From positions 503,086 through 567,085 of the forward strand of contig OY970169.1 in NCBI GenBank assembly GCA_963706585.1: a stretch of DNA of 64,000 nucleotides, in the 5' to 3' direction. Of the stretch, positions 1 through 64,000 are shown piece by piece; the first letter of the stretch is position 1, and every line of letters begins with the position of its first letter. The position numbers were made by a program, and so were the translations under genes. This stretch comes from an uncultured bacterium (GTDB lineage: Bacteria; Babelota; Babeliae; Babelales; Babelaceae). The notes under the pieces were generated by a model, which searched no databases, was not told the DNA's origin, and was given only the letters and a program-made list of their open reading frames with translations.

Positions 1-1233
1 CAAGGCACTAGTTCATTAACGGGCGCTAAGAATGCCGTTCTTGTAATCATGGCATCATTATTATTAACTTCAGGAAAATCGAAGCTTTTTAACGTCCCCT
101 ATTCTGATGATGTTTTGCAAATGATTTTGCTTTTGTCGGGATTAGGAGCTCATGTTCATTTTGATCAAGCTCAAAATACTTTAGAAATCGATACATCAAA
201 GGTTAATAGTCATGAAGTAAATACTGAAATAATGAAAAAAATGCGAGCCTCAATACTTGCTCTCGGCCCTTTATTAGCTCGTTTTGGTTATGCAACGTTA
301 GCCCTGCCTGGTGGCTGCGTCATAGGCTCCAGGCCTATCGACTTACATTTACGATCGTTTGAAAAAATGGGCATTACGTTTCAAGCAAATGGGCAGTTTT
401 TACAAGCTACAGCAAAAAGCTTACAACCAGCCACTTGCATATTGGAATACCCAAGTGTGGGTGCGACAGAAAATATCTTAATGGCAGCAACGCTTACCAA
501 GGGCACAACTCGCATCATTAACGCTGCTCTAGAACCAGAAGTATTCGATTTGATTGCCGTTCTTGCTAAAATGGGTGCTCGCATTGGTATTCAACCACCG
601 GCCACGATAGAAATTCATGGGGTAGATCATTTGCAACCTATAGAACATGCCATTATTTTTGATCGCTTAGAGGCCGGTTCCTTGTTGATAGCGGCGGCAA
701 TTACCCAAGGTGAGATTGCTTTGCCGCAGGCACCTGCGCATTCTTTGCAGCTAGTACTACATAAGCTTGAAGAAATGGGTCACTCTATTAAAGTAGGTGA
801 TAACGGTGTTGGCGTATGGTTTAAAGCAACTTTATACCCAAGAGCAGTATCATTTAAAACGATGCCGTATCCAGGCTTTCCTACCGATTTACAGGCTCCG
901 ATGATGGCGGCTTTGTGCTTAGCTTCAGGAACTAGTGTTATCCATGAAACAGTATTTGAAAACCGTTTGTTGCATGTACGAGAATTACAAAAAATGGGAG
1001 CTCAAATTTCAATTGAGGGCTCGACTGCTACCATTAAAGGCGTTGACCAACTGTATGGGGCTCAAGTAATAGCTACTGATATTCGCGCTGCATGCGCGTT
1101 AGTTGTTGCAGGGCTTGCTGCGCAAGGGCAAACACTTATGACTGGTGCTCATCACCTCAAGAGAGGTTATCAGGGCATCGTTGATAAGCTCGCAAGCTTA
1201 GGGGGATCCGTAGCCATCAAGAGCAATGGTTAA
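1..1233 (+). CDS. murA: UDP-N-acetylglucosamine 1-carboxyvinyltransferase (MurA); 5' end outside window
   Basis: Frame 1 is open from base 1. The translation matches MurA along its whole length (GAKNA...LPGGC...RPID...FPTD...ENRF-like motifs) and ends at 1233. Confidence 0.9.
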   Translation, partial: QGTSSLTGAKNAVLVIMASLLLTSGKSKLFNVPYSDDVLQMILLLSGLGAHVHFDQAQNTLEIDTSKVNSHEVNTEIMKKMRASILALGPLLARFGYATLALPGGCVIGSRPIDLHLRSFEKMGITFQANGQFLQATAKSLQPATCILEYPSVGATENILMAATLTKGTTRIINAALEPEVFDLIAVLAKMGARIGIQPPATIEIHGVDHLQPIEHAIIFDRLEAGSLLIAAAITQGEIALPQAPAHSLQLVLHKLEEMGHSIKVGDNGVGVWFKATLYPRAVSFKTMPYPGFPTDLQAPMMAALCLASGTSVIHETVFENRLLHVRELQKMGAQISIEGSTATIKGVDQLYGAQVIATDIRAACALVVAGLAAQGQTLMTGAHHLKRGYQGIVDKLASLGGSVAIKSNG

Positions 1234-1271
1234 CGACCTAAATAACGCCTTGCTGTTGTCATCCCCGCGCA

Positions 1272-2024
1272 TTAAACATTACGATGCTCGTATAAGCATC
1301 TTTGTAGGACATTTCCCATTTCACTTGAGTCAAACAGGTTTAATCTTTTTGCCAAATTAGCAGCAGTTTCTCCTTCATTATTGGGAATTTGCCACGATAA
1401 TAAAGGGTAATCACATAATGCTAATAGGCTTGGTATGATAGAAGATGAATCAATGCCCAAGGCCCTGCATCTGCTGATTGAGAGAATCGCATCATGCAAT
1501 GCCGTAAGACCGTCTTTACTTTTTGCATTAGGATCTATACCCAGTTTATTAAAAAGTTCCACCATTTTGGTTTCATAATAAAGAACGGCAAGTGCTAAAG
1601 GTAAGCAATCATTGGCAATTCCGTGAATGTTTAAACTGGGTTTGTTAGGGTTTACTCCACCTTTTACTAAGAATTCAATTAATTTTAGGTTACTTTTTTT
1701 AATAGCATTCCAAAATTCTTGATAGGCTTTATCTTCATGTTGTTTTACATATTCTTTAGCAATACTGGTAATAAATCTTTGGTCTTGTGCAATAGCATGA
1801 AATTCTCTATTAACTAGAGATAAGCGAGCAAGTTCTTTTAATACTGAAGCAAAGCTATCAGCAGTGGCAACATAAGAAAAAAGATGCACCTTAAGCTCGG
1901 GTGGTAACGATTGAAAAATATCTTGTTCACTTTCAGGTTGAGTTACTTTTTCTTGCTGCATAGCCGAGATTGAACTTGCAAGAAGTAGCAGTGATAAAAT
2001 CTGAATTTTCATAGTAGTCTCCAT
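1272..2024 (-). CDS. Secreted F-box-like / ankyrin-like protein, tandem paralog 1 (likely start at MKIQIL, 2012)
   Basis: N-terminal signal peptide MKIQILSLLLLASSISA. LPPELKVHLFSYV...LSLVNREF resembles an F-box (LPxEIL..IFSYL). The conserved C-terminus is CLYEHRNV. About 80-90% nucleotide identity to the neighbouring copies. Confidence 0.8.
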   Translation of the reverse strand: METTMKIQILSLLLLASSISAMQQEKVTQPESEQDIFQSLPPELKVHLFSYVATADSFASVLKELARLSLVNREFHAIAQDQRFITSIAKEYVKQHEDKAYQEFWNAIKKSNLKLIEFLVKGGVNPNKPSLNIHGIANDCLPLALAVLYYETKMVELFNKLGIDPNAKSKDGLTALHDAILSISRCRALGIDSSSIIPSLLALCDYPLLSWQIPNNEGETAANLAKRLNLFDSSEMGNVLQRCLYEHRNV

Positions 2025-2072
2025 TTATTATGTTTTAACTTTTTCTATTTAAGTGCTTATATGACTACATTG

Positions 2073-2813
2073 TTAAACTTTACGATGCTCGTATAGGCAC
2101 TTTTGTAAAATTTTTCCTATTTTGCTTGAATCAAAAAAGTTAAAGCTTTTTGCCAAATCAGCAGCAGTTTTACCCGTTTTGTTGGGAATTTGCCACGATA
2201 ATGAAGGATAATCACATAATGCTAATAGGCTTGGTGTGACTCTATCATCAAAGCCAAAGGCCCCAAACGTGCGGATATAGATAAGCACATTATGCAATAC
2301 GGTATTGCCATCTTTATCTTTTGCATTGGGATTGGCACCTAATTTATTAAAAAGTTTTACTATTTTGGGCTTAGTGCCGATAACGGCAACTGATAAAGGT
2401 AAAGCACCATCAGCAAATTCGTCTATGTGTAAACTGAGTTTATTGGGGTTTACTCCACCTTTTACTAAGAGTTCAATTAATTTTTCGTTGCCTTTTTTAA
2501 CAGAGGTCCAAAATTCCTGATAAGCTTTGTTTTCATTATGTTTTACATATTCTTTAGCAATACTGATATTAAATCTTTGGTCTTGTGCAATAGCACGAAA
2601 TTCTTTATTAACAAGGGATAAACGAGCAAATTCTTTTAAAATTGAAGCAAGGCTATCAGCAGTTGCAACATAAGAAAAAAGGTGCACCTTAAGCTCAGGT
2701 GGTAATGATTGAAAAATATCGTGTTCACTTTCTTGCTGAATTACTTTTTCTTCAGGTTCCATAGCCAAAATTGAACTTGCAAGAAGTAGCAGGGATAAAA
2801 TTTGAATTTTCAT
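2073..2813 (-). CDS. Secreted F-box-like / ankyrin-like protein, tandem paralog 2
   Basis: Same architecture and near-identical N- and C-termini as 1272-2024. Same 3' flank (ttacgatgctcgtata...). Confidence 0.8.
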   Translation of the reverse strand: MKIQILSLLLLASSILAMEPEEKVIQQESEHDIFQSLPPELKVHLFSYVATADSLASILKEFARLSLVNKEFRAIAQDQRFNISIAKEYVKHNENKAYQEFWTSVKKGNEKLIELLVKGGVNPNKLSLHIDEFADGALPLSVAVIGTKPKIVKLFNKLGANPNAKDKDGNTVLHNVLIYIRTFGAFGFDDRVTPSLLALCDYPSLSWQIPNKTGKTAADLAKSFNFFDSSKIGKILQKCLYEHRKV

Positions 2814-2893
2814 AGCAGTCTCCAGTTTTTTATTTTTCTATAAATACTTGTGTAATTTATTAATGTAAGCAATGCAAGGGCTGCAACGTATTG

Positions 2894-3628
2894 TTAAACC
2901 TTACGATGCTCGTACAGGCACTTTTGTAAGATTTTTCCTATTTTGCTTGAATCAAAAAGGTTAAAGCTTTTTGCCAAATCAGCAGCAGTTTTACCCGTTT
3001 TGTTGGGAATTTGCCACAATAATGAAGGGTAATCACATAATGCTAATAGGCTTGGCGCTAGATGTGATAGACTATCTCCGGTTCTTCCACCAGTGTTTCG
3101 GATATAAATAAGCACATTATGCAATACGGTATTGCCAGCTTTATCTTTTGCATTGGGATTAGCGCCTAATTTATTAAAAAGTTTTACTATTTCAGTTGCC
3201 CCTCGACTAGTGGCTTTTGCTAAAGGCAATATTCCTGGTTCTCCAAACCTACGCTTATTAGGATCAATCCCGCTATTAACTAAGAGTTCAATTAATTTTA
3301 GGTTACCTTTGTGAATTGCATTCCAAAATTCCTGATAAGCTTTGTCTTCATGATATTTTACATATTCTTTAGCAATGCTGGTAATAAATCTTGGATCTTG
3401 AGCAATGGCATGAAAGTCTTTATTAACTAAAGATAAGTGAGCAAGTTCTTTTAATACTGAACCCAAGCTATTAGCAGTTGCAACATAAGAAAAAAGATGC
3501 ACCTTAAGCTCAGGTGGTAACGATTGAAAAATATCTTGTTCACTTTCAGCCTGAGTTACTTTTTCTTCAGGTTCCATAGCCAAGATTGAACTTGCAAGAA
3601 GTATCAGTGATAAAATCTGAATTTTCAT
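2894..3628 (-). CDS. Secreted F-box-like / ankyrin-like protein, tandem paralog 3
   Basis: Paralog of 2073-2813 with a signal peptide, the LPPELKVHLFSYV motif and the CLYEHRKV terminus. Confidence 0.8.
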   Translation of the reverse strand: MKIQILSLILLASSILAMEPEEKVTQAESEQDIFQSLPPELKVHLFSYVATANSLGSVLKELAHLSLVNKDFHAIAQDPRFITSIAKEYVKYHEDKAYQEFWNAIHKGNLKLIELLVNSGIDPNKRRFGEPGILPLAKATSRGATEIVKLFNKLGANPNAKDKAGNTVLHNVLIYIRNTGGRTGDSLSHLAPSLLALCDYPSLLWQIPNKTGKTAADLAKSFNLFDSSKIGKILQKCLYEHRKV

Positions 3629-3687
3629 AGTAGTTCTCCATTTTAATTTATTATATTTCTACTTTGTCTATCTAAGTGCTTATATAA

Positions 3688-4488
3688 TTATATTAAAACA
3701 TTACGATGCTCGTATAAGCACTTTTGTAGGACATTTCCAATTTCGCTTGAGTCAAATAGGTTTAATCTTTTTGCCAAATCAGCAGCAGTTTCTCCTTGGT
3801 TATTGGGAATTTGCCATGATAATGAAGGGTTATCACATAATGCTAAAATGCTTGGTATTTGTTTAGATAAGTCAGAGTTATGAATTTGTTTAATGAAGAA
3901 GGCATAGTTAAGCACAGAATGTAACCCAGTAGAACCAGTTTTATCTGTTGCATTAGGATTTGTGCCTAATTTATTAAACAGTTTTACTATTTCAGTTTTG
4001 CGACCATTCACTGCAAATGCTAGAGGCAAAGTGCCCGCGGATACGACGGTAATAGAACTACTGCTAGGTTTATCAGGATCAACTCCCCCATTGACTAAGA
4101 GTTCAATTAATTTTAGGTTACCTTTTTTTAAAGCGTTCCAAAATTCTTGATATGCTCTATCTTCATGATGTTTTACATATTCTTTAGCAATACTGGCAAT
4201 AAATCTTGGATCTTGAGCAATAGCATGAAAGTCTCTATTAACTAGAGATAAGTGAGCAAGTTCTTTTAATACTGAAGCCAAGCTATCAGAAGTTGCAGCA
4301 TAAGAAAAAAGATGCACCTTAAGCTCAGGTGGTAACGATTGAAAGATATCCTGTTCACTTTCAGGCTGGGTTACTTTTTCTTCAGGCTCCATAGCAAGCA
4401 TTGAGCTTGCAAGAAGTAGTAGTGATAAAATCTTACTTTCCATTGAATTCTCCTTAAAATTTATTATTTTTAAAAACATGTACAACAT
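3688..4488 (-). CDS. Secreted F-box-like / ankyrin-like protein, tandem paralog 4 (probable start at MESKIL, about 4443)
   Basis: Paralog with the conserved signal peptide, F-box-like motif and CLYEHRNV terminus. The ORF-track start is probably an over-extension. Confidence 0.75.
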   Translation of the reverse strand: MLYMFLKIINFKENSMESKILSLLLLASSMLAMEPEEKVTQPESEQDIFQSLPPELKVHLFSYAATSDSLASVLKELAHLSLVNRDFHAIAQDPRFIASIAKEYVKHHEDRAYQEFWNALKKGNLKLIELLVNGGVDPDKPSSSSITVVSAGTLPLAFAVNGRKTEIVKLFNKLGTNPNATDKTGSTGLHSVLNYAFFIKQIHNSDLSKQIPSILALCDNPSLSWQIPNNQGETAADLAKRLNLFDSSEIGNVLQKCLYEHRNVLI

Positions 4489-4514
4489 TGCTATCTGGCA
4501 ATTTTATCGGTTGC

Positions 4515-5282
4515 CTAATTATTACGATGCGCGTTTAGACATGCTTGAAGAATTTCGCCAACATCTTGTACGTGAAAAAGATTATTAGCCGTTGCAAATT
4601 TTTCAGCAGTGATACCTTGGTTATTATGAATTTTCCATGATAATCTTGGACTAGAACAAAGCTCCAACAAATTTGCTTTCATATGGGGTAGAACTATGCT
4701 CCAAGTTGTATGAATAGTTTTGATAAACTCAAGTATCTGATGTAATGCGGTGTTACCCTGAGCATCCTGGGCATTAGGATCTACTACAGTAAGCAATAAC
4801 CGCACAACTTCTGCATTCTCTTGTTCTTTAGTGGTATGAGTACCTTGGGTGATGGCAAACGCTAAAGGTAAGCTTCGCTTGAAGAGTTGAGGATCAGAAC
4901 TTGGTTTGTTAGGGTTAACGCCACCCTTTAACAAGAATTCGATTAACTTTACATTGTCTTTTTTAAGAGCATCCCAAAATTCTTGATAAGCATGTTGCTC
5001 ATGATTTCTTACATACTCTGTTGCAATGCGTTTGATAAATTGTGGATCTTGCATAATACTGTGAAATTCACGATTTACCAAAGACAAACGAGCAAGCTCC
5101 TTAAGCAATGGCCCAACGCTGTCTGCCGTTGCCGCAAAGGAAAGAATATGGCTTGTGACTTCGGTTGGTAAGGATTGCCAACTTGATTGGTTGTCTGGTT
5201 GGGATTCTACAGATTTTTTCTCTTCCATGGCTACAAGTACTGAGCTAGCGAGCAAAAGTAATGACAAAATCTTAATCTTCAT
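4515..5282 (-). CDS. Secreted F-box-like / ankyrin-like protein, tandem paralog 5 (divergent)
   Basis: Signal peptide MKIKILSLLLLASSVLVA, LPTEVTSHILSFAATADS...LSLVNREF, then an AYQEFW block as in the other copies. Confidence 0.75.
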   Translation of the reverse strand: MKIKILSLLLLASSVLVAMEEKKSVESQPDNQSSWQSLPTEVTSHILSFAATADSVGPLLKELARLSLVNREFHSIMQDPQFIKRIATEYVRNHEQHAYQEFWDALKKDNVKLIEFLLKGGVNPNKPSSDPQLFKRSLPLAFAITQGTHTTKEQENAEVVRLLLTVVDPNAQDAQGNTALHQILEFIKTIHTTWSIVLPHMKANLLELCSSPRLSWKIHNNQGITAEKFATANNLFHVQDVGEILQACLNAHRNN

Positions 5283-5306
5283 TGTTATTCTCCTTTAAAT
5301 AGTTAT

Positions 5307-6074
5307 TTAGTTGGCTTGTGCTACTTTGCATGTAGTTAAAATTTGATCGATATCAACATTTTCAAAAAGATCGCTGTTCATGGCTAGTTGTAGAGCAGTT
5401 TGACCAGCATTATTATAAATTTTCCAAGACAGGGTTGGCTCCTGGCATAGTTCCTGTAAAATGGCAATAACTTTATTAAGGGGCCTCTCTTTTAGATTAT
5501 ACAATAGGGCATGTAGTGCTGTATTGCCATAAGCACCTTTTGCATTAACGTCAGCCTTGTATTGTAATAAGAGCTTTACTATTGCTGGACTTCCATAGGC
5601 TGCGGCTAATGCAAGAGGTAATGTGCCAGCATTAAGGCCCGGCCCTTTTTGACCCTTAATATTCATATTGGGATCAATGCCGCCTTTTAATAGAGCTTCG
5701 AGCACTTTAAGCTTAGCTGCTTCTTTAAGCCCTGGATCTAGCAGAATATGCCAGAATTCTTGATAGGCTGCTTCTTTATGATTGTTAACATAGTTTTTGG
5801 TTAATGTATCAAGCAACCCTGGTCGGTTAGCAAGAGCATAAAACTGACTGTTTATCGCTGATACTTGAGCAAGTCGTTTAAGCATTTCAAGCATGCTGGG
5901 GGCCGGGATCACATAAGAAATGATATGATCTTTCAATTCGGGTGGCAAATCTTGTAGAAAACTTTCTGCAGCGACTTCGAGTTCAGGGCTCTTGGGGGTT
6001 TCCGGTTTTTGGGGTTGCATGCCAAACAAGCATCCAGAAATAGCAAAGGGAAATAAAATTCTAATTAGCATCAT
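5307..6074 (-). CDS. Secreted F-box-like / ankyrin-repeat protein, tandem paralog 6 (most divergent)
   Basis: Signal peptide, LPPELKDHIISYV...AYQEFW, and ANK-like repeats (GNTALHALL, LLQYKADVNAKG). Confidence 0.7.
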   Translation of the reverse strand: MMLIRILFPFAISGCLFGMQPQKPETPKSPELEVAAESFLQDLPPELKDHIISYVIPAPSMLEMLKRLAQVSAINSQFYALANRPGLLDTLTKNYVNNHKEAAYQEFWHILLDPGLKEAAKLKVLEALLKGGIDPNMNIKGQKGPGLNAGTLPLALAAAYGSPAIVKLLLQYKADVNAKGAYGNTALHALLYNLKERPLNKVIAILQELCQEPTLSWKIYNNAGQTALQLAMNSDLFENVDIDQILTTCKVAQAN

Positions 6075-6151
6075 TTTTTTTCCTTATTTAATTATTTTAC
6101 CTATTATAATTAATTATAGAAAAAATTCATGAGTAAAGTCAAAACTTTTGT

Positions 6152-6994
6152 TTAGAGACTGCTTGCTAATTCAGTAAGCTCCCGAGTAATAGCAGCTTGC
6201 CTGAGCTTATTATATTCAAGCTTCATCTCATTTAATAGATTTTCAGCATTACGGGTAGCTGAATCCATGGATAAAAACCGTGCTGCTTGTTCGGCAAGAA
6301 GCGATTCAAACAATAAGCTTTGCATGGTAACTGCTATGGTAAGTTGTTGAATCATATGATGAAGAGATTCTGGTGAATCTTCAAATAGATATTCGGTTTG
6401 AACAGAAGGAGCATTATCGGGTGTCCGTGCATATTCAGGGGTTGGTACGATTTGAGTTGCCTGAGGTTTTTGTATAAAAAAGGTTCTAGGATGATTGCTA
6501 TAGATAATCACTTCTTTGAATCGCTGGTTATGGCCGAGAATGTATTGCGTGATATCTTGAGCAATGGTAACAAAATTTAATGAGCTAAACGTATTATACT
6601 GCTTTATCGGTTTTATCTTTATTGAACGCGCGTAATCGGTGGCATGCTTACCAATAGTGATCAGAGAAAATTGAGCTGCTCCATGTGCTCTTTGCTCTTC
6701 AAAAAATTTAAAGAGACGTATGTTAAAAGCTCCTGTAAGCCCTTTTTGTGAGCCTACTAGAATAAGCAATTGATCATTACCCCGCTCAACGGAATCAGCT
6801 GATAATGATGCTTGCACATTATGAGTAATAATGATGCTCAATCGATTGAATGCCTGTTTATAGGTTTCAAGCTCTTCTTTCTTTTGCCGTAAATGTGAAT
6901 GAGTCGACATTGAGATCAATCGCATGGCATTAGTAATTTTTCTAATGGTTTCGATTGCTCTAATACGCTGGCGCATGGAGCTCAACTGTGCCAT
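6152..6994 (-). CDS. atpG: F0F1 ATP synthase gamma subunit, solitary
   Basis: The 280-aa translation matches F1-gamma end to end (MAQLSSMRQRIRAIETIRKITNAM...ITRELTELASSL). No atpA or atpD is adjacent. Confidence 0.8.
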   Translation of the reverse strand: MAQLSSMRQRIRAIETIRKITNAMRLISMSTHSHLRQKKEELETYKQAFNRLSIIITHNVQASLSADSVERGNDQLLILVGSQKGLTGAFNIRLFKFFEEQRAHGAAQFSLITIGKHATDYARSIKIKPIKQYNTFSSLNFVTIAQDITQYILGHNQRFKEVIIYSNHPRTFFIQKPQATQIVPTPEYARTPDNAPSVQTEYLFEDSPESLHHMIQQLTIAVTMQSLLFESLLAEQAARFLSMDSATRNAENLLNEMKLEYNKLRQAAITRELTELASSL

Positions 6995-7060
6995 TTATAC
7001 AAACCCTTAAAGTAGTAGTATGCTTTATGATAATAGTACGATATAGATTCTACTTCTAAT

Positions 7061-7750
7061 TTGTGGCTACCGCAACAGACGAATAGTTTGAGTTGCTTTT
7101 TTGGTATTAAATGCAAATGGGGGCTATTGCCAGTGATACTTATTTTGGATGCTTATAACATTTTAAAACAGATAGCAAAAGCAACTACCATAAACGAGCA
7201 AGAGCGCCGAGCTTTTATTACCTTTATGGCTGATTATGCCGCTTTACGATCACATTCGGTTATACTAGTTTTTGATGATGGCCCATACGAGCGGCCAACA
7301 ACAGTCCAAAAAGGTCAACTGAGTATTGTGTATTCTGGTAGGCATGACAGCGCCGATGATGTTATTAAGAAATATGTGCAAGAAATACCCGTAGGCCAAA
7401 AAGCGAATGTGCTTATTGTCTCATCTGATAGAGGGTTGTACTCTTTTGCCTCTCGTCAGGGTATCTACTCCATAGGATCGGTTGAATTTTATAGACTGGT
7501 AGCCGAACGACTTGCAAAAAAGGCATCGCCTCTAGTAAAATCACATGAGCAAGCTAGAAAATTGCATAAGCTCGAAAGCAATCCTGAGCTTGATTTGCTT
7601 ATGCAAGAAGCCTCAAAGGCTATTATTGATAAAGATTTACTTGTTCGACAGAAAAGTGCTCAAAAAAATACTAATGTGCCTTCATTATCGAAGGGCGAGC
7701 GATTGGCCAGATCCGAAAAAAAGATGCTAAAAATTCTTAAAAAATTATAA
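7061..7750 (+). CDS. YacP-like NYN-domain protein (putative RNase)
   Basis: ILDAYNIL...VFDDG...IVSSD pattern is typical of the YacP/NYN family. The true start may lie downstream of the ORF-track start. Confidence 0.45.
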   Translation: MWLPQQTNSLSCFFGIKCKWGLLPVILILDAYNILKQIAKATTINEQERRAFITFMADYAALRSHSVILVFDDGPYERPTTVQKGQLSIVYSGRHDSADDVIKKYVQEIPVGQKANVLIVSSDRGLYSFASRQGIYSIGSVEFYRLVAERLAKKASPLVKSHEQARKLHKLESNPELDLLMQEASKAIIDKDLLVRQKSAQKNTNVPSLSKGERLARSEKKMLKILKKL

Positions 7751-7764
7751 CGATAGTATGTGCC

Positions 7765-8214
7765 ATGCTGATACAAAACACTATGCTTTATTCGCTTGAT
7801 GAACTTGATAAGCCAGTAAACCTACTGTATGAGCTGTTGCCCAGGTGTGCTATTTTTACCTTTGAGGGCACTCTTGGGGCTGGCAAGACAACTCTCGTTC
7901 AAAATCTTTTGCATCGGTGTGGCATCCAGGGGGTAATAATAAGCCCAACATTTACCTATCTAGCTTCGTATAGTAATAGTGCAGGAGAAACTTTTTACCA
8001 TTTTGATTTGTATCGCTTAAAAACTTTAAATGATTTTCTGCAAGCAGGTTTTGATGAGCTACTCTATCAGCCACAAAGTTGGGTCTTTATCGAATGGCCT
8101 GAAATAGTTTTGCCGATTATTACTAACAAAGCCTGTTACATTCAGCTTAATTATGATGAGGACCTTGGCAAACGCAGGATGAATTATGAGCTATCTCCTG
8201 ATTTGATCAAGTAA
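7765..8214 (+). CDS. tsaE: tRNA threonylcarbamoyladenosine biosynthesis protein TsaE
   Basis: Walker A GTLGAGKTTLVQ and a YHFDLYRL motif, 149 aa. Confidence 0.75.
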   Translation: MLIQNTMLYSLDELDKPVNLLYELLPRCAIFTFEGTLGAGKTTLVQNLLHRCGIQGVIISPTFTYLASYSNSAGETFYHFDLYRLKTLNDFLQAGFDELLYQPQSWVFIEWPEIVLPIITNKACYIQLNYDEDLGKRRMNYELSPDLIK

Positions 8215-8326
8215 TATTTCGAAGATTTTTACATTAACTCTTGCATTTTATAGTATTTATTTGCTACTTTTATAAAATAAGGTAATTAATAATTATAAAT
8301 ACACTATTTAAATAAAGGAGATTGCT

Positions 8327-8623
8327 ATGCAAAGAAATGAGAAAGAAATAGCAAAAGAAACACCTGAAGTAAAAACCTATAAAACCTATAAAGAATCAAA
8401 GCCTGGCTATGCTGCGCATGAAGCTAAAGATATGATATCTCAATTGCTTATGTGGGCTGTGCCACTTGTTCTAGTGGGCCTGCTTGGTTATTATTTATAC
8501 CAAGCGTATTATAGTGCTCCTGCAGTAACTCATCATGCAGTTGAGACCGTTAAAACGGTTGCTGAACCGGTGAAAGCCGCAGCTGAAACCATGGCAACAC
8601 CTGCCAAAGAGGCTGTTGCGTAA
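8327..8623 (+). CDS. Small membrane protein, hypothetical
   Basis: One predicted TM segment (LLMWAVPLVLVGLLGYYLY) and a good RBS (aaaggag) upstream. Confidence 0.5.
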   Translation: MQRNEKEIAKETPEVKTYKTYKESKPGYAAHEAKDMISQLLMWAVPLVLVGLLGYYLYQAYYSAPAVTHHAVETVKTVAEPVKAAAETMATPAKEAVA

Positions 8624-8709
8624 GCATTCTATAATAATTAAGCTAAATACATACGGTGTTCTATAAGCGAGCCTTACTAGAACACCTTTTTTAATCGAAA
8701 GGAATCATT

Positions 8710-9009
8710 ATGTTTAAAAAATTGTTAGTACTTATAGTAATAGCATCTTCAATAGGAATTACGAGCTTCAGTAATGCGATGCAATCACCTGATAAAGCGA
8801 AGCTTGATGCTGATAAAGCTGCGAGAAAAGCCGAAAAAGCAGCCGGTAAAGCAAGGAAAGCGGAAGCAAAGGCTCGCAAGTACGAAAGTAAAGAAAAATG
8901 GCTTGAAGAAAAAACAAGATGGGCTGAAGAAAAGCGCCGTCTAGAACTTGAAAAAGCTCGAAGAGAAGAAGGAAAGAGAAGATACGCGGAAGCTAAAAAG
9001 CAGGGGTAA
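8710..9009 (+). CDS. Secreted Lys/Ala/Glu-rich low-complexity protein
   Basis: Signal peptide MFKKLLVLIVIASSIGITSFSNA followed by a KAxKA / EEKRR-rich charged sequence. Confidence 0.5.
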   Translation: MFKKLLVLIVIASSIGITSFSNAMQSPDKAKLDADKAARKAEKAAGKARKAEAKARKYESKEKWLEEKTRWAEEKRRLELEKARREEGKRRYAEAKKQG

Positions 9010-9128
9010 TTCTTCGAATCGAGCCCAATAACACCAAGGCAATACCTTTGTAATTTGCAAAACTTTTTTAAGCACGATATACTTAAAGTTCAGGTAATTG
9101 ATCAAGAGGATTGATTACCTGAACTTTT

Positions 9129-9214
9129 GGCGAGATTCCCGAGCGGCCAAAGGGGACGGACTGTAAATCCGTTGGCAATAGCCTTCGTAGGTTCGAATCC
9201 TACTCTCGCCACCA
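9129..9214 (+). tRNA. tRNA-Tyr (GTA)
   Basis: 86-nt cloverleaf with a 7-bp acceptor stem ggcgaga/tctcgcc, anticodon loop cuGUAaa, a long variable arm and a CCA end. Confidence 0.85.
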
Positions 9215-9271
9215 GAGCTTTGCTCATGAGGAGCTAAATAGGCTCAGTTATGAGTTAAATAGAAATTTTAC

Positions 9272-9347
9272 GCGGGAATAGCTCAATTGGTAGAGCGGCA
9301 GCCTTCCAAGCTGTAGGTTGCGGGTTCGAGTCCCGTTTCCCGCTCCA
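9272..9347 (+). tRNA. tRNA-Gly (TCC)
   Basis: 76-nt cloverleaf with acceptor stem gcgggaa/ttcccgc, anticodon TCC and a CCA end. Confidence 0.85.
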
Positions 9348-9363
9348 GAAATGTAAGAAGCAT

Positions 9364-9439
9364 GCTGGCGTAGCTCAGTTGGTAGAGCAACTGATTTGTA
9401 ATCAGTAGGTCGCTGGTTCAAGTCCAGTCGCCAGCTCCA
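9364..9439 (+). tRNA. tRNA-Thr (TGT)
   Basis: 76-nt cloverleaf with anticodon loop tTGTAa and a CCA end. Confidence 0.85.
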
Positions 9440-9542
9440 CTATAAAAATGAGTAAATAGGCATCTAATACAAAGTGAGCTTGTCTTTTGCTTATTTTTCA
9501 TTTATACTAATAAGTCGTATAAGGTTAATTATAGGCGTGTTT

Positions 9543-9618
9543 GCCCACGTAGCTCAGTTGGTAGAGCACTTCCTTGGTAAGGGAGAGGTCACCGGTTCAA
9601 ATCCGGTTGTGGGCTCCA
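9543..9618 (+). tRNA. tRNA-Thr (GGT)
   Basis: 76 nt, anticodon stem-loop ccttGGTaagg as in thrV-type tRNAs, and a CCA end. Confidence 0.85.
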
Positions 9619-9657
9619 GTAATCTATCAGGATTATATTTAAAGATAGGTTATGATT

Positions 9658-9815
9658 ATGGCAAAAAATCGAGTAACAACTCATTTAGCATGTGAAGCAT
9701 GCAAAGAGCGTAATTATACGCAAGTTGTTGCTAAAAAGAGAACTATTGGTTCATTAAACTTAATAAGTTTTGTTCTCGTTGCCGCAAGCATAATGTGCAT
9801 AAAGAGACAAAGTAA
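9658..9815 (+). pseudogene. rpmG: Ribosomal protein L33 with an internal frameshift
   Basis: MAKNRVTTHLACEACKERNYTQVVAKKRT is in one frame. The conserved end LNKFCSRCRKHNVHKETK* is in another frame. Confidence 0.7.
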
Positions 9816-9824
9816 ATGTATTGA

Positions 9825-9900
9825 AGGCCAGTAGCTCTAACGGTAGAGCGGCAGACTCCAAATCTGCGGGTTGGGGGTTCGAATCCCTCCTGGCCTGCCA
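9825..9900 (+). tRNA. tRNA-Trp (CCA)
   Basis: 76-nt cloverleaf with anticodon loop cuCCAaa and a CCA end. Confidence 0.85.
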
Positions 9901-9933
9901 ATTAACGATAAAGGAAAAACATTGCAATACGCA

Positions 9934-10102
9934 ATGGAGTAATGAAGGCAAATTATGCAGTTTCTTAAAGAAGTAAAAATTGAGCTTAACGCGGGTTGAA
10001 TGGCCTAAAACTGATGAATTCATAGGTGCTACATTAGTAACACTTTTATTAGTTCTCTTTTTTACCATATATCTTGGTTTTGTTGATAGATGGTGCTATT
10101 AA
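9934..10102 (+). pseudogene. secE: Preprotein translocase SecE, frame-disrupted
   Basis: MQFLKEVKIELNAG then a stop. After a shift it continues EWPKTDEFIGATLVTLLLVLFFTIYLGFVD, which is the SecE TM helix. Confidence 0.6.
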
Positions 10103-10161
10103 ATGGGTTATTTACAACAATTTATAGCTATGTAACAAATCGGAACATGGACTCATAATAC

Positions 10162-10690
10162 ATGAAACGATGGTATGTTGTCCAGGTATATGCTGGATAT
10201 GAAGATATTGTAAAAACTGATTTAGAAAAGCGTATTGAAGAACAAAATCTTGCAAGAAAATTTTGGCGAAATTCTTATTCCTTCAGCCAAGATGAAGCAG
10301 TTTTTTGATACTGATGATGCTATAAAAGATCAGCAGCTTTTTCCTGGCTATATGCTTATTGAAATGGAAGCGATACCTCCGAAGCAATTCGATTAGTTGC
10401 AAGCACGCCTCGTATATCACGGTTTTTAGGTGGTAAAGAGCCAGTCGCCTCTTTCACAAAAAGAGATTGATCGTATTCTTGCTCAAATGAGAGGTGAAGT
10501 TGTTGTTTCAGCTGAAAAGCATGAATTTGAAGTTGGTAAAGAAGTTGAAATTAAAGAAGGTCCATTTGCTGGATTTATTGGCATTATTGATACAGTATAG
10601 ATGAAGAAAATGAAAAACTTACGGTTATGGTAAGTATTTTCGGAAGAATGACACCGGTAGAATTAGGTTTTGATCAAATCAAACGATTAA
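10162..10690 (+). pseudogene. nusG: Transcription antiterminator NusG, frame-disrupted
   Basis: MKRWYVVQVYAGYEDIVKTDLEKRI...(NFGEILIPSA)... is split over at least three frames by premature stops. KOW-like segments (EVGKEVEIKEGPFAGFIGII) are recognisable. Confidence 0.65.
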
Positions 10691-10710
10691 CATTGAGGTA
10701 GGATTAATCT

Positions 10711-11136
10711 ATGGCAAAAGAAGTAAAAGCGAAAATTCGCTTACAAATACCGGGAGGCGCAGCAACGCCGGCACCACCAGTTGGTGCTGCTTTAGGTCAA
10801 CAAGGGGTAAATATTATGGATTTTTGTAAGCAGTTTAATGCAAAAACTGCAGATAGAAAAGGCCAAACTGTTCCTGTGATTATCACAGTATATACGGACA
10901 AAACATTTGATTTTGTCATTAAAACACCGCCCACTACCGAATTAATTAAAAAAAAGATAAACCTTGCAAAAGGTTCATCTAAGCCTAAGTAATGAAAAAG
11001 TAGGACAATTTCAATGAAAGATATTGAAGAAATAGCAAAAATAAAAATGCCTGATCTTAAATGCGCTTGACTCTTGAGCAAGCAAAAAAAATTATTGCTG
11101 GTTCTGCTAGAAGTATGGGCGTTGAAGTAGTTGATT
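10711..11136 (+). pseudogene. rplK: Ribosomal protein L11, frameshifted after about 93 aa
   Basis: [44 protein letters not shown] is canonical L11. The remainder is out of frame. Confidence 0.65.
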
Positions 11137-11166
11137 GAGTACGAAGGGCATATGTGTATGACAAAT

Positions 11167-11861
11167 CATGGTAAAAAATATCGAACAAGCGCAAGAAAAA
11201 GTTGTACCTAAAGGCAAAGTATTTTCTTTTCATGATGGAGCTTAAAAAAGTTAAAGAACTTGCCTATGCTAAGTTTGATGAATCGGTTGATGTACATGTT
11301 AATGTTGGTATCGATCCATCAAAGGGTGACCAAGTAGTTCGTGGTTCGGTTATATTACCTCATGGTATAGGCAAAGCAAGTTAAAATTGCTGTCTTTGCA
11401 AAAGGTGATTATGCTGAGCAAGCTCGAAAAGCTGGAGCTGATTATGTTGGTGCTGAAGATCTTATTGAAAAAATCGAAGGCGGTTGGCTGGATTTTAACT
11501 ATGCTGTTGCAACTCCAGATCTTATGGGCATGGTTGGTAAAGTTGCAAAAATATTAGGGCCTCGCGGCTTGGTTCCTAATAAGAAAACGGGAACAGTGAC
11601 ATTTGATGTAGCAGCAGTTGTTGCTGATCTTAAAAAGGGTCGACTTGTTTTTTAAAAATGATAAAAATGGCATTGTTCATTTTTCATTTGGTAGAGTTTC
11701 TTTTGATGCTGAAAAAATTAGTCAGAAAATTTGAATGCTTTTGTCCAAGCATTAGCAGGCATCTAAACCTCCTTCATCAAAAGGCAAGTTTATTAGAAAA
11801 GATAACGATTTCTTCAACTATGGGAGTTGGTATTCAGGTTAACCCAGATGAGCTCTCATAA
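11167..11861 (+). pseudogene. rplA: Ribosomal protein L1, multiply frameshifted
   Basis: Conserved L1 segments ([31 protein letters not shown]; [15 protein letters not shown]; ISSTMGVGIQV) lie in three different frames. Confidence 0.65.
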
Positions 11862-11878
11862 TTATTAAGAGGTATCCT

Positions 11879-12398
11879 ATGAATCGTCAAGAAAAACAAC
11901 ACGTAATTGAGTCGATTAAAAGTGATTTTGAAAGAATGCTGCATCCTTTCTTGTTGGAGTACAAGGCATGACTGTTGCCGAAGTGCAAAAGTTGCGCAAG
12001 AACCTATTGCATAAAGGAGGGCAACTTAAAGTTGCAAAGAATACGCTTTTAAAAAGAGCGACTCATGATATGGCTGGATTATCAGAATTAGCACCCTATT
12101 TTAAGGACAATAGCAATTGTTTTTGCGGAGGACCAAAGCAACGGATATTGCAAAGCTTATTGCCCAAACTGCAAAAGAGAATGAGCAGCTAAAAATTATT
12201 GTTGGTGCTCTTAGATAAGAAAGTTATTAGCAAAGCTCAAGTTGAATCATTGGCTTCACTTCCTTCAAAAGAAGTGCTCTTGCTCAACTGTGTGGCACCT
12301 TAAAGGCTCCAATTGCAAGCTTGGCAAGCGTGTTAAATCAGTTTATTACAAGACTTGTATGGGTTCTTAAAAAAGTCGAAGAAAAGAAACAAGCGTAA
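11879..12398 (+). pseudogene. rplJ: Ribosomal protein L10, frame-disrupted
   Basis: N-terminus MNRQEKQHVIESIKSDFE hits a stop. The ORF 11968-12192 carries the L10 core (MTVAEVQKLRKNLL..GGQLKVAKNTLLKRA). Confidence 0.6.
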
Positions 12399-12436
12399 GA
12401 AATAATTAGATTACCATTTAAGGTATGGAGAATGCC

Positions 12437-12819
12437 ATGGCATCAAATGCAGAAAATTAATTAACCAAATTAGTAAAATGACCGTTTTTGAACTTGCTGA
12501 GCTTGTTAAAGCACTCGAAGAAAAATTTGGTGTTTCGGCAGCTATGCCAACAGCATGCTGCGCCAGCAGCCGCTGCTCCTGAAGCTGGTGCTAAGAAGAA
12601 GAAGAAAAGTCCGAATATAAAGTTGAACTTGATCGAAGGTGGTCCTGACAAAATCAAGACTATCAAAGCCCTTCGGCAAGTTACTACCCTTGGACTTACC
12701 GAAGCTAAAAATGCAGTAGAAGAAACTCCAACGGTTATAGCAGAAGCTGCATCAAAAGAGGATGCAAAAAAATGAAAGAAACTTTAGAAGCAGCTGGTGC
12801 AAAAGTTAAACTTTCATAA
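12437..12819 (+). pseudogene. rplL: Ribosomal protein L7/L12, frame-disrupted
   Basis: [34 protein letters not shown] hits a stop. The Ala-rich hinge and C-terminal domain (IKALRQVTTLGLTEAKNAVEE...) lie in other frames. Confidence 0.65.
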
Positions 12820-12854
12820 TAGTGCTGCCCTATAAGTTGTTGACTCATACTACA

Positions 12855-12895
12855 CCAACCCTTGGTGCAAACCTCGGGTTGGGGGTTTACTTATT
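12855..12895 (+). terminator. rplL-rpoB intergenic attenuator-type hairpin
   Basis: ccaacccttggtgcaaacctcgggttggggg followed by a T-rich tract. This is the conserved position of the L7/L12-beta attenuator. Confidence 0.5.
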
Positions 12896-12946
12896 AATAA
12901 CTGTAAATAACTATTTAATAATCCCTCTGGTACAAGGAGCAGCTTA

Positions 12947-21352
<8,406 letters not shown>

Positions 21353-21406
21353 GAAAAAATATCTTAGAAGCATGAAAAGCAAAGAACAAGTATAAATAGT
21401 ATATTA

Positions 21407-21481
21407 AGGCGCGTAGCTCAGTGGTAGAGCATTGCTTTGACGTAGCAAGGGTCAGCGGTTCAATTCCGCTCGCGCCTACCA
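21407..21481 (+). tRNA. tRNA-Val (GAC)
   Basis: 75-nt cloverleaf with acceptor stem aggcgcg/cgcgcct, anticodon loop ttGACgt, a TPsiC arm (agcggttcaattccgct) and a CCA end. Confidence 0.75.
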
Positions 21482-21520
21482 AAAAATACTAGAGGAGTTT
21501 TACATGGCATATTAACAAAA

Positions 21521-21769
21521 GTGGAAGTTATAAAAGAAGTACAACTAAATGAGTATGATACAGGCTCTATCGAAGTTCAAGTGGCTTTGCTAACGGAGCG
21601 AATTAACAAACTTAAAGAACATTTTAAGGTACATGCTAAGGATTTTGGTTCTAAACGAGGTTTACAGCTTTTAGTTGGTCAGCGTCGTCGTTTTCTAGAT
21701 TATATTAACGAACACGATGAAGAAAAATATAAAAAGTTAATTGAGCACCTGGGCTACGTAAATAGCTAA
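21521..21769 (+). CDS. rpsO: Ribosomal protein S15; the conserved N-terminus appears cut off by a 2-bp indel at 21504-21520
   Basis: 82-aa ORF with DTGSIEVQVALLTERINKL...RRGLQLLVGQRRRFLDYI. Upstream, atggcatattaa reads MAY*. Removing 'ta' gives MALTKVEVIKEV, the expected S15 start. Confidence 0.7.
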   Translation: MEVIKEVQLNEYDTGSIEVQVALLTERINKLKEHFKVHAKDFGSKRGLQLLVGQRRRFLDYINEHDEEKYKKLIEHLGYVNS

Positions 21770-21818
21770 CAGAGGTGATTGGCATTATTCTGAGCAAATA
21801 CTATATAGGTCAATATAC

Positions 21819-23901
21819 ATGGAAAAAAAATTTTACTTACCCGAATTTAATTATGAAGTAGTGACGGGTAAATATGCCGAACAAGCAGATGGTGCTATTT
21901 GGTTGCAACAAGGAGGAACTGTTGTTCTATCAACAGCCGTTTCTGCTCCTTCTAAAGAGTTTCCTGGGTTTTTACCATTAACCGTCGATTATCGCGAGCA
22001 TTTTGCTGCTGCTGGAAAAATTCCCGGTGGTTATTATAAGCGAGAAGGCAAATTTAGTGATAAAGAAGTATTACATGAGCGTCTTATTGATCGCGCAATA
22101 CGCCCGTTATTTCCTTCAAATTATTTTGATCAGCTCCAAATATTAGCAACGGTTTATTCAGTTGATAAAGACCATATACCGCAAATGCTGGCTTTGATTG
22201 CAACTCATTAGCCCTTACTATTTCAAAAATACCATTTTTAGGTCCTGTTGGTGCTGTAGAAGTTGGTCGAATTGATGGCAAATGGGTGTTCAATCCTACA
22301 TATATCAAGACAGCTTACTTAGTGATGTAAAAATAACCGTTGCCGGTACCCATGAAGGCATTTGCATGGTAGAAGGGATGACACAGGAAATTTCTGAAGA
22401 AGAATTTAGTTGATGCACTCTTTCAAGCCCATGAAACCATTAAAGAAACAAGTTGCTTGGCAAAAAGAGATTCAGCAAGAAATTGGTCAACCTAAAGAAG
22501 AAATCGTTGATCCGTTTGATTGGGCTCTTTGGAATAATAACGCAGAAAATTTTTTAACCGATGAAGCTGTGGCTCCTTTATACACGAGCGATAAAGCCGA
22601 ACGTAGCAAAGGCATGTCTACGTTAAAAGACAATTTTTTTAAAAAATATGAAAAAGAAGCTGAAGAAGCCACCATCTCACGCACATTCTTAACCTACGTA
22701 TTTGACGAAGTACTCGAAAGTGCTCACCGAACACGCCTTTGCTGTTGGTAAGCGCGTAGATCAACGTAGTTTTGATACTATTCGAAAGATTTCGACAGAA
22801 GTTGGTCTTTTGCCATTCAATCATGGTTCGGCCCTTTTCAATCGAGGAGAAACACAAGCATTAGTCAGTGTAACCCTTGGTGGTGGTCAAGATGAGCAGC
22901 GCATTGAAGATATAATGGCTGACAGCTCTGAGAGTGCATTTATGCTCCACTATAATTTCCTACCATTTTCTGTCGGTGAAGTGCGAGCAATGCGTGGTCC
23001 GGGTCGACGTGAAATTGGTCATGGCTATTTAGCTGCCTCATCTGTCAAACCAATGTTGCCCTCAAGCGAATATTTCCCTTATACCATTCGTATTGTTGCC
23101 GACATGTTGGGATCTGATGGTTCAACTTCGATGGCTACCGTTTGTGGCTCGACCATGGCTCTCATGAATGCTGGTGTGCCGATTAAAAAGATGGTCAGCG
23201 GTATTGCTATGGGGCTTCTAGGAAGTGCTGATGGGCGCTTTCAGGTGCTCAGTGATATTGCTGGTATTGAAGATGCTTTTGGTCTTATGGACTTTAAGGT
23301 AGCCGGCACCGATGATGGTATTACTGCTATTCAAATGGATATTAAGTATAAAGATGGCTTGCCAAGAGAAATATTTGTAAAATCACTTGCTCAAGCACGT
23401 ACAGGAAGGCTCCATATTTTAGCGGAAATGCGCAAAGTAATGACTGCGCCAAATCCAAAGCTTTCTGAACTTGTTCCTCAAATTGTGAGCTTTAAAGTAC
23501 CAACCGATAAAATTGGTGCTATTATTGGCACAGGTGGTAAAGTTATTCGAGATATAATTGAAAAAACGGGAACTACCATTGATATTGAAGATGATGGTAC
23601 CGTAAAAATTTTCGGTCATCCAGGTCCAAAACTAGATCAAGCAGTTCTTTGGGTTAAGATGCTTGGTGGTTTAATTGAACGAGGCATAGTTATCGAAGGG
23701 CGTATTAGAAAAATAGCTGATTTTGGTATCTTCGTTGAAGTTGCCCCTGGCCTCGATGGGCTTGTACATATTTCTAACATGCCGCGTCACCGACAAACAG
23801 ACTTTATGAAAACCATGAAAGTTGATGAGGTTGTGACCGTTGAAATAGTTGATTATGAAGAATCTACAGGACGAATTCGTTTAAAGTTGATTGAGAAATA
23901 A
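21819..23901 (+). pseudogene. pnp: Polynucleotide phosphorylase, N-terminal half fragmented and C-terminal 399 aa intact
   Basis: 21819-22211 is the PNPase N-terminus (FAAAGKIPGGYYKREG). 22702-23901 carries RNase-PH domain 2 plus KH (GKVIRDIIEKTGTTIDIEDDGTV) and S1 (GRIRKIADFGIFVEV). At least two frame breaks lie between them. Confidence 0.75.
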
Positions 23902-24697
23902 CATGGCTAATGACATTAAAAGAGCTGGGTCTAGAAAAAATGATCAATTGCGTGATTTGCGCGTAACATATGACATATTTAGTTATGCTGCTGGTTCTAC
24001 CCTCTTTGAAATAGGAAATACTAAAGTGTTAACTGCTGTTACCCTACAGCAAGGAGTTCCTCATTTCTTACGTGGAAAAAAGACCGGGTGGCTCACCGCT
24101 GAATATTCTCTACTGCCAGCTTCAACACCCATAAGAACCGTGCGTGAAGTTACTGCCAATAAGCGCAGCGGTCGTACTATAGAAATTTCACGACTTATTG
24201 GCCGCGCTTTGCGGTCAGTCGTTGCTTTAGATAAGCTCGGTGAAAATACTATTTTTATTGATTGCGATATCTTGCAAGCAGATGGCGGCACTCGTACTTC
24301 GTGCATAACCGGCGCTTATTTAGCCCTGAAAGCCGCTATGGTGACCTGGATTGAAAAAGGTATTATAAGCAGCTCATGTCTCACTGATGAACTTGCTGCC
24401 ATTTCCGTTGGTGTAACTCAAGATAGCGCACTCTTAGACTTAGACTTTATTGAAGACAGCGCCATCGAAGCAGATTTTAATTTCGTATTAACCCGCTCAG
24501 GTTCGATCGTCGAAATTCAAGGATCTGCTGAGAAATACCCGCTTTCCTGGCAACAATACGAAACTATGCGCTTGCTTGCTATCAAAGGCGTACAAGAACT
24601 TTTTACCTTCTTCGATGAGAATCAATATACTCTTTTAAAGATGGAATATATGCAACCGTTTTCCCTTGCTTCACGGTTTGCGCAATTTCTAGATTAA
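23891..24697 (+). CDS. rph: Ribonuclease PH
   Basis: RNase PH fold motifs: TRSGSIVEIQGSAEKYP and CDILQADGGTRTSCITGAYLAL. Confidence 0.7.
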   Translation: MRNNMANDIKRAGSRKNDQLRDLRVTYDIFSYAAGSTLFEIGNTKVLTAVTLQQGVPHFLRGKKTGWLTAEYSLLPASTPIRTVREVTANKRSGRTIEISRLIGRALRSVVALDKLGENTIFIDCDILQADGGTRTSCITGAYLALKAAMVTWIEKGIISSSCLTDELAAISVGVTQDSALLDLDFIEDSAIEADFNFVLTRSGSIVEIQGSAEKYPLSWQQYETMRLLAIKGVQELFTFFDENQYTLLKMEYMQPFSLASRFAQFLD

Positions 24698-24712
24698 TGC
24701 ATACTAAGAAGT

Positions 24713-25678
24713 ATGGATTTTATTACGTTTTTGCGCGAATTTGGCGCTAATACACATTTTTTACTACACTATTCTTCTATGTGCTTTCGAGCCGATCGTT
24801 ATTCGGCTCTCTTCTTTTCTTATGTTTTTGAGTATGCAAAGCGCAAGCAATTGCTTAAGTGCTTCCTCGATACTGAGCGAGTAAGTGCACAAGAAGCCAA
24901 GATTACACTGGAGACCCTATTTTTAGGCCAGAAGGTATGGTATTGGCTTAACGATATAACCTCACTTGATGCCCAAGCCAAAAGCTCCTGGATCACCTAC
25001 CTAGCCTCCTACACCGGGCCTCATACACTCAGCTTTTTTTTAAGTTCGCAAACCACCCTACCTGCCCACCCCAGTCTACTCATTATCGACGTACCCAGCA
25101 CTATCACCGCCTCCGTATTTCAAGAAATGCTCAGTCTCTTTTATGCAGACTTTGGCCAAGAAATTTCCTTCATACGCAAGCTCTTTGCCGACCAAGAGCG
25201 CATCCCCCTAGACAGAGCCTTTTTGCTCATGCATTATCACTGCTGCTTGGGCAAAAAGAATGAGCAATTTTTTGATCAATGGCTACGCAAGCTCATTGTT
25301 GCTGACAAATCATTTTTTACCCTTAGCCAATACCTCTTTGCCCAACAACCACGCGCCTTTTACCCCTACTGGGCAGCTTGCAGCTCTGACTATCCTCCCG
25401 AATATTGGATCACTTTTTGGTCCGAACAAGTTTGGCAAGCCACTCTCTTCCTACAAAAAGCTCAAGTCTTTGGCATCGCCGAAGCTAAAAAAGCCACCAA
25501 CCGCTTACCATTTACCTACATGAACAAAGACTGGCAGCTCTATAGTTATCCCTTTCTTGCTCAAGCTCACGCTTCCCTTTATGAGCTTGACTACAACCTC
25601 AAAAATGGCATCAGCTCATACGGCCTCGAGCTTTGGTATCATAAGTTCTTCTTAAAGAAATTTGCTGAGATTGCTTAG
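24713..25678 (+). CDS. Hypothetical protein, 321 aa
   Basis: Long ORF with good coding periodicity. No family recognised. Confidence 0.4.
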   Translation: MDFITFLREFGANTHFLLHYSSMCFRADRYSALFFSYVFEYAKRKQLLKCFLDTERVSAQEAKITLETLFLGQKVWYWLNDITSLDAQAKSSWITYLASYTGPHTLSFFLSSQTTLPAHPSLLIIDVPSTITASVFQEMLSLFYADFGQEISFIRKLFADQERIPLDRAFLLMHYHCCLGKKNEQFFDQWLRKLIVADKSFFTLSQYLFAQQPRAFYPYWAACSSDYPPEYWITFWSEQVWQATLFLQKAQVFGIAEAKKATNRLPFTYMNKDWQLYSYPFLAQAHASLYELDYNLKNGISSYGLELWYHKFFLKKFAEIA

Positions 25679-25726
25679 ATATCCGCTGGAGTACATGGTA
25701 AAAAGTAAGAGCTAAGAAAAATAACT

Positions 25727-25750
25727 AAAAGGGGCGCGCCCCTTTTAAAT
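25727..25750. terminator. Bidirectional rho-independent terminator
   Basis: GC-rich perfect hairpin aaaaggggcgcgccccttttaaa between convergent genes. Confidence 0.7.
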
Positions 25751-25862
25751 CCCCACTCATTAACAATTTTTTGTTCGATTCTTTATCTAGTTGTCAGCAA
25801 CAGCAAACAAGCTGACGCTTGCTTGCTATTTCAATACAAAATCCCCCTTGGGGCTTTTGTAT

Positions 25863-26885
25863 TTAGTCTACTGCACCGTGTTTACGAAGAAGCCTTATGA
25901 TATTTTCCAATGCTTGTTTAGCTGCTGTATCACCTATTCTGTCAGCATAATTGTATTTTCGAAGAGCTTCAGAGAGACATGTATCCCCAGTATCATCTCT
26001 TGCATTAACGTCAGCATCAGCTTCGATTAAACGTGCGACTATTTCCTCGTGGCCGTCTCGAGAAGCTATCATTAAAGGGGTGGTCCCATTAATATTCTGG
26101 GCGTGAACATAAGCTCCAAAGGTAAGTAATAGGTCTGCTACCGTATAAGCTCCTTTATATGCAGCCGCATGTAGGGGGGTTCTACCGGAATGAATAGCGG
26201 CATTAACATCCGCATTCATTTCGAGCAAAACCTTAGCTAACTCATAAAATCCAATTTTGGCTGCACAGAGTAATGGAGTTTCACCCCGGAAATCAGTTGA
26301 ATTAACATTGTCACCATGCTCAATCAACAAGCGGGCTATAGCAGGTATATTTTCAGCGGTTGCTGTTTGACTGAAATTTGTTATTCGTAGTAAAGGTTTG
26401 TATTCACTATTGATGCCAGGATCAGCCTTATAACTAAGCAGAAGCTTAACCATAGCTAAATTACCATGTTTAACAGCAATATGTAATGCAGAAGTTTTAA
26501 CAGACAGCTTATTAACGTTGACGCCACCATCAAGCAGAGCCTTTACTATCTTTTCATTATCATGCTCAACAGCATCGAAAAATTCTGCATAGGCGCTATC
26601 TGGATATAAACTTACAAATCTTCTGGCTGCTTCTTTGATCAAGACAGGAATCATAGCAACACTGGTAAAAGTGCTATCAACCAGAGCTAAATTGGCAATT
26701 TTGTTAAAGATCTCCTTCATGCTTGTAGCTTCTGGTATAAAGGAAAAGATATGCGCTCGTAGTTCTATGGGTAAATGGCTAAAAGGAGAATATTCAGTTG
26801 ACGTTGGGTCAGATAGTTGCTCCATGGAATTGGTAATTGCTGATAGTAAGCTGCTTAATAAGATGATGCCTATGATTTTTTTCAT
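25863..26885 (-). CDS. Secreted F-box-like protein with multiple ankyrin repeats
   Basis: Signal peptide MKKIIGIILLSSLLSA, LPIELRAHIFSFIPE, and at least 5 ANK repeats (TALHIAVKHGNLAMVKLLL; GETPLLCAAKIG; GRTPLHAAAYKG; GTTPLMIASRDGHEEIV). Confidence 0.8.
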   Translation of the reverse strand: MKKIIGIILLSSLLSAITNSMEQLSDPTSTEYSPFSHLPIELRAHIFSFIPEATSMKEIFNKIANLALVDSTFTSVAMIPVLIKEAARRFVSLYPDSAYAEFFDAVEHDNEKIVKALLDGGVNVNKLSVKTSALHIAVKHGNLAMVKLLLSYKADPGINSEYKPLLRITNFSQTATAENIPAIARLLIEHGDNVNSTDFRGETPLLCAAKIGFYELAKVLLEMNADVNAAIHSGRTPLHAAAYKGAYTVADLLLTFGAYVHAQNINGTTPLMIASRDGHEEIVARLIEADADVNARDDTGDTCLSEALRKYNYADRIGDTAAKQALENIIRLLRKHGAVD

Positions 26886-26905
26886 TGTTTGATCTCGAGG
26901 TAAAA

Positions 26906-27097
26906 TTAGTTTATTTTGGCATCTACAGCAAAATAGAGTACATGTTGTTTTAACTCATCGGGTAATTCTGCCCAATGAATGAATTGATTATTAGTTATAA
27001 TCAATTGCGTTTCTTCTTTTTGCCCGTATAGTTCATCGGGAAGCATAGAAGTAAGTGTGCTTGATGATATTACCATGAATAATAATTGGAATTTCAT
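26906..27097 (-). pseudogene. Truncated F-box-like gene remnant, 63 aa
   Basis: Signal-peptide-like N-terminus plus LPDELKQHVLYFAVD, then terminates. Confidence 0.4.
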
Positions 27098-27228
27098 GAA
27101 CTAATTCTTTCAATAGCTGTAAAAAGCGATTTGCTTTATTCTAATCAATTATTGGTTCTTATTTGTTAATAGCATTGTTACCTAGTTGAGTTGGAGGATA
27201 ACAGATTTGTATAAGTTAATGATCAGTA

Positions 27229-28809
27229 TTACAATGTCCACACGTGAATTTCTTTTGAATCATGAGAAATTATTTCATTAGAGATCTTTTGATCCCATGG
27301 GCGATTACGATCATTATCAAAAATGAGTAGATGAGCCTCATGAGGCTTACAGAGATCGATATATTTAGCTAATTGTTCGAGCCCTTGCCTTAGCGTATCT
27401 TCTCCTCGCTTAATCTTGAGCTCTAGAATATAGGTGTATTTTTTTTTCCATTCAATATATAAATCTACCCGTTTTGTGCCTATTGCATATTCTCTTCGTA
27501 TTGTGCCACCACCATTAATAACGCGCTGAAGGAAAGCCATAAGAAGAAGATGCGGAAAAGACTCTTTATAGACTGTCTTAGCGGTTTCAGCAGATGTATT
27601 ACTAATGAGTACATCTGCATTTTCTCTAAAAAATTGTGTAAAAGCTAAAAGAAGCATTTGCATGTTTAGCATGCCTGAATGATCTACGTACCAGGCAGCT
27701 TGATTGGGAATTAGTTCTTGCATGACATGTGTTAAAGCACGTGGAATAACTTGTTGATAGATAGGATTAGCTATTTCCCAGCTATTTTCTTTAATAAGTC
27801 CCAAATCACGTACATATTGAATATCATCTGGATTGAAGAAAAGTTGATCAGAGCCGCTGATAATAGCGTCAATAATGGTGCTTACACGAGGTTCGTAAAG
27901 TTTATCTATAAGAGCATTAATATGGGTATCCATTCGTAGGATGAGCTGATCTTTAGCTCGCTCGATAACCTCTTTTGTAATTGTTTCTTGTCGATTCAAG
28001 ATGTCTCTAAAGCAAGCTTGATAAGCAAGGGCATTAACTAACCACGGTTGCCCTTGGCTAAGCTCATAGGCGAGACATAGTGCACCTTCGGTAAAAGCCT
28101 GGCCTGTTTCTTGTGTATGTTGAAGATATAGTTCTGCGACTTGAGTCTGTGTGAAATCATTGAGTACTAAAGCATCAGCCACAATATTAAAGGGACTAAG
28201 CAAAACTCCTTTTTCTATTTCGTCAACTGATTGCAGTTTATAGTCTTGTAGGTTTCGCACTCCAATAAGGCATATTGACTGAGGAAACAGTTCGGGCCTT
28301 TTTGTGTATCCTGTCCGTAATTGCTTGAGAAGAGAAACAAGCGAATCTTCAACCAACCCGTCTATTTCATCAAAAAATAGCGCAAGCGGCTTTACATTAC
28401 TTTGCGCCCAAAGATGGAGAAATCGATAAAGAGCATTTTCAGAGACAGGTCTTTCTTTTAAAGCATCACGAAGATAGGTAAGTGCTTCATTTTGGTCACC
28501 TAATTGATCGGTAATTTCTGTTTCAAGTTGCGAGAGTAACCAATAGAGGGCTCGTTCTATGTCATTTTTCGCTGTATGAGCAGGTTCAGTAGTAAGGTAA
28601 AGAGCTATACAGGTGCTGCCTTTATTAACGTGCTTGACATATTCAAGAATTGCGGAAGTTTTCCCACTCTGCCGTGGTGCGTGGAGGATAAAATAATGCA
28701 TATCGTCGATTAAACTATCTAAATGCTTCCAGTTAAGCCGCTTAGGGATGAAGTAATGTAAGTTTGGCTTAATAGCACCAGCAATGCAAAATTTTTTCAT
28801 GCGCACCAA
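27229..28809 (-). CDS. Predicted AAA-ATPase with C-terminal PD-(D/E)XK nuclease-like domain
   Basis: Walker A APRQSGKTSAIL and Walker B ALFFDEIDGL. C-terminal KRVDLYIEWKKKYTYILELKIKRGE is typical of the AAA-ATPase_like/PDDEXK_9 architecture. Confidence 0.6.
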   Translation of the reverse strand: MVRMKKFCIAGAIKPNLHYFIPKRLNWKHLDSLIDDMHYFILHAPRQSGKTSAILEYVKHVNKGSTCIALYLTTEPAHTAKNDIERALYWLLSQLETEITDQLGDQNEALTYLRDALKERPVSENALYRFLHLWAQSNVKPLALFFDEIDGLVEDSLVSLLKQLRTGYTKRPELFPQSICLIGVRNLQDYKLQSVDEIEKGVLLSPFNIVADALVLNDFTQTQVAELYLQHTQETGQAFTEGALCLAYELSQGQPWLVNALAYQACFRDILNRQETITKEVIERAKDQLILRMDTHINALIDKLYEPRVSTIIDAIISGSDQLFFNPDDIQYVRDLGLIKENSWEIANPIYQQVIPRALTHVMQELIPNQAAWYVDHSGMLNMQMLLLAFTQFFRENADVLISNTSAETAKTVYKESFPHLLLMAFLQRVINGGGTIRREYAIGTKRVDLYIEWKKKYTYILELKIKRGEDTLRQGLEQLAKYIDLCKPHEAHLLIFDNDRNRPWDQKISNEIISHDSKEIHVWTL

Positions 28810-29103
28810 CGTTATGGTTAACTTTATCTCTATATTATTATAGCATAGGCAGCAATTAAAAGTAAGAGCTCAAGGTATATAGTAGCTTAAGAACTACATT
28901 CACTTTTTTATGGTAAAAAATATATTCACCTCCAGAATGAGCAGCTTTCCTTCTATTTGGGTTAATGTCCTCGGTTGAGATTCTCGGCGATTACCAAAGT
29001 GACTGTTACTCTAAATTTTTCTTGACAAAAATTTTATTTGATACAATATATACATATACTATATAATTATTTTCTAATATTACTTTAATTTGAGGATGAG
29101 ACG

Positions 29104-30072
29104 ATGAAAAAGAACTTAATGCTCGCCATATTGCTTCTATCGGGTTCTTTGCCAATTTTGTGCATGGATGCCCCTGATCGAATGGAGACTTGGGATGGAA
29201 TGGATATCGATGAAACCAGCTTAACCACCTGGCAAGCAGCTTTATCGAGCTTGCCTGAAGAACTTAAGCTTTATATCTTGTCATTTATAGCAAATGCTGA
29301 CAGCTTAGAGGCCGTATTTGCTGAATTAAAAAAGCTATCGCAGATAAATAGAGAATTTCACCGATTGGTTCATGATACAACATTCACTAGAGAAGTATTC
29401 TGGCACTTTATTTATGCTCATGAAAAACAAATAAGCCCTGACTTTTTTAAAATTATTGTGGGCTTAAAAGAACGATTGGCCACCAAGCAGGAAAATGCCT
29501 CACATGTGAGATATAAAGATGTGATGGGGCGGTTTCAGCATGAATTGTACAGCGCAATAGTTAAAGGGGATTATCGGACGGTTGTTAAATTAGTTGATGC
29601 ATGTATTAACGTTGAACTGCGTCAGAATCTCTTTAGAGCGATAATTCAGGGGGATTTAAATGCAGTTAAAGGCTATGTAGAAGATGGCGTTAATGTCAAT
29701 GCAAGGGTTGCTTCTCGAGATCTTCCTGCTGTACATGAGTTTTTAGTTGTAAAAAATAACCTCCTTAACGGGATTATTCAGTATACCCCATTGATGTTAG
29801 CTGTTGAAAGAGGGGATGTTAAACTGGTTGAGTTTCTTCTTGATCATGGCGTTAAAGTTGATGCAAAATGGGGAAGTTATACAGCTTTAACAATGGCGGA
29901 TAAGATCATGGGAGATATACGACGGAAAGAAGTGGGGTTATTGTTTACCTATCCCTCTACTTGGAGAAAGCTGAATACTTATGAAGAAATTATGAAGCTT
30001 TTACTTAGCAAAGGCGCTAGTGTTGAGCGCTTGCATAAAATGCAATTGAAGAGAATCAAAATCTGGGGATAG
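29104..30072 (+). CDS. Secreted F-box-like protein, paralog A
   Basis: Signal peptide MKKNLMLAILLLSGSLPILCMDAP, LPEELKLYILSFIANADSLEAV...LSQINREF, and ANK-like repeats. Confidence 0.7.
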   Translation: MKKNLMLAILLLSGSLPILCMDAPDRMETWDGMDIDETSLTTWQAALSSLPEELKLYILSFIANADSLEAVFAELKKLSQINREFHRLVHDTTFTREVFWHFIYAHEKQISPDFFKIIVGLKERLATKQENASHVRYKDVMGRFQHELYSAIVKGDYRTVVKLVDACINVELRQNLFRAIIQGDLNAVKGYVEDGVNVNARVASRDLPAVHEFLVVKNNLLNGIIQYTPLMLAVERGDVKLVEFLLDHGVKVDAKWGSYTALTMADKIMGDIRRKEVGLLFTYPSTWRKLNTYEEIMKLLLSKGASVERLHKMQLKRIKIWG

Positions 30073-30189
30073 TAATCTTTAAGTACAGTTGCTTACGCTC
30101 GTTAAAAGTTTTCTTGATAAAATTTTATTTAATATAAAATAAAAAATATAATTATTTAATAATATTATTTCAATTTAAGGAGTAAAAAG

Positions 30190-31062
30190 ATGAAAAAGAA
30201 TTTAATGCTTGTATTACTACTTCTATCGGGTTCATTGCCAATTTTGTGCATGGACGCACCCCAGGCAATGAAAGTAGATGAGTCAAGCTCAATGCAAGAG
30301 CAATCAGGGTTATCGGCCTTGCCTGCGGAACTTAAGCTTCATATCTTGTCATTTATAGCAGGTGCTGACAGCTTAACCAGACTGTTAAATAACTTAGCTA
30401 TACTATCTCTCGTTAATAGCGAGTTTAATCAGCTTGCTCATGATGAGCTGTTCAGAAGGCAGGTTATAAAGATCTATCTTAATTCTCGAGGCGAGAAGCA
30501 ACTCAGGCAAGACTTTTTTAAAGCAGCAATAGCTGGAAACTTGAGAGAAATTAAAGCTTTGGTTGAAGCCGGTATTAATATTAATATGCAAACAACTGAA
30601 GAGGATTTTTTAACGCCTGAGTTTTCATTTATTTTAGAATCCTCGTCCTCACCTAAAGAAATTGCAAAGCTTGCTCAGGAAGAGTTATATCATCGACTTA
30701 CTCATAGGGCCCTCGGCTACACAGCGCTTTGCTTGGCGGCCGAGAAAGGCAATAAAGAAATAGTTGCATTTTTGCTTGATAATGGAGCTGATCATGCACT
30801 CAGGACGCGAATCCCTTCAAGTGATGCTTATACTTTGGCTTGCTATAGACGCTCACATGTAGAAGAGTTCGAGGTGGGGTTCTTTTTTACCTGGGAATCG
30901 ACTAAGCAAAAAATAAGCGATTATAAAGAAATAGAAAAGCTGTTGGAACAGAAAGCCGTTGAAAGTGCTCTGTTAGAGGCAAGGGAAGCGGAAGAGCGTT
31001 TTAAACTTCAAGGCGCCAAAATGATGAATTTACTAAGACAGATGTACAGCACTAGAACATGA
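30190..31062 (+). CDS. Secreted F-box-like protein, paralog B
   Basis: Near-identical signal peptide and F-box-like motif to 29104-30072. The AT-rich 5' region is duplicated and the C-terminal half has diverged. Confidence 0.7.
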   Translation: MKKNLMLVLLLLSGSLPILCMDAPQAMKVDESSSMQEQSGLSALPAELKLHILSFIAGADSLTRLLNNLAILSLVNSEFNQLAHDELFRRQVIKIYLNSRGEKQLRQDFFKAAIAGNLREIKALVEAGININMQTTEEDFLTPEFSFILESSSSPKEIAKLAQEELYHRLTHRALGYTALCLAAEKGNKEIVAFLLDNGADHALRTRIPSSDAYTLACYRRSHVEEFEVGFFFTWESTKQKISDYKEIEKLLEQKAVESALLEAREAEERFKLQGAKMMNLLRQMYSTRT

Positions 31063-31303
31063 AATTATTCAAAGAACTCAGTCGAAGGGTTCAAGCATAT
31101 AAGCAGAAGCTAAGATCGTTGATTGGTCATGTTAATTAACTCAATCATTTGTTAATGTTATTTGCTTATTGTGTATAAGGTCAATTTTTAAAAAGCAAAG
31201 AGGTGAACAGGTTTAAAGAATGTTTTGGTTTTGAAAAATTAAATTTTTGCTATACTAACAATAAATATAGTTTTAATAACTTTTCAATGGTAGGAGTCAC
31301 TCC

Positions 31304-32698
31304 ATGGAACATTCTCTAGTAAGCTCTGGTATGCTCTCTTTTCTGGTCACAGCAGCAATAACTCTAGGCATTACAGCAATTTTTACTTTTATTTTTAAAG
31401 CATTATACAAGCGGTGCCCATCAAATAAGATATTAGCCGTTTACGGAAAAACAAGAGGAAACAGTTTTGTTAAATGTTATCATGGTGGCGGCAAGCTTAT
31501 CTGGCCATTGATTCAAGATTATGCGTTTATTGACCTTACACCTCGTACTATTCATATACCACTCAAAAGTGCTCTTTCTTTACAGAATATCCGGATTAAC
31601 GTTCCAAGTACATTTACCATTGCAGTAGATGTATCAGAAGATTCTATGAATAATGCTGCTATACGGTTGTTGGGGCTATCAGCCCAAGATATCGAGCTTA
31701 TGGCTGTTGAAATTATTACTGGACAGTTGCGCTTAACCGTAGCTTCACTTACCATTGAGCAGATTAACCAGGATAGAGAAAAATTTTTAGAAGCAATAAG
31801 GGCGCATATTGACCCTGAGCTTAAAAAAATAGGACTTTGCTTAATTAACGTTAATATTACTGATATTACCGATGAATCGCATTACATCGAAAGCATTGGT
31901 AAAAAAGCGGCCTCATTAGCAATAAATCAGGCTAAAATCGATGTTGCTGAAGCTGAAAAGCGCGGTGACATAGGTAAAGCTGAAGCTGAGAAAGAGCAAC
32001 GTATTTCAGTCTCAACGTTCAACACTCAAGCTGTCGAAGGCGAAAACAAGGCCTTGGCAGATATGGCTTATTACAATGCTAGTCTTGCAGAAAAAAGTGC
32101 TGAAGCACAAATGCGTGGTAAAGTTGCTGAACAAAATTCCTACGCACAGATTCAACACGCAAAAGCCTTAGCTGAAACGAAGCGTCTGGAAGCGGAAATA
32201 ATTATACCTAAAGAAATTGAAAAGAAAAAAATTACCATCGATGCTCAAGCATTAGCTGAGAAAATGAAGCAAGAAGCATTGGGTGAAGCTGAAGCAATAC
32301 TTACCATTAAGAAAGCAGAAGCTGAGGGTATTGCCCAAGTATTAACCGCAAAAGCCCTTGGCTACACTCGTTTAATTGAAGCTTGTGGCAACGATGCACA
32401 AGCAGCTGCTAATATGCTCATGATTGAAAAGCTAGAGCAAATAGCGTCCCTTCAAGCAGAAGCTATTAAAAATATCAAGATTGATAAAATTACTGTTTGG
32501 GATAGTGGCTCTGGCGAAAAAGGCAGCTCAACAGCAAGCTTTGTAAGTAGCATGATTAAGTCATTGCCGGCTTTGCATGAAGTTGCGGCTATGGCCGGCA
32601 TTAATTTGCCCGATTACTTAGGCCAGATTAAACCCGCGACTAAAGACCCAAAGCCAGAACCAAAAATCACCGAAAAAAGCAAAGAAATTGCTCTATGA
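31304..32698 (+). CDS. Flotillin-like SPFH/band-7 domain protein
   Basis: N-terminal TM, an SPFH core, then a long Ala/Glu/Lys-rich coiled coil (AEAEKRGDIGKAEAEKEQR...). Confidence 0.7.
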   Translation: MEHSLVSSGMLSFLVTAAITLGITAIFTFIFKALYKRCPSNKILAVYGKTRGNSFVKCYHGGGKLIWPLIQDYAFIDLTPRTIHIPLKSALSLQNIRINVPSTFTIAVDVSEDSMNNAAIRLLGLSAQDIELMAVEIITGQLRLTVASLTIEQINQDREKFLEAIRAHIDPELKKIGLCLINVNITDITDESHYIESIGKKAASLAINQAKIDVAEAEKRGDIGKAEAEKEQRISVSTFNTQAVEGENKALADMAYYNASLAEKSAEAQMRGKVAEQNSYAQIQHAKALAETKRLEAEIIIPKEIEKKKITIDAQALAEKMKQEALGEAEAILTIKKAEAEGIAQVLTAKALGYTRLIEACGNDAQAAANMLMIEKLEQIASLQAEAIKNIKIDKITVWDSGSGEKGSSTASFVSSMIKSLPALHEVAAMAGINLPDYLGQIKPATKDPKPEPKITEKSKEIAL

Positions 32699-32719
32699 TC
32701 GTAGTTAGCATAAGTGCAA

Positions 32720-34108
32720 CTATTTTTTTAGTGCTACAACTTTAAGAGAACAATATTCTCGTAGGCCATGTTTGCCATGTTCTCGACCTAAACCTGAATT
32801 TTTGTATCCGCCAAAGAGATCTTGGGCAATGTTATAATTTGCGCCATTAACGCTAATATTGCCCGTTTGCAGTTTGCTACAAATACGTTTTGCAAGTTCT
32901 TTATCTTGGGTATACAAGTAGCCTCCTAAGCCATAAGTGGTATCATTGGCCAATTTAATTGCCTCATCTTCTGATTCAAAGGGAACAACAGGCAATACGG
33001 GGCCAAAAACTTCCTCTTTCCATACCCGCATGTCAAAGGTAATATTCGTAAGAATGGTTGGCTCATAATAAGCACCAGATAGCGCTGACGGCCTTCTTCC
33101 TCCTGCTACAACCTTTGCTCCTTTTTCTAATGCATCCTTGACCTGGGCTTCCAAAGAAATAAGTTGTCGTTGGGCAACTAAAGGACCGATGTCGGTGTTT
33201 GGGTCTTCAGGATTACCAATTTTTTTGCTTGCTATTAAGGTTTTCAGTTGGTTAATTACTTCGTCAATGATGCTGCGATGAACAATAAGCCGCTTGAGCC
33301 CATCACAAGTCTGCCCGCTATTAAAATAACGATTTTCATACAAGGACTGTACGGTTTTTGTTAAGTCCGCATCTTTAAAAACAATACCGGGAGCTGATCC
33401 GCCAAGCTCTAAAATAGCGGGGATAAAGTTTTTTGCTGCCACCTGGTATAAATGTTTTCCTACACCCGTGCTTCCGGTAAAACACATAAGATCAATGTGG
33501 CTATTCATCAGATATTCACCGACGCTTGCTCCATCGCCATAGACTTCGTTAAAAACTCCATGAGGAAGATCTACTGAAGCAATTATCTCTTCAAGCAGTT
33601 TGCCAGTAAGCGGGCATTCTTCTGAATGCTTAAAAACGACGGTATTTCCTACTACCAAGTTTTGCATAACTGCCCATATAAAATTGACAAAAGGATAATT
33701 CCAGGGCGTGCTGATCCCTGCTACCCCTTTTGGTTCGGAAAAAAGATAATTAATTTCATCATTATTTTCAAAAAGTACTTCAGGTCCAAGCCATTGTTCG
33801 GCGAAATCAAGATAGCCTCTCATATACCGTAATCCTGAACCTATATCGATTTCGCGCCCGACAGAAATAGGCATCCCCATCTCACGAGCAGCTAATAAAC
33901 CAATTTCATTTTTTCTTTTTTCAAATTCTTTATAGAGCTTTTCAAGTATGGTAATTCTTCCTTTCAAACCGAGCGATGACCACTCTGGTAATGCAGATCG
34001 AGCATTGGCAATTTTACTATCAATTTCAGCATGAGTTGAAGGTGCTATCCTGCCGACTTCTTCATAGTTTTTACCAGGGTTTAATGAGATTAGTTGTTGC
34101 GATTTCAT
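32720..34108 (-). CDS. NAD(P)-dependent aldehyde dehydrogenase
   Basis: ALDH motifs ELGGSAP (ELGGKSP-type) and FFNSGQTC, catalytic Cys in QTCDGLKRLIV. Confidence 0.75.
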   Translation of the reverse strand: MKSQQLISLNPGKNYEEVGRIAPSTHAEIDSKIANARSALPEWSSLGLKGRITILEKLYKEFEKRKNEIGLLAAREMGMPISVGREIDIGSGLRYMRGYLDFAEQWLGPEVLFENNDEINYLFSEPKGVAGISTPWNYPFVNFIWAVMQNLVVGNTVVFKHSEECPLTGKLLEEIIASVDLPHGVFNEVYGDGASVGEYLMNSHIDLMCFTGSTGVGKHLYQVAAKNFIPAILELGGSAPGIVFKDADLTKTVQSLYENRYFNSGQTCDGLKRLIVHRSIIDEVINQLKTLIASKKIGNPEDPNTDIGPLVAQRQLISLEAQVKDALEKGAKVVAGGRRPSALSGAYYEPTILTNITFDMRVWKEEVFGPVLPVVPFESEDEAIKLANDTTYGLGGYLYTQDKELAKRICSKLQTGNISVNGANYNIAQDLFGGYKNSGLGREHGKHGLREYCSLKVVALKK

Positions 34109-34287
34109 CGTAATTTTCCTTCAGGCACTACTCTTTTGGTGGATGTTGCAAAATTGTAGACTGCTCTTTTTACTTATGAGTCATGATAGAACTTTTGTAT
34201 CTGCTAAAGATCTTAGTCTCTTTGAAATGAAATTTTCAATGATTATGAAGTTGATTGTTGGATTTAGTGTTTTGGTACCAGCATTAA

Positions 34288-34638
34288 TTATCGAAAGTTA
34301 AGTAATATTTTGATCATATATTCTAATTTTTGTAAGGTTACTTCACTTACTTTTCCTATACAGCTGCTAGCAATGCGATCTGTAGATAATGAACGTAATT
34401 GTTCAGCCATTAAATACGAAGGAATAATAAGACCACCTTCAGGTGGCAGAACTGGTATATGCAAGCGGATATTTCTATTTTTTGAAGTAAAAGGAACAAC
34501 AATGATAACGCCAGCAAGTCCATCGTTAAACGAATTTGTTGATAGTACTAAACAAGGACGTACGTTAGCTTGCTCTCTGCCAGTGGTAGGATTAAGGTTG
34601 AAAACCCAAACTTCACCTCGACGTGGCTTTAAAAGCAT
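34288..34638 (-). CDS. Type II toxin, MazF/PemK family endoribonuclease
   Basis: RGEVWVFNLNPTTGREQANVRPCLVLS...IIVVPFTS is canonical PemK/MazF. Its start overlaps the stop of the upstream antitoxin gene. Confidence 0.75.
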   Translation of the reverse strand: MLLKPRRGEVWVFNLNPTTGREQANVRPCLVLSTNSFNDGLAGVIIVVPFTSKNRNIRLHIPVLPPEGGLIIPSYLMAEQLRSLSTDRIASSCIGKVSEVTLQKLEYMIKILLNFR

Positions 34639-34880
34639 TAAAAATCCTCAAGTTTATCGTTAATACTTTCCCATTCGGCTCGCTCTGCGAGTTCTTCTTT
34701 CCAAGCCTCAGGATTATTCCTTAATGCTTCATAGTCCTTGTTTACTTCAGCAAGAAAAAACTCACGAAAGAGCTTTTCAAGCGCCTGCTCAATGAGATCT
34801 TGCTTCGATGAACCGGTTGCTGTTTCTAGCTCATTGAGCTTCTCATAGTTATCGTGTGATATTCTAATTACTTTAGACAT
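34638..34880 (-). CDS. Cognate antitoxin, 80 aa
   Basis: Small acidic protein immediately upstream of and overlapping mazF. Degraded copies lie at 35250-35340 and 38990-39230. Confidence 0.6.
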   Translation of the reverse strand: MSKVIRISHDNYEKLNELETATGSSKQDLIEQALEKLFREFFLAEVNKDYEALRNNPEAWKEELAERAEWESINDKLEDF

Positions 34881-35029
34881 GGTATCTCCTTGTTAATTAT
34901 ACATAAGTAAGTATACACAAATATGTTACAATTTTGCAACTTATTTGTAACATATTGGGATTTTGGCTATTTATGACTATTTTTCAGTAAAAATTATTTA
35001 TGATAAGCTACACGATTCTCAGGAGAGTT

Positions 35030-35340
35030 CATTCTGAAGACTTAAGAAACCAAGGGAAAATCTCTCAAGTTATGAATAATGATTCCTAGACTGCTTGTGG
35101 TGAGTCCAGTCAAGCGGAGGTACAATCTTGAGCCTGTTGCAGGACCCATAACCTGTTTACGTATGTCCGCAATTGGGTGAAAGCTTTTAGCCGTAGGTGA
35201 TGAGCGGAAGTAAGTCAAGCTGCTAGGAATTAGATTGACCAGAGATTAATAATCATCAAGCTTGTCATTAACACTTTCCCACCTGAGCTCACTCTGACAA
35301 TTCTTGTTTCCTAGCTAAAGAAAAAACTCCAGCTTAGGCG
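35030..35340. repeat. Approximately 200-bp dispersed repeat plus a 3' remnant of the antitoxin gene
   Basis: 35198-35250 closely matches 38944-38995. 35255-35335 resembles 34645-34720 (the antitoxin C-terminus). 35038-35075 resembles 40262-40292. Confidence 0.55.
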
Positions 35341-35357
35341 GCTGGAGTTTGCCGTTT

Positions 35358-36101
35358 TTATTTGTTGGCTGCTTCATTAATTAAGCGACGTATTTCCATG
35401 GCATTTGGCCCACGAGCCCAGGCTTGAATAGTGCCACCTCGAGTATCTCCACCTGCGTCTAAAAGTTTTTTAACGATAGCTTGATCGCCTCTTTCTGCCG
35501 CCACAATCAGAGGAGTTATATTTTTACTTTTAGTTGCAGCGTTCACATCAGCACCATTTTTAAGAAGATAATCTATAATATCTGGATGACGTCCAAATAC
35601 GGCTAACATGAGAGGGGTTCTATTATCCTGGGTACCCTGATCGATCTTGGCCCCGTTTTCAACAAGAAGTTTTACGATTTCGTCATTCCCTGCTAAAGCT
35701 GCATTCGCCAGTGGCGTCACTTGATCAGTATCTCTTTCATTTGCTAATGAAGGCTTTAAGTTGATAAATGCTTTGATGGCTACATTGTTTCCTGTCTTGA
35801 TAGCAGTAAAAAACTCGTGTTTGGCATCTGGATGAGTTTTCTCATAAGCCATTATTATCGCTTTCTTTGTTAGAGGATCACTAATGATGGCACTGAAGGT
35901 TTTATCTGTTAATTGCAAATGAGCAAGTTGCTTAGCAACATCGCTTATGTTACTAGCTTGCGCAGCATATTCTACAATCATTGTTTTGAGTTCTGCTGGT
36001 AAGGCTGCCAAGGTTCCAGCTTCAATATCTGGATGCGGCTGCTCCATAGATTTGACAGCAAATGGCAGTGCTATGAACAAAAAAAGTGATAAATACTGCA
36101 T
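35358..36101 (-). CDS. Secreted F-box-like ankyrin-repeat protein
   Basis: Signal peptide MQYLSLFLFIALPFAVKS, LPAELKTMIVEYAA, and ANK repeats (TPLANAALAGNDEIVKLLVENGA; RTPLMLAVFGRHPDII; TPLIVAAERGDQAIVKKLL). Confidence 0.75.
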   Translation of the reverse strand: MQYLSLFLFIALPFAVKSMEQPHPDIEAGTLAALPAELKTMIVEYAAQASNISDVAKQLAHLQLTDKTFSAIISDPLTKKAIIMAYEKTHPDAKHEFFTAIKTGNNVAIKAFINLKPSLANERDTDQVTPLANAALAGNDEIVKLLVENGAKIDQGTQDNRTPLMLAVFGRHPDIIDYLLKNGADVNAATKSKNITPLIVAAERGDQAIVKKLLDAGGDTRGGTIQAWARGPNAMEIRRLINEAANK

Positions 36102-36179
36102 ATTTTCTCCTTTTCAAAAGACCTTTAATAAATTTAATTTCAATTATTAAATAATTTTACCAGATTAAACACATGCAAG

Positions 36180-36480
36180 TCAATGATTAAATGCTGAAGA
36201 ACTTGAGCATTCCTGAAGCTGGAACGTATTGGCTATAAACATTATGATTGGTCTTGGAGGCTTAGACCATGCTAGAGCTAATTCACTTAATTCTGCATGG
36301 CACAATCTTACTTTTAGAAGATTTGCCGATTATATGCAAACTGCTCAGTTTCAAAATGCTTTGGCTAAGCTTATAAAGCTAGCTCAAAGTAAACTATCTG
36401 AAGATGTAAGTCATGAACAATTGCAAAAGAACATAGGGATACTGTTTATAAGACGCCGCATTCTCCCAAGGTGCAAGTAG
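36180..36480 (+). pseudogene. Truncated DUF488-family gene copy
   Basis: About 80% nucleotide identity to 39513-39720, the central part of the DUF488 gene at 39330-39926. It lacks the N- and C-terminal parts. Confidence 0.6.
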
Positions 36481-36790
36481 TACTTTTATTCAAGATGAAA
36501 CGCAATTGGATTATTCAGAACATCGAGCTTTAGAGGGGGTTGGCCCTATCGGTAATCATGTGGGACGAGGTATTATGGTACACAGTACATTAGCTGTTGC
36601 TTATAATAACCTTGAACCGCTAATATTGGGCTTCGCGAATCAACGTGCATGGATTAGATAAAATATTTCATTCTACCAGCTAGTTTGAAATAGAGTGAGA
36701 ATACGGTAAAATAAAGCAGTATTGTTTATGTTGAAAAAATTGAGAAAAAAATAGTCCAACCAAAAAGGTGCACTATTAATAAGGATATTT

Positions 36791-38545
36791 ATGCATGTAA
36801 AGATGGTTGCAGCCTTAATAATTGCTATGTATCTAGGAAAATTATTGCCTATGGAATTGCCAGATACAATTACCGTGGTGAGCAGGGATGCACAAGAGTT
36901 CGTAATTAATAAAGATATTTTTTCGCTTTCTAACACGTTTCTGTTCCTGCTGGCTGGTGGTGCCCAAGAAACACTTTTCCATTTTCGTGAATTTAATTCG
37001 GATGAATTTGAGGAAGTGTTAGAATTAATGGCTACGATTGCTCATCTTCGGCAAAATGGTTCTAAGCGTTATGTTAAATTTCAAAAGGCAAAAGAAAAAC
37101 TTTGGTTTTTGTCAACAAAATCGCTTGAAGAACTTGGCGGATTAATGGTGATTGCTAATTTCCTGGATATCGATTCGCTGCAGCAGCTTATAGCTTACTT
37201 CATTGCCTGGCAATTAGATCCAAGGCTCGGTGCAAAAGATATCAATGATGTTTTTGAAAAATTAAACATTTCCGAAAGTGAAAATCCTAAAAAATATATT
37301 ACAAAAGAACTCGAGTTAAAACAGGTTAGTAAAAATCCCTTCCAAAAATCTGATAGATTATTATGCTGTAATCACGCATCGAGTACTAAAAGACAAGAAA
37401 TTAGAGCAACCATACTTGGTGAAGGTGATTTTTCATGGCGCAAGTTGCCCGTGGAAGCGCAACTGCAAATGCTAGAAACGTATCTACTGTCTCAAACTAA
37501 CCCAACGATGGCTGCCAAGGAGCTTTTAGAGCGTATCAGAACTGTAACTTTTACCGATTTACCAATTGAAGTTAAAGAGCAAATATTTCTTTATTTAATA
37601 AAGCGTGATGAAACTATATTTCAGCAATTTAAGCAACTTATTCTTTTAAGTCAAATCAACCGCCAAACTTGCACGTTACTTCACACACATTGCCAGGCGC
37701 TTAAACTAGATATTCCTCAACAAGTAGTTAAATCGAACAACCTGCAAGCTGAGATAACATTTTTAGAGCTGTTCAACTCGCCTTACATAAATATCGATGA
37801 AGTAAAAGCTTTCGTAACATCGGGAATCGATATTAACAAAAAAACTACTTTTGGTTATACAGCTTTGATGCTAGCATCTAGGTGGGACTATAACATTTTT
37901 AAAGAAATAGTAAAGCTTCTTCTTGCCAACGGTGCTGATGTTAATGCGCTAAGCAATGATGGTTATACAGCTTTGATGCTAGCATCTCGAGAGGGTCGCA
38001 CTGAGATAGTGAAGCTACTTTTGGATAAGGGCGCTGAGGTTGATGCTAAAGATGGCCTAACAGCTTTGATGCTAGCATCTCAATCGGGTCGTACTGAGAT
38101 AGTGAAGCTACTTTTGGATAAGGGTGCCAAGGTTAATGTTAATGCTAAAGATGGCCTAACAGTTTTGATGCATGCATCTCAATCGAGTCATACTGAGATA
38201 GTAAGGCTACTCTTGGATAAGGATGCTGAGGTTAATGCTAGAGATACTAGGGAGCAAACTGCTTTGATGCATGCATCAAACTATGGGCACCTAGAGATAG
38301 TAAAGCTTCTTCTTGCCAGCAGTGCTGATGTTAATGCTCGAAGAGATGATGGTTATACAGCTTTGATGCTAGCATCTCAAGAAGGTCGCACTGAGATAGT
38401 GAAGCTACTTTTGGATAGGGGTGCTAAGGTTAATGCTAAAGATATTTTTGGGCAAACTGCTTTGTCTTTGACATATAATAGCCAAGGCCGGGAAGAGATT
38501 ATAGCGTTGCTCCTTGATAGTGGTGCTACACTTCGTTCTGGATAA
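36791..38545 (+). CDS. Large ankyrin-repeat protein (at least 9 ANK) with an internal F-box-like motif, 584 aa
   Basis: Near-identical ANK units (GYTALMLASREGRTEIVKLLLDKGAEVDAKD) are tandemly repeated. LPIEVKEQIFLYL is the F-box-like motif. N-terminal hydrophobic segment. Confidence 0.8.
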   Translation: MHVKMVAALIIAMYLGKLLPMELPDTITVVSRDAQEFVINKDIFSLSNTFLFLLAGGAQETLFHFREFNSDEFEEVLELMATIAHLRQNGSKRYVKFQKAKEKLWFLSTKSLEELGGLMVIANFLDIDSLQQLIAYFIAWQLDPRLGAKDINDVFEKLNISESENPKKYITKELELKQVSKNPFQKSDRLLCCNHASSTKRQEIRATILGEGDFSWRKLPVEAQLQMLETYLLSQTNPTMAAKELLERIRTVTFTDLPIEVKEQIFLYLIKRDETIFQQFKQLILLSQINRQTCTLLHTHCQALKLDIPQQVVKSNNLQAEITFLELFNSPYINIDEVKAFVTSGIDINKKTTFGYTALMLASRWDYNIFKEIVKLLLANGADVNALSNDGYTALMLASREGRTEIVKLLLDKGAEVDAKDGLTALMLASQSGRTEIVKLLLDKGAKVNVNAKDGLTVLMHASQSSHTEIVRLLLDKDAEVNARDTREQTALMHASNYGHLEIVKLLLASSADVNARRDDGYTALMLASQEGRTEIVKLLLDRGAKVNAKDIFGQTALSLTYNSQGREEIIALLLDSGATLRSG

Positions 38546-38939
38546 GGGGTGCTGATGTTAGGGTGATAAGCAATGATGGCGATACAGCATTGATAATTGC
38601 TTCTCTGAAAGGCACAAAGAGGTAGAAAAGCTACTTGATAAATATGGATACTATTAACGAGAAACTGGTTGTGCAATAGAAAAGCGTCAGCTCAAGTCAA
38701 CACATGCACTATTAGCATTATTGGGTATTTTAGGCATTATTGCTACTAAGCTTCTTGAAATAAAATTTCTTGCTCGCGAATATTCAAATGGCTTAGCGAA
38801 AAATCATATTCCATCAATCCTATTAAAAATTATTGCTTCTCGCTTTGAATTATCTCAAGAACACATAACTCTTAGCCAATTCTGGCATAGGGTTGCAGGA
38901 TTGGCAGGCTTTAATGACGGTGATCCCGGCTGGCAAACA

Positions 38940-39235
38940 TTAAGGGATGAGCGGAAGCAAGTTAAGCTACCGGGAATTAGATTGGTGAGATTAATAATCA
39001 TCAAGCTTATCATTAATACTTTCCCACCGAGCTCGCTCTGCCAATTCTTGTTTCCAAGCCTGCGAATTATTACGTAATGCTTTATAATCACGATTCACGA
39101 AATAGATTTTCAAATGCTTGATCAATAAGAACTTGCTTTGATAAACCAGTAGCAGTTTGTAACTCATTCAGCTTATGATAGAATATGATTGGATACTCTA
39201 ATTACTTTATACATAGTGTCTCCTTATTAATTAAT
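38940..39235 (-). pseudogene. Degraded copy of the antitoxin gene plus flanking repeat
   Basis: Collinear similarity to 34638-34930 (the antitoxin CDS and its promoter region), interrupted by stops. Confidence 0.5.
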
Positions 39236-39329
39236 AATAAGTATACACCAAAATTTTATGATTTAAGAGGACTGCATATTGCCTTTAAAGCTTTTGCTTA
39301 ATTAGGCTTATGGGCATAGAAAGAGACTC

Positions 39330-39926
39330 ATGACATTCTATACTAACCGATTTCTAAGTATGCAAACTAGTAACCATAAAGAGCTACCAATTTTTACCAT
39401 TGGGCACTCTACTCGTCCCTTAGCTGATTTCATTGCTATCTTAAAGGCATATTGCATTCAAGAAGTCATTGATATTAGAACTATAGCTCGCTCAAGACAT
39501 AATCCACAATTTAATGCTGAAGAACTTGAGCATTCCCTTAAACAGGAACTTATTGGCTATAAACATATGATTGGTCTTGGAGGCTTACGCCATACTAAAG
39601 CTGATTCACTTAATACTGCATGGCATAATCGTTCCTTTAGAGGATTTGCCGATTATATGCAAACTACTCAATTTCAAGACGCTTTGGCTGAGCTTATAAA
39701 GCTAGCTCAATTAAAACAGATTGTTATAATGTGTGCTGAAGCAGTACCCTGGCGCTGCCACAGATCCCTTATTGGTGATGCATTGCTTGCTCATAATATA
39801 GTAGTAAACGACATATTCAGTCTGCATCAATGTAAAGTTCATCAACTTACTCCTTGGGCAGTTGTGCATGAAAAACAAGTTACCTACCCCAAAAGCGCTT
39901 TAAAAAAAGCAAAGTCTGAGGCCTAA
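39330..39926 (+). CDS. DUF488 family protein
   Basis: LPIFTIGHSTR...ADSLNTAWHNRSFRGFADYM...MCAEAVPWRCHRSLI is the DUF488 signature. Confidence 0.7.
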   Translation: MTFYTNRFLSMQTSNHKELPIFTIGHSTRPLADFIAILKAYCIQEVIDIRTIARSRHNPQFNAEELEHSLKQELIGYKHMIGLGGLRHTKADSLNTAWHNRSFRGFADYMQTTQFQDALAELIKLAQLKQIVIMCAEAVPWRCHRSLIGDALLAHNIVVNDIFSLHQCKVHQLTPWAVVHEKQVTYPKSALKKAKSEA

Positions 39927-40259
39927 TTCCCGCGCAGCTTGTTGGCACTATAAAAATTATTTTGGCTGCTCATCCCCCTTCGCTAAAAGCTATGGCGGAC
40001 AGGTTATGGATTTGACTATGCTTCGCTTCGCCCACCACGAGCGGCTTTGAGATTTTTGAATTATTGATTTATATAAACTGTTATACTAAGAGCACTTGCT
40101 CTTGAAATGCCTAAAAATAAATTTTGCTCTGAATGCTCTCCAGAATAACCTTGCGTCATTCAGGTTATCACAATCCGCTGGTGGTGAGCGTAGTCGAACC
40201 ATATGAGCTGTCCTATTGGACAATGCTATTATCTTCTACCTGATGAAGGCTTATATGCT

Positions 40260-41132
40260 TTAATCAGGGGACTTGGAAAACCAAGGGAAAAATATACTTG
40301 TTCTTTTTTTATATTCTTGAAATCGTGGGTTAGCTGAAAGTGCTTTCTCTGTCCAAGGAATGCCTGTTACAAAAAGTAAGAGTATGGTAATAGTAACCGG
40401 TGCGATGATGGTGACAAAGCTATAGGGAACTTGAAGAGCAATGACATAAATACTCCACCACATAACTACTTCACCAAAATAATTAGGGTGTCGGCTATAA
40501 CGCCAAAGCCCTTGATCCATGATCTTGTCCTTGTTGGCCGGATTGCGCATAAAATTATAGAGTTGATAATCACTTACCGATTCGAACGTGAACCCGATAA
40601 ACCATGTACAAATAGCAAGAAAATCAAGCCAATTGAGAGGAATAGAAAATGTTCTTGTGCTTATATTAACGAACACTATAGGGAAAGACATAATTAACAG
40701 CAATACTAATTGCAGAAAAAAAACATAGCCAAAACTTTTCATAAGCGACAAGAAACTGAGATCTAGATGCCATTTTGTAAAGCGTAGATCTTTGCCAGTA
40801 TATCGAATAGCCAGATGAGTATTCATGCGCAAAGCCCACAACCAGATGAGCGAAGTTATTACTAGAGATCTTGGTGAGGCCGGGAAAATCGTAAGGAAAG
40901 CTAAAAGCGCACACACACTTCCCCAAGTAAAATTCGCTATGCTATTGTCCCGCTTGAAATAGGCAACTAATGCGGTGAAAACTAGGAAAAAGAAAAACAA
41001 ACATAGAGAAAACCAAAAACCAAAGGTAAGGCCGTTAAAAATTATATCACTCATAATGAACCTTTGAAAGCATTGTGCAATATTATTAATTATGTAGCAT
41101 AGAGGCAAAATACAAATCAAGGATAGAAGCAA
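40260..41132 (-). CDS. DUF1295 / steroid 5-alpha-reductase-like membrane methyltransferase-family protein (probable start near 41054)
   Basis: Multi-TM protein with LWRYSRHPNYFGEVVMWW, the ICMT/DUF1295 motif. Confidence 0.6.
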   Translation of the reverse strand: MLLSLICILPLCYIINNIAQCFQRFIMSDIIFNGLTFGFWFSLCLFFFFLVFTALVAYFKRDNSIANFTWGSVCALLAFLTIFPASPRSLVITSLIWLWALRMNTHLAIRYTGKDLRFTKWHLDLSFLSLMKSFGYVFFLQLVLLLIMSFPIVFVNISTRTFSIPLNWLDFLAICTWFIGFTFESVSDYQLYNFMRNPANKDKIMDQGLWRYSRHPNYFGEVVMWWSIYVIALQVPYSFVTIIAPVTITILLLFVTGIPWTEKALSANPRFQEYKKRTSIFFPWFSKSPD

Positions 41133-41182
41133 TGCGCTTTCAAAAGTGCAAGCAAATCATGAGCTAGATACGACTTTGAGTG

Positions 41183-43195
41183 CTAGACGCCTAGCTCCTT
41201 AAAGAACGCATCCGGATTTGGCTCGCGACCTAAGAAGGCAGTTATCAGCTCATAGGGATGTCTACTGCCACCTTTGCTTAAGACTGAGCTTATATATTTG
41301 CTACCAATGGTAGGATTTAGCAATCCCTCTTGCTTGATAGCGGTGAACATATCAACAGCAAACACCTTAGACCATAAATAACCGTAATACTTAGCTCCAT
41401 AACTCGTAAGGTGACCAAATGACGCGTAAAAATGGTAATGCTCATCAAAAGCTACACGATCAATTGTTGAGGGATACAGTTTCTTTTCAAGGGCCATGAC
41501 ATCTTTTACTTGTCCCTCTTTAAAGCAATCAAGTGAAAGAAAGCTTAAGAAGATTTGGCGCTGTAAAAAATAGCCAATATCAAGATTTCTGAGCTCAAGA
41601 ATTTTGGTAATGAGCTCTTTTGGCAATGGTTGTCCAGTTTTATAATGCTTACTTACTCGGGTTAAAATCTCTTCATCCCACATCCACTCTTCAAGCATTT
41701 GAGAAGGCATCTCGACGAAATCCCGTTTTACATTAGTTCCTGAGAAATAAGCTAGTTCGGTTGAACCTAAGATGCCATGCAATGCATGGCCAAATTCATG
41801 AAAAAAAGTAATGACATCATTTCTAAAAAGAAGCGCTGGTTTGTGCGCTGTTGGCCGAGGGAAGTTAACTATAACAATACCAACGGCGGGCCAAAAGTTG
41901 GTGGCATGAGAAATCGTGGGTATCACATCTATAAAGCAAGCATGTTTATATTTACTATCGCGCGGGAACATGTCTAGAAACAAAATTCCCAGAAGTTTAG
42001 TCTCTTTTAGTACTTTAATAGCTATAATTGTTGGATCCCAAGCATTGCTTACTGGTTGCTTTTCAAAGGTTAGCCCTAAAAATTCCTGATAAATAGCAAG
42101 CAATTGGTCGATGGTATGCTCAAGAGGAAAATATTCAGCAATAGCCATCTCATCGATCGAGAAAGATTGCTTTTTGTAGTGAGCTTTAATAAAAGCATAA
42201 TCCCATGGCTTGACCATGCCGCTCTCGGTCAACGTTGCCGATCGAGGCATATCTTTTAGCATAGCCGTCATTTCAGTATCAGCCTTTTTCTTACAGCGAA
42301 CTAACAATGAATTGAGGAATTTTTCTACCGTTTCTATGGTTGCTGCCGTTTGGTTTTCAAGATCATACTCGGTAAAGCTTGTGTACCCAAGTAAGCGAGC
42401 TAATGAATTGCGCAAGGCGATTATGCTATCGAGCTCTTGTTTGTTTGCGGGGTAGGCGCGGTTAACAAAAGCTGTCCATAAGGTACGACGAGTTGCTTCA
42501 ACGGTGCAATACTGCAGAACCTGATCAACAGTAGGATAATCGGTTTCAAGAATAAAAAGTTCTAGCCCACTTTCTGTTTCTCGCTTTAGCTCTTTAATAA
42601 ATTCTTCCGTTAATCCTTGAAGCGCATCTTTTTTCACCGTTATATGGCGATTATCAGTGGCTATGTTTCGATCAAAATCAAGCGCATGTTGACTAAGAGC
42701 TTTTTGAATGTCTTTAAGCTCTTGGTGGCTATGATTATCTAACTCTAAACCATTTCGCTTAAACGCTTTTTCCATTTCTTCAAGATAGTACACCTGTTCA
42801 TTATTGAGCCGATCAAGCTTAGCTCGAGCCATAAATGCTTTAAAAGCTGCATAGAGCTTGCGATTTTGAGAGAACGTATCAATATAATAGTTATTAAGTT
42901 TAATCAAGCTGTGATGAGCTGCTTGTCGCATTGCTTTATCTGGGTGCACCATTTCAATAACATGCAATGCCGTCGAAGTGACACTAAAGGATGCGACAGC
43001 ACTATCTATGGCGCGAGCGGTGTTATCAAAAGTTCTTGCAGAATCATCAATGGTGCAGATGGTTCCAATGTCTTGACCTGATTGCTGTATTGCTTTATTT
43101 GCGCGTTCATTTATCTGATCAACGGTACAAGGGAACAGTGCTAACGCTTCTTCAATTGAGTGTATTTTGGGTACCATACCTGTTCCTCTTAGCAA
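41183..43195 (-). CDS. M3-family zinc oligopeptidase (oligopeptidase A / thimet-like)
   Basis: 670 aa with HEFGHALHG (HExxH) and a downstream Glu ligand region (EMPSQMLE). Confidence 0.8.
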   Translation of the reverse strand: MLRGTGMVPKIHSIEEALALFPCTVDQINERANKAIQQSGQDIGTICTIDDSARTFDNTARAIDSAVASFSVTSTALHVIEMVHPDKAMRQAAHHSLIKLNNYYIDTFSQNRKLYAAFKAFMARAKLDRLNNEQVYYLEEMEKAFKRNGLELDNHSHQELKDIQKALSQHALDFDRNIATDNRHITVKKDALQGLTEEFIKELKRETESGLELFILETDYPTVDQVLQYCTVEATRRTLWTAFVNRAYPANKQELDSIIALRNSLARLLGYTSFTEYDLENQTAATIETVEKFLNSLLVRCKKKADTEMTAMLKDMPRSATLTESGMVKPWDYAFIKAHYKKQSFSIDEMAIAEYFPLEHTIDQLLAIYQEFLGLTFEKQPVSNAWDPTIIAIKVLKETKLLGILFLDMFPRDSKYKHACFIDVIPTISHATNFWPAVGIVIVNFPRPTAHKPALLFRNDVITFFHEFGHALHGILGSTELAYFSGTNVKRDFVEMPSQMLEEWMWDEEILTRVSKHYKTGQPLPKELITKILELRNLDIGYFLQRQIFLSFLSLDCFKEGQVKDVMALEKKLYPSTIDRVAFDEHYHFYASFGHLTSYGAKYYGYLWSKVFAVDMFTAIKQEGLLNPTIGSKYISSVLSKGGSRHPYELITAFLGREPNPDAFFKELGV

Positions 43196-43208
43196 GACTA
43201 GTTGTCTT

Positions 43209-44018
43209 TCAACCTATAACACCTTTTTGGATAATTAAGCAATAGCGCAATGCAGTAAGATCTGCTAAAGGCTTCATAGTAATGGTATAATGGAATTCAT
43301 CAAGGCGGCAAGCTGTTATTAGGCCAAGCCCAAAACCGCGAGGAAAAATAATACCTTCGCCGCTGGAAATAACCATGTCATCTATTTCAACTTTTTCTAA
43401 ATGATTTACAAAGCTAAGCTCAGTGAAATCCAATTGATTACAGCCTTGGTGAATGCCTTGAACGCCTGTTTTGGAACAATAAGCGGGGATCTTGCAAAGC
43501 TTATCGGTAATTAAGCGTACTTTGCTATAGTAGGGGTAAACATCGCAAATGCGACCAATGAGACAGTTTTTAACGACAACTACCATATCGCAGGTAATCC
43601 CTTTATTGCTACCTGCATCAACTAAATAAAAATGCGCATTGTCATCAAAGTGCTTGAGCAAAATTTGAGCAGTTATTGCTTTCTCTTGAGTATACCGTTG
43701 AGCAAATTCACGCAGCTCTTTAGTTTCTTCATCATAATTCTTTATCTCTTGCTGTTCAATCGATTGAGCAACTAACTGTTCGTTTTTTTGCTTATATTCA
43801 GTAAGTAGTTGCTCGAGTTGCTTATGCGAATGCCAGTGAAGCCAAGCATTTTTTACGGGAGCAATGCAAGTTTGCTCTAGTACTAAGAAAGGATATGCTA
43901 TTCTTGAAACAAGCGAATCTAAGAGTCCTGGCGTAAAAATGAATGCCCGATAGACACTGAAGGCAAAAAGAGTTAAGCAGCAACTTACATAGAATAATTT
44001 TCTTGCTCCAATAATCAT
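43209..44018 (-). CDS. mreC: Rod shape-determining protein MreC
   Basis: N-terminal TM, a coiled coil, then a beta-rich C-domain with YLVDAGSNKGI...VVVV pattern. Confidence 0.55.
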   Translation of the reverse strand: MIIGARKLFYVSCCLTLFAFSVYRAFIFTPGLLDSLVSRIAYPFLVLEQTCIAPVKNAWLHWHSHKQLEQLLTEYKQKNEQLVAQSIEQQEIKNYDEETKELREFAQRYTQEKAITAQILLKHFDDNAHFYLVDAGSNKGITCDMVVVVKNCLIGRICDVYPYYSKVRLITDKLCKIPAYCSKTGVQGIHQGCNQLDFTELSFVNHLEKVEIDDMVISSGEGIIFPRGFGLGLITACRLDEFHYTITMKPLADLTALRYCLIIQKGVIG

Positions 44019-44028
44019 ACAACGTACA

Positions 44029-44601
44029 TTAGCTTTCTTTTTTTATAGAAATCAAGCCAAGACGCGAGAGCTTCAAAATACACAAGCCACCCAGGCTTAT
44101 GCCGCCTATCAGTATGAGCGGCTTTATGATGCTTGCGAGTGTTGTATGCCTGATTGTTGGTTTGATAGGGGTACTATTTTTTTTCCTGTTCGACTTTTTT
44201 GATTGAGGTGCGGGAGCTTCATCAGAAAAAAGCTGACGGCGTGCTGTAGGGGCAAAGCTAACCGATTTTCTCTTATCATTGCCATTTTTAAATTTACCTT
44301 TTCTTGTAGTGCAAAAGACTTTTGATCCTTGGGGAGTGAATTCAATACTTACGATGCTAATAGTGTGGTTTTCATAGGTACCCTTCACGACTGAGCCTTC
44401 ATAAGCATAATTCCCGCTTTCCGTTGGGCATTTTTGCTTAAATCTATTGTCCCGTTGGATTTCTGCTAAGGTAAAGCTTTCAATATCAGTGCGCTCTTCC
44501 GATCCTAACGGGCTATCGGCATCCATCATGCAAGATAACCCAAAATACGCAATTGCAGATAAGAATAACAACGTTTTTTTCATAGGTTCCCTCCTTAGCA
44601 T
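44029..44601 (-). CDS. Putative lipoprotein
   Basis: Signal peptide with lipobox-like GLSC. The C-terminus has a basic low-complexity tail and a TM. Confidence 0.45.
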   Translation of the reverse strand: MLRREPMKKTLLFLSAIAYFGLSCMMDADSPLGSEERTDIESFTLAEIQRDNRFKQKCPTESGNYAYEGSVVKGTYENHTISIVSIEFTPQGSKVFCTTRKGKFKNGNDKRKSVSFAPTARRQLFSDEAPAPQSKKSNRKKNSTPIKPTIRHTTLASIIKPLILIGGISLGGLCILKLSRLGLISIKKES

Positions 44602-44736
44602 GTAGCTACAACCATTGTCAATATTAAGTCATTATATCAACAAAAATGCGAAAAGATAGAGCTTTCGAAGCTATACACAGAGAGCATAACATGATAAGCT
44701 AATGAAAAAGCAAAAAAGGTACTAGATAAAGAAATT

Positions 44737-46713
44737 ATGACAGATTTAACAAAAAAGTTTTACGTAACTACACCAATTTACTATGTTACTGCCAAGCCAC
44801 ACCTGGGTTCATTGTATTCAACGCTCTTGGCTGATGTGGCTGCGCGGTGGTTTAAACTGCGCGGGCGAAATGTTTTTTTCTTAACAGGCACTGACGAGCA
44901 CGGTCAAAAAGTTGCTGCAGCAGCTTTAAAAGCCGGTAAAGAACCAAAAGCATTTGTCGATAGTTTTATTGATGCGTTCAAAGACACCTGGCACAAGTTC
45001 CATATAGACTACACCAAATTTATACGTACAACCGATGAATACCATGTAAAAGGAGTACAGCTCTGGCTACAGCAATTGCAAGCAAGCGGTGATATTTATA
45101 AAGCTGTTTATAAGGGTTGGTATTGCACGCCATGTGAGACATTCATCACTGATAAAGAATTACCAACCGCTGCTTTAGGGTCGGATAATGCCAAAGAAGG
45201 TGGTATGCAGGCAATGCCAGTGTGTGGCTCTTGTGCCCGACCAACTGAATTTCTTGAAGAAGAGTCTTATTTTTTTAGACTTTCCGCCTATCAAGATCGG
45301 TTGCTAAAATTTTATGAGCAGAATCCCCATTTTATCGTTCCACCGGAAAGAAGGCATGAGGTAATAAACTTTGTGCAAAGTGGTCTTAGAGATTTGAGTA
45401 TTTCTCGCACTACCATTACCTGGGGCATACCTTTTCCTGGTGACATCAAGCACGTTACCTATGTATGGGCAGATGCGCTGAATAATTACATAACAGGTGT
45501 AGGTTTTGGCGATTCAGCTAAAAGCAAAGAATTTAACTATTGGTGGCCGGCTGATTTACAGGTGATGGGCAAGGACATCGTTCGCTTTCATGCTATCTAT
45601 TGGCCAGCATTTCTTATGGCATCTAAGCTTGCCTTACCTCAGTGCTTACTTGTGCATGGATGGCTGAAAGTTAATAATCAAAAAATGTCTAAATCATTTG
45701 GCAACGTTGTAGACCCGCAAGATCTTTTAGCCATCTATGGAGCCGATGTCGTACGATATTATTTAGTTCGCTATATGGCTATTACCCACGATGCTGAATT
45801 TAGCACAGCTGATTTAGAGCAACGAGTAAGTGCTGATCTTGCCAATGATCTAGGTAACTTATTAAATAGGTTGGTAATGCTTGCCCATAAATTTTCTATC
45901 TATGAAGCGCATCCACCTGATGAATGGAATGGCAAGGAAAAAGAGCTACAAGAACATTTTTACGTGATGTTGCAAGCTTTTATCAAAGATATGGAATCTT
46001 ATTATTTTTATAAAGCATATGGGCACTTGTGGAAATTTATTAACCAGGTAAATGCCTACTTCCATGAGCAAGAACCTTGGAAAAAAGGGTTGACTGAAAC
46101 CACGCACTTTAAGGTGATCCTTTCTGCTACTGCGCATGCGCTTAATGCCATTGCTACCTTAGCATTGCCGGTAATGCCTGAAAAAATGACCGAATTGCTT
46201 AAAAGCTTAAGCATTGAGATTGATCATACTTCTGGTGTAGATACTATTAAAAATTTAACGATGACTGGCTGGTCACGAGTATTTGTATTTCAAAAAATTC
46301 CACCATTATTTACCAAATATGAGACTAGAAAAGAAACACCAATGGAAAATAAGCAACAAAGCAATCAATCAGCAGAACTGGCAAATGATATCACGATTGA
46401 AGATTTGAAAAAAGTAGAATTAGTGGTAGGAACCATTATTTCTTGCGAACCAATCGAAAAATCGGACAAATTATGGAAATTACAAGTTGATTTTGGCCCC
46501 AAAGGTTTACGACAGATCCTTAGTGGGATTAAGCAATTTTATAGTGCTCAAGAACTTATTGGCAAGCAAGCAGTGTTTGTGTATAACTTGCAGCCGCGCT
46601 CTATGATGGGTAATGAGTCGCAGGGGATGATTTTGCTGCCAAGCAATGCCCAGAACAAGCCAGTTTTAATCAGCCTGCAAGAGCCCGTCCCCAATGGAAC
46701 TCGCTTAAAGTAA
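44737..46713 (+). CDS. metG: Methionine--tRNA ligase with C-terminal tRNA-binding domain
   Basis: HLGS (HIGH-type) and KMSKS motifs, a zinc-knuckle CTPCE..CGSC, and a C-terminal EMAP/tRNA-binding domain. Confidence 0.9.
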   Translation: MTDLTKKFYVTTPIYYVTAKPHLGSLYSTLLADVAARWFKLRGRNVFFLTGTDEHGQKVAAAALKAGKEPKAFVDSFIDAFKDTWHKFHIDYTKFIRTTDEYHVKGVQLWLQQLQASGDIYKAVYKGWYCTPCETFITDKELPTAALGSDNAKEGGMQAMPVCGSCARPTEFLEEESYFFRLSAYQDRLLKFYEQNPHFIVPPERRHEVINFVQSGLRDLSISRTTITWGIPFPGDIKHVTYVWADALNNYITGVGFGDSAKSKEFNYWWPADLQVMGKDIVRFHAIYWPAFLMASKLALPQCLLVHGWLKVNNQKMSKSFGNVVDPQDLLAIYGADVVRYYLVRYMAITHDAEFSTADLEQRVSADLANDLGNLLNRLVMLAHKFSIYEAHPPDEWNGKEKELQEHFYVMLQAFIKDMESYYFYKAYGHLWKFINQVNAYFHEQEPWKKGLTETTHFKVILSATAHALNAIATLALPVMPEKMTELLKSLSIEIDHTSGVDTIKNLTMTGWSRVFVFQKIPPLFTKYETRKETPMENKQQSNQSAELANDITIEDLKKVELVVGTIISCEPIEKSDKLWKLQVDFGPKGLRQILSGIKQFYSAQELIGKQAVFVYNLQPRSMMGNESQGMILLPSNAQNKPVLISLQEPVPNGTRLK

Positions 46714-46952
46714 GTAATCAATTTGTTAATCTCCATTAGCTCTAAGTCTCTGCAGCTTTTGTCGGCAATAGCAAAATTCTTCTATCAGGAAGCTAAAAAT
46801 CTAAGCCTGGTTATACAAATGTACTTTGCCAGGTCTGTACTATTTTCTAGTGCCATAAAAGCTTTCGAAACTAATAATGTTGACTTTTTAAGCAAAATTG
46901 AAATAGTATAATAATTATAAAATGAATAATTATTTATTAATAAGGAGATATT

Positions 46953-47348
46953 ATGAAATTTTTTAGTATACTATTGCTGGTAGGTGGTATTTTTGGCTCA
47001 CAAGCTCTCAATGGCATGAACCAGCCTACTCCAATGAGAGAAGCTGGTATTTGGAACTTAGCAACTGGTGAAAAAGCGGAAACACCTCATGAGAGAGCAA
47101 TACGTCTGCATCCAGAAGAAGAAACCAGAAGGCAGGCTGAAAGAGCGCAGAGAAAAGAAAGAGAACGTCAACTACAGCAGCGTTACGGTGCTCCACGTTC
47201 ACCTGTTAAGGCTAGAAGAGGTCCTCTACCTTATGGTGCCCAAGCCGGACAAGAAACAGCACAAGGTCGCGCAACTCAGGCCGGTGAATTACAAAGACAC
47301 TATGGGCCAGGACTACTTGAAAGGCGTGAAAAAGTGAATTTACCTTAA
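46953..47348 (+). CDS. Secreted Arg/Gln/Glu-rich low-complexity protein
   Basis: Signal peptide MKFFSILLLVGGIFGSQA followed by ETRRQAERAQRKERERQLQQR... Confidence 0.5.
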   Translation: MKFFSILLLVGGIFGSQALNGMNQPTPMREAGIWNLATGEKAETPHERAIRLHPEEETRRQAERAQRKERERQLQQRYGAPRSPVKARRGPLPYGAQAGQETAQGRATQAGELQRHYGPGLLERREKVNLP

Positions 47349-47373
47349 CTTTAGATCACTTAGTAGTTAATGA

Positions 47374-47408
47374 AAAAACGAGCAATTCATGAATCGCTCG
47401 TTTTTTTA
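47374..47408. terminator. Bidirectional rho-independent terminator
   Basis: aaaaaacgagcaattcatgaatcgctcgttttttt: a stem acgagc/gctcgt flanked by an A-run and a T-run, between convergent genes. Confidence 0.65.
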
Positions 47409-47447
47409 TACAAAAGTTTTATATGCAACTGCTTTTTGCTTTAGTTC

Positions 47448-48134
47448 CTAATTTTGTGCTTGATTTGCCTTGCTGTGCTTTATGGCATAGTTTGCCAAAG
47501 CGATGAGCAAGCCCAATACAATTCCTTTTTTTATCAATGGCTGGTAGAAAGCCCCTTGGCTAGGATTATTATCAAAATCTGCAGAGCCTCGTTCAAACTT
47601 TTCTTTTTGTTGCTTAACAAACCCCGGTCTAATTGTATCACCGAGATTTTTGTTGCTGTTAAGCTGCTCAACTAAACCTGGTTTTATCGTTTCACACAGA
47701 TCACCATTGCTATTAAAATAGTAGACAACATCGATGGTTCGAGTGCTTAAAGAATGCCTAAAAGCACGACAACCTTTAAGCTTAGGAATGTTTAAAGTAG
47801 CATATTCAGAATCCTCTAGCTCACGAAATTCCGGATCCTGTTGAGCATACTTCACATCAATCAGTTTCGAATACTTTGATCCCGCTGGATATAAAGTTCT
47901 TGCGAATGCATTACTATAACCTTGACGCCATCCTTTTCGAGGGCTGGGGCTACTTTTTGTGCAGTTGCAAGTATTGGTTGCAAGTGCCGTTATAGCTAAT
48001 ACAGACAGACTTAGTAGATTTCGGTATTTTGTCATAAGCAATCTATTCTTTCTTGCGGCTTGCCGAGCTATCTGTGTCATGAGGGACATGTGTTTGGGTT
48101 TCGATCTAAAACTTAGATGAGCAACCAGACCCAC
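47448..48134 (-). CDS. Secreted hypothetical protein, 228 aa
   Basis: N-terminal signal/TM segment LLSLSVLAITALA. No family recognised. Confidence 0.45.
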   Translation of the reverse strand: MGLVAHLSFRSKPKHMSLMTQIARQAARKNRLLMTKYRNLLSLSVLAITALATNTCNCTKSSPSPRKGWRQGYSNAFARTLYPAGSKYSKLIDVKYAQQDPEFRELEDSEYATLNIPKLKGCRAFRHSLSTRTIDVVYYFNSNGDLCETIKPGLVEQLNSNKNLGDTIRPGFVKQQKEKFERGSADFDNNPSQGAFYQPLIKKGIVLGLLIALANYAIKHSKANQAQN

Positions 48135-48212
48135 TCAAGCCCCAAATACCAGTGATACCACTATTAATTATAGGTATTTGCCCGCAATTGTAGAAAATAT
48201 ATTGCAATTTGT

Positions 48213-48575
48213 CTAGTTCTTGTCTTGTATTTTGTTTAATTGCTTGAGTTGCTTGGCAGACATTTTTCGAAAACTGCGTTTGAATGATTTTTTCAGCAAG
48301 CCAGATGAATCAAATTCATAAATGATTTTTATCTTTTTTTCGGTATTTCTAACAACTTTATAATATACCCGCCTGAATGATCGACCGCCCTCTTGCGTAG
48401 GAATTTCTTTATATTTTTCTGGTTCTTTCAAGACTTCTTCTAGACTCATAGCATTGGTCTCGGTACTAAGATCATAAGGCTCGGAGCATCGCTCGGCTAG
48501 CCATCGATTCTGAGCTTTAGCATGAAAAATGATAAGTAGTAGGCTATATGCAATTCCAAGCAACATCTTTTTCAT
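48213..48575 (-). CDS. Secreted hypothetical protein, 120 aa
   Basis: Signal peptide MKKMLLGIAYSLLLIIFHAKA and a basic C-terminus. Confidence 0.45.
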   Translation of the reverse strand: MKKMLLGIAYSLLLIIFHAKAQNRWLAERCSEPYDLSTETNAMSLEEVLKEPEKYKEIPTQEGGRSFRRVYYKVVRNTEKKIKIIYEFDSSGLLKKSFKRSFRKMSAKQLKQLNKIQDKN

Positions 48576-48759
48576 AAAGTACCCTTTCTTTACGAGTAAT
48601 AGTTAACGATTACAGTGTAAGATACTCAACTTAATTATGCAAGCGTATGGTTGTTTACTCAAGAGAAGGTATAGTGTTTTTCAGGTTAAGGAAAAAAAGA
48701 AGATGAAGTTGAAACTTCGTCTTCTTTTATAGGATTATTAATCAATAAGCTTTCAGAGC

Positions 48760-48978
48760 TTAGGCAGTTTTCATATTTTTGCCTGCCATCTTGGCATCTT
48801 TATGAGCGCGTTTATGATGTTTTGCATGACGTTTTGCATCTTTATGACGTCTCTTTTCATCTTTTTTTCTATCTTTAGCTTGCTCGTAGCCAGTGCTCGA
48901 GTGATAGCTTTGATGCATGCTATAGGTAACGCCGAACCCACAAAGTACGGTCATCAGTAACAATAAATTCAATTTCAT
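48760..48978 (-). CDS. Secreted His/Lys-rich small protein, 72 aa
   Basis: Signal peptide followed by KDRKKDEKRRHKDAKRHAKHHKRAHKDAK. Confidence 0.45.
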   Translation of the reverse strand: MKLNLLLLMTVLCGFGVTYSMHQSYHSSTGYEQAKDRKKDEKRRHKDAKRHAKHHKRAHKDAKMAGKNMKTA

Positions 48979-49093
48979 ACCCTGTCCTTTCTGTTTTTAA
49001 ATTATAAAATTAATATATTACAATTACCAGTCTAATAGAATTATTTTATGGAAGTCAATACTTAGTATTACTAAAGGTAAGATTTATCTTATG

Positions 49094-49177
49094 GACCAGG
49101 TTCGGCAACTTGGCATGCCTTAGATGAGCAGAGGAGCGATGTCTCGCCCGTTTTTAGCTGTGCGTTTTTAAGGGATC
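49094..49177. repeat. Degenerate tandem duplicate of the last approximately 80 nt of the topA coding sequence, just after the topA stop
   Basis: 49100-49172 matches 49200-49272 at about 85% identity (catgccttagatgagcagaggagcgat...tttagctgt.cgtttt). Confidence 0.7.
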
Positions 49178-51439
49178 TTAATCTTCTTCACCTGATTCGG
49201 CAACTTGTTCTTTATAGCCACATGCCTTAGATGAGCAGAGGAGCGATATCGCACCTGTTTTAGCTGTTCGTTTTAAAAGATAAGGCAGGTTGCACTGCGG
49301 GCATGGAGTTTCTTGAATATCTCCTGGAATGCTAAAGGTACAGGCCGGATAGGTGCCACAGCCCCAAAATTTATTACCTTTCCAGGTTCGCTGAATAATA
49401 TCACCTTTCTTACAAAGTGGGCAACCGAAGCTTGCTTTAATAGGTTGTACATATTTGCATTCAGGATAACCAGTACATGCAATAAATTGGCCATATTTAC
49501 CCTTGACTTGGCGTAATGGTTTAGCGCACGTTGGGCATGCTTCGCTTAAAACCTTTGGTTGTTCAGCTTCTACAAGCTGTATAATTCCTTCAGGAGATCT
49601 TTCGAAGTTGCTCGTAAAAGTACATTCTGGATAGTTTAAGCACCCTAAAAAAGGGCCCATTTTGCCAAAACGGATTGCAAGCTTTTTAGCTGAACACTTT
49701 GGGCATGAGATAGTTGTTGGTTCTGGAACCCGTTTAGCTTGTCCGCCTCGAAATGCTTGTAAAGCTTTTTCAAAATTTGTGTAAAATTCTTTAAGCACGA
49801 CATCACGCTTTAGTGAGCCTTGAGCAATTTTATCAAGATCTTCTTCCATAGTTGCCGTGAATGTTACATTCATAATTTGTGGAAGATTATCATTGAGCAT
49901 TTTAATAACCGCCATGCCTAATTCTGTCGGCACAAAGCGTTTCTTACTATCGAGCGTAGTATAGGCACGTGCTTGAATTGTTTTTAAAATAGTTGCATAA
50001 GTACTTGGTCTGCCAATGCCGCCACGCTCTAATTCCTTTACCAAAGAAGCTTCGGTAAACCGAGGGGGTGGTTGAGTAAAGTGCTGCTTAGGAGTTATTT
50101 GTTCAAGATCAACTTGCATGCCTTCTTTAAAGTGTGCAGGAATTACTACTTTGCCTGCTTCTTCTTCATCTTCTAACACATAAACCTTGAGAAAACCATC
50201 AAAAATCAGTGTTGATCCAGTTACCTTAAAGGTAAATGCTCCGCCTAAAATAGTTACTTGTCGCTGTGCATATTGAGCAGGTTTTAGCTGCGAAGCTACG
50301 AATCGCTTCCAGATAAGCTCATACAGCTTAGCTTGATCGGGGCTAACAAAACGTTTTACATACTCTGGAGTTACGTTAACATCAATGGGACGAATAGCCT
50401 CATGAGCATCCTGAGCTTTGCTTTTGCTATACAGTTGCGCTTGCGCCGGTAAATAATCTTTGCCATAGGTTTTAGTAATATAGGACCGAGCATTTTTAAG
50501 TGCTGTGTCGGAAATCCGTAATGAGTCGGTACGCATGTATGTAATTAAAGCCACCGGAGTTGACGAATCTTCCAGAGGTATACCTTCATAGAGATTTTGT
50601 GCAACCTGCATAGTCTTTTGTACTGGAAATCCCAGACCATTATAGGCGCTTTGCTGCAAGGTGCTGGTCATAAAGGGTGCTGAAGGATTTTTCAGGCGCT
50701 TTGAATCTTTAATAGAATCAATAACATAGGAAGCTGCTTTAATACGCTTTACTAAGGCTTGAGCATCAGCTTCATTTTTAACGTCAATTTTTTTCTTATT
50801 TACTTGGGTCAAAGGAGCTAATAAACGGGAATTATCAGCTGCAAAAAGCCCATCTATTGACCAATATTCTTCTGGTTTAAATACTCTAATTTCATCTTCT
50901 CGTTGGCAGATAAGCTTCAAGGCTACCGATTGTACACGCCCAGCTGAAAGACCTTTAGAAATCTTTTGCCATAAAATAGGCGACACCTCATAACCAACCA
51001 ATCGGTCTAATATACGGCGGGCCTGTTGAGCAGAGACTTTAAGCAAGTCCACTGAAGAGGGATGAGCCAGGGCTTCCTCAATAGCTGGCTTGGTGATTTC
51101 GTTAAAGGTAATACGATGAAGTTTACGACTATCATGCATAACTTTTAGAATTTCTTGCTCAATATGCCATGCTATAATCTCGCCTTCTCTATCGGGGTCA
51201 GGAGCTAAATAGATTTCATCAGATGTTTTTGCTTCTTTAACTATCGAGGCTATGACTTTTGCTTTACCTTCAAGAACAACATATTTGAGCTCTATACCAT
51301 CATCCATGGTTATACCGAGCTCTTTTGGAGGAAGATCCATTATGTGGCCCACCGTTGACATAATCTTGAAATCTTTTCCTAAAAATTTAGAAATAGTTTT
51401 AATTTTTGCCGGGGACTCAACAATTAATAATTTTTTCAT
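49178..51439 (-). CDS. topA: DNA topoisomerase I
   Basis: 753 aa. TOPRIM N-terminus (MKKLLIVESPAKIKTI), the active-site region, and three C-terminal C4 zinc-ribbon motifs. Confidence 0.9.
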   Translation of the reverse strand: MKKLLIVESPAKIKTISKFLGKDFKIMSTVGHIMDLPPKELGITMDDGIELKYVVLEGKAKVIASIVKEAKTSDEIYLAPDPDREGEIIAWHIEQEILKVMHDSRKLHRITFNEITKPAIEEALAHPSSVDLLKVSAQQARRILDRLVGYEVSPILWQKISKGLSAGRVQSVALKLICQREDEIRVFKPEEYWSIDGLFAADNSRLLAPLTQVNKKKIDVKNEADAQALVKRIKAASYVIDSIKDSKRLKNPSAPFMTSTLQQSAYNGLGFPVQKTMQVAQNLYEGIPLEDSSTPVALITYMRTDSLRISDTALKNARSYITKTYGKDYLPAQAQLYSKSKAQDAHEAIRPIDVNVTPEYVKRFVSPDQAKLYELIWKRFVASQLKPAQYAQRQVTILGGAFTFKVTGSTLIFDGFLKVYVLEDEEEAGKVVIPAHFKEGMQVDLEQITPKQHFTQPPPRFTEASLVKELERGGIGRPSTYATILKTIQARAYTTLDSKKRFVPTELGMAVIKMLNDNLPQIMNVTFTATMEEDLDKIAQGSLKRDVVLKEFYTNFEKALQAFRGGQAKRVPEPTTISCPKCSAKKLAIRFGKMGPFLGCLNYPECTFTSNFERSPEGIIQLVEAEQPKVLSEACPTCAKPLRQVKGKYGQFIACTGYPECKYVQPIKASFGCPLCKKGDIIQRTWKGNKFWGCGTYPACTFSIPGDIQETPCPQCNLPYLLKRTAKTGAISLLCSSKACGYKEQVAESGEED

Positions 51440-51565
51440 GAGTAAACACTAGTTATGACAATACTATACTTTACTATATAGTAAAAAACTTATTTTCAAA
51501 AAGTCAAATGACTTAAAGAAATGGATGAATCATTTTTGAATAACTGTTACTATAATTTGAGCCGT

Positions 51566-52189
51566 TTATGTATGCATAATGCTTGCAAAATAAGCAGCTT
51601 CTTGTGCTGGATTTTCAGCATGGGTGATTGCTCGGCCGATTACAATACCGGCAGGGGCGATAGAAAGAACTTCTGCGATTGTCTCTCGAGAAACATGGGT
51701 AGAAACAAAAACTGGCAACTGTGTATTGCCTTTTACCATATCCCAGCTATCTAAGAACACAAAGTGCTCGTTTTCATCAGCAGGCTTATGAAACAAAAGA
51801 GCATCAACACCCAAGCTTTGTGCTTCTAATGCTGATTGTCCTAGTGAGCTGGCATCAAGAAGATCAAGCATGATCTTCTTCCCTAATTCATGAGCGATTG
51901 TGCAAGCAGTATGGATAACATTCTTGCTGGTGCCAGCCATAACGGTAATCCAATCAGTGCCTGCTTGAGCAAAGAGTGCTACCGAATCTTTGGATCTATC
52001 GACTATTTTTCCATCGGTGAGAATAATTTTTTTGGGAAATTTTTCTCTAAAGGATTTTATTGCTTTATCACCATGCTTGTAAATAAGTAAAGAGCCAATT
52101 TCTATAATATCTGCATACTGTTCAATTTCTGCCGCCACATCAAGGGCCTTTTCAAGATCAATAAGATCAAAAGCAACTTGTAGTTTCAT
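51566..52189 (-). CDS. OMP-decarboxylase-fold enzyme of the 3-hexulose-6-phosphate synthase / 3-keto-L-gulonate-6-P decarboxylase family
   Basis: MKLQVAFDLIDLEKAL...IEIGSLL...ILTDGKIVD is typical of HPS/KGPDC. Confidence 0.6.
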   Translation of the reverse strand: MKLQVAFDLIDLEKALDVAAEIEQYADIIEIGSLLIYKHGDKAIKSFREKFPKKIILTDGKIVDRSKDSVALFAQAGTDWITVMAGTSKNVIHTACTIAHELGKKIMLDLLDASSLGQSALEAQSLGVDALLFHKPADENEHFVFLDSWDMVKGNTQLPVFVSTHVSRETIAEVLSIAPAGIVIGRAITHAENPAQEAAYFASIMHT

Positions 52190-52356
52190 ATAAAAGGATT
52201 CCTTATAAAAATTAACTATAGGTACAGATAGTATAGCATTTTTTTTGTCAGTTGAAAAAATAGTTAATCGCTCATCATACTCCGATACAAAACCAAATTA
52301 CTAATTCACCCTACAAAATCAAAAGTCACGGAGCCATTAGTATGCTATCCCGACTC

Positions 52357-53097
52357 CTAGTTAGGGGCTAATTTTTCAATATAACCCTTTGTTACATATT
52401 TGTATACGAGTGAAACAGGTGAAAAATATCTTCTTACTTTTAAAAAGCGCAAAGCGCTTAATGTAGGACTTATTTTGGGGCTTACGTATATGTTAGGTAA
52501 TAAAAAATGAGCCGTATTTTCAACAGCCAATGATAAGCCAACAGGTACAAGCACATTTTTCGGATCAGCAAAAATAACAAGTGCATCCAATGGAATTCTT
52601 CGATTCTTAGGTACAGTTTGTTCAGTCGTTTGCCAAAACTTTTCACCCTTTTCATTTTCTGTCAGTTCAACAATATGATAGCTTGCCGGCACACCTTTAA
52701 TGAGTTCCCAATGATGTACGGTGCTTGTAGGTATTTGAGCGGTTGGGTAAAAGATCGGCTTGATGCTCTGAGTTACAAAAATACGGATGCGTGGCCTTAA
52801 ACTTTGTCTTGGAAATAGTATTTGACCATTGGTATCAGAATAGCGAGAAAAACCGGCATAGGTCACACATATGCCGCTTACTAAATAACTATTAGCTAAA
52901 TGTTGCTTAACAAGTGAATAGGTAAGAGCGCCATGTGTTGCCGCTTTATTATTGAACTTATCTGCGGTAAAATTCTTTGCTGGGTGTAAGGGCTTAAAAA
53001 AAAAAGTGATAATGTGAGGAGTTTGTTCTGCAGCCCGTACGTCTCTATGCACAACTGTCATGAGTAACATAGCAATTATTAGGCTTGAGCTCTTCAT
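52357..53097 (-). CDS. Secreted hypothetical protein, 246 aa
   Basis: Signal peptide MKSSSLIIAMLLMTVVHRDVRA. No family recognised. Confidence 0.45.
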   Translation of the reverse strand: MKSSSLIIAMLLMTVVHRDVRAAEQTPHIITFFFKPLHPAKNFTADKFNNKAATHGALTYSLVKQHLANSYLVSGICVTYAGFSRYSDTNGQILFPRQSLRPRIRIFVTQSIKPIFYPTAQIPTSTVHHWELIKGVPASYHIVELTENEKGEKFWQTTEQTVPKNRRIPLDALVIFADPKNVLVPVGLSLAVENTAHFLLPNIYVSPKISPTLSALRFLKVRRYFSPVSLVYKYVTKGYIEKLAPN

Positions 53098-53176
53098 ATT
53101 TTTTATCCAATCTTTAGACTAAAAGAGTATCATTAGTCGTACCTTAGCAAACGAACAAACACAAAGTCTATGTTTT

Positions 53177-53815
53177 ATGGAAAAAAAATTATTGCCAGAT
53201 CAAGAGTTATGGCATGCTTTTACTCAGCGTCATAATCTTACTGATTATCAAGTTGAGCAATTTAAGCATTACTATCTCCTGCTTATACAAGAAAATGATA
53301 AATATAATCTTACTACAATCACCGATTTGGCTTCAGTGATCACATATCACTTTGACGATTCGCTAGCACTGTTGAGCATTATCGATTGTAGAAAGATTTC
53401 AACATTTGCAGATATAGGCACTGGAGCGGGTTTTCCAGCAATTCCGTTAAAAATTGTATATCCACACCTTCATGCTATACTTATTGAAGTCCAGCATAAA
53501 AGAATCACTTTTTTGCAACTCGTTATGAGCAGATTGAGATTAGATTCAATAACTGTAGTGGCAAGCGATTGGCGTACATTTTTGCGCAAAACAACATTTC
53601 CAATTGAGTTATTTTGTGCGCGAGCATCGCTTCACCCTGAAGAGCTCATACGAGTATTTAAGCCATCTTCCTTTTATAGGAATACGTGCCTTGTGTATTG
53701 GGCTTCAATGACGTGGCAGCCTCAAAAAAAAGAATTGCCTTTTATAAGCTGCCAAGTAGAATACGTATTAGGTAATAAAAAGAGGAAGTTAGTAGTATTT
53801 CGCCTATCTGAGTAA
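53177..53815 (+). CDS. rsmG: 16S rRNA (guanine527-N7)-methyltransferase RsmG (GidB)
   Basis: YNLTTI and DIGTGAGFPAIPLKI SAM-binding motifs, about 212 aa. Confidence 0.75.
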   Translation: MEKKLLPDQELWHAFTQRHNLTDYQVEQFKHYYLLLIQENDKYNLTTITDLASVITYHFDDSLALLSIIDCRKISTFADIGTGAGFPAIPLKIVYPHLHAILIEVQHKRITFLQLVMSRLRLDSITVVASDWRTFLRKTTFPIELFCARASLHPEELIRVFKPSSFYRNTCLVYWASMTWQPQKKELPFISCQVEYVLGNKKRKLVVFRLSE

Positions 53816-53834
53816 AGCATTAGGAATTACGAAC

Positions 53835-55274
53835 ATGAAAAAAACTCTCGCTCAGGCGCCTAGGGCAACGAGTCATCGGTTAGATGAATCAGCTGGCGAA
53901 GGATATAGTAACATTCTTGGCTACTTTTTCCCTGAGTTAATAACTTCTCTATTGCTTTATATGGCTTTAAATTTCATTGATAGTAGATTAATTGCCTATT
54001 CTCAAGAAACAGCTACATATGCTGCTTCTGGCATTATTCAGCAGTTATTCCATTTTCTCACCAAAATTGCTGAAGGACTTTCCATTGGTACTATAATAGT
54101 TTGTGGTCAATCCAATGGAGCTGCCCAATACAAGCAGGCTGGCCGCTTCTTGATTGACTCCTTCTGGATAACATTTTTTATGGGTGGCCTTATAGCTCTT
54201 TGTCTTTACCTAACAGCATACTGGATTTATGTTTTCTCTGGTCTGCCAGTCGAAGTCATGAGTTTGGGGGTTTCTTATCTGCGTCTTCGTGCATTGACGG
54301 TTTTCTTAAGTTTTGTTTTTTTTGCTTTGATCGGCTTTATGCGAGGTATTAAAAATACAAAAGCTCCCATGTTTCTTTTCATGAGCGGCGGCGTAGTCTT
54401 CGTTTTTTTTGACTATGCATTAATTTTAGGACAATGGGGTTTTCCTCACTTAGGATTTCAGGGATCTGCCTGGGCATCGGTACTGCAATATTGTTTTATG
54501 CTTTCAGGAGCTCTTATCTATCTTCTATACAACGGAAATATGCAAAAATATGCCCTTTCATTGGCTTCATTTTCACATATAAGCTGGAACAATAGCATTG
54601 AGCTATTGAGGGTAAGTTGGCCGGTGATGCTTGATAAAGGAATGCTTGCGGGTTGCCATTTATGGCTTAGTTGCATGATGTGTAAACTTGCAGCTGCTAT
54701 AGGCAGCCAAACGGGCACTATAGTATTGGCTAGCTTCACTGCAATTAAAGATTTGGAGCGTTTGGCAATTATACCAGGACTGGCATTTGCTCAAGTCATA
54801 ACATTCTTGGTAAGTAATGATTCTTATGTACACAACTGGCTAGGCATAACAAATAACATCAAAAAAGTGCTTATTCTTTCCCATAGCATGGTAGCTGGGA
54901 TCCTAGCGCTATTCTCGCTTTATCCCTATTTATTTCTTAGCTTTTTTGATAAACAGCAAGTGTTTAGCATGTTTGCCGCTGCTGCCATACCGATGTTGAG
55001 CATTCTTGTGTTTTTTGATCTAGGACAGTTAATTTTATCGGGGGCATTACGTGGATCTGCTAACGTAAAAATTGTTATGTTGGTACGTGTCGTGGTAACT
55101 CTCGGTTACTTTCTGCCTGTTTCTTGGTTTATAACGCACTTAACCATAAGTAATCCGCTTGTTCATTTTGTATTGCTCTATGGATCATTATATATTGGCA
55201 ATGCGCTTATGACTGCTGTGTATCTGTATTACTTTAAAACTGAAAAATGGAAAAAATTTGCCCTACAAGCGTAA
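53835..55274 (+). CDS. 12-TM MOP-superfamily (MATE-like) transporter/flippase
   Basis: 479 aa with about 12 hydrophobic helices in two 6-TM halves. Family assignment is tentative. Confidence 0.4.
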   Translation: MKKTLAQAPRATSHRLDESAGEGYSNILGYFFPELITSLLLYMALNFIDSRLIAYSQETATYAASGIIQQLFHFLTKIAEGLSIGTIIVCGQSNGAAQYKQAGRFLIDSFWITFFMGGLIALCLYLTAYWIYVFSGLPVEVMSLGVSYLRLRALTVFLSFVFFALIGFMRGIKNTKAPMFLFMSGGVVFVFFDYALILGQWGFPHLGFQGSAWASVLQYCFMLSGALIYLLYNGNMQKYALSLASFSHISWNNSIELLRVSWPVMLDKGMLAGCHLWLSCMMCKLAAAIGSQTGTIVLASFTAIKDLERLAIIPGLAFAQVITFLVSNDSYVHNWLGITNNIKKVLILSHSMVAGILALFSLYPYLFLSFFDKQQVFSMFAAAAIPMLSILVFFDLGQLILSGALRGSANVKIVMLVRVVVTLGYFLPVSWFITHLTISNPLVHFVLLYGSLYIGNALMTAVYLYYFKTEKWKKFALQA

Positions 55275-55283
55275 AGGATCACT

Positions 55284-55571
55284 ATGACCCGTTTAATAAC
55301 AGAAGAAGAGATAATAGCACTGGCAAAACTTTCACACATACACCTCGAGCAACATGATATTGTTCCTCTAACAACTGAAATCGAAGATGTTTTGAAATAT
55401 GCTGCTTTTTTAAAAGATTTTGCGACTAAGTATGAGGAACAACCTTTAGTTCAAAACGTAAATATCTTACGTGAAGATAAAGCTGTAGCTATAGACACTG
55501 AACCACTGCTCGCGTTAGCCCCTGAACGGGAAAGAAATTATTTTGTTGTTCCGGTAATAGTAAAGCAATAA
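55284..55571 (+). CDS. gatC: Asp/Glu-tRNA amidotransferase subunit C
   Basis: 95 aa with EEIIALAKLSHIHLEQHDI, and immediately followed by gatA. Confidence 0.7.
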   Translation: MTRLITEEEIIALAKLSHIHLEQHDIVPLTTEIEDVLKYAAFLKDFATKYEEQPLVQNVNILREDKAVAIDTEPLLALAPERERNYFVVPVIVKQ

Positions 55572-55616
55572 TAGTGATTTGGTTACCATTAAAATTTAGA
55601 CTTTGGAAGAATTGGC

Positions 55617-57059
55617 ATGAATGACTTTACGTTTAGCTCAATACAAGAGCTAAAAGAGTACCTAAGAAAAAAAGAGATCTCAGTTGAACAGCTTCTTGAT
55701 TTCTTCATAAAGCGTTTTACTGAACATGATAAAACCTTAGAAACAGCATTAGAGATTTTCGAAAAGCACTCTATTATGCAGCAAGCTGCAAAAGAAGGGT
55801 TACTTTCGGGTATACCGGGGTTGCTGAAAGACAATATCTGTCAGCAAGGTCGTATAGCTTCATGTGCATCGAAAATGTTACAACATTACCGAGCTCCCTA
55901 TAATGCTACGGTAACCAAGCGTTTGAATGCAGCAGGTGCATTATGCATAGGGCGTGCTAATATGGATGAATTTGCTATGGGCAGTTCTACCGAGACCTCT
56001 GCTTTTGCTAAAACGAAAAATCCATGGCATCTAGGCTGTGTGCCTGGAGGCTCAAGTGGGGGATCTGCTGCTGCAGTAGCCGCAGGCTTAGTCCCCTGGG
56101 CCTTAGGCAGCGAAACAGGGGGTTCTGTGCGTCAGCCTGCAAGTCTTTGCGGTGTTGTTGGACTCAAACCCACCTATGGTCTTGTTTCGCGCAATGGTCT
56201 TATTGCCTATGCTTCATCGCTTGATCAAATTGGACCAATTACCCGAACGGTATATGATAATGCTCTCGTCTTCTCCGTTTTGGCCGGGCATGATTCAAAT
56301 GATTCAACGTCCTTGCCCGTCAAACCCCAAGATTATACCCAGTACCTTAATGGTAAACTACCAGAGGGCTTTACCCTAGGCGTCATTGACAATGCTATGC
56401 AAGCTGATGGAATTGATCCAGAAGTTATCAGTGCTCTTGAGCAAGCCATTAAGACTTTTGAAAAGCTTGGTGCAAGGATTAAACGGGTTAATTTGCCCCT
56501 CATGAACTCAGGGGCAGCTGTTTACTTTATGATTAGCAGAGCTGAAGCGGCATCGAATTTGGCCCGCTTTGATGGGGTTCGTTATGGCTACAGGAGTGCT
56601 CAACAGGATACGCTTTCTGACATGTACGCCCACACCCGGTCTGAAGGCTTTGGCTGGGAAGTTAAGCGCCGTATTTTATTAGGCAACTATGTACTTTCAG
56701 CAGGTCATGCTGATGCCTATTACAATAGCGCAAAAAAGGTTCAAGGGCTTATGCGTAATGAATTTATACAGGCCTTTAAAGAAGTTAATCTGCTCTTTGC
56801 TCCAGTGTCTCCGGCTCCAGCATTTGCCTTTGGTGCATTTGCGGATAACAAGCTTGCAATGGATTTACAGGACTATTTCACTGCTCCCGCAAATTTAGCT
56901 GGCGTTCCCGCCCTTGCGGTGCCCTGCGGATTTACAAAGAGTAAGATGCCTATTGGGTTCCAACTTATAGGACCAGACCTTTCTGAGGACCAGCTCTTTC
57001 AAGCTGGTCATGCATATGAACAGTCTACTCTTTGGCACACTATGCACCCAACCTTGTAA
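55617..57059 (+). CDS. gatA: Asp/Glu-tRNA amidotransferase subunit A
   Basis: Amidase signature GGSSGGSAAAVAAG and the Ser-cisSer-Lys triad context, 480 aa. Confidence 0.9.
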   Translation: MNDFTFSSIQELKEYLRKKEISVEQLLDFFIKRFTEHDKTLETALEIFEKHSIMQQAAKEGLLSGIPGLLKDNICQQGRIASCASKMLQHYRAPYNATVTKRLNAAGALCIGRANMDEFAMGSSTETSAFAKTKNPWHLGCVPGGSSGGSAAAVAAGLVPWALGSETGGSVRQPASLCGVVGLKPTYGLVSRNGLIAYASSLDQIGPITRTVYDNALVFSVLAGHDSNDSTSLPVKPQDYTQYLNGKLPEGFTLGVIDNAMQADGIDPEVISALEQAIKTFEKLGARIKRVNLPLMNSGAAVYFMISRAEAASNLARFDGVRYGYRSAQQDTLSDMYAHTRSEGFGWEVKRRILLGNYVLSAGHADAYYNSAKKVQGLMRNEFIQAFKEVNLLFAPVSPAPAFAFGAFADNKLAMDLQDYFTAPANLAGVPALAVPCGFTKSKMPIGFQLIGPDLSEDQLFQAGHAYEQSTLWHTMHPTL

Positions 57060-57071
57060 GGCAATAAAACT

Positions 57072-57572
57072 ATGAATAAATTACTGGTACTGTTGTGCTG
57101 TATACCTAGTCTATTTTTTGCTATGGACGAACATCATATACCAACGAAGGCTGAGATTGATGCTGGTTTGGTTCCGCAATGGGCAAATATTGCTTTTAAT
57201 CGGAATTTTCGGAAAACGAAATTCATTAGAGACTCTCAAGGCATAGTTCCTAATTATGATGAATATTGTGTTGAGTATCCGGCACCAGATAATCAAGCGG
57301 TAATAGTCACGCTAAAGCTCAGGTTTGATGGAATTAATCCTGGGCATCAATTTCTAGCAAGCGAAGAAAGTATCTGTGTCCGTCCTGCGAATTGGACAAA
57401 TGAGCCACCAGGTAGAATTGGAAAACCCTTTAACCCAAGCCAGCGTAATTATTGGGTTTCCTACCTATACGCTCATAAATGGACAACCCTTGCAATAGCC
57501 GGCTCTATTTTTGCCGCCTATAGCATTGTAAAATGGTTAAGAAATCGCAAAGAACATAAAGCGGAAAATTAA
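57072..57572 (+). CDS. Hypothetical exported/membrane-anchored protein
   Basis: N-terminal signal peptide and C-terminal TM. Occupies the position where gatB is often found. Confidence 0.4.
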   Translation: MNKLLVLLCCIPSLFFAMDEHHIPTKAEIDAGLVPQWANIAFNRNFRKTKFIRDSQGIVPNYDEYCVEYPAPDNQAVIVTLKLRFDGINPGHQFLASEESICVRPANWTNEPPGRIGKPFNPSQRNYWVSYLYAHKWTTLAIAGSIFAAYSIVKWLRNRKEHKAEN

Positions 57573-57599
57573 CACTCTTGGTCCGTGCAAAGCTTTTCA

Positions 57600-58049
57600 T
57601 TATGCTGGCTTTTTCTCAGTACATTGGAATCCTACAACTTTGCCATCGCAGCCAATTCCCCAACGACCCTGATCAGAGTTATTGATCCACAATGTTACAT
57701 TGTCAGCGCTTGACGCAACATCAATAGAGGGAAAAAGATCAGCCGAGCCGTAATGCTTGTCATAATGGTAAAAATCAGCACTGCTGTATCCGCATGCTAG
57801 CAATATAGCTGTGCCAGGAATTTCTTGTACGTTTACATCGGGAAATCCTTGTAAGTCGAAACGCATGGTATCAGTGCACCAACCACCCCAAGGATGAAGA
57901 AATACGCTTATAGGATCAGGACTTAGGTTTCTTATTGTTATCGTCTTAGCTACTGCCTGCTGAGTTGTTAGTGCTAACAAAGCAATAATGACATAGAATA
58001 GGTTTTTACTAGAGATATACTTCATTACTTCTCCCAATTTTTCTAGCAA
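57600..58049 (-). CDS. Secreted hypothetical protein, 149 aa
   Basis: Signal peptide LFYVIIALLALTTQQAVA and a Cys-containing mature part. Confidence 0.45.
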   Translation of the reverse strand: MLEKLGEVMKYISSKNLFYVIIALLALTTQQAVAKTITIRNLSPDPISVFLHPWGGWCTDTMRFDLQGFPDVNVQEIPGTAILLACGYSSADFYHYDKHYGSADLFPSIDVASSADNVTLWINNSDQGRWGIGCDGKVVGFQCTEKKPA

Positions 58050-58264
58050 TATTCAAATGTGCTAGTAACTAATTTTTTATAAAGACTTACTTCTTTTAAA
58101 TTATTGCAAATTTTTATCCAATTAGTCAATAATTTTTATTAGTTTTGTTCAACACGTCTAATGATTTAGGCTTATTGACAGTGGACATAAGTAGCATTTA
58201 AGGCGGTTTAGAGTTAGACTTTGACTCTATACTGAACGCGTAATGATAAGTAAAGAGGTTTGAA

Positions 58265-58471
58265 ATGAGACTCAAAATTATTCGTATAGGCAATTCATTT
58301 GGGATAAAAGTCCCTAAAATGTTGTTAAAACAATGTGGATTCAAAAATTCTGCTATTGCTAGAGCTGAAAATGGTAATCTAATACTTTCGCCAGCAAAAA
58401 AGCTGCGCCAGGGCTGGCTAGCGGCATTTAAGAAAATGGCACAAGCTGGCGATGACAAATTACTCGATTAG
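58265..58471 (+). CDS. AbrB/MazE/PemI-family antitoxin, orphan
   Basis: MRLKIIRIGNSFGIKVPKMLL is a SpoVT/AbrB swapped-hairpin motif. No toxin gene follows because the end of potD abuts it. Confidence 0.6.
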   Translation: MRLKIIRIGNSFGIKVPKMLLKQCGFKNSAIARAENGNLILSPAKKLRQGWLAAFKKMAQAGDDKLLD

Positions 58472-59589
58472 GACTTAATAGCCACCCAAACATCATGCAA
58501 GTCTTGCTCGGTTAGACCATCTTCTAGATCATCAACGCGCAAGAAATCGAATTTGGCAAAATCTGCCGCTTCCATTTTCAAAAATGAGCTAACCTCAGGG
58601 GTTAACGTCAGTCGATCAAGCACATCAAGAGTCGTTGGGAAAAAGCCAAACTTTTCAAAATTATGAGCAACAATCTCTGGGTCATAAAGAAATGAAAGAA
58701 ATTGATACACCAGATCATCTTTAGTGCTGGTGCTCGGCATAGCAAAGCTTTCAATAGTAATAAGCGTCCCCTCTTGAGGTACTAGAAATCCAATATGAGG
58801 AAAATCGCGCATACTGCGCCAGATATATGAACTTGATGAAACTACCACAGGGCAGTTTTTGGTTGCTATCAGATAATCAGCTCGAAAGTCAGAATATGCT
58901 TCAATCCACGATCGCTGCTTTATTAACAATTTTTTTACCGCTTCCAACTTTTTTTTACCAAAATGAGCAATCGAATGAAATAAATAATAAGCAGCAACAG
59001 GTATAGCAACCAATGGGTCATTAATCATCACGATTTTATAATTAATGAGCTTGGGATCAAATATGAGTCCCCATGTTGGTTTGGGCCTAGTTGAAAAGAA
59101 ATCCTTATCATAGCCTATACCAAACACCGCCCATTCTAAAGGTAAGGAATAATCATTCTCAGGATCAAAATAATGATGCAATAATAAGGGATTAAAATGT
59201 TTAAAAAATGGCATACGCTCTTTGTCGAATTTTTTAAGCAGCCCTTTTTTTCTTAAGATATCGATCGTATAATCAGAAGGAATAATAAGATCGTAGCCAG
59301 CTCCTTTTGTTGCTTTTAATTTTACTAATAGTTCTTCGTTGCTCTCGTAGTAACTTACGTTAACTCTAATACCAGTCTTTTGCTCAAACTTGGTAATAAC
59401 ATAATTATCCAAGCTATCGGGCCAAGCAAAAATATTAAGCACTTTTTCTCCGCCTAACGATGTACAAAATTTAGGCGCATATAAAAAACTTAAAATGAGA
59501 GCGATCCAGAGTAAGATAATAATCAAACGTATTATAAACATGGTTGGTTTAAAGAAATGAACCATGCTAAAAGATCCTTGTTTTTGCAT
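58468..59589 (-). CDS. potD: Spermidine/putrescine ABC transporter periplasmic binding protein
   Basis: 373 aa with a signal anchor and PotD-like sequence. Lies in an operon with potCBA. Confidence 0.8.
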   Translation of the reverse strand: MQKQGSFSMVHFFKPTMFIIRLIIILLWIALILSFLYAPKFCTSLGGEKVLNIFAWPDSLDNYVITKFEQKTGIRVNVSYYESNEELLVKLKATKGAGYDLIIPSDYTIDILRKKGLLKKFDKERMPFFKHFNPLLLHHYFDPENDYSLPLEWAVFGIGYDKDFFSTRPKPTWGLIFDPKLINYKIVMINDPLVAIPVAAYYLFHSIAHFGKKKLEAVKKLLIKQRSWIEAYSDFRADYLIATKNCPVVVSSSSYIWRSMRDFPHIGFLVPQEGTLITIESFAMPSTSTKDDLVYQFLSFLYDPEIVAHNFEKFGFFPTTLDVLDRLTLTPEVSSFLKMEAADFAKFDFLRVDDLEDGLTEQDLHDVWVAIKS

Positions 59590-60355
59590 TTAAAAGACAA
59601 AACAGAAGTACCAATAAGCTGCTAAAGATTAAGAGCAATGTTGATAATGCATTCATGACGGGAGTTACCCCTGAACGAATCATACTAAAAATATACAACG
59701 ACAAGGTTTGAGCTTCGCTGCCAGCACAAAAGAAAGAGAGTATGAAGTCATCGAATGAAAGAATGAAAACGAGCAAACCTGCAGCAATGAGAGCCGGTAA
59801 AAGTAAGGGCAACGTTATTTTAAAAAATGTTTGCGTTTTGGTAGCTCCTAAATCGTATGATGCCTCATTTAATCCTTCATCAAGCCCTAAGTACCTTGTA
59901 TAGATTAAGGGGATAACATATCCCAACGCTAACACTGTGTGGGCAACAATAAGTGAAATTAATCCCAGTGGAACGGAAAAAAGAGAGTAGAAGCTTAGCA
60001 AACCAACGGCTAGAACGATTTCGGGAACTATACTATTTGCATAAAACAAAAATAGCAGCTTGTTTACGCGACCACCCATTACTATGTAATAGACTAACCC
60101 AATGCCCATGGCAATGCTCAAAAATGTCGCGCAAGATGCTACAATGAGAGAGTTGTAAAATGCTTGCCATATAGTGGGCGAGCTAAAAAGTTCTGTATAC
60201 CATTTTAACGAAAACCCAGACCACGGCGCAGGAAAAGCAACACTATTAAAGGAAAAAATAACTAAAATAACAATCGGTAAATATAAAAATAGGTAAACAC
60301 AAGCGACAAAGAGTGAAATGCTACTGCTGGTAAATGCTTGCTTTAGTGTTCTCAT
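59567..60355 (-). CDS. potC: Spermidine/putrescine ABC transporter permease
   Basis: 6-TM permease with EAxxDLGA motif (EASYDLGATKTQTF). Confidence 0.8.
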   Translation of the reverse strand: MRTLKQAFTSSSISLFVACVYLFLYLPIVILVIFSFNSVAFPAPWSGFSLKWYTELFSSPTIWQAFYNSLIVASCATFLSIAMGIGLVYYIVMGGRVNKLLFLFYANSIVPEIVLAVGLLSFYSLFSVPLGLISLIVAHTVLALGYVIPLIYTRYLGLDEGLNEASYDLGATKTQTFFKITLPLLLPALIAAGLLVFILSFDDFILSFFCAGSEAQTLSLYIFSMIRSGVTPVMNALSTLLLIFSSLLVLLFCLLNAKTRIF

Positions 60356-61269
60356 GATCGTTTTCTTTTAAAGAAAAATGTTGCTAGATAATATGCCAGT
60401 AATGTAAAAATTACAAGGGCTAATGAGCTGATAACGGTAAAGGCAGCTCCCAATGAAAGAGTAACATTCCCCAAAATATAGTGTGATATGACAGAGCCGA
60501 CAAACATATACTTATCACCACCAAGCAAAGCCGGAATAACAAACTCTCCAAATGATGGCACAAACACGAGAAAAAAGCCAAGCTTAATACCTGACATAGA
60601 TAATGGCAATAATATTCGATACCAAGTTTGAAAGCTACTTGCCCCCAAATCATATGATGCTTCAAGCAATCGTCGATCAAAACGTTCTAGGGTAGAATAA
60701 ATGGGCAGAACCATAAATGGTAAATATGAATAGACCATAACAAGTATTACTACTTTCATAGAGTGAATTATGGCTAATGGTTCCTTAATGATGGACAACG
60801 TAAGCAATAAGCTATTTAAGAAACCATTTCGTTCAAGGACAAAAAACCAAGCATAAATGTGAAGAAGAAAGTTTGTCCAAAAGGGTAAAATTAATAAAAA
60901 AAGAAATATGTTCTTAAACTGGCCTGCTTTAAATGACAAAAAATAGGCAACAGGAAAGCCAATTAAAAAGCATAAAGCACTATTGGTGATTGCTAGAGCA
61001 AGGGATTTCAAGATGATATAGAGATAGGAAAGAGAAAAGAATGGGGTAAAATTTTCAAACGTAATACCCTCCAAAAGTCCATTATCCGATAATTTAATAA
61101 CACTTAACACTATAATAAAAAGCAAAGGCAAATAGAAAAACAGCAATTGCCAAAGAAAAGGCACAACACCAATTAAAAAGGAATTTTCTTCTTGAGCTAC
61201 ATGAGACCAACTTGCTTTAACAAACATGATGCTTATAACTCCAAAATTACGGCGTTTTCTTTTTGCCAA
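60352..61269 (-). CDS. potB: Spermidine/putrescine ABC transporter permease
   Basis: 6-TM permease with EASYDLGASSFQTW. Confidence 0.8.
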   Translation of the reverse strand: MAKRKRRNFGVISIMFVKASWSHVAQEENSFLIGVVPFLWQLLFFYLPLLFIIVLSVIKLSDNGLLEGITFENFTPFFSLSYLYIILKSLALAITNSALCFLIGFPVAYFLSFKAGQFKNIFLFLLILPFWTNFLLHIYAWFFVLERNGFLNSLLLTLSIIKEPLAIIHSMKVVILVMVYSYLPFMVLPIYSTLERFDRRLLEASYDLGASSFQTWYRILLPLSMSGIKLGFFLVFVPSFGEFVIPALLGGDKYMFVGSVISHYILGNVTLSLGAAFTVISSLALVIFTLLAYYLATFFFKRKRS

Positions 61270-62321
61270 TATAAATAAACATGATTGTCATAATCAATTA
61301 CCTGAGTAGGAAAATGTTCATCGTTTTGCTCAAATACCTGAATACGTGCATTGTTCTTTAAAATAACATTGTATTGTGTTGATCTCCCGTGATAGACAAT
61401 AGAATGAACAATTCCCTCAAGAACATTGGAAAAGCCAGGTGTTTCTTTTTTAGTTATGAAAATCTTCTCAGGACGTATGCTCATCCGTAAAAACCTGCCA
61501 GGAATCTTCCATTCTTTTTGCTTAGTTATATAAATTTGAAAAAGACCGAGGGTTGGAATATCTATGAACTCTTTTTCATCAATAACGCTCAATGTACCTT
61601 CTAAAAGATTGGTGGATCCGACAAATTTTGCAACAAAAGAAGAAATGGGAAATTCATAAATTTCTTTAGGTGTTCCTAATTGTTCTATGTTTCCTTGGTT
61701 CATTATTGCCATTTGATCAGCCACGGTTAGTGCTTCAAATTGATCATGCGTAACATAAATGAACGTTGTTTTTAGTTTATACTGTAACTCAATCAATTCT
61801 AAGAGTAATCGCTCACGCAGCTTGAAATCAAGTGCTGCAAGTGGCTCGTCTAGCAATAAAACTTCAGGCTCATTAACGATTGCTCTTGCAAGCGCGACCC
61901 GTTGTTGCTGTCCTCCTGAAAGTTGACCAATTGACTTATAGATTTGATTTTCCAGATGTACTGCTCGTAGTACTTTGATAACCTTGTGCTCAATTACTTC
62001 TTTCGTCATTTTTTTAATAGTCAGGCCATAGGCTATATTCTCGAAAACATTCAAATGAGGAAAAAGAGCATAATTTTGAAAAACAGTGTTAACGCGCCGT
62101 TCATGTATCGGCATAGTAGTAATTTCTTTGTCGCCAATAAAGATCCGACCTTCATCTACCGATTCAAATCCTGCGATAAGCCGTAAAAGCGTAGTTTTAC
62201 CACCCCCACTCGGTCCTAAGAGAGCAAAAAATTGACCCGTTGCAATAGTCAAATTTATACGATTTATAATAAGGTCGCCATTGAATGACTTACTAACATT
62301 TTCAAGTCTAATATTTCTCAT
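61233..62321 (-). CDS. potA: Spermidine/putrescine ABC transporter ATPase
   Basis: Walker A GPSGGGKTT, the LSGGQQQRVALARA signature, Walker B LLLDEP, and a C-terminal TOBE domain. Confidence 0.85.
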   Translation of the reverse strand: MRNIRLENVSKSFNGDLIINRINLTIATGQFFALLGPSGGGKTTLLRLIAGFESVDEGRIFIGDKEITTMPIHERRVNTVFQNYALFPHLNVFENIAYGLTIKKMTKEVIEHKVIKVLRAVHLENQIYKSIGQLSGGQQQRVALARAIVNEPEVLLLDEPLAALDFKLRERLLLELIELQYKLKTTFIYVTHDQFEALTVADQMAIMNQGNIEQLGTPKEIYEFPISSFVAKFVGSTNLLEGTLSVIDEKEFIDIPTLGLFQIYITKQKEWKIPGRFLRMSIRPEKIFITKKETPGFSNVLEGIVHSIVYHGRSTQYNVILKNNARIQVFEQNDEHFPTQVIDYDNHVYLYWQKENAVILEL

Positions 62322-63142
62322 TTCTTTTTCTTAACACCAGCAAAATACATAGGTACAATAACATCTGAAAAAGTGCACGGAATCACAATAGCTATGACTA
62401 AAAAGATAAAAACGATACCCATTTGTGGATACCAATTACTAAAACCATGAGATACCATGTAAAATAATGATGCCAACGAGCTAATTAAAATATGTACAAA
62501 ATGAGATCCTAGCGAGAAGAAGCCAAGCATTTTTGTATTATGCTTTCGTAATACCATGCCATTGAGTAGGCCTGCTGCTAAAAAGGGGATTACATTATGT
62601 AATTCTCTATAAAAGCAAATGTGCAGCTCCATAGCAACTCCCATTATGATGCCAGCAAGATAAGGGAGTACGACATCTGATAACATGCAAAAGAATGCTG
62701 GGGCTAGCGTCCCGACAATAAGGGCCTTTGGAACGCTGTTTGAAAATCGAAAAAAGGTGATGACGGTGCCTGTTGCAGCAAACAAAATATGTAAAAAATG
62801 AAAGCTATGAAAGAGTACATGATACCCTGAACAGCTCATTTGACCATGCTGAACATGGTTTCCTCCTGCATAATCTAAAAGGCTCAGAATAATCATACCT
62901 AGTGCGACCGAGAATATCGCATAAGGTAAATGATGCATGAGTTCTTCTTGCAGAGTGTGTTCATGCTGATGATCTTCAGGACTATCAAACTGATGGGCAT
63001 GACTTGCATCTGAGTTTGCAAGTCCAGTTACTCTTGAATACCCGAACTTGACAGCTATGCCTTCTTGCGGTTTTTCATCTGATCTTTCAGCGAAAGCGAC
63101 AGCGAAGCCAGTAGTTCCATGTGCTGTTTTTTTATTTGCCAT
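62318..63142 (-). CDS. His-rich polytopic membrane protein, translationally coupled to potA
   Basis: HAHQFDSPEDHQHEH and HSFHFLH motifs with several TM helices. Its start overlaps the potA stop. Confidence 0.45.
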   Translation of the reverse strand: MANKKTAHGTTGFAVAFAERSDEKPQEGIAVKFGYSRVTGLANSDASHAHQFDSPEDHQHEHTLQEELMHHLPYAIFSVALGMIILSLLDYAGGNHVQHGQMSCSGYHVLFHSFHFLHILFAATGTVITFFRFSNSVPKALIVGTLAPAFFCMLSDVVLPYLAGIIMGVAMELHICFYRELHNVIPFLAAGLLNGMVLRKHNTKMLGFFSLGSHFVHILISSLASLFYMVSHGFSNWYPQMGIVFIFLVIAIVIPCTFSDVIVPMYFAGVKKKK

Positions 63143-63257
63143 AAGTATCTTTTGCTAGTATTAGTTATTATCTAGTATTACATACGACGCTACTGCCGCC
63201 TATCCCTACTATAAAGCTTTTTTAAGATAAATCAAAAAAAATGTGCTCTTACAGGTA

Positions 63258-63968
63258 CTATTTGGAAGGCGCAGGCTTCCATACTTTATGGTACAGCACA
63301 TAACAAAGCGCGGTTATACCCATGCCTCCAGCAAAATAAGTAGCGAGGTCAAACCATGACGATTCCACTTGCTTATCACTATTTGCTTTGGTTCCTTGCA
63401 AAGGTTGCAGTTTTATATTTGCAAAAGATGGTTTATCTTTTTCGGCAGCCTCGAAAAGCTCGATAAATCTGTCATGCCCGTAAATTTTCGCGATAGCACA
63501 AGGTGTCCGTGCGGGATATTTTGGAGCTATTGTTGTTAAGTATCTATCTGTTAGTTGGTTATTAAGAAAAATAAGAGTTATCTTTTCATCATCAGCGGTA
63601 AATTGCTTTTTTGCAGCAAGTTCATGTAAGCAAGTCCAGCCTGCAAGATCCGCTCTGTTAAGTTCTGCACCCTGCGCGATAAGCAAGTCTACCACATCAG
63701 GTTTGCGTTCACTTACGGCGTATAATAAAGGCCATTGTGCCTTGCTGGGGCTGCCACATGCATCATAGAAATTTTTTGCATCTGCTTTGCCGTTCTGCAG
63801 AAGCTCCAAAACCTTTTCTTCATTATTATCTCTGATTGCTGCTTTAAAGGGCTCATCGGGATCTCGATTAGCACGAGCAGCGTAAGCCTTTGCTATTCTT
63901 ATTGGTTCACTGGCTGGATGCCGCTTGAAAACCCGCCGTTGTTCTTCAGCTATTTGCTGTGCGCTCAT
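63258..63968 (-). CDS. Ankyrin-repeat protein with C-terminal membrane anchor
   Basis: ANK-like repeats (WPLLYAVSERKPDVVDLLIAQGAELN; WTCLHELAAKK) and a C-terminal TM (WFDLATYFAGGMGITALCYVLY). Confidence 0.6.
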   Translation of the reverse strand: MSAQQIAEEQRRVFKRHPASEPIRIAKAYAARANRDPDEPFKAAIRDNNEEKVLELLQNGKADAKNFYDACGSPSKAQWPLLYAVSERKPDVVDLLIAQGAELNRADLAGWTCLHELAAKKQFTADDEKITLIFLNNQLTDRYLTTIAPKYPARTPCAIAKIYGHDRFIELFEAAEKDKPSFANIKLQPLQGTKANSDKQVESSWFDLATYFAGGMGITALCYVLYHKVWKPAPSK

Positions 63969-64000
63969 GGCTGTTAGAAGGTTGATGCTGCTTAAAGCAA

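Follow-up and report, generated by a model that had tools for sequence, protein, structure and literature searches.

Why would a bacterium carry, within the 64,000-nt stretch of DNA analysed here (the window), a set of genes that join an N-terminal leader, an F-box-like segment and ankyrin (ANK) repeats, and do these genes belong together? The bacterium, with a genome of about 1.42 Mb, is placed in the Babeliales (Dependentiae/TM6) by its GatA, the best matches of which come from Babeliales and Vermiphilaceae MAGs (59-65% identity), all else being at 54% or less. Members of this group live as obligate intracellular parasites in protists. The window does contain a dispersed set of paralogs that combine N-terminal leaders, F-box-like segments and ANK. 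As judged from their sequences, the 12 genes in the window form one lineage-specific, greatly expanded paralog family.

Members of the family

An HMM of the F-box-like segment, run against all stop-to-stop frames of the window, returned exactly 12 members, of which 11 are full genes and one is a remnant of 63 aa, with the rest at noise. The sequence-only reading of this DNA had counted at least 12 dispersed members, which is borne out; the six ORFs that it named, all outside the tandem array, are present with the coordinates and strands given below. The predicted architecture consists of a Sec-type leader, a short acidic linker, a divergent F-box, two linker helices and a variable ANK array (2-8 repeats).

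Six of the 12 members form a tandem array on the minus strand (1272-6074). Member 1 (1272..2012) has 246 aa from its SD-supported start (SD-like GGAGA upstream of the second Met; the mechanical ORF extends to 2024) and matches Pfam F-box-like with 29.0 bits. Members 2 (2073..2813; 246 aa) and 3 (2894..3628; 244 aa) were recognized by the family HMM, as was member 4 (3688..4443), which has 251 aa from an SD-supported start (AAGGAG upstream of Met16; mechanical ORF to 4488). The structure of member 5 (4515..5282; 255 aa; Pfam F-box-like 31.2 bits) was modelled, and its homologues have a precomputed assignment to Pfam PF12937. Member 6 (5307..6074; 255 aa) matches Pfam Ank (E=2.6e-10), Pfam F-box-like (17.1 bits) and the family HMM (96 bits).

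The non-array members are 25863, 26906, 29104, 30190, 35358 and 36791, named by their first coordinate. 25863 (25863..26885, minus strand; 340 aa) has the leader MKKIIGIILLSSLLSAITNS followed by ME, an F-box-like segment with linker and five ANK repeats (Pfam Ank E=6.5e-38 over five stretches; family HMM 90 bits), in line with the claim of at least five. Its product is encoded on a 1,417,897-bp (~1.42-Mb) contig, which is that of the window. The remnant 26906 (26906..27097, minus strand; 63 aa) lies 20 nt upstream of 25863. It retains a leader and two LPDEL motifs, and its F-box is cut after about 20 residues. It had rightly been called truncated, the family HMM (E=2.7e-4) covering model positions 2-20 only. 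29104 (29104..30072, plus strand; 322 aa) has a leader ending in ..PILC/MD, an F-box-like segment (Pfam F-box-like 21.0 bits) and a degenerate ANK region (Ank E=3e-10), and scores 96 bits with the family HMM. Its tandem duplicate is 30190 (30190..31062, plus strand; 290 aa; Pfam F-box-like 25.2 bits against a gathering score of 24.3). The two share 81-87% nt identity over the upstream region, the leader and the F-box start (repeats D6, D8 and D11), and the C-terminal part has diverged. 35358 (35358..36101, minus strand; 247 aa) has a leader ending in ..AVKS/ME, an F-box-like segment and 3-4 ANK repeats (Pfam Ank_2 E=1.4e-31; family HMM 88 bits).

An ANK-only ORF is present as claimed (63258..63968, minus strand; 236 aa; Pfam Ank_2 E=1.5e-14). 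It has neither a leader nor a Pfam F-box match, and carries a C-terminal hydrophobic segment that is tail-anchor-like (...WFDLATYFAGGMGITALCYVLYHKVW..).

Leaders and C-terminal ends

Leaders were judged by heuristics only (a hydrophobic core, then small residues at -3 and -1). Signal peptides had been attributed to all but one of the members. A heuristic leader is indeed found in 11 of the 12, and that of 36791 is weaker, with Pro at -1. Most leaders have a basic start, which 35358 lacks. Shine-Dalgarno-like motifs occur upstream of most first ATGs and of no internal Met codon. Thus, the leader is translated. A hydrophobic leader was found in 130 of 151 relatives, and M[EDQN] directly follows it in 109 of these. 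Of these 109, 95 have A, S, C or G at -1, and 88 have Glu at +2. In an alignment of 144 sequences, the column of the Met after the leader is at least 90% conserved. The leader end is a nearly invariant [A/S/C/G]-Met-Glu, which we predict to be a signal-peptidase-I site.

Some relatives have a CaaX-like end, with Cys at -4 in 11 of 151 (1.4 expected; P=2e-7). The ends are CCMQ, CCLQ, CMLQ, CLLS, CVLC, CVLQ and CTMQ, and at least seven of these relatives are encoded on the contig of the window. The motif is found in none of the 12 window members. Such ends may represent a host-cytosol signature.

The F-box-like module

Domain HMMs agree with the earlier assignment of the family. ANK matches are strong in 25863 and in 36791 (six scored stretches) and occur in all the others; Pfam F-box-like matches 10 of the 11 window segments at E<=1 (best E=1.6e-8), and Pfam F-box matches eight. 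At least three full-length window proteins score above the F-box-like gathering score, the match being below it in 29104, 5307 and 36791. No F-box match was obtained for 25863 and 35358 in the full-length Pfam search. The motif reads LPxEL...LSLVNxxF, with L, P and E of LPxE invariant across the 11 window segments. The conserved Trp of the canonical F-box is replaced by Phe, and eight residues are inserted between helices 1 and 2. This insertion, which is visible when the family profile is aligned with F-boxes from PDB, could alter the Skp1 interface.

When a profile of 75 family sequences was compared with PDB (177,635 sequences), the F-box of Skp2 was the top match (E=1e-4), with further matches to Fbw7, FBXL5, FBXO4, FBXL2, Legionella AnkB (5k35_A), FBXW8, FBXO31 and FBXO42. 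Pfam domains detected among 144 relatives are ANK (113), F-box-like (68 at E<=0.01), F-box (23) and PRANC (15, weak). Mean column identity in the alignment of the 144 sequences is 6%, and P and E of LPxE are at least 90% conserved. In the AF2 model of tandem-array member 5 (4515; pLDDT 85, pTM 0.81), LPxE is followed by three short helices (40-52, 56-69 and 71-77), then by linker helices and ANK. Fold searches with the full model returned ANK proteins only and no F-box match, so that the F-box fold is without support from structure comparison.

Gene 36791 and its repeats

36791 (36791..38545, plus strand; 584 aa) is an intact ORF of 1755 nt and represents a distinct subfamily. It codes for the weak leader, a Skp1/Elongin-C-like domain, a half F-box, the F-box-like segment and an ANK array. 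Over the N-terminal 335 aa, four paralogs from this genome share 84-88% identity. Their ANK arrays vary in sequence and length. The variation in protein length (533-584 aa) is one between paralogs of a single genome, not between strains. One further paralog of 360 aa, also from this genome, is devoid of the array.

The N-terminal domain (36860..37300; about aa 24-170) is a putative BTB-fold domain according to PDB profile and hhalign comparisons. Its ANFLDIDSL resembles ANYLDIKGL of Skp1. The best PDB profile matches are Elongin C (1hv2_A, E=0.009) and Skp1a (6v88_A, E=0.021). By hhalign, it aligns with human SKP1 over 114 columns (P=0.0034) and with Elongin C (P=1.4e-4, probability 53%), probabilities for the two ranging from 10 to 53%. 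For paralog P0012, Pfam ranks Skp1_POZ first, with E=0.0061 and 17.1 bits, which falls short of the gathering score (21.9). An AF2 model (pLDDT 39.6) is too poor for use. Weak but consistent sequence similarity thus suggests a Skp1/Elongin-C-like domain in this subfamily. The half F-box motif (WRKLPVEAQLQMLETYL; 37436-37495) precedes the F-box-like segment and linker (37547..37747; aa 253-319), which match the family profile with E=9.8e-16 and Pfam weakly (F-box-like E=0.19, PRANC E=0.048). A literature search found no description of a Skp1-F-box fusion, and we know of none like that in 36791.

The ANK array (37853..38542) consists of seven units (U1-U7), as delineated by TRF and pairwise identities, and is flanked by a cap-like unit on its upstream side and a decayed unit past the stop codon. 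TRF reports a period of 99 nt, 5.4 copies and 72% matches. Close copies are limited to U2, U3, U4 and U6 (76-94% nt identity), the remaining pairs having 50-74%. U2 and U6 are 94% identical, with 25 of 27 codons identical at identical residues, and a 151-nt block (37903-38053 versus 38293-38443) matches at 91%. At least nine near-identical, almost perfect 33-aa units from a very recent amplification had been claimed. The unit that was quoted, GYTALMLASREGRTEIVKLLLDKGAEVDAKD, does occur (aa 391-421), but with a length of 31 aa. There are seven units in the ORF and only four close copies, and the claim was overstated: given a DNA divergence of 6-24% among the four, the event was not a very recent one. 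Intragenic duplication or gene conversion links U2, U3, U4 and U6. The decayed unit (38546..38700, plus strand), identified by three-frame translation, gives GADVRVISNDGDTALIIAS...HKEVEKLLDKYGY only if two frame changes are bridged, and contains the eighth copy of repeat D2 (38548-38605, 81%).

Expansion in the genome and order

At E<=1e-3, the family profile collects 247 clusters (50% identity). Twenty hits were looked up, 10 among the top-ranked and 10 spread down the list. Of these, 13 are on the contig of the window, the others being from a Babeliales MAG and metagenomes. Thus, the genome has at least tens of diverged lineages of the family, and relatives exist in other Babeliales. Between close paralogs, identity is 0.84 in the N-module and 0.60 in the ANK part, and the corresponding values for 29104/30190 are 0.58 and 0.31. 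The family has probably diversified by tandem and segmental duplication, truncation, and intragenic duplication or conversion of ANK units, while the N-terminal export-and-docking module was kept.

Proposed function and alternatives

We consider it probable that the data as a whole reflect an expanded, secreted F-box/ANK family which hijacks the host SCF and diversifies by modules. The proteins would be exported by Sec, leave the cell via a type II secretion system or vesicles, and then enter the host cytosol. There, the F-box would dock on host Skp1-Cul1, and the ANK array would pick host proteins for ubiquitination. In 36791, the Skp1/Elongin-C-like domain could provide the adaptor in cis.

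It is rather unlikely that the proteins are secreted ANK binders which sequester host proteins without SCF ubiquitination, the F-box being a non-functional relic or a cap/dimerisation module. This would fit the many members that score below the Pfam F-box gathering score or go undetected (68 of 144 are detected at E<=0.01), the 8-aa insertion, the Phe in place of the conserved Trp and the fold searches without an F-box match. However, nothing in the whole family is better conserved than LPxE and the hydrophobic pattern, with P and E kept at 90% or more over 144 very diverged sequences, which argues for purifying selection on the F-box surface. Moreover, the profile picks genuine F-boxes out of the 177,635 PDB sequences, and conservation is higher in the N-module than in the ANK part. 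A function in the periplasm or envelope without contact with the host cytosol, such as self-protection as by the Bdellovibrio ankyrin immunity protein, is highly improbable. A Sec leader alone predicts export only to the periplasm, and the window shows no dedicated system for effector translocation, but the partners of F-box, Skp1-like and CaaX-like motifs exist only in the eukaryotic cytosol. Tens of paralogs with hypervariable ANK arrays fit host-target diversification, and the ANK proteins with signal peptides of Babela and Chromulinavorax were interpreted as secreted (PMC4378268, PMC6561590).

We find it barely credible that the repeated ANK units seen in 36791, and possibly also the paralog count, are artefacts of repeat collapse or expansion in a long-read assembly. 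Dozens of frame changes disrupt nusG, rplKAJL, rpoB, rpoC and pnp in a 12.5-kb patch of the same contig (~10.2-22.7 kb); thus, assembly quality is not uniform. P0007 is on record from NCBI and ENA only and not from the independent Logan assembly, but the 4515 protein from the tandem array is exactly reproduced in the Logan assembly of run ERR11523662. Since the units all differ from one another, by about 6% of bases in the closest pair, an artefact in the repeats is unlikely. Also, the ORF is unbroken over its 1755 nt, and similar arrays, with 5-6 scored units, occur in four paralogs.

Comparison with known systems

By analogy, the family would most likely act as do Legionella AnkB and the ANK/F-box proteins of poxviruses and Orientia. 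AnkB from Legionella pneumophila (Lpg2144/LegAU13; PDB 5k35) is also bacterial, has an N-terminal F-box followed by ANK, and is among the PDB matches of the family profile, even though sequence similarity is marginal (E=0.66). It has a CaaX-like end, as do some paralogs in this genome, and hijack of the host SCF would be common to both. In contrast to the window family, with its Sec-type leader, 8-aa F-box insertion, 2-8 ANK and tens of paralogs, AnkB is a single gene, has no signal peptide and is delivered by Dot/Icm type IV secretion. The ANK/PRANC proteins of poxviruses and Orientia tsutsugamushi likewise combine ANK with an F-box-like domain in multigene families. They recruit substrates in a Skp1-dependent manner, which may also apply here. 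Their domain order is reversed, with the F-box-like domain C-terminal, and they lack a Sec leader, the route of Orientia Anks being type I secretion and poxvirus proteins being synthesized inside the host. The alignment of the N-terminal domain of the 36791 subfamily with eukaryotic Skp1 starts at strand 1 and extends past the ANYLDI helix. Unlike Skp1 and Elongin C, the domain has an F-box-like segment and ANK fused to it in cis, with a leader in front.

Amoebophilus asiaticus and Protochlamydia/Neochlamydia have convergently built up eukaryote-like ubiquitin-system and repeat domains as protist endosymbionts; 94 ANK proteins are attributed to Amoebophilus (as cited in PMC4378268). Their F-box/U-box and ANK repertoires belong to other phyla, architectures and secretion systems, and no sequence relationship to the window family is detectable beyond generic domains. 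In the phylum itself, ANK proteins with signal peptides are already known. Babela massiliensis has 126 ANK proteins, 79 of them with signal peptides (PMC4378268), Chromulinavorax destructans has 98, 78% with signal peptides (PMC6561590), and type II secretion components are encoded in TM6 genomes (PMC4776705). Both species are from the same order and show the same pattern as the window family. Babela is, however, credited with one F-box protein only, whereas here every member has an F-box-like module between leader and ANK. The putative new details are the [A/S/C/G]-Met-Glu leader end, the CaaX-like enrichment among paralogs and the Skp1/Elongin-C-like domain of 36791, none of which is mentioned in PMC4378268 or PMC6561590.

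Gene fragments beside family members

An antitoxin 3' fragment (35194..35315) is duplicated junk beside family genes, with copies at 34634-34736 and 38941-39089 (repeats D4, D5, D7 and D10; 74-95%). A DUF488 fragment (36243..36394, plus strand; Pfam E=0.0038) is 88% identical to part of an intact DUF488 gene (39330-39926; E=2e-28; repeat D3).

Family Members and Their Layout

The six family ORFs named in the sequence-only reading were all recovered by ORF calling at the coordinates claimed for them, as was an ANK-only ORF at 63258-63968 (minus strand). Genes and their proteins are named here by their start coordinate in the window. Three of the six are on the minus strand (25863-26885, 340 aa; 26906-27097, 63 aa; 35358-36101, 247 aa), and three are on the plus strand (29104-30072, 322 aa; 30190-31062, 290 aa; 36791-38545, 584 aa). 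Six further members are arranged head-to-tail on the minus strand in a tandem array (1272-6074). For two of these (1272-2024 and 3688-4488), the mechanically called start is probably too far upstream; SD-like motifs favour 2012 (246 aa) and 4443 (251 aa) as the true starts.

At least 12 members had been claimed for the 64 kb. An HMM built from the common N-terminal segment (family alignment A2) was searched against all 1813 stop-to-stop frames of the window, and it recovers exactly 12 loci. The best non-member among these frames, a 29-aa frame antisense to a member, reaches only E = 0.013, so that the count of 12 is exact. According to the alignment, the members share five parts: a hydrophobic leader (about 20 aa) is followed by an acidic linker, which is short, by the conserved block LPxEL(K)xHIxS[FY]xAxAxSxxxxLKELAxLSLVNxxFxxIAxD, by two helices that end in AYxEF[WF], and by ANK repeats. 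The latter (33-residue repeated helix-loop-helix units; CL0465: PF00023, PF12796 and related) are matched by Pfam in every full-length member, and in each of these the leader comes first, then the F-box, then ANK. The original observation is partly confirmed, and its interpretation finds partial support: the family exists, and what it is can be said with reasonable clarity. For the phylum it is an ordinary family, with a few unusual details.

The start motif LPxEL is doubled in the remnant 26906-27097 and in 36791 (37436-37495), where half an F-box precedes a complete or truncated one. Several relatives likewise have a doubled LPxEL, with two matched stretches in the profile search.

A Divergent F-Box-Like Module

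When the full-length proteins are compared to Pfam, the F-box-like domain (PF12937) is matched above its gathering score of 24.3 bits in three members (1272, 29.0; 4515, 31.2; 30190, 25.2) and below it in three others (29104, 21.0; 5307, 17.1; 36791, 12.0); 25863 and 35358 have no F-box-like match as full-length proteins. With isolated segments at E<=1, F-box-like is found in 10 of 11 and F-box (PF00646) in 8 of 11 (best E=1.6e-8). In the LPxE start, L, P and E are invariant among the window members, and P and E are at least 90% conserved in 144 relatives. The hydrophobic positions that characterise F-box helices 1-3 (L/I pattern, V-x-K/R-x-W) are kept as well: the stretch LSLVN[KR]xF aligns with VSGVCKRWY from Skp2, except that Phe replaces Trp and 8 aa are inserted.

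Because the Pfam result is marginal, a deeper profile test was made. A 66-position family profile was searched against 1.84 billion representative proteins. It matched 247 clusters with E<=1e-3, and for 46 of them E was <=1e-10. The F-box segments of 75 profile-hit sequences (alignment A9) were then searched against all PDB sequences. F-box proteins occupy ranks 1-9, with Skp2 constructs at 1e-4 to 0.015 (the best at 1e-4 and 3.5e-4), Fbw7 at 0.058 and FBXL5 at 0.17. FBXO4, FBXL2, Legionella AnkB (5k35_A), FBXW8, FBXO31 and FBXO42 are found lower in the list. The alignments begin at the LP motif and reach the end of helix 3, with a clean 8-residue insertion past helix 1. In an AF2 model of the 4515 protein (pLDDT 85, pTM 0.81), LPxE is followed by three short helices, a pair of linker helices and then the ANK solenoid. 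Fold searches with this whole model returned ANK structures only and are uninformative on the F-box. We conclude that the family segment is most likely a genuine but divergent F-box. The family HMM recognises this module where Pfam mostly fails.

Leader and Met-Glu Junction

In most members, an SD-like motif (GGAG, AAGGAG or AGGA) precedes the first ATG, which indicates that the leader is translated. In a heuristic scan, a hydrophobic leader was found in 130 of 151 family sequences, and it is directly followed by Met plus E/D/Q/N in 109 of these 130. Within this set of 109, residue -1 is A/S/C/G in 95, residue +2 is Glu in 88, and residue -3 is aliphatic or small (L/I/T/S/A/V) in 97. The post-leader Met is one of only three columns with at least 90% conservation in a 144-sequence alignment that has a mean column identity of 6%. 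On the heuristic call, the family has the features of a Sec type I signal (basic n-region, hydrophobic h-region, small residues at -3/-1). The leader of 36791 (..KLLP/ME) is atypical, having Pro at -1. The junction pattern fits a predicted signal-peptidase-I site, cleavage at which would give a mature protein that begins with Met-Glu.

Two other explanations were considered and rejected. An alternative start at the post-leader Met lacks the SD-like motif that precedes most of the first ATGs, and a lipoprotein signal does not agree with the residues ahead of Cys, which misfit the lipobox.

The same leader-Met junction occurs in four unrelated small, secreted-looking ORFs of the window, a sample too small to generalise: NA/MQ (8710-9006, plus strand), SC/MM (44029-44601, minus strand, hydrophobic C-terminus), NG/MN (46953-47348, plus strand) and FA/MD (57072-57572, plus strand, hydrophobic C-terminus). 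Three other leader-bearing ORFs (48213, 52357 and 57600) have ordinary AxA sites without Met. One possibility is that the junction serves as a signal by which host-directed proteins are sorted or matured; another is that it is a start-codon scar from a leader cassette that was fused upstream.

ANK Array of 36791 and Modular Evolution

For 36791, at least nine near-identical ANK units had been reported. The intragenic duplication is real, but both the number and the degree have to be revised. The array (37853-38542) has seven units (U1 to U7). DNA identities of 76-94% are found among U2, U3, U4 and U6, whereas every other pair of units is at 50-74%. TRF reports a period of 99 nt with 5.4 copies and 72% matches (alternative period 198 nt), and the array is the sole sizeable tandem repeat of the window. 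U2 and U6 are 94% identical, third codon positions included, and share 25 of 27 codons; this points to duplication or gene conversion and not to mere convergence on the ANK consensus. A 151-nt block of the array recurs 390 nt away with 91% identity. Past the stop codon there is a decayed ANK unit (38546-38700), readable only via two frame changes, so that either the 3' end of the gene has been shortened or the assembly is wrong there.

Close paralogs of 36791 are encoded in the same genome, four of 533, 550, 578 and 582 aa and one of 360 aa without ANK. The first 335 residues of this subfamily are 84-88% identical, while the ANK arrays vary in sequence and unit number, which makes ANK the fast-evolving, length-variable module. 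When the N-terminal module is compared with the ANK part, the identities are 0.84 and 0.60 in the tandem array, and 0.58 and 0.31 in the 29104/30190 pair. Metagenomes and IMG/VR, scanned with an alignment of the FSFIPEATSMKEIF subfamily, gave pattern matches only, of which none was confirmed.

A Probable Skp1/Elongin-C-Like Domain in 36791

Unlike in the other members, about 230 residues separate the leader from the F-box in 36791. This region contains a candidate domain (36860-37300, aa 24-170 of the protein). When a profile of residues 21-175 from four paralogs was compared to 177,635 PDB sequences, yeast Elongin C (1hv2_A, E=0.009) and Skp1a (6v88_A, E=0.021) came first, followed by about 15 more Elongin C entries at E about 1. 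The Skp1a alignment includes LggLlvianfLDIdsL versus LfeLilaANYLDIkpL. With hhalign, 114 columns aligned with human SKP1, beginning at strand 1 and reaching the helix that follows ANYLDI (P=0.0034); for Elongin C, the result was P=1.4e-4 and a probability of 53%. In the divergent paralog P0012, the best Pfam match is Skp1_POZ (PF03931; E=0.0061, 17.1 bits), which is below the gathering score of 21.9. The 36791 protein itself has no Pfam match to the Skp1 families (PF03931 Skp1_POZ, PF01466 Skp1). An AF2 model of its N-terminus, computed from a shallow six-sequence alignment, is unusable (pLDDT 39.6). A homology search with the alignment of the domain had 0 matches, not even to the proteins of the query, and is thus uninformative. 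Three independent weak signals for one fold are the reason that we consider this N-terminal domain to be probably Skp1/Elongin-C-like.

The Skp1-like domain and the F-box could form an intramolecular adaptor-receptor unit that binds the host cullin directly, or they could sequester host F-box proteins. It is tempting to speculate further and to combine this with the junction. The 36791 subfamily (taken here as five ANK-bearing members and a shorter one without ANK array, all from one genome) would then be a single-chain Skp1+F-box+ANK protein with its own cullin adaptor, which could do without host Skp1 either by docking directly on host Cul1 or by trapping F-box proteins of the host. In the same reading, the nearly invariant [A/S/C/G]-Met-Glu would have the dedicated role of sorting or maturing Babeliales proteins bound for the host, and it would be no historical accident. 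This combination is tentative, and we hold it to be rather doubtful. A literature search found no mention of a Skp1-like domain combined with F-box and ANK in symbionts. If true, such a fusion would be an unusual pathogen route into cullin ligases.

Family Size and CaaX-Like Ends

The window proteins lie on a single contig of 1,417,897 bp. Of 20 profile hits that were checked, ten from the top ranks and ten spread further down the list, 13 are on this same contig, including nine of the top-ranked ten. The remaining checked hits belong to a Babeliales MAG (MEX0940283.1, 'ankyrin repeat domain-containing protein') or to metagenome assemblies. As the representatives are clustered at 50% identity, the genome holds at least tens of diverged family lineages, and genes outnumber lineages. 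GTDB representative genomes, scanned with the family alignment A3, had no relative; the source genome is thus not among the representatives scanned. GatA from the window is 59-65% identical to sequences from 'Candidatus Babeliales', 'Dependentiae ... Vermiphilaceae' and three other MAGs, and at most 54% identical to those from the remaining bacteria.

Eukaryotic prenyltransferases act on CaaX boxes, and Legionella AnkB has such a box as a hallmark. A Cys at position -4 from the C-terminus is present in 11 of 151 family sequences, with 1.4 expected (P=2e-7). The corresponding ends are CCMQ, CCLQ, CMLQ, CLLS, CVLC, CVLQ, CTMQ, CNIM, CTIV and CTCK. At least seven CaaX-like paralogs are encoded on the same contig: P0017, P0020, P0022, P0031, P0036, P0050 and P0062 (CCMQ, CCLQ, CMLQ, CLLS, CVLC, CVLQ and CTMQ). 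None of the 12 window members has a CaaX end. The enrichment is a hint that family members may act in the host cytosol, and it is the strongest in-silico sign of this.

Genomic Neighborhood and Assembly Quality

Between holA (24713-25678) and the housekeeping genes that start at 40.2 kb, family genes are interleaved with other genes, among them those for flotillin and an aldehyde dehydrogenase. One protein encoded between family members (27229-28809, minus strand, 526 aa) combines an AAA_35 ATPase with a C-terminal NucS_C / PD-(D/E)XK nuclease-like domain; a link to defence or to a mobile element is possible. A MazEF module is located at 34288-34880. Three 3'-end copies or fragments of the MazE-like antitoxin gene (34634-34736, 35194-35315, 38941-39243) flank 35358 and 36791; within these stretches, the repeated antitoxin 3' end itself is at 34634-34736, 35242-35315 and 38987-39089. 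A DUF488 fragment (36243-36394) is 88% identical to positions 39566-39717 of the intact gene (39330-39926). The 35358 gene has an antitoxin fragment on one side and the DUF488 fragment on the other, and there is a second antitoxin/DUF488 junction without insert. This duplicated debris marks the region as a hotspot of segmental duplication and decay. Growth of the family by local duplication fits this hotspot; it also fits the tandem array of six genes, the pair 29104/30190 and the remnant 26906, which abuts 25863.

On the plus strand, at about 10.2-22.7 kb, the essential genes nusG, rplK, rplA, rplJ, rplL, rpoB and rpoC, as well as pnp in its 5' half, are each broken up into many reading frames, with about one frame change per 200-300 nt in the patch (10200-22700) and roughly 50 in all from nusG to pnp. 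The rpoB and rpoC genes are colinear with RpoB and RpoC from E. coli, yet they need at least 20 frame changes. Homopolymer errors were rejected as the cause, since the inspected junctions are outside homopolymers. Outside the patch the genes are unbroken, ORFs of 526 to 753 aa among them. Most likely, the patch is a locally unpolished stretch of the assembly and not biology. It leaves the family genes untouched, yet it makes the repeat number of 36791 provisional.

The atpG gene (ATP synthase gamma subunit; 6152-6994, minus strand) is alone between the F-box/ANK array and an NYN-domain gene, without atp neighbours. GC skew is unusually positive across 8-24 kb.

Proposed Function and Competing Explanations

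The Dependentiae, a widespread and scarcely cultured group, live as parasites of protists. They have many ANK proteins, to which, to our knowledge, no mechanism has been assigned so far. For the ANK expansion of this lineage, which is a single family on a conserved 'leader + F-box' module, we can offer a concrete mechanism: the proteins may be SCF substrate receptors that are delivered Sec-dependently. They would be exported by Sec with cleavage of the leader, would be released through a type II system or vesicles, would bind host Skp1-Cul1 with the F-box, and would choose host substrates with the ANK repeats. T2SS components are encoded by TM6 genomes (PMC4776705). In Chromulinavorax, budding of vesicles has been seen, and a signal peptide is present in 78% of the ANK proteins (PMC6561590).

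This four-step reading is the best-supported one. What has been observed for it is the domain homology, the paralog expansion, the CaaX enrichment and a conservation pattern in which F-box surface and leader junction are kept and ANK is variable. The F-box might instead be a relic, with binding by ANK being purely stoichiometric. The marginal Pfam scores would agree with a relic, the kept F-box surface would not, and we judge this explanation unlikely. [quoted passage not shown] An assembly artefact, in the ANK units of 36791 and perhaps in the number of paralogs, is slightly less probable still. We retain SCF substrate receptors as the preferred reading.

Relation to Known Systems

By analogy, the family may work like Legionella AnkB and the ANK/F-box proteins from poxviruses and Orientia. 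AnkB, too, has an N-terminal F-box followed by ANK repeats. However, AnkB is delivered by the type IV system (Dot/Icm) without a Sec signal peptide, whereas family members have a hydrophobic leader and SD-supported starts. In addition, the C-terminal CaaX farnesylation motif of AnkB is absent from the 12 window members. There are no T4SS genes within the 64-kb window. In the ANK-PRANC proteins from poxviruses and Orientia, the F-box-like domain is C-terminal, whereas it is N-terminal to ANK here; the PRANC HMM has only weak matches, in 15 of 144 relatives. Because of the missing Dot/Icm signal, the Sec leader, the domain order opposite to that of PRANC proteins and the marginal sequence similarity, the family is outside both groups.

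Expansions of ANK proteins with signal peptides have already been described for Babela and Chromulinavorax (PMC4378268, PMC6561590), and an expansion of this type is the natural home of the family. An F-box in TM6 genomes is mentioned only in passing (PMC4776705), and one F-box protein was reported for Babela. In the literature compared, the F-box module that underlies the ANK expansion of the lineage, the [ASCG]-Met-Glu junction and the Skp1-like subfamily appear to be undescribed. Natural variants for experiments are available: CaaX-bearing, Skp1-fused and tail-anchored.

The ANK-only protein 63258-63968 (minus strand), which is not a member of the family, has no leader. It has a C-terminal hydrophobic segment and a short basic tail, resembling a tail anchor. 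The proteins 44029, 47448 and 57072 have C-terminal hydrophobic segments, too.
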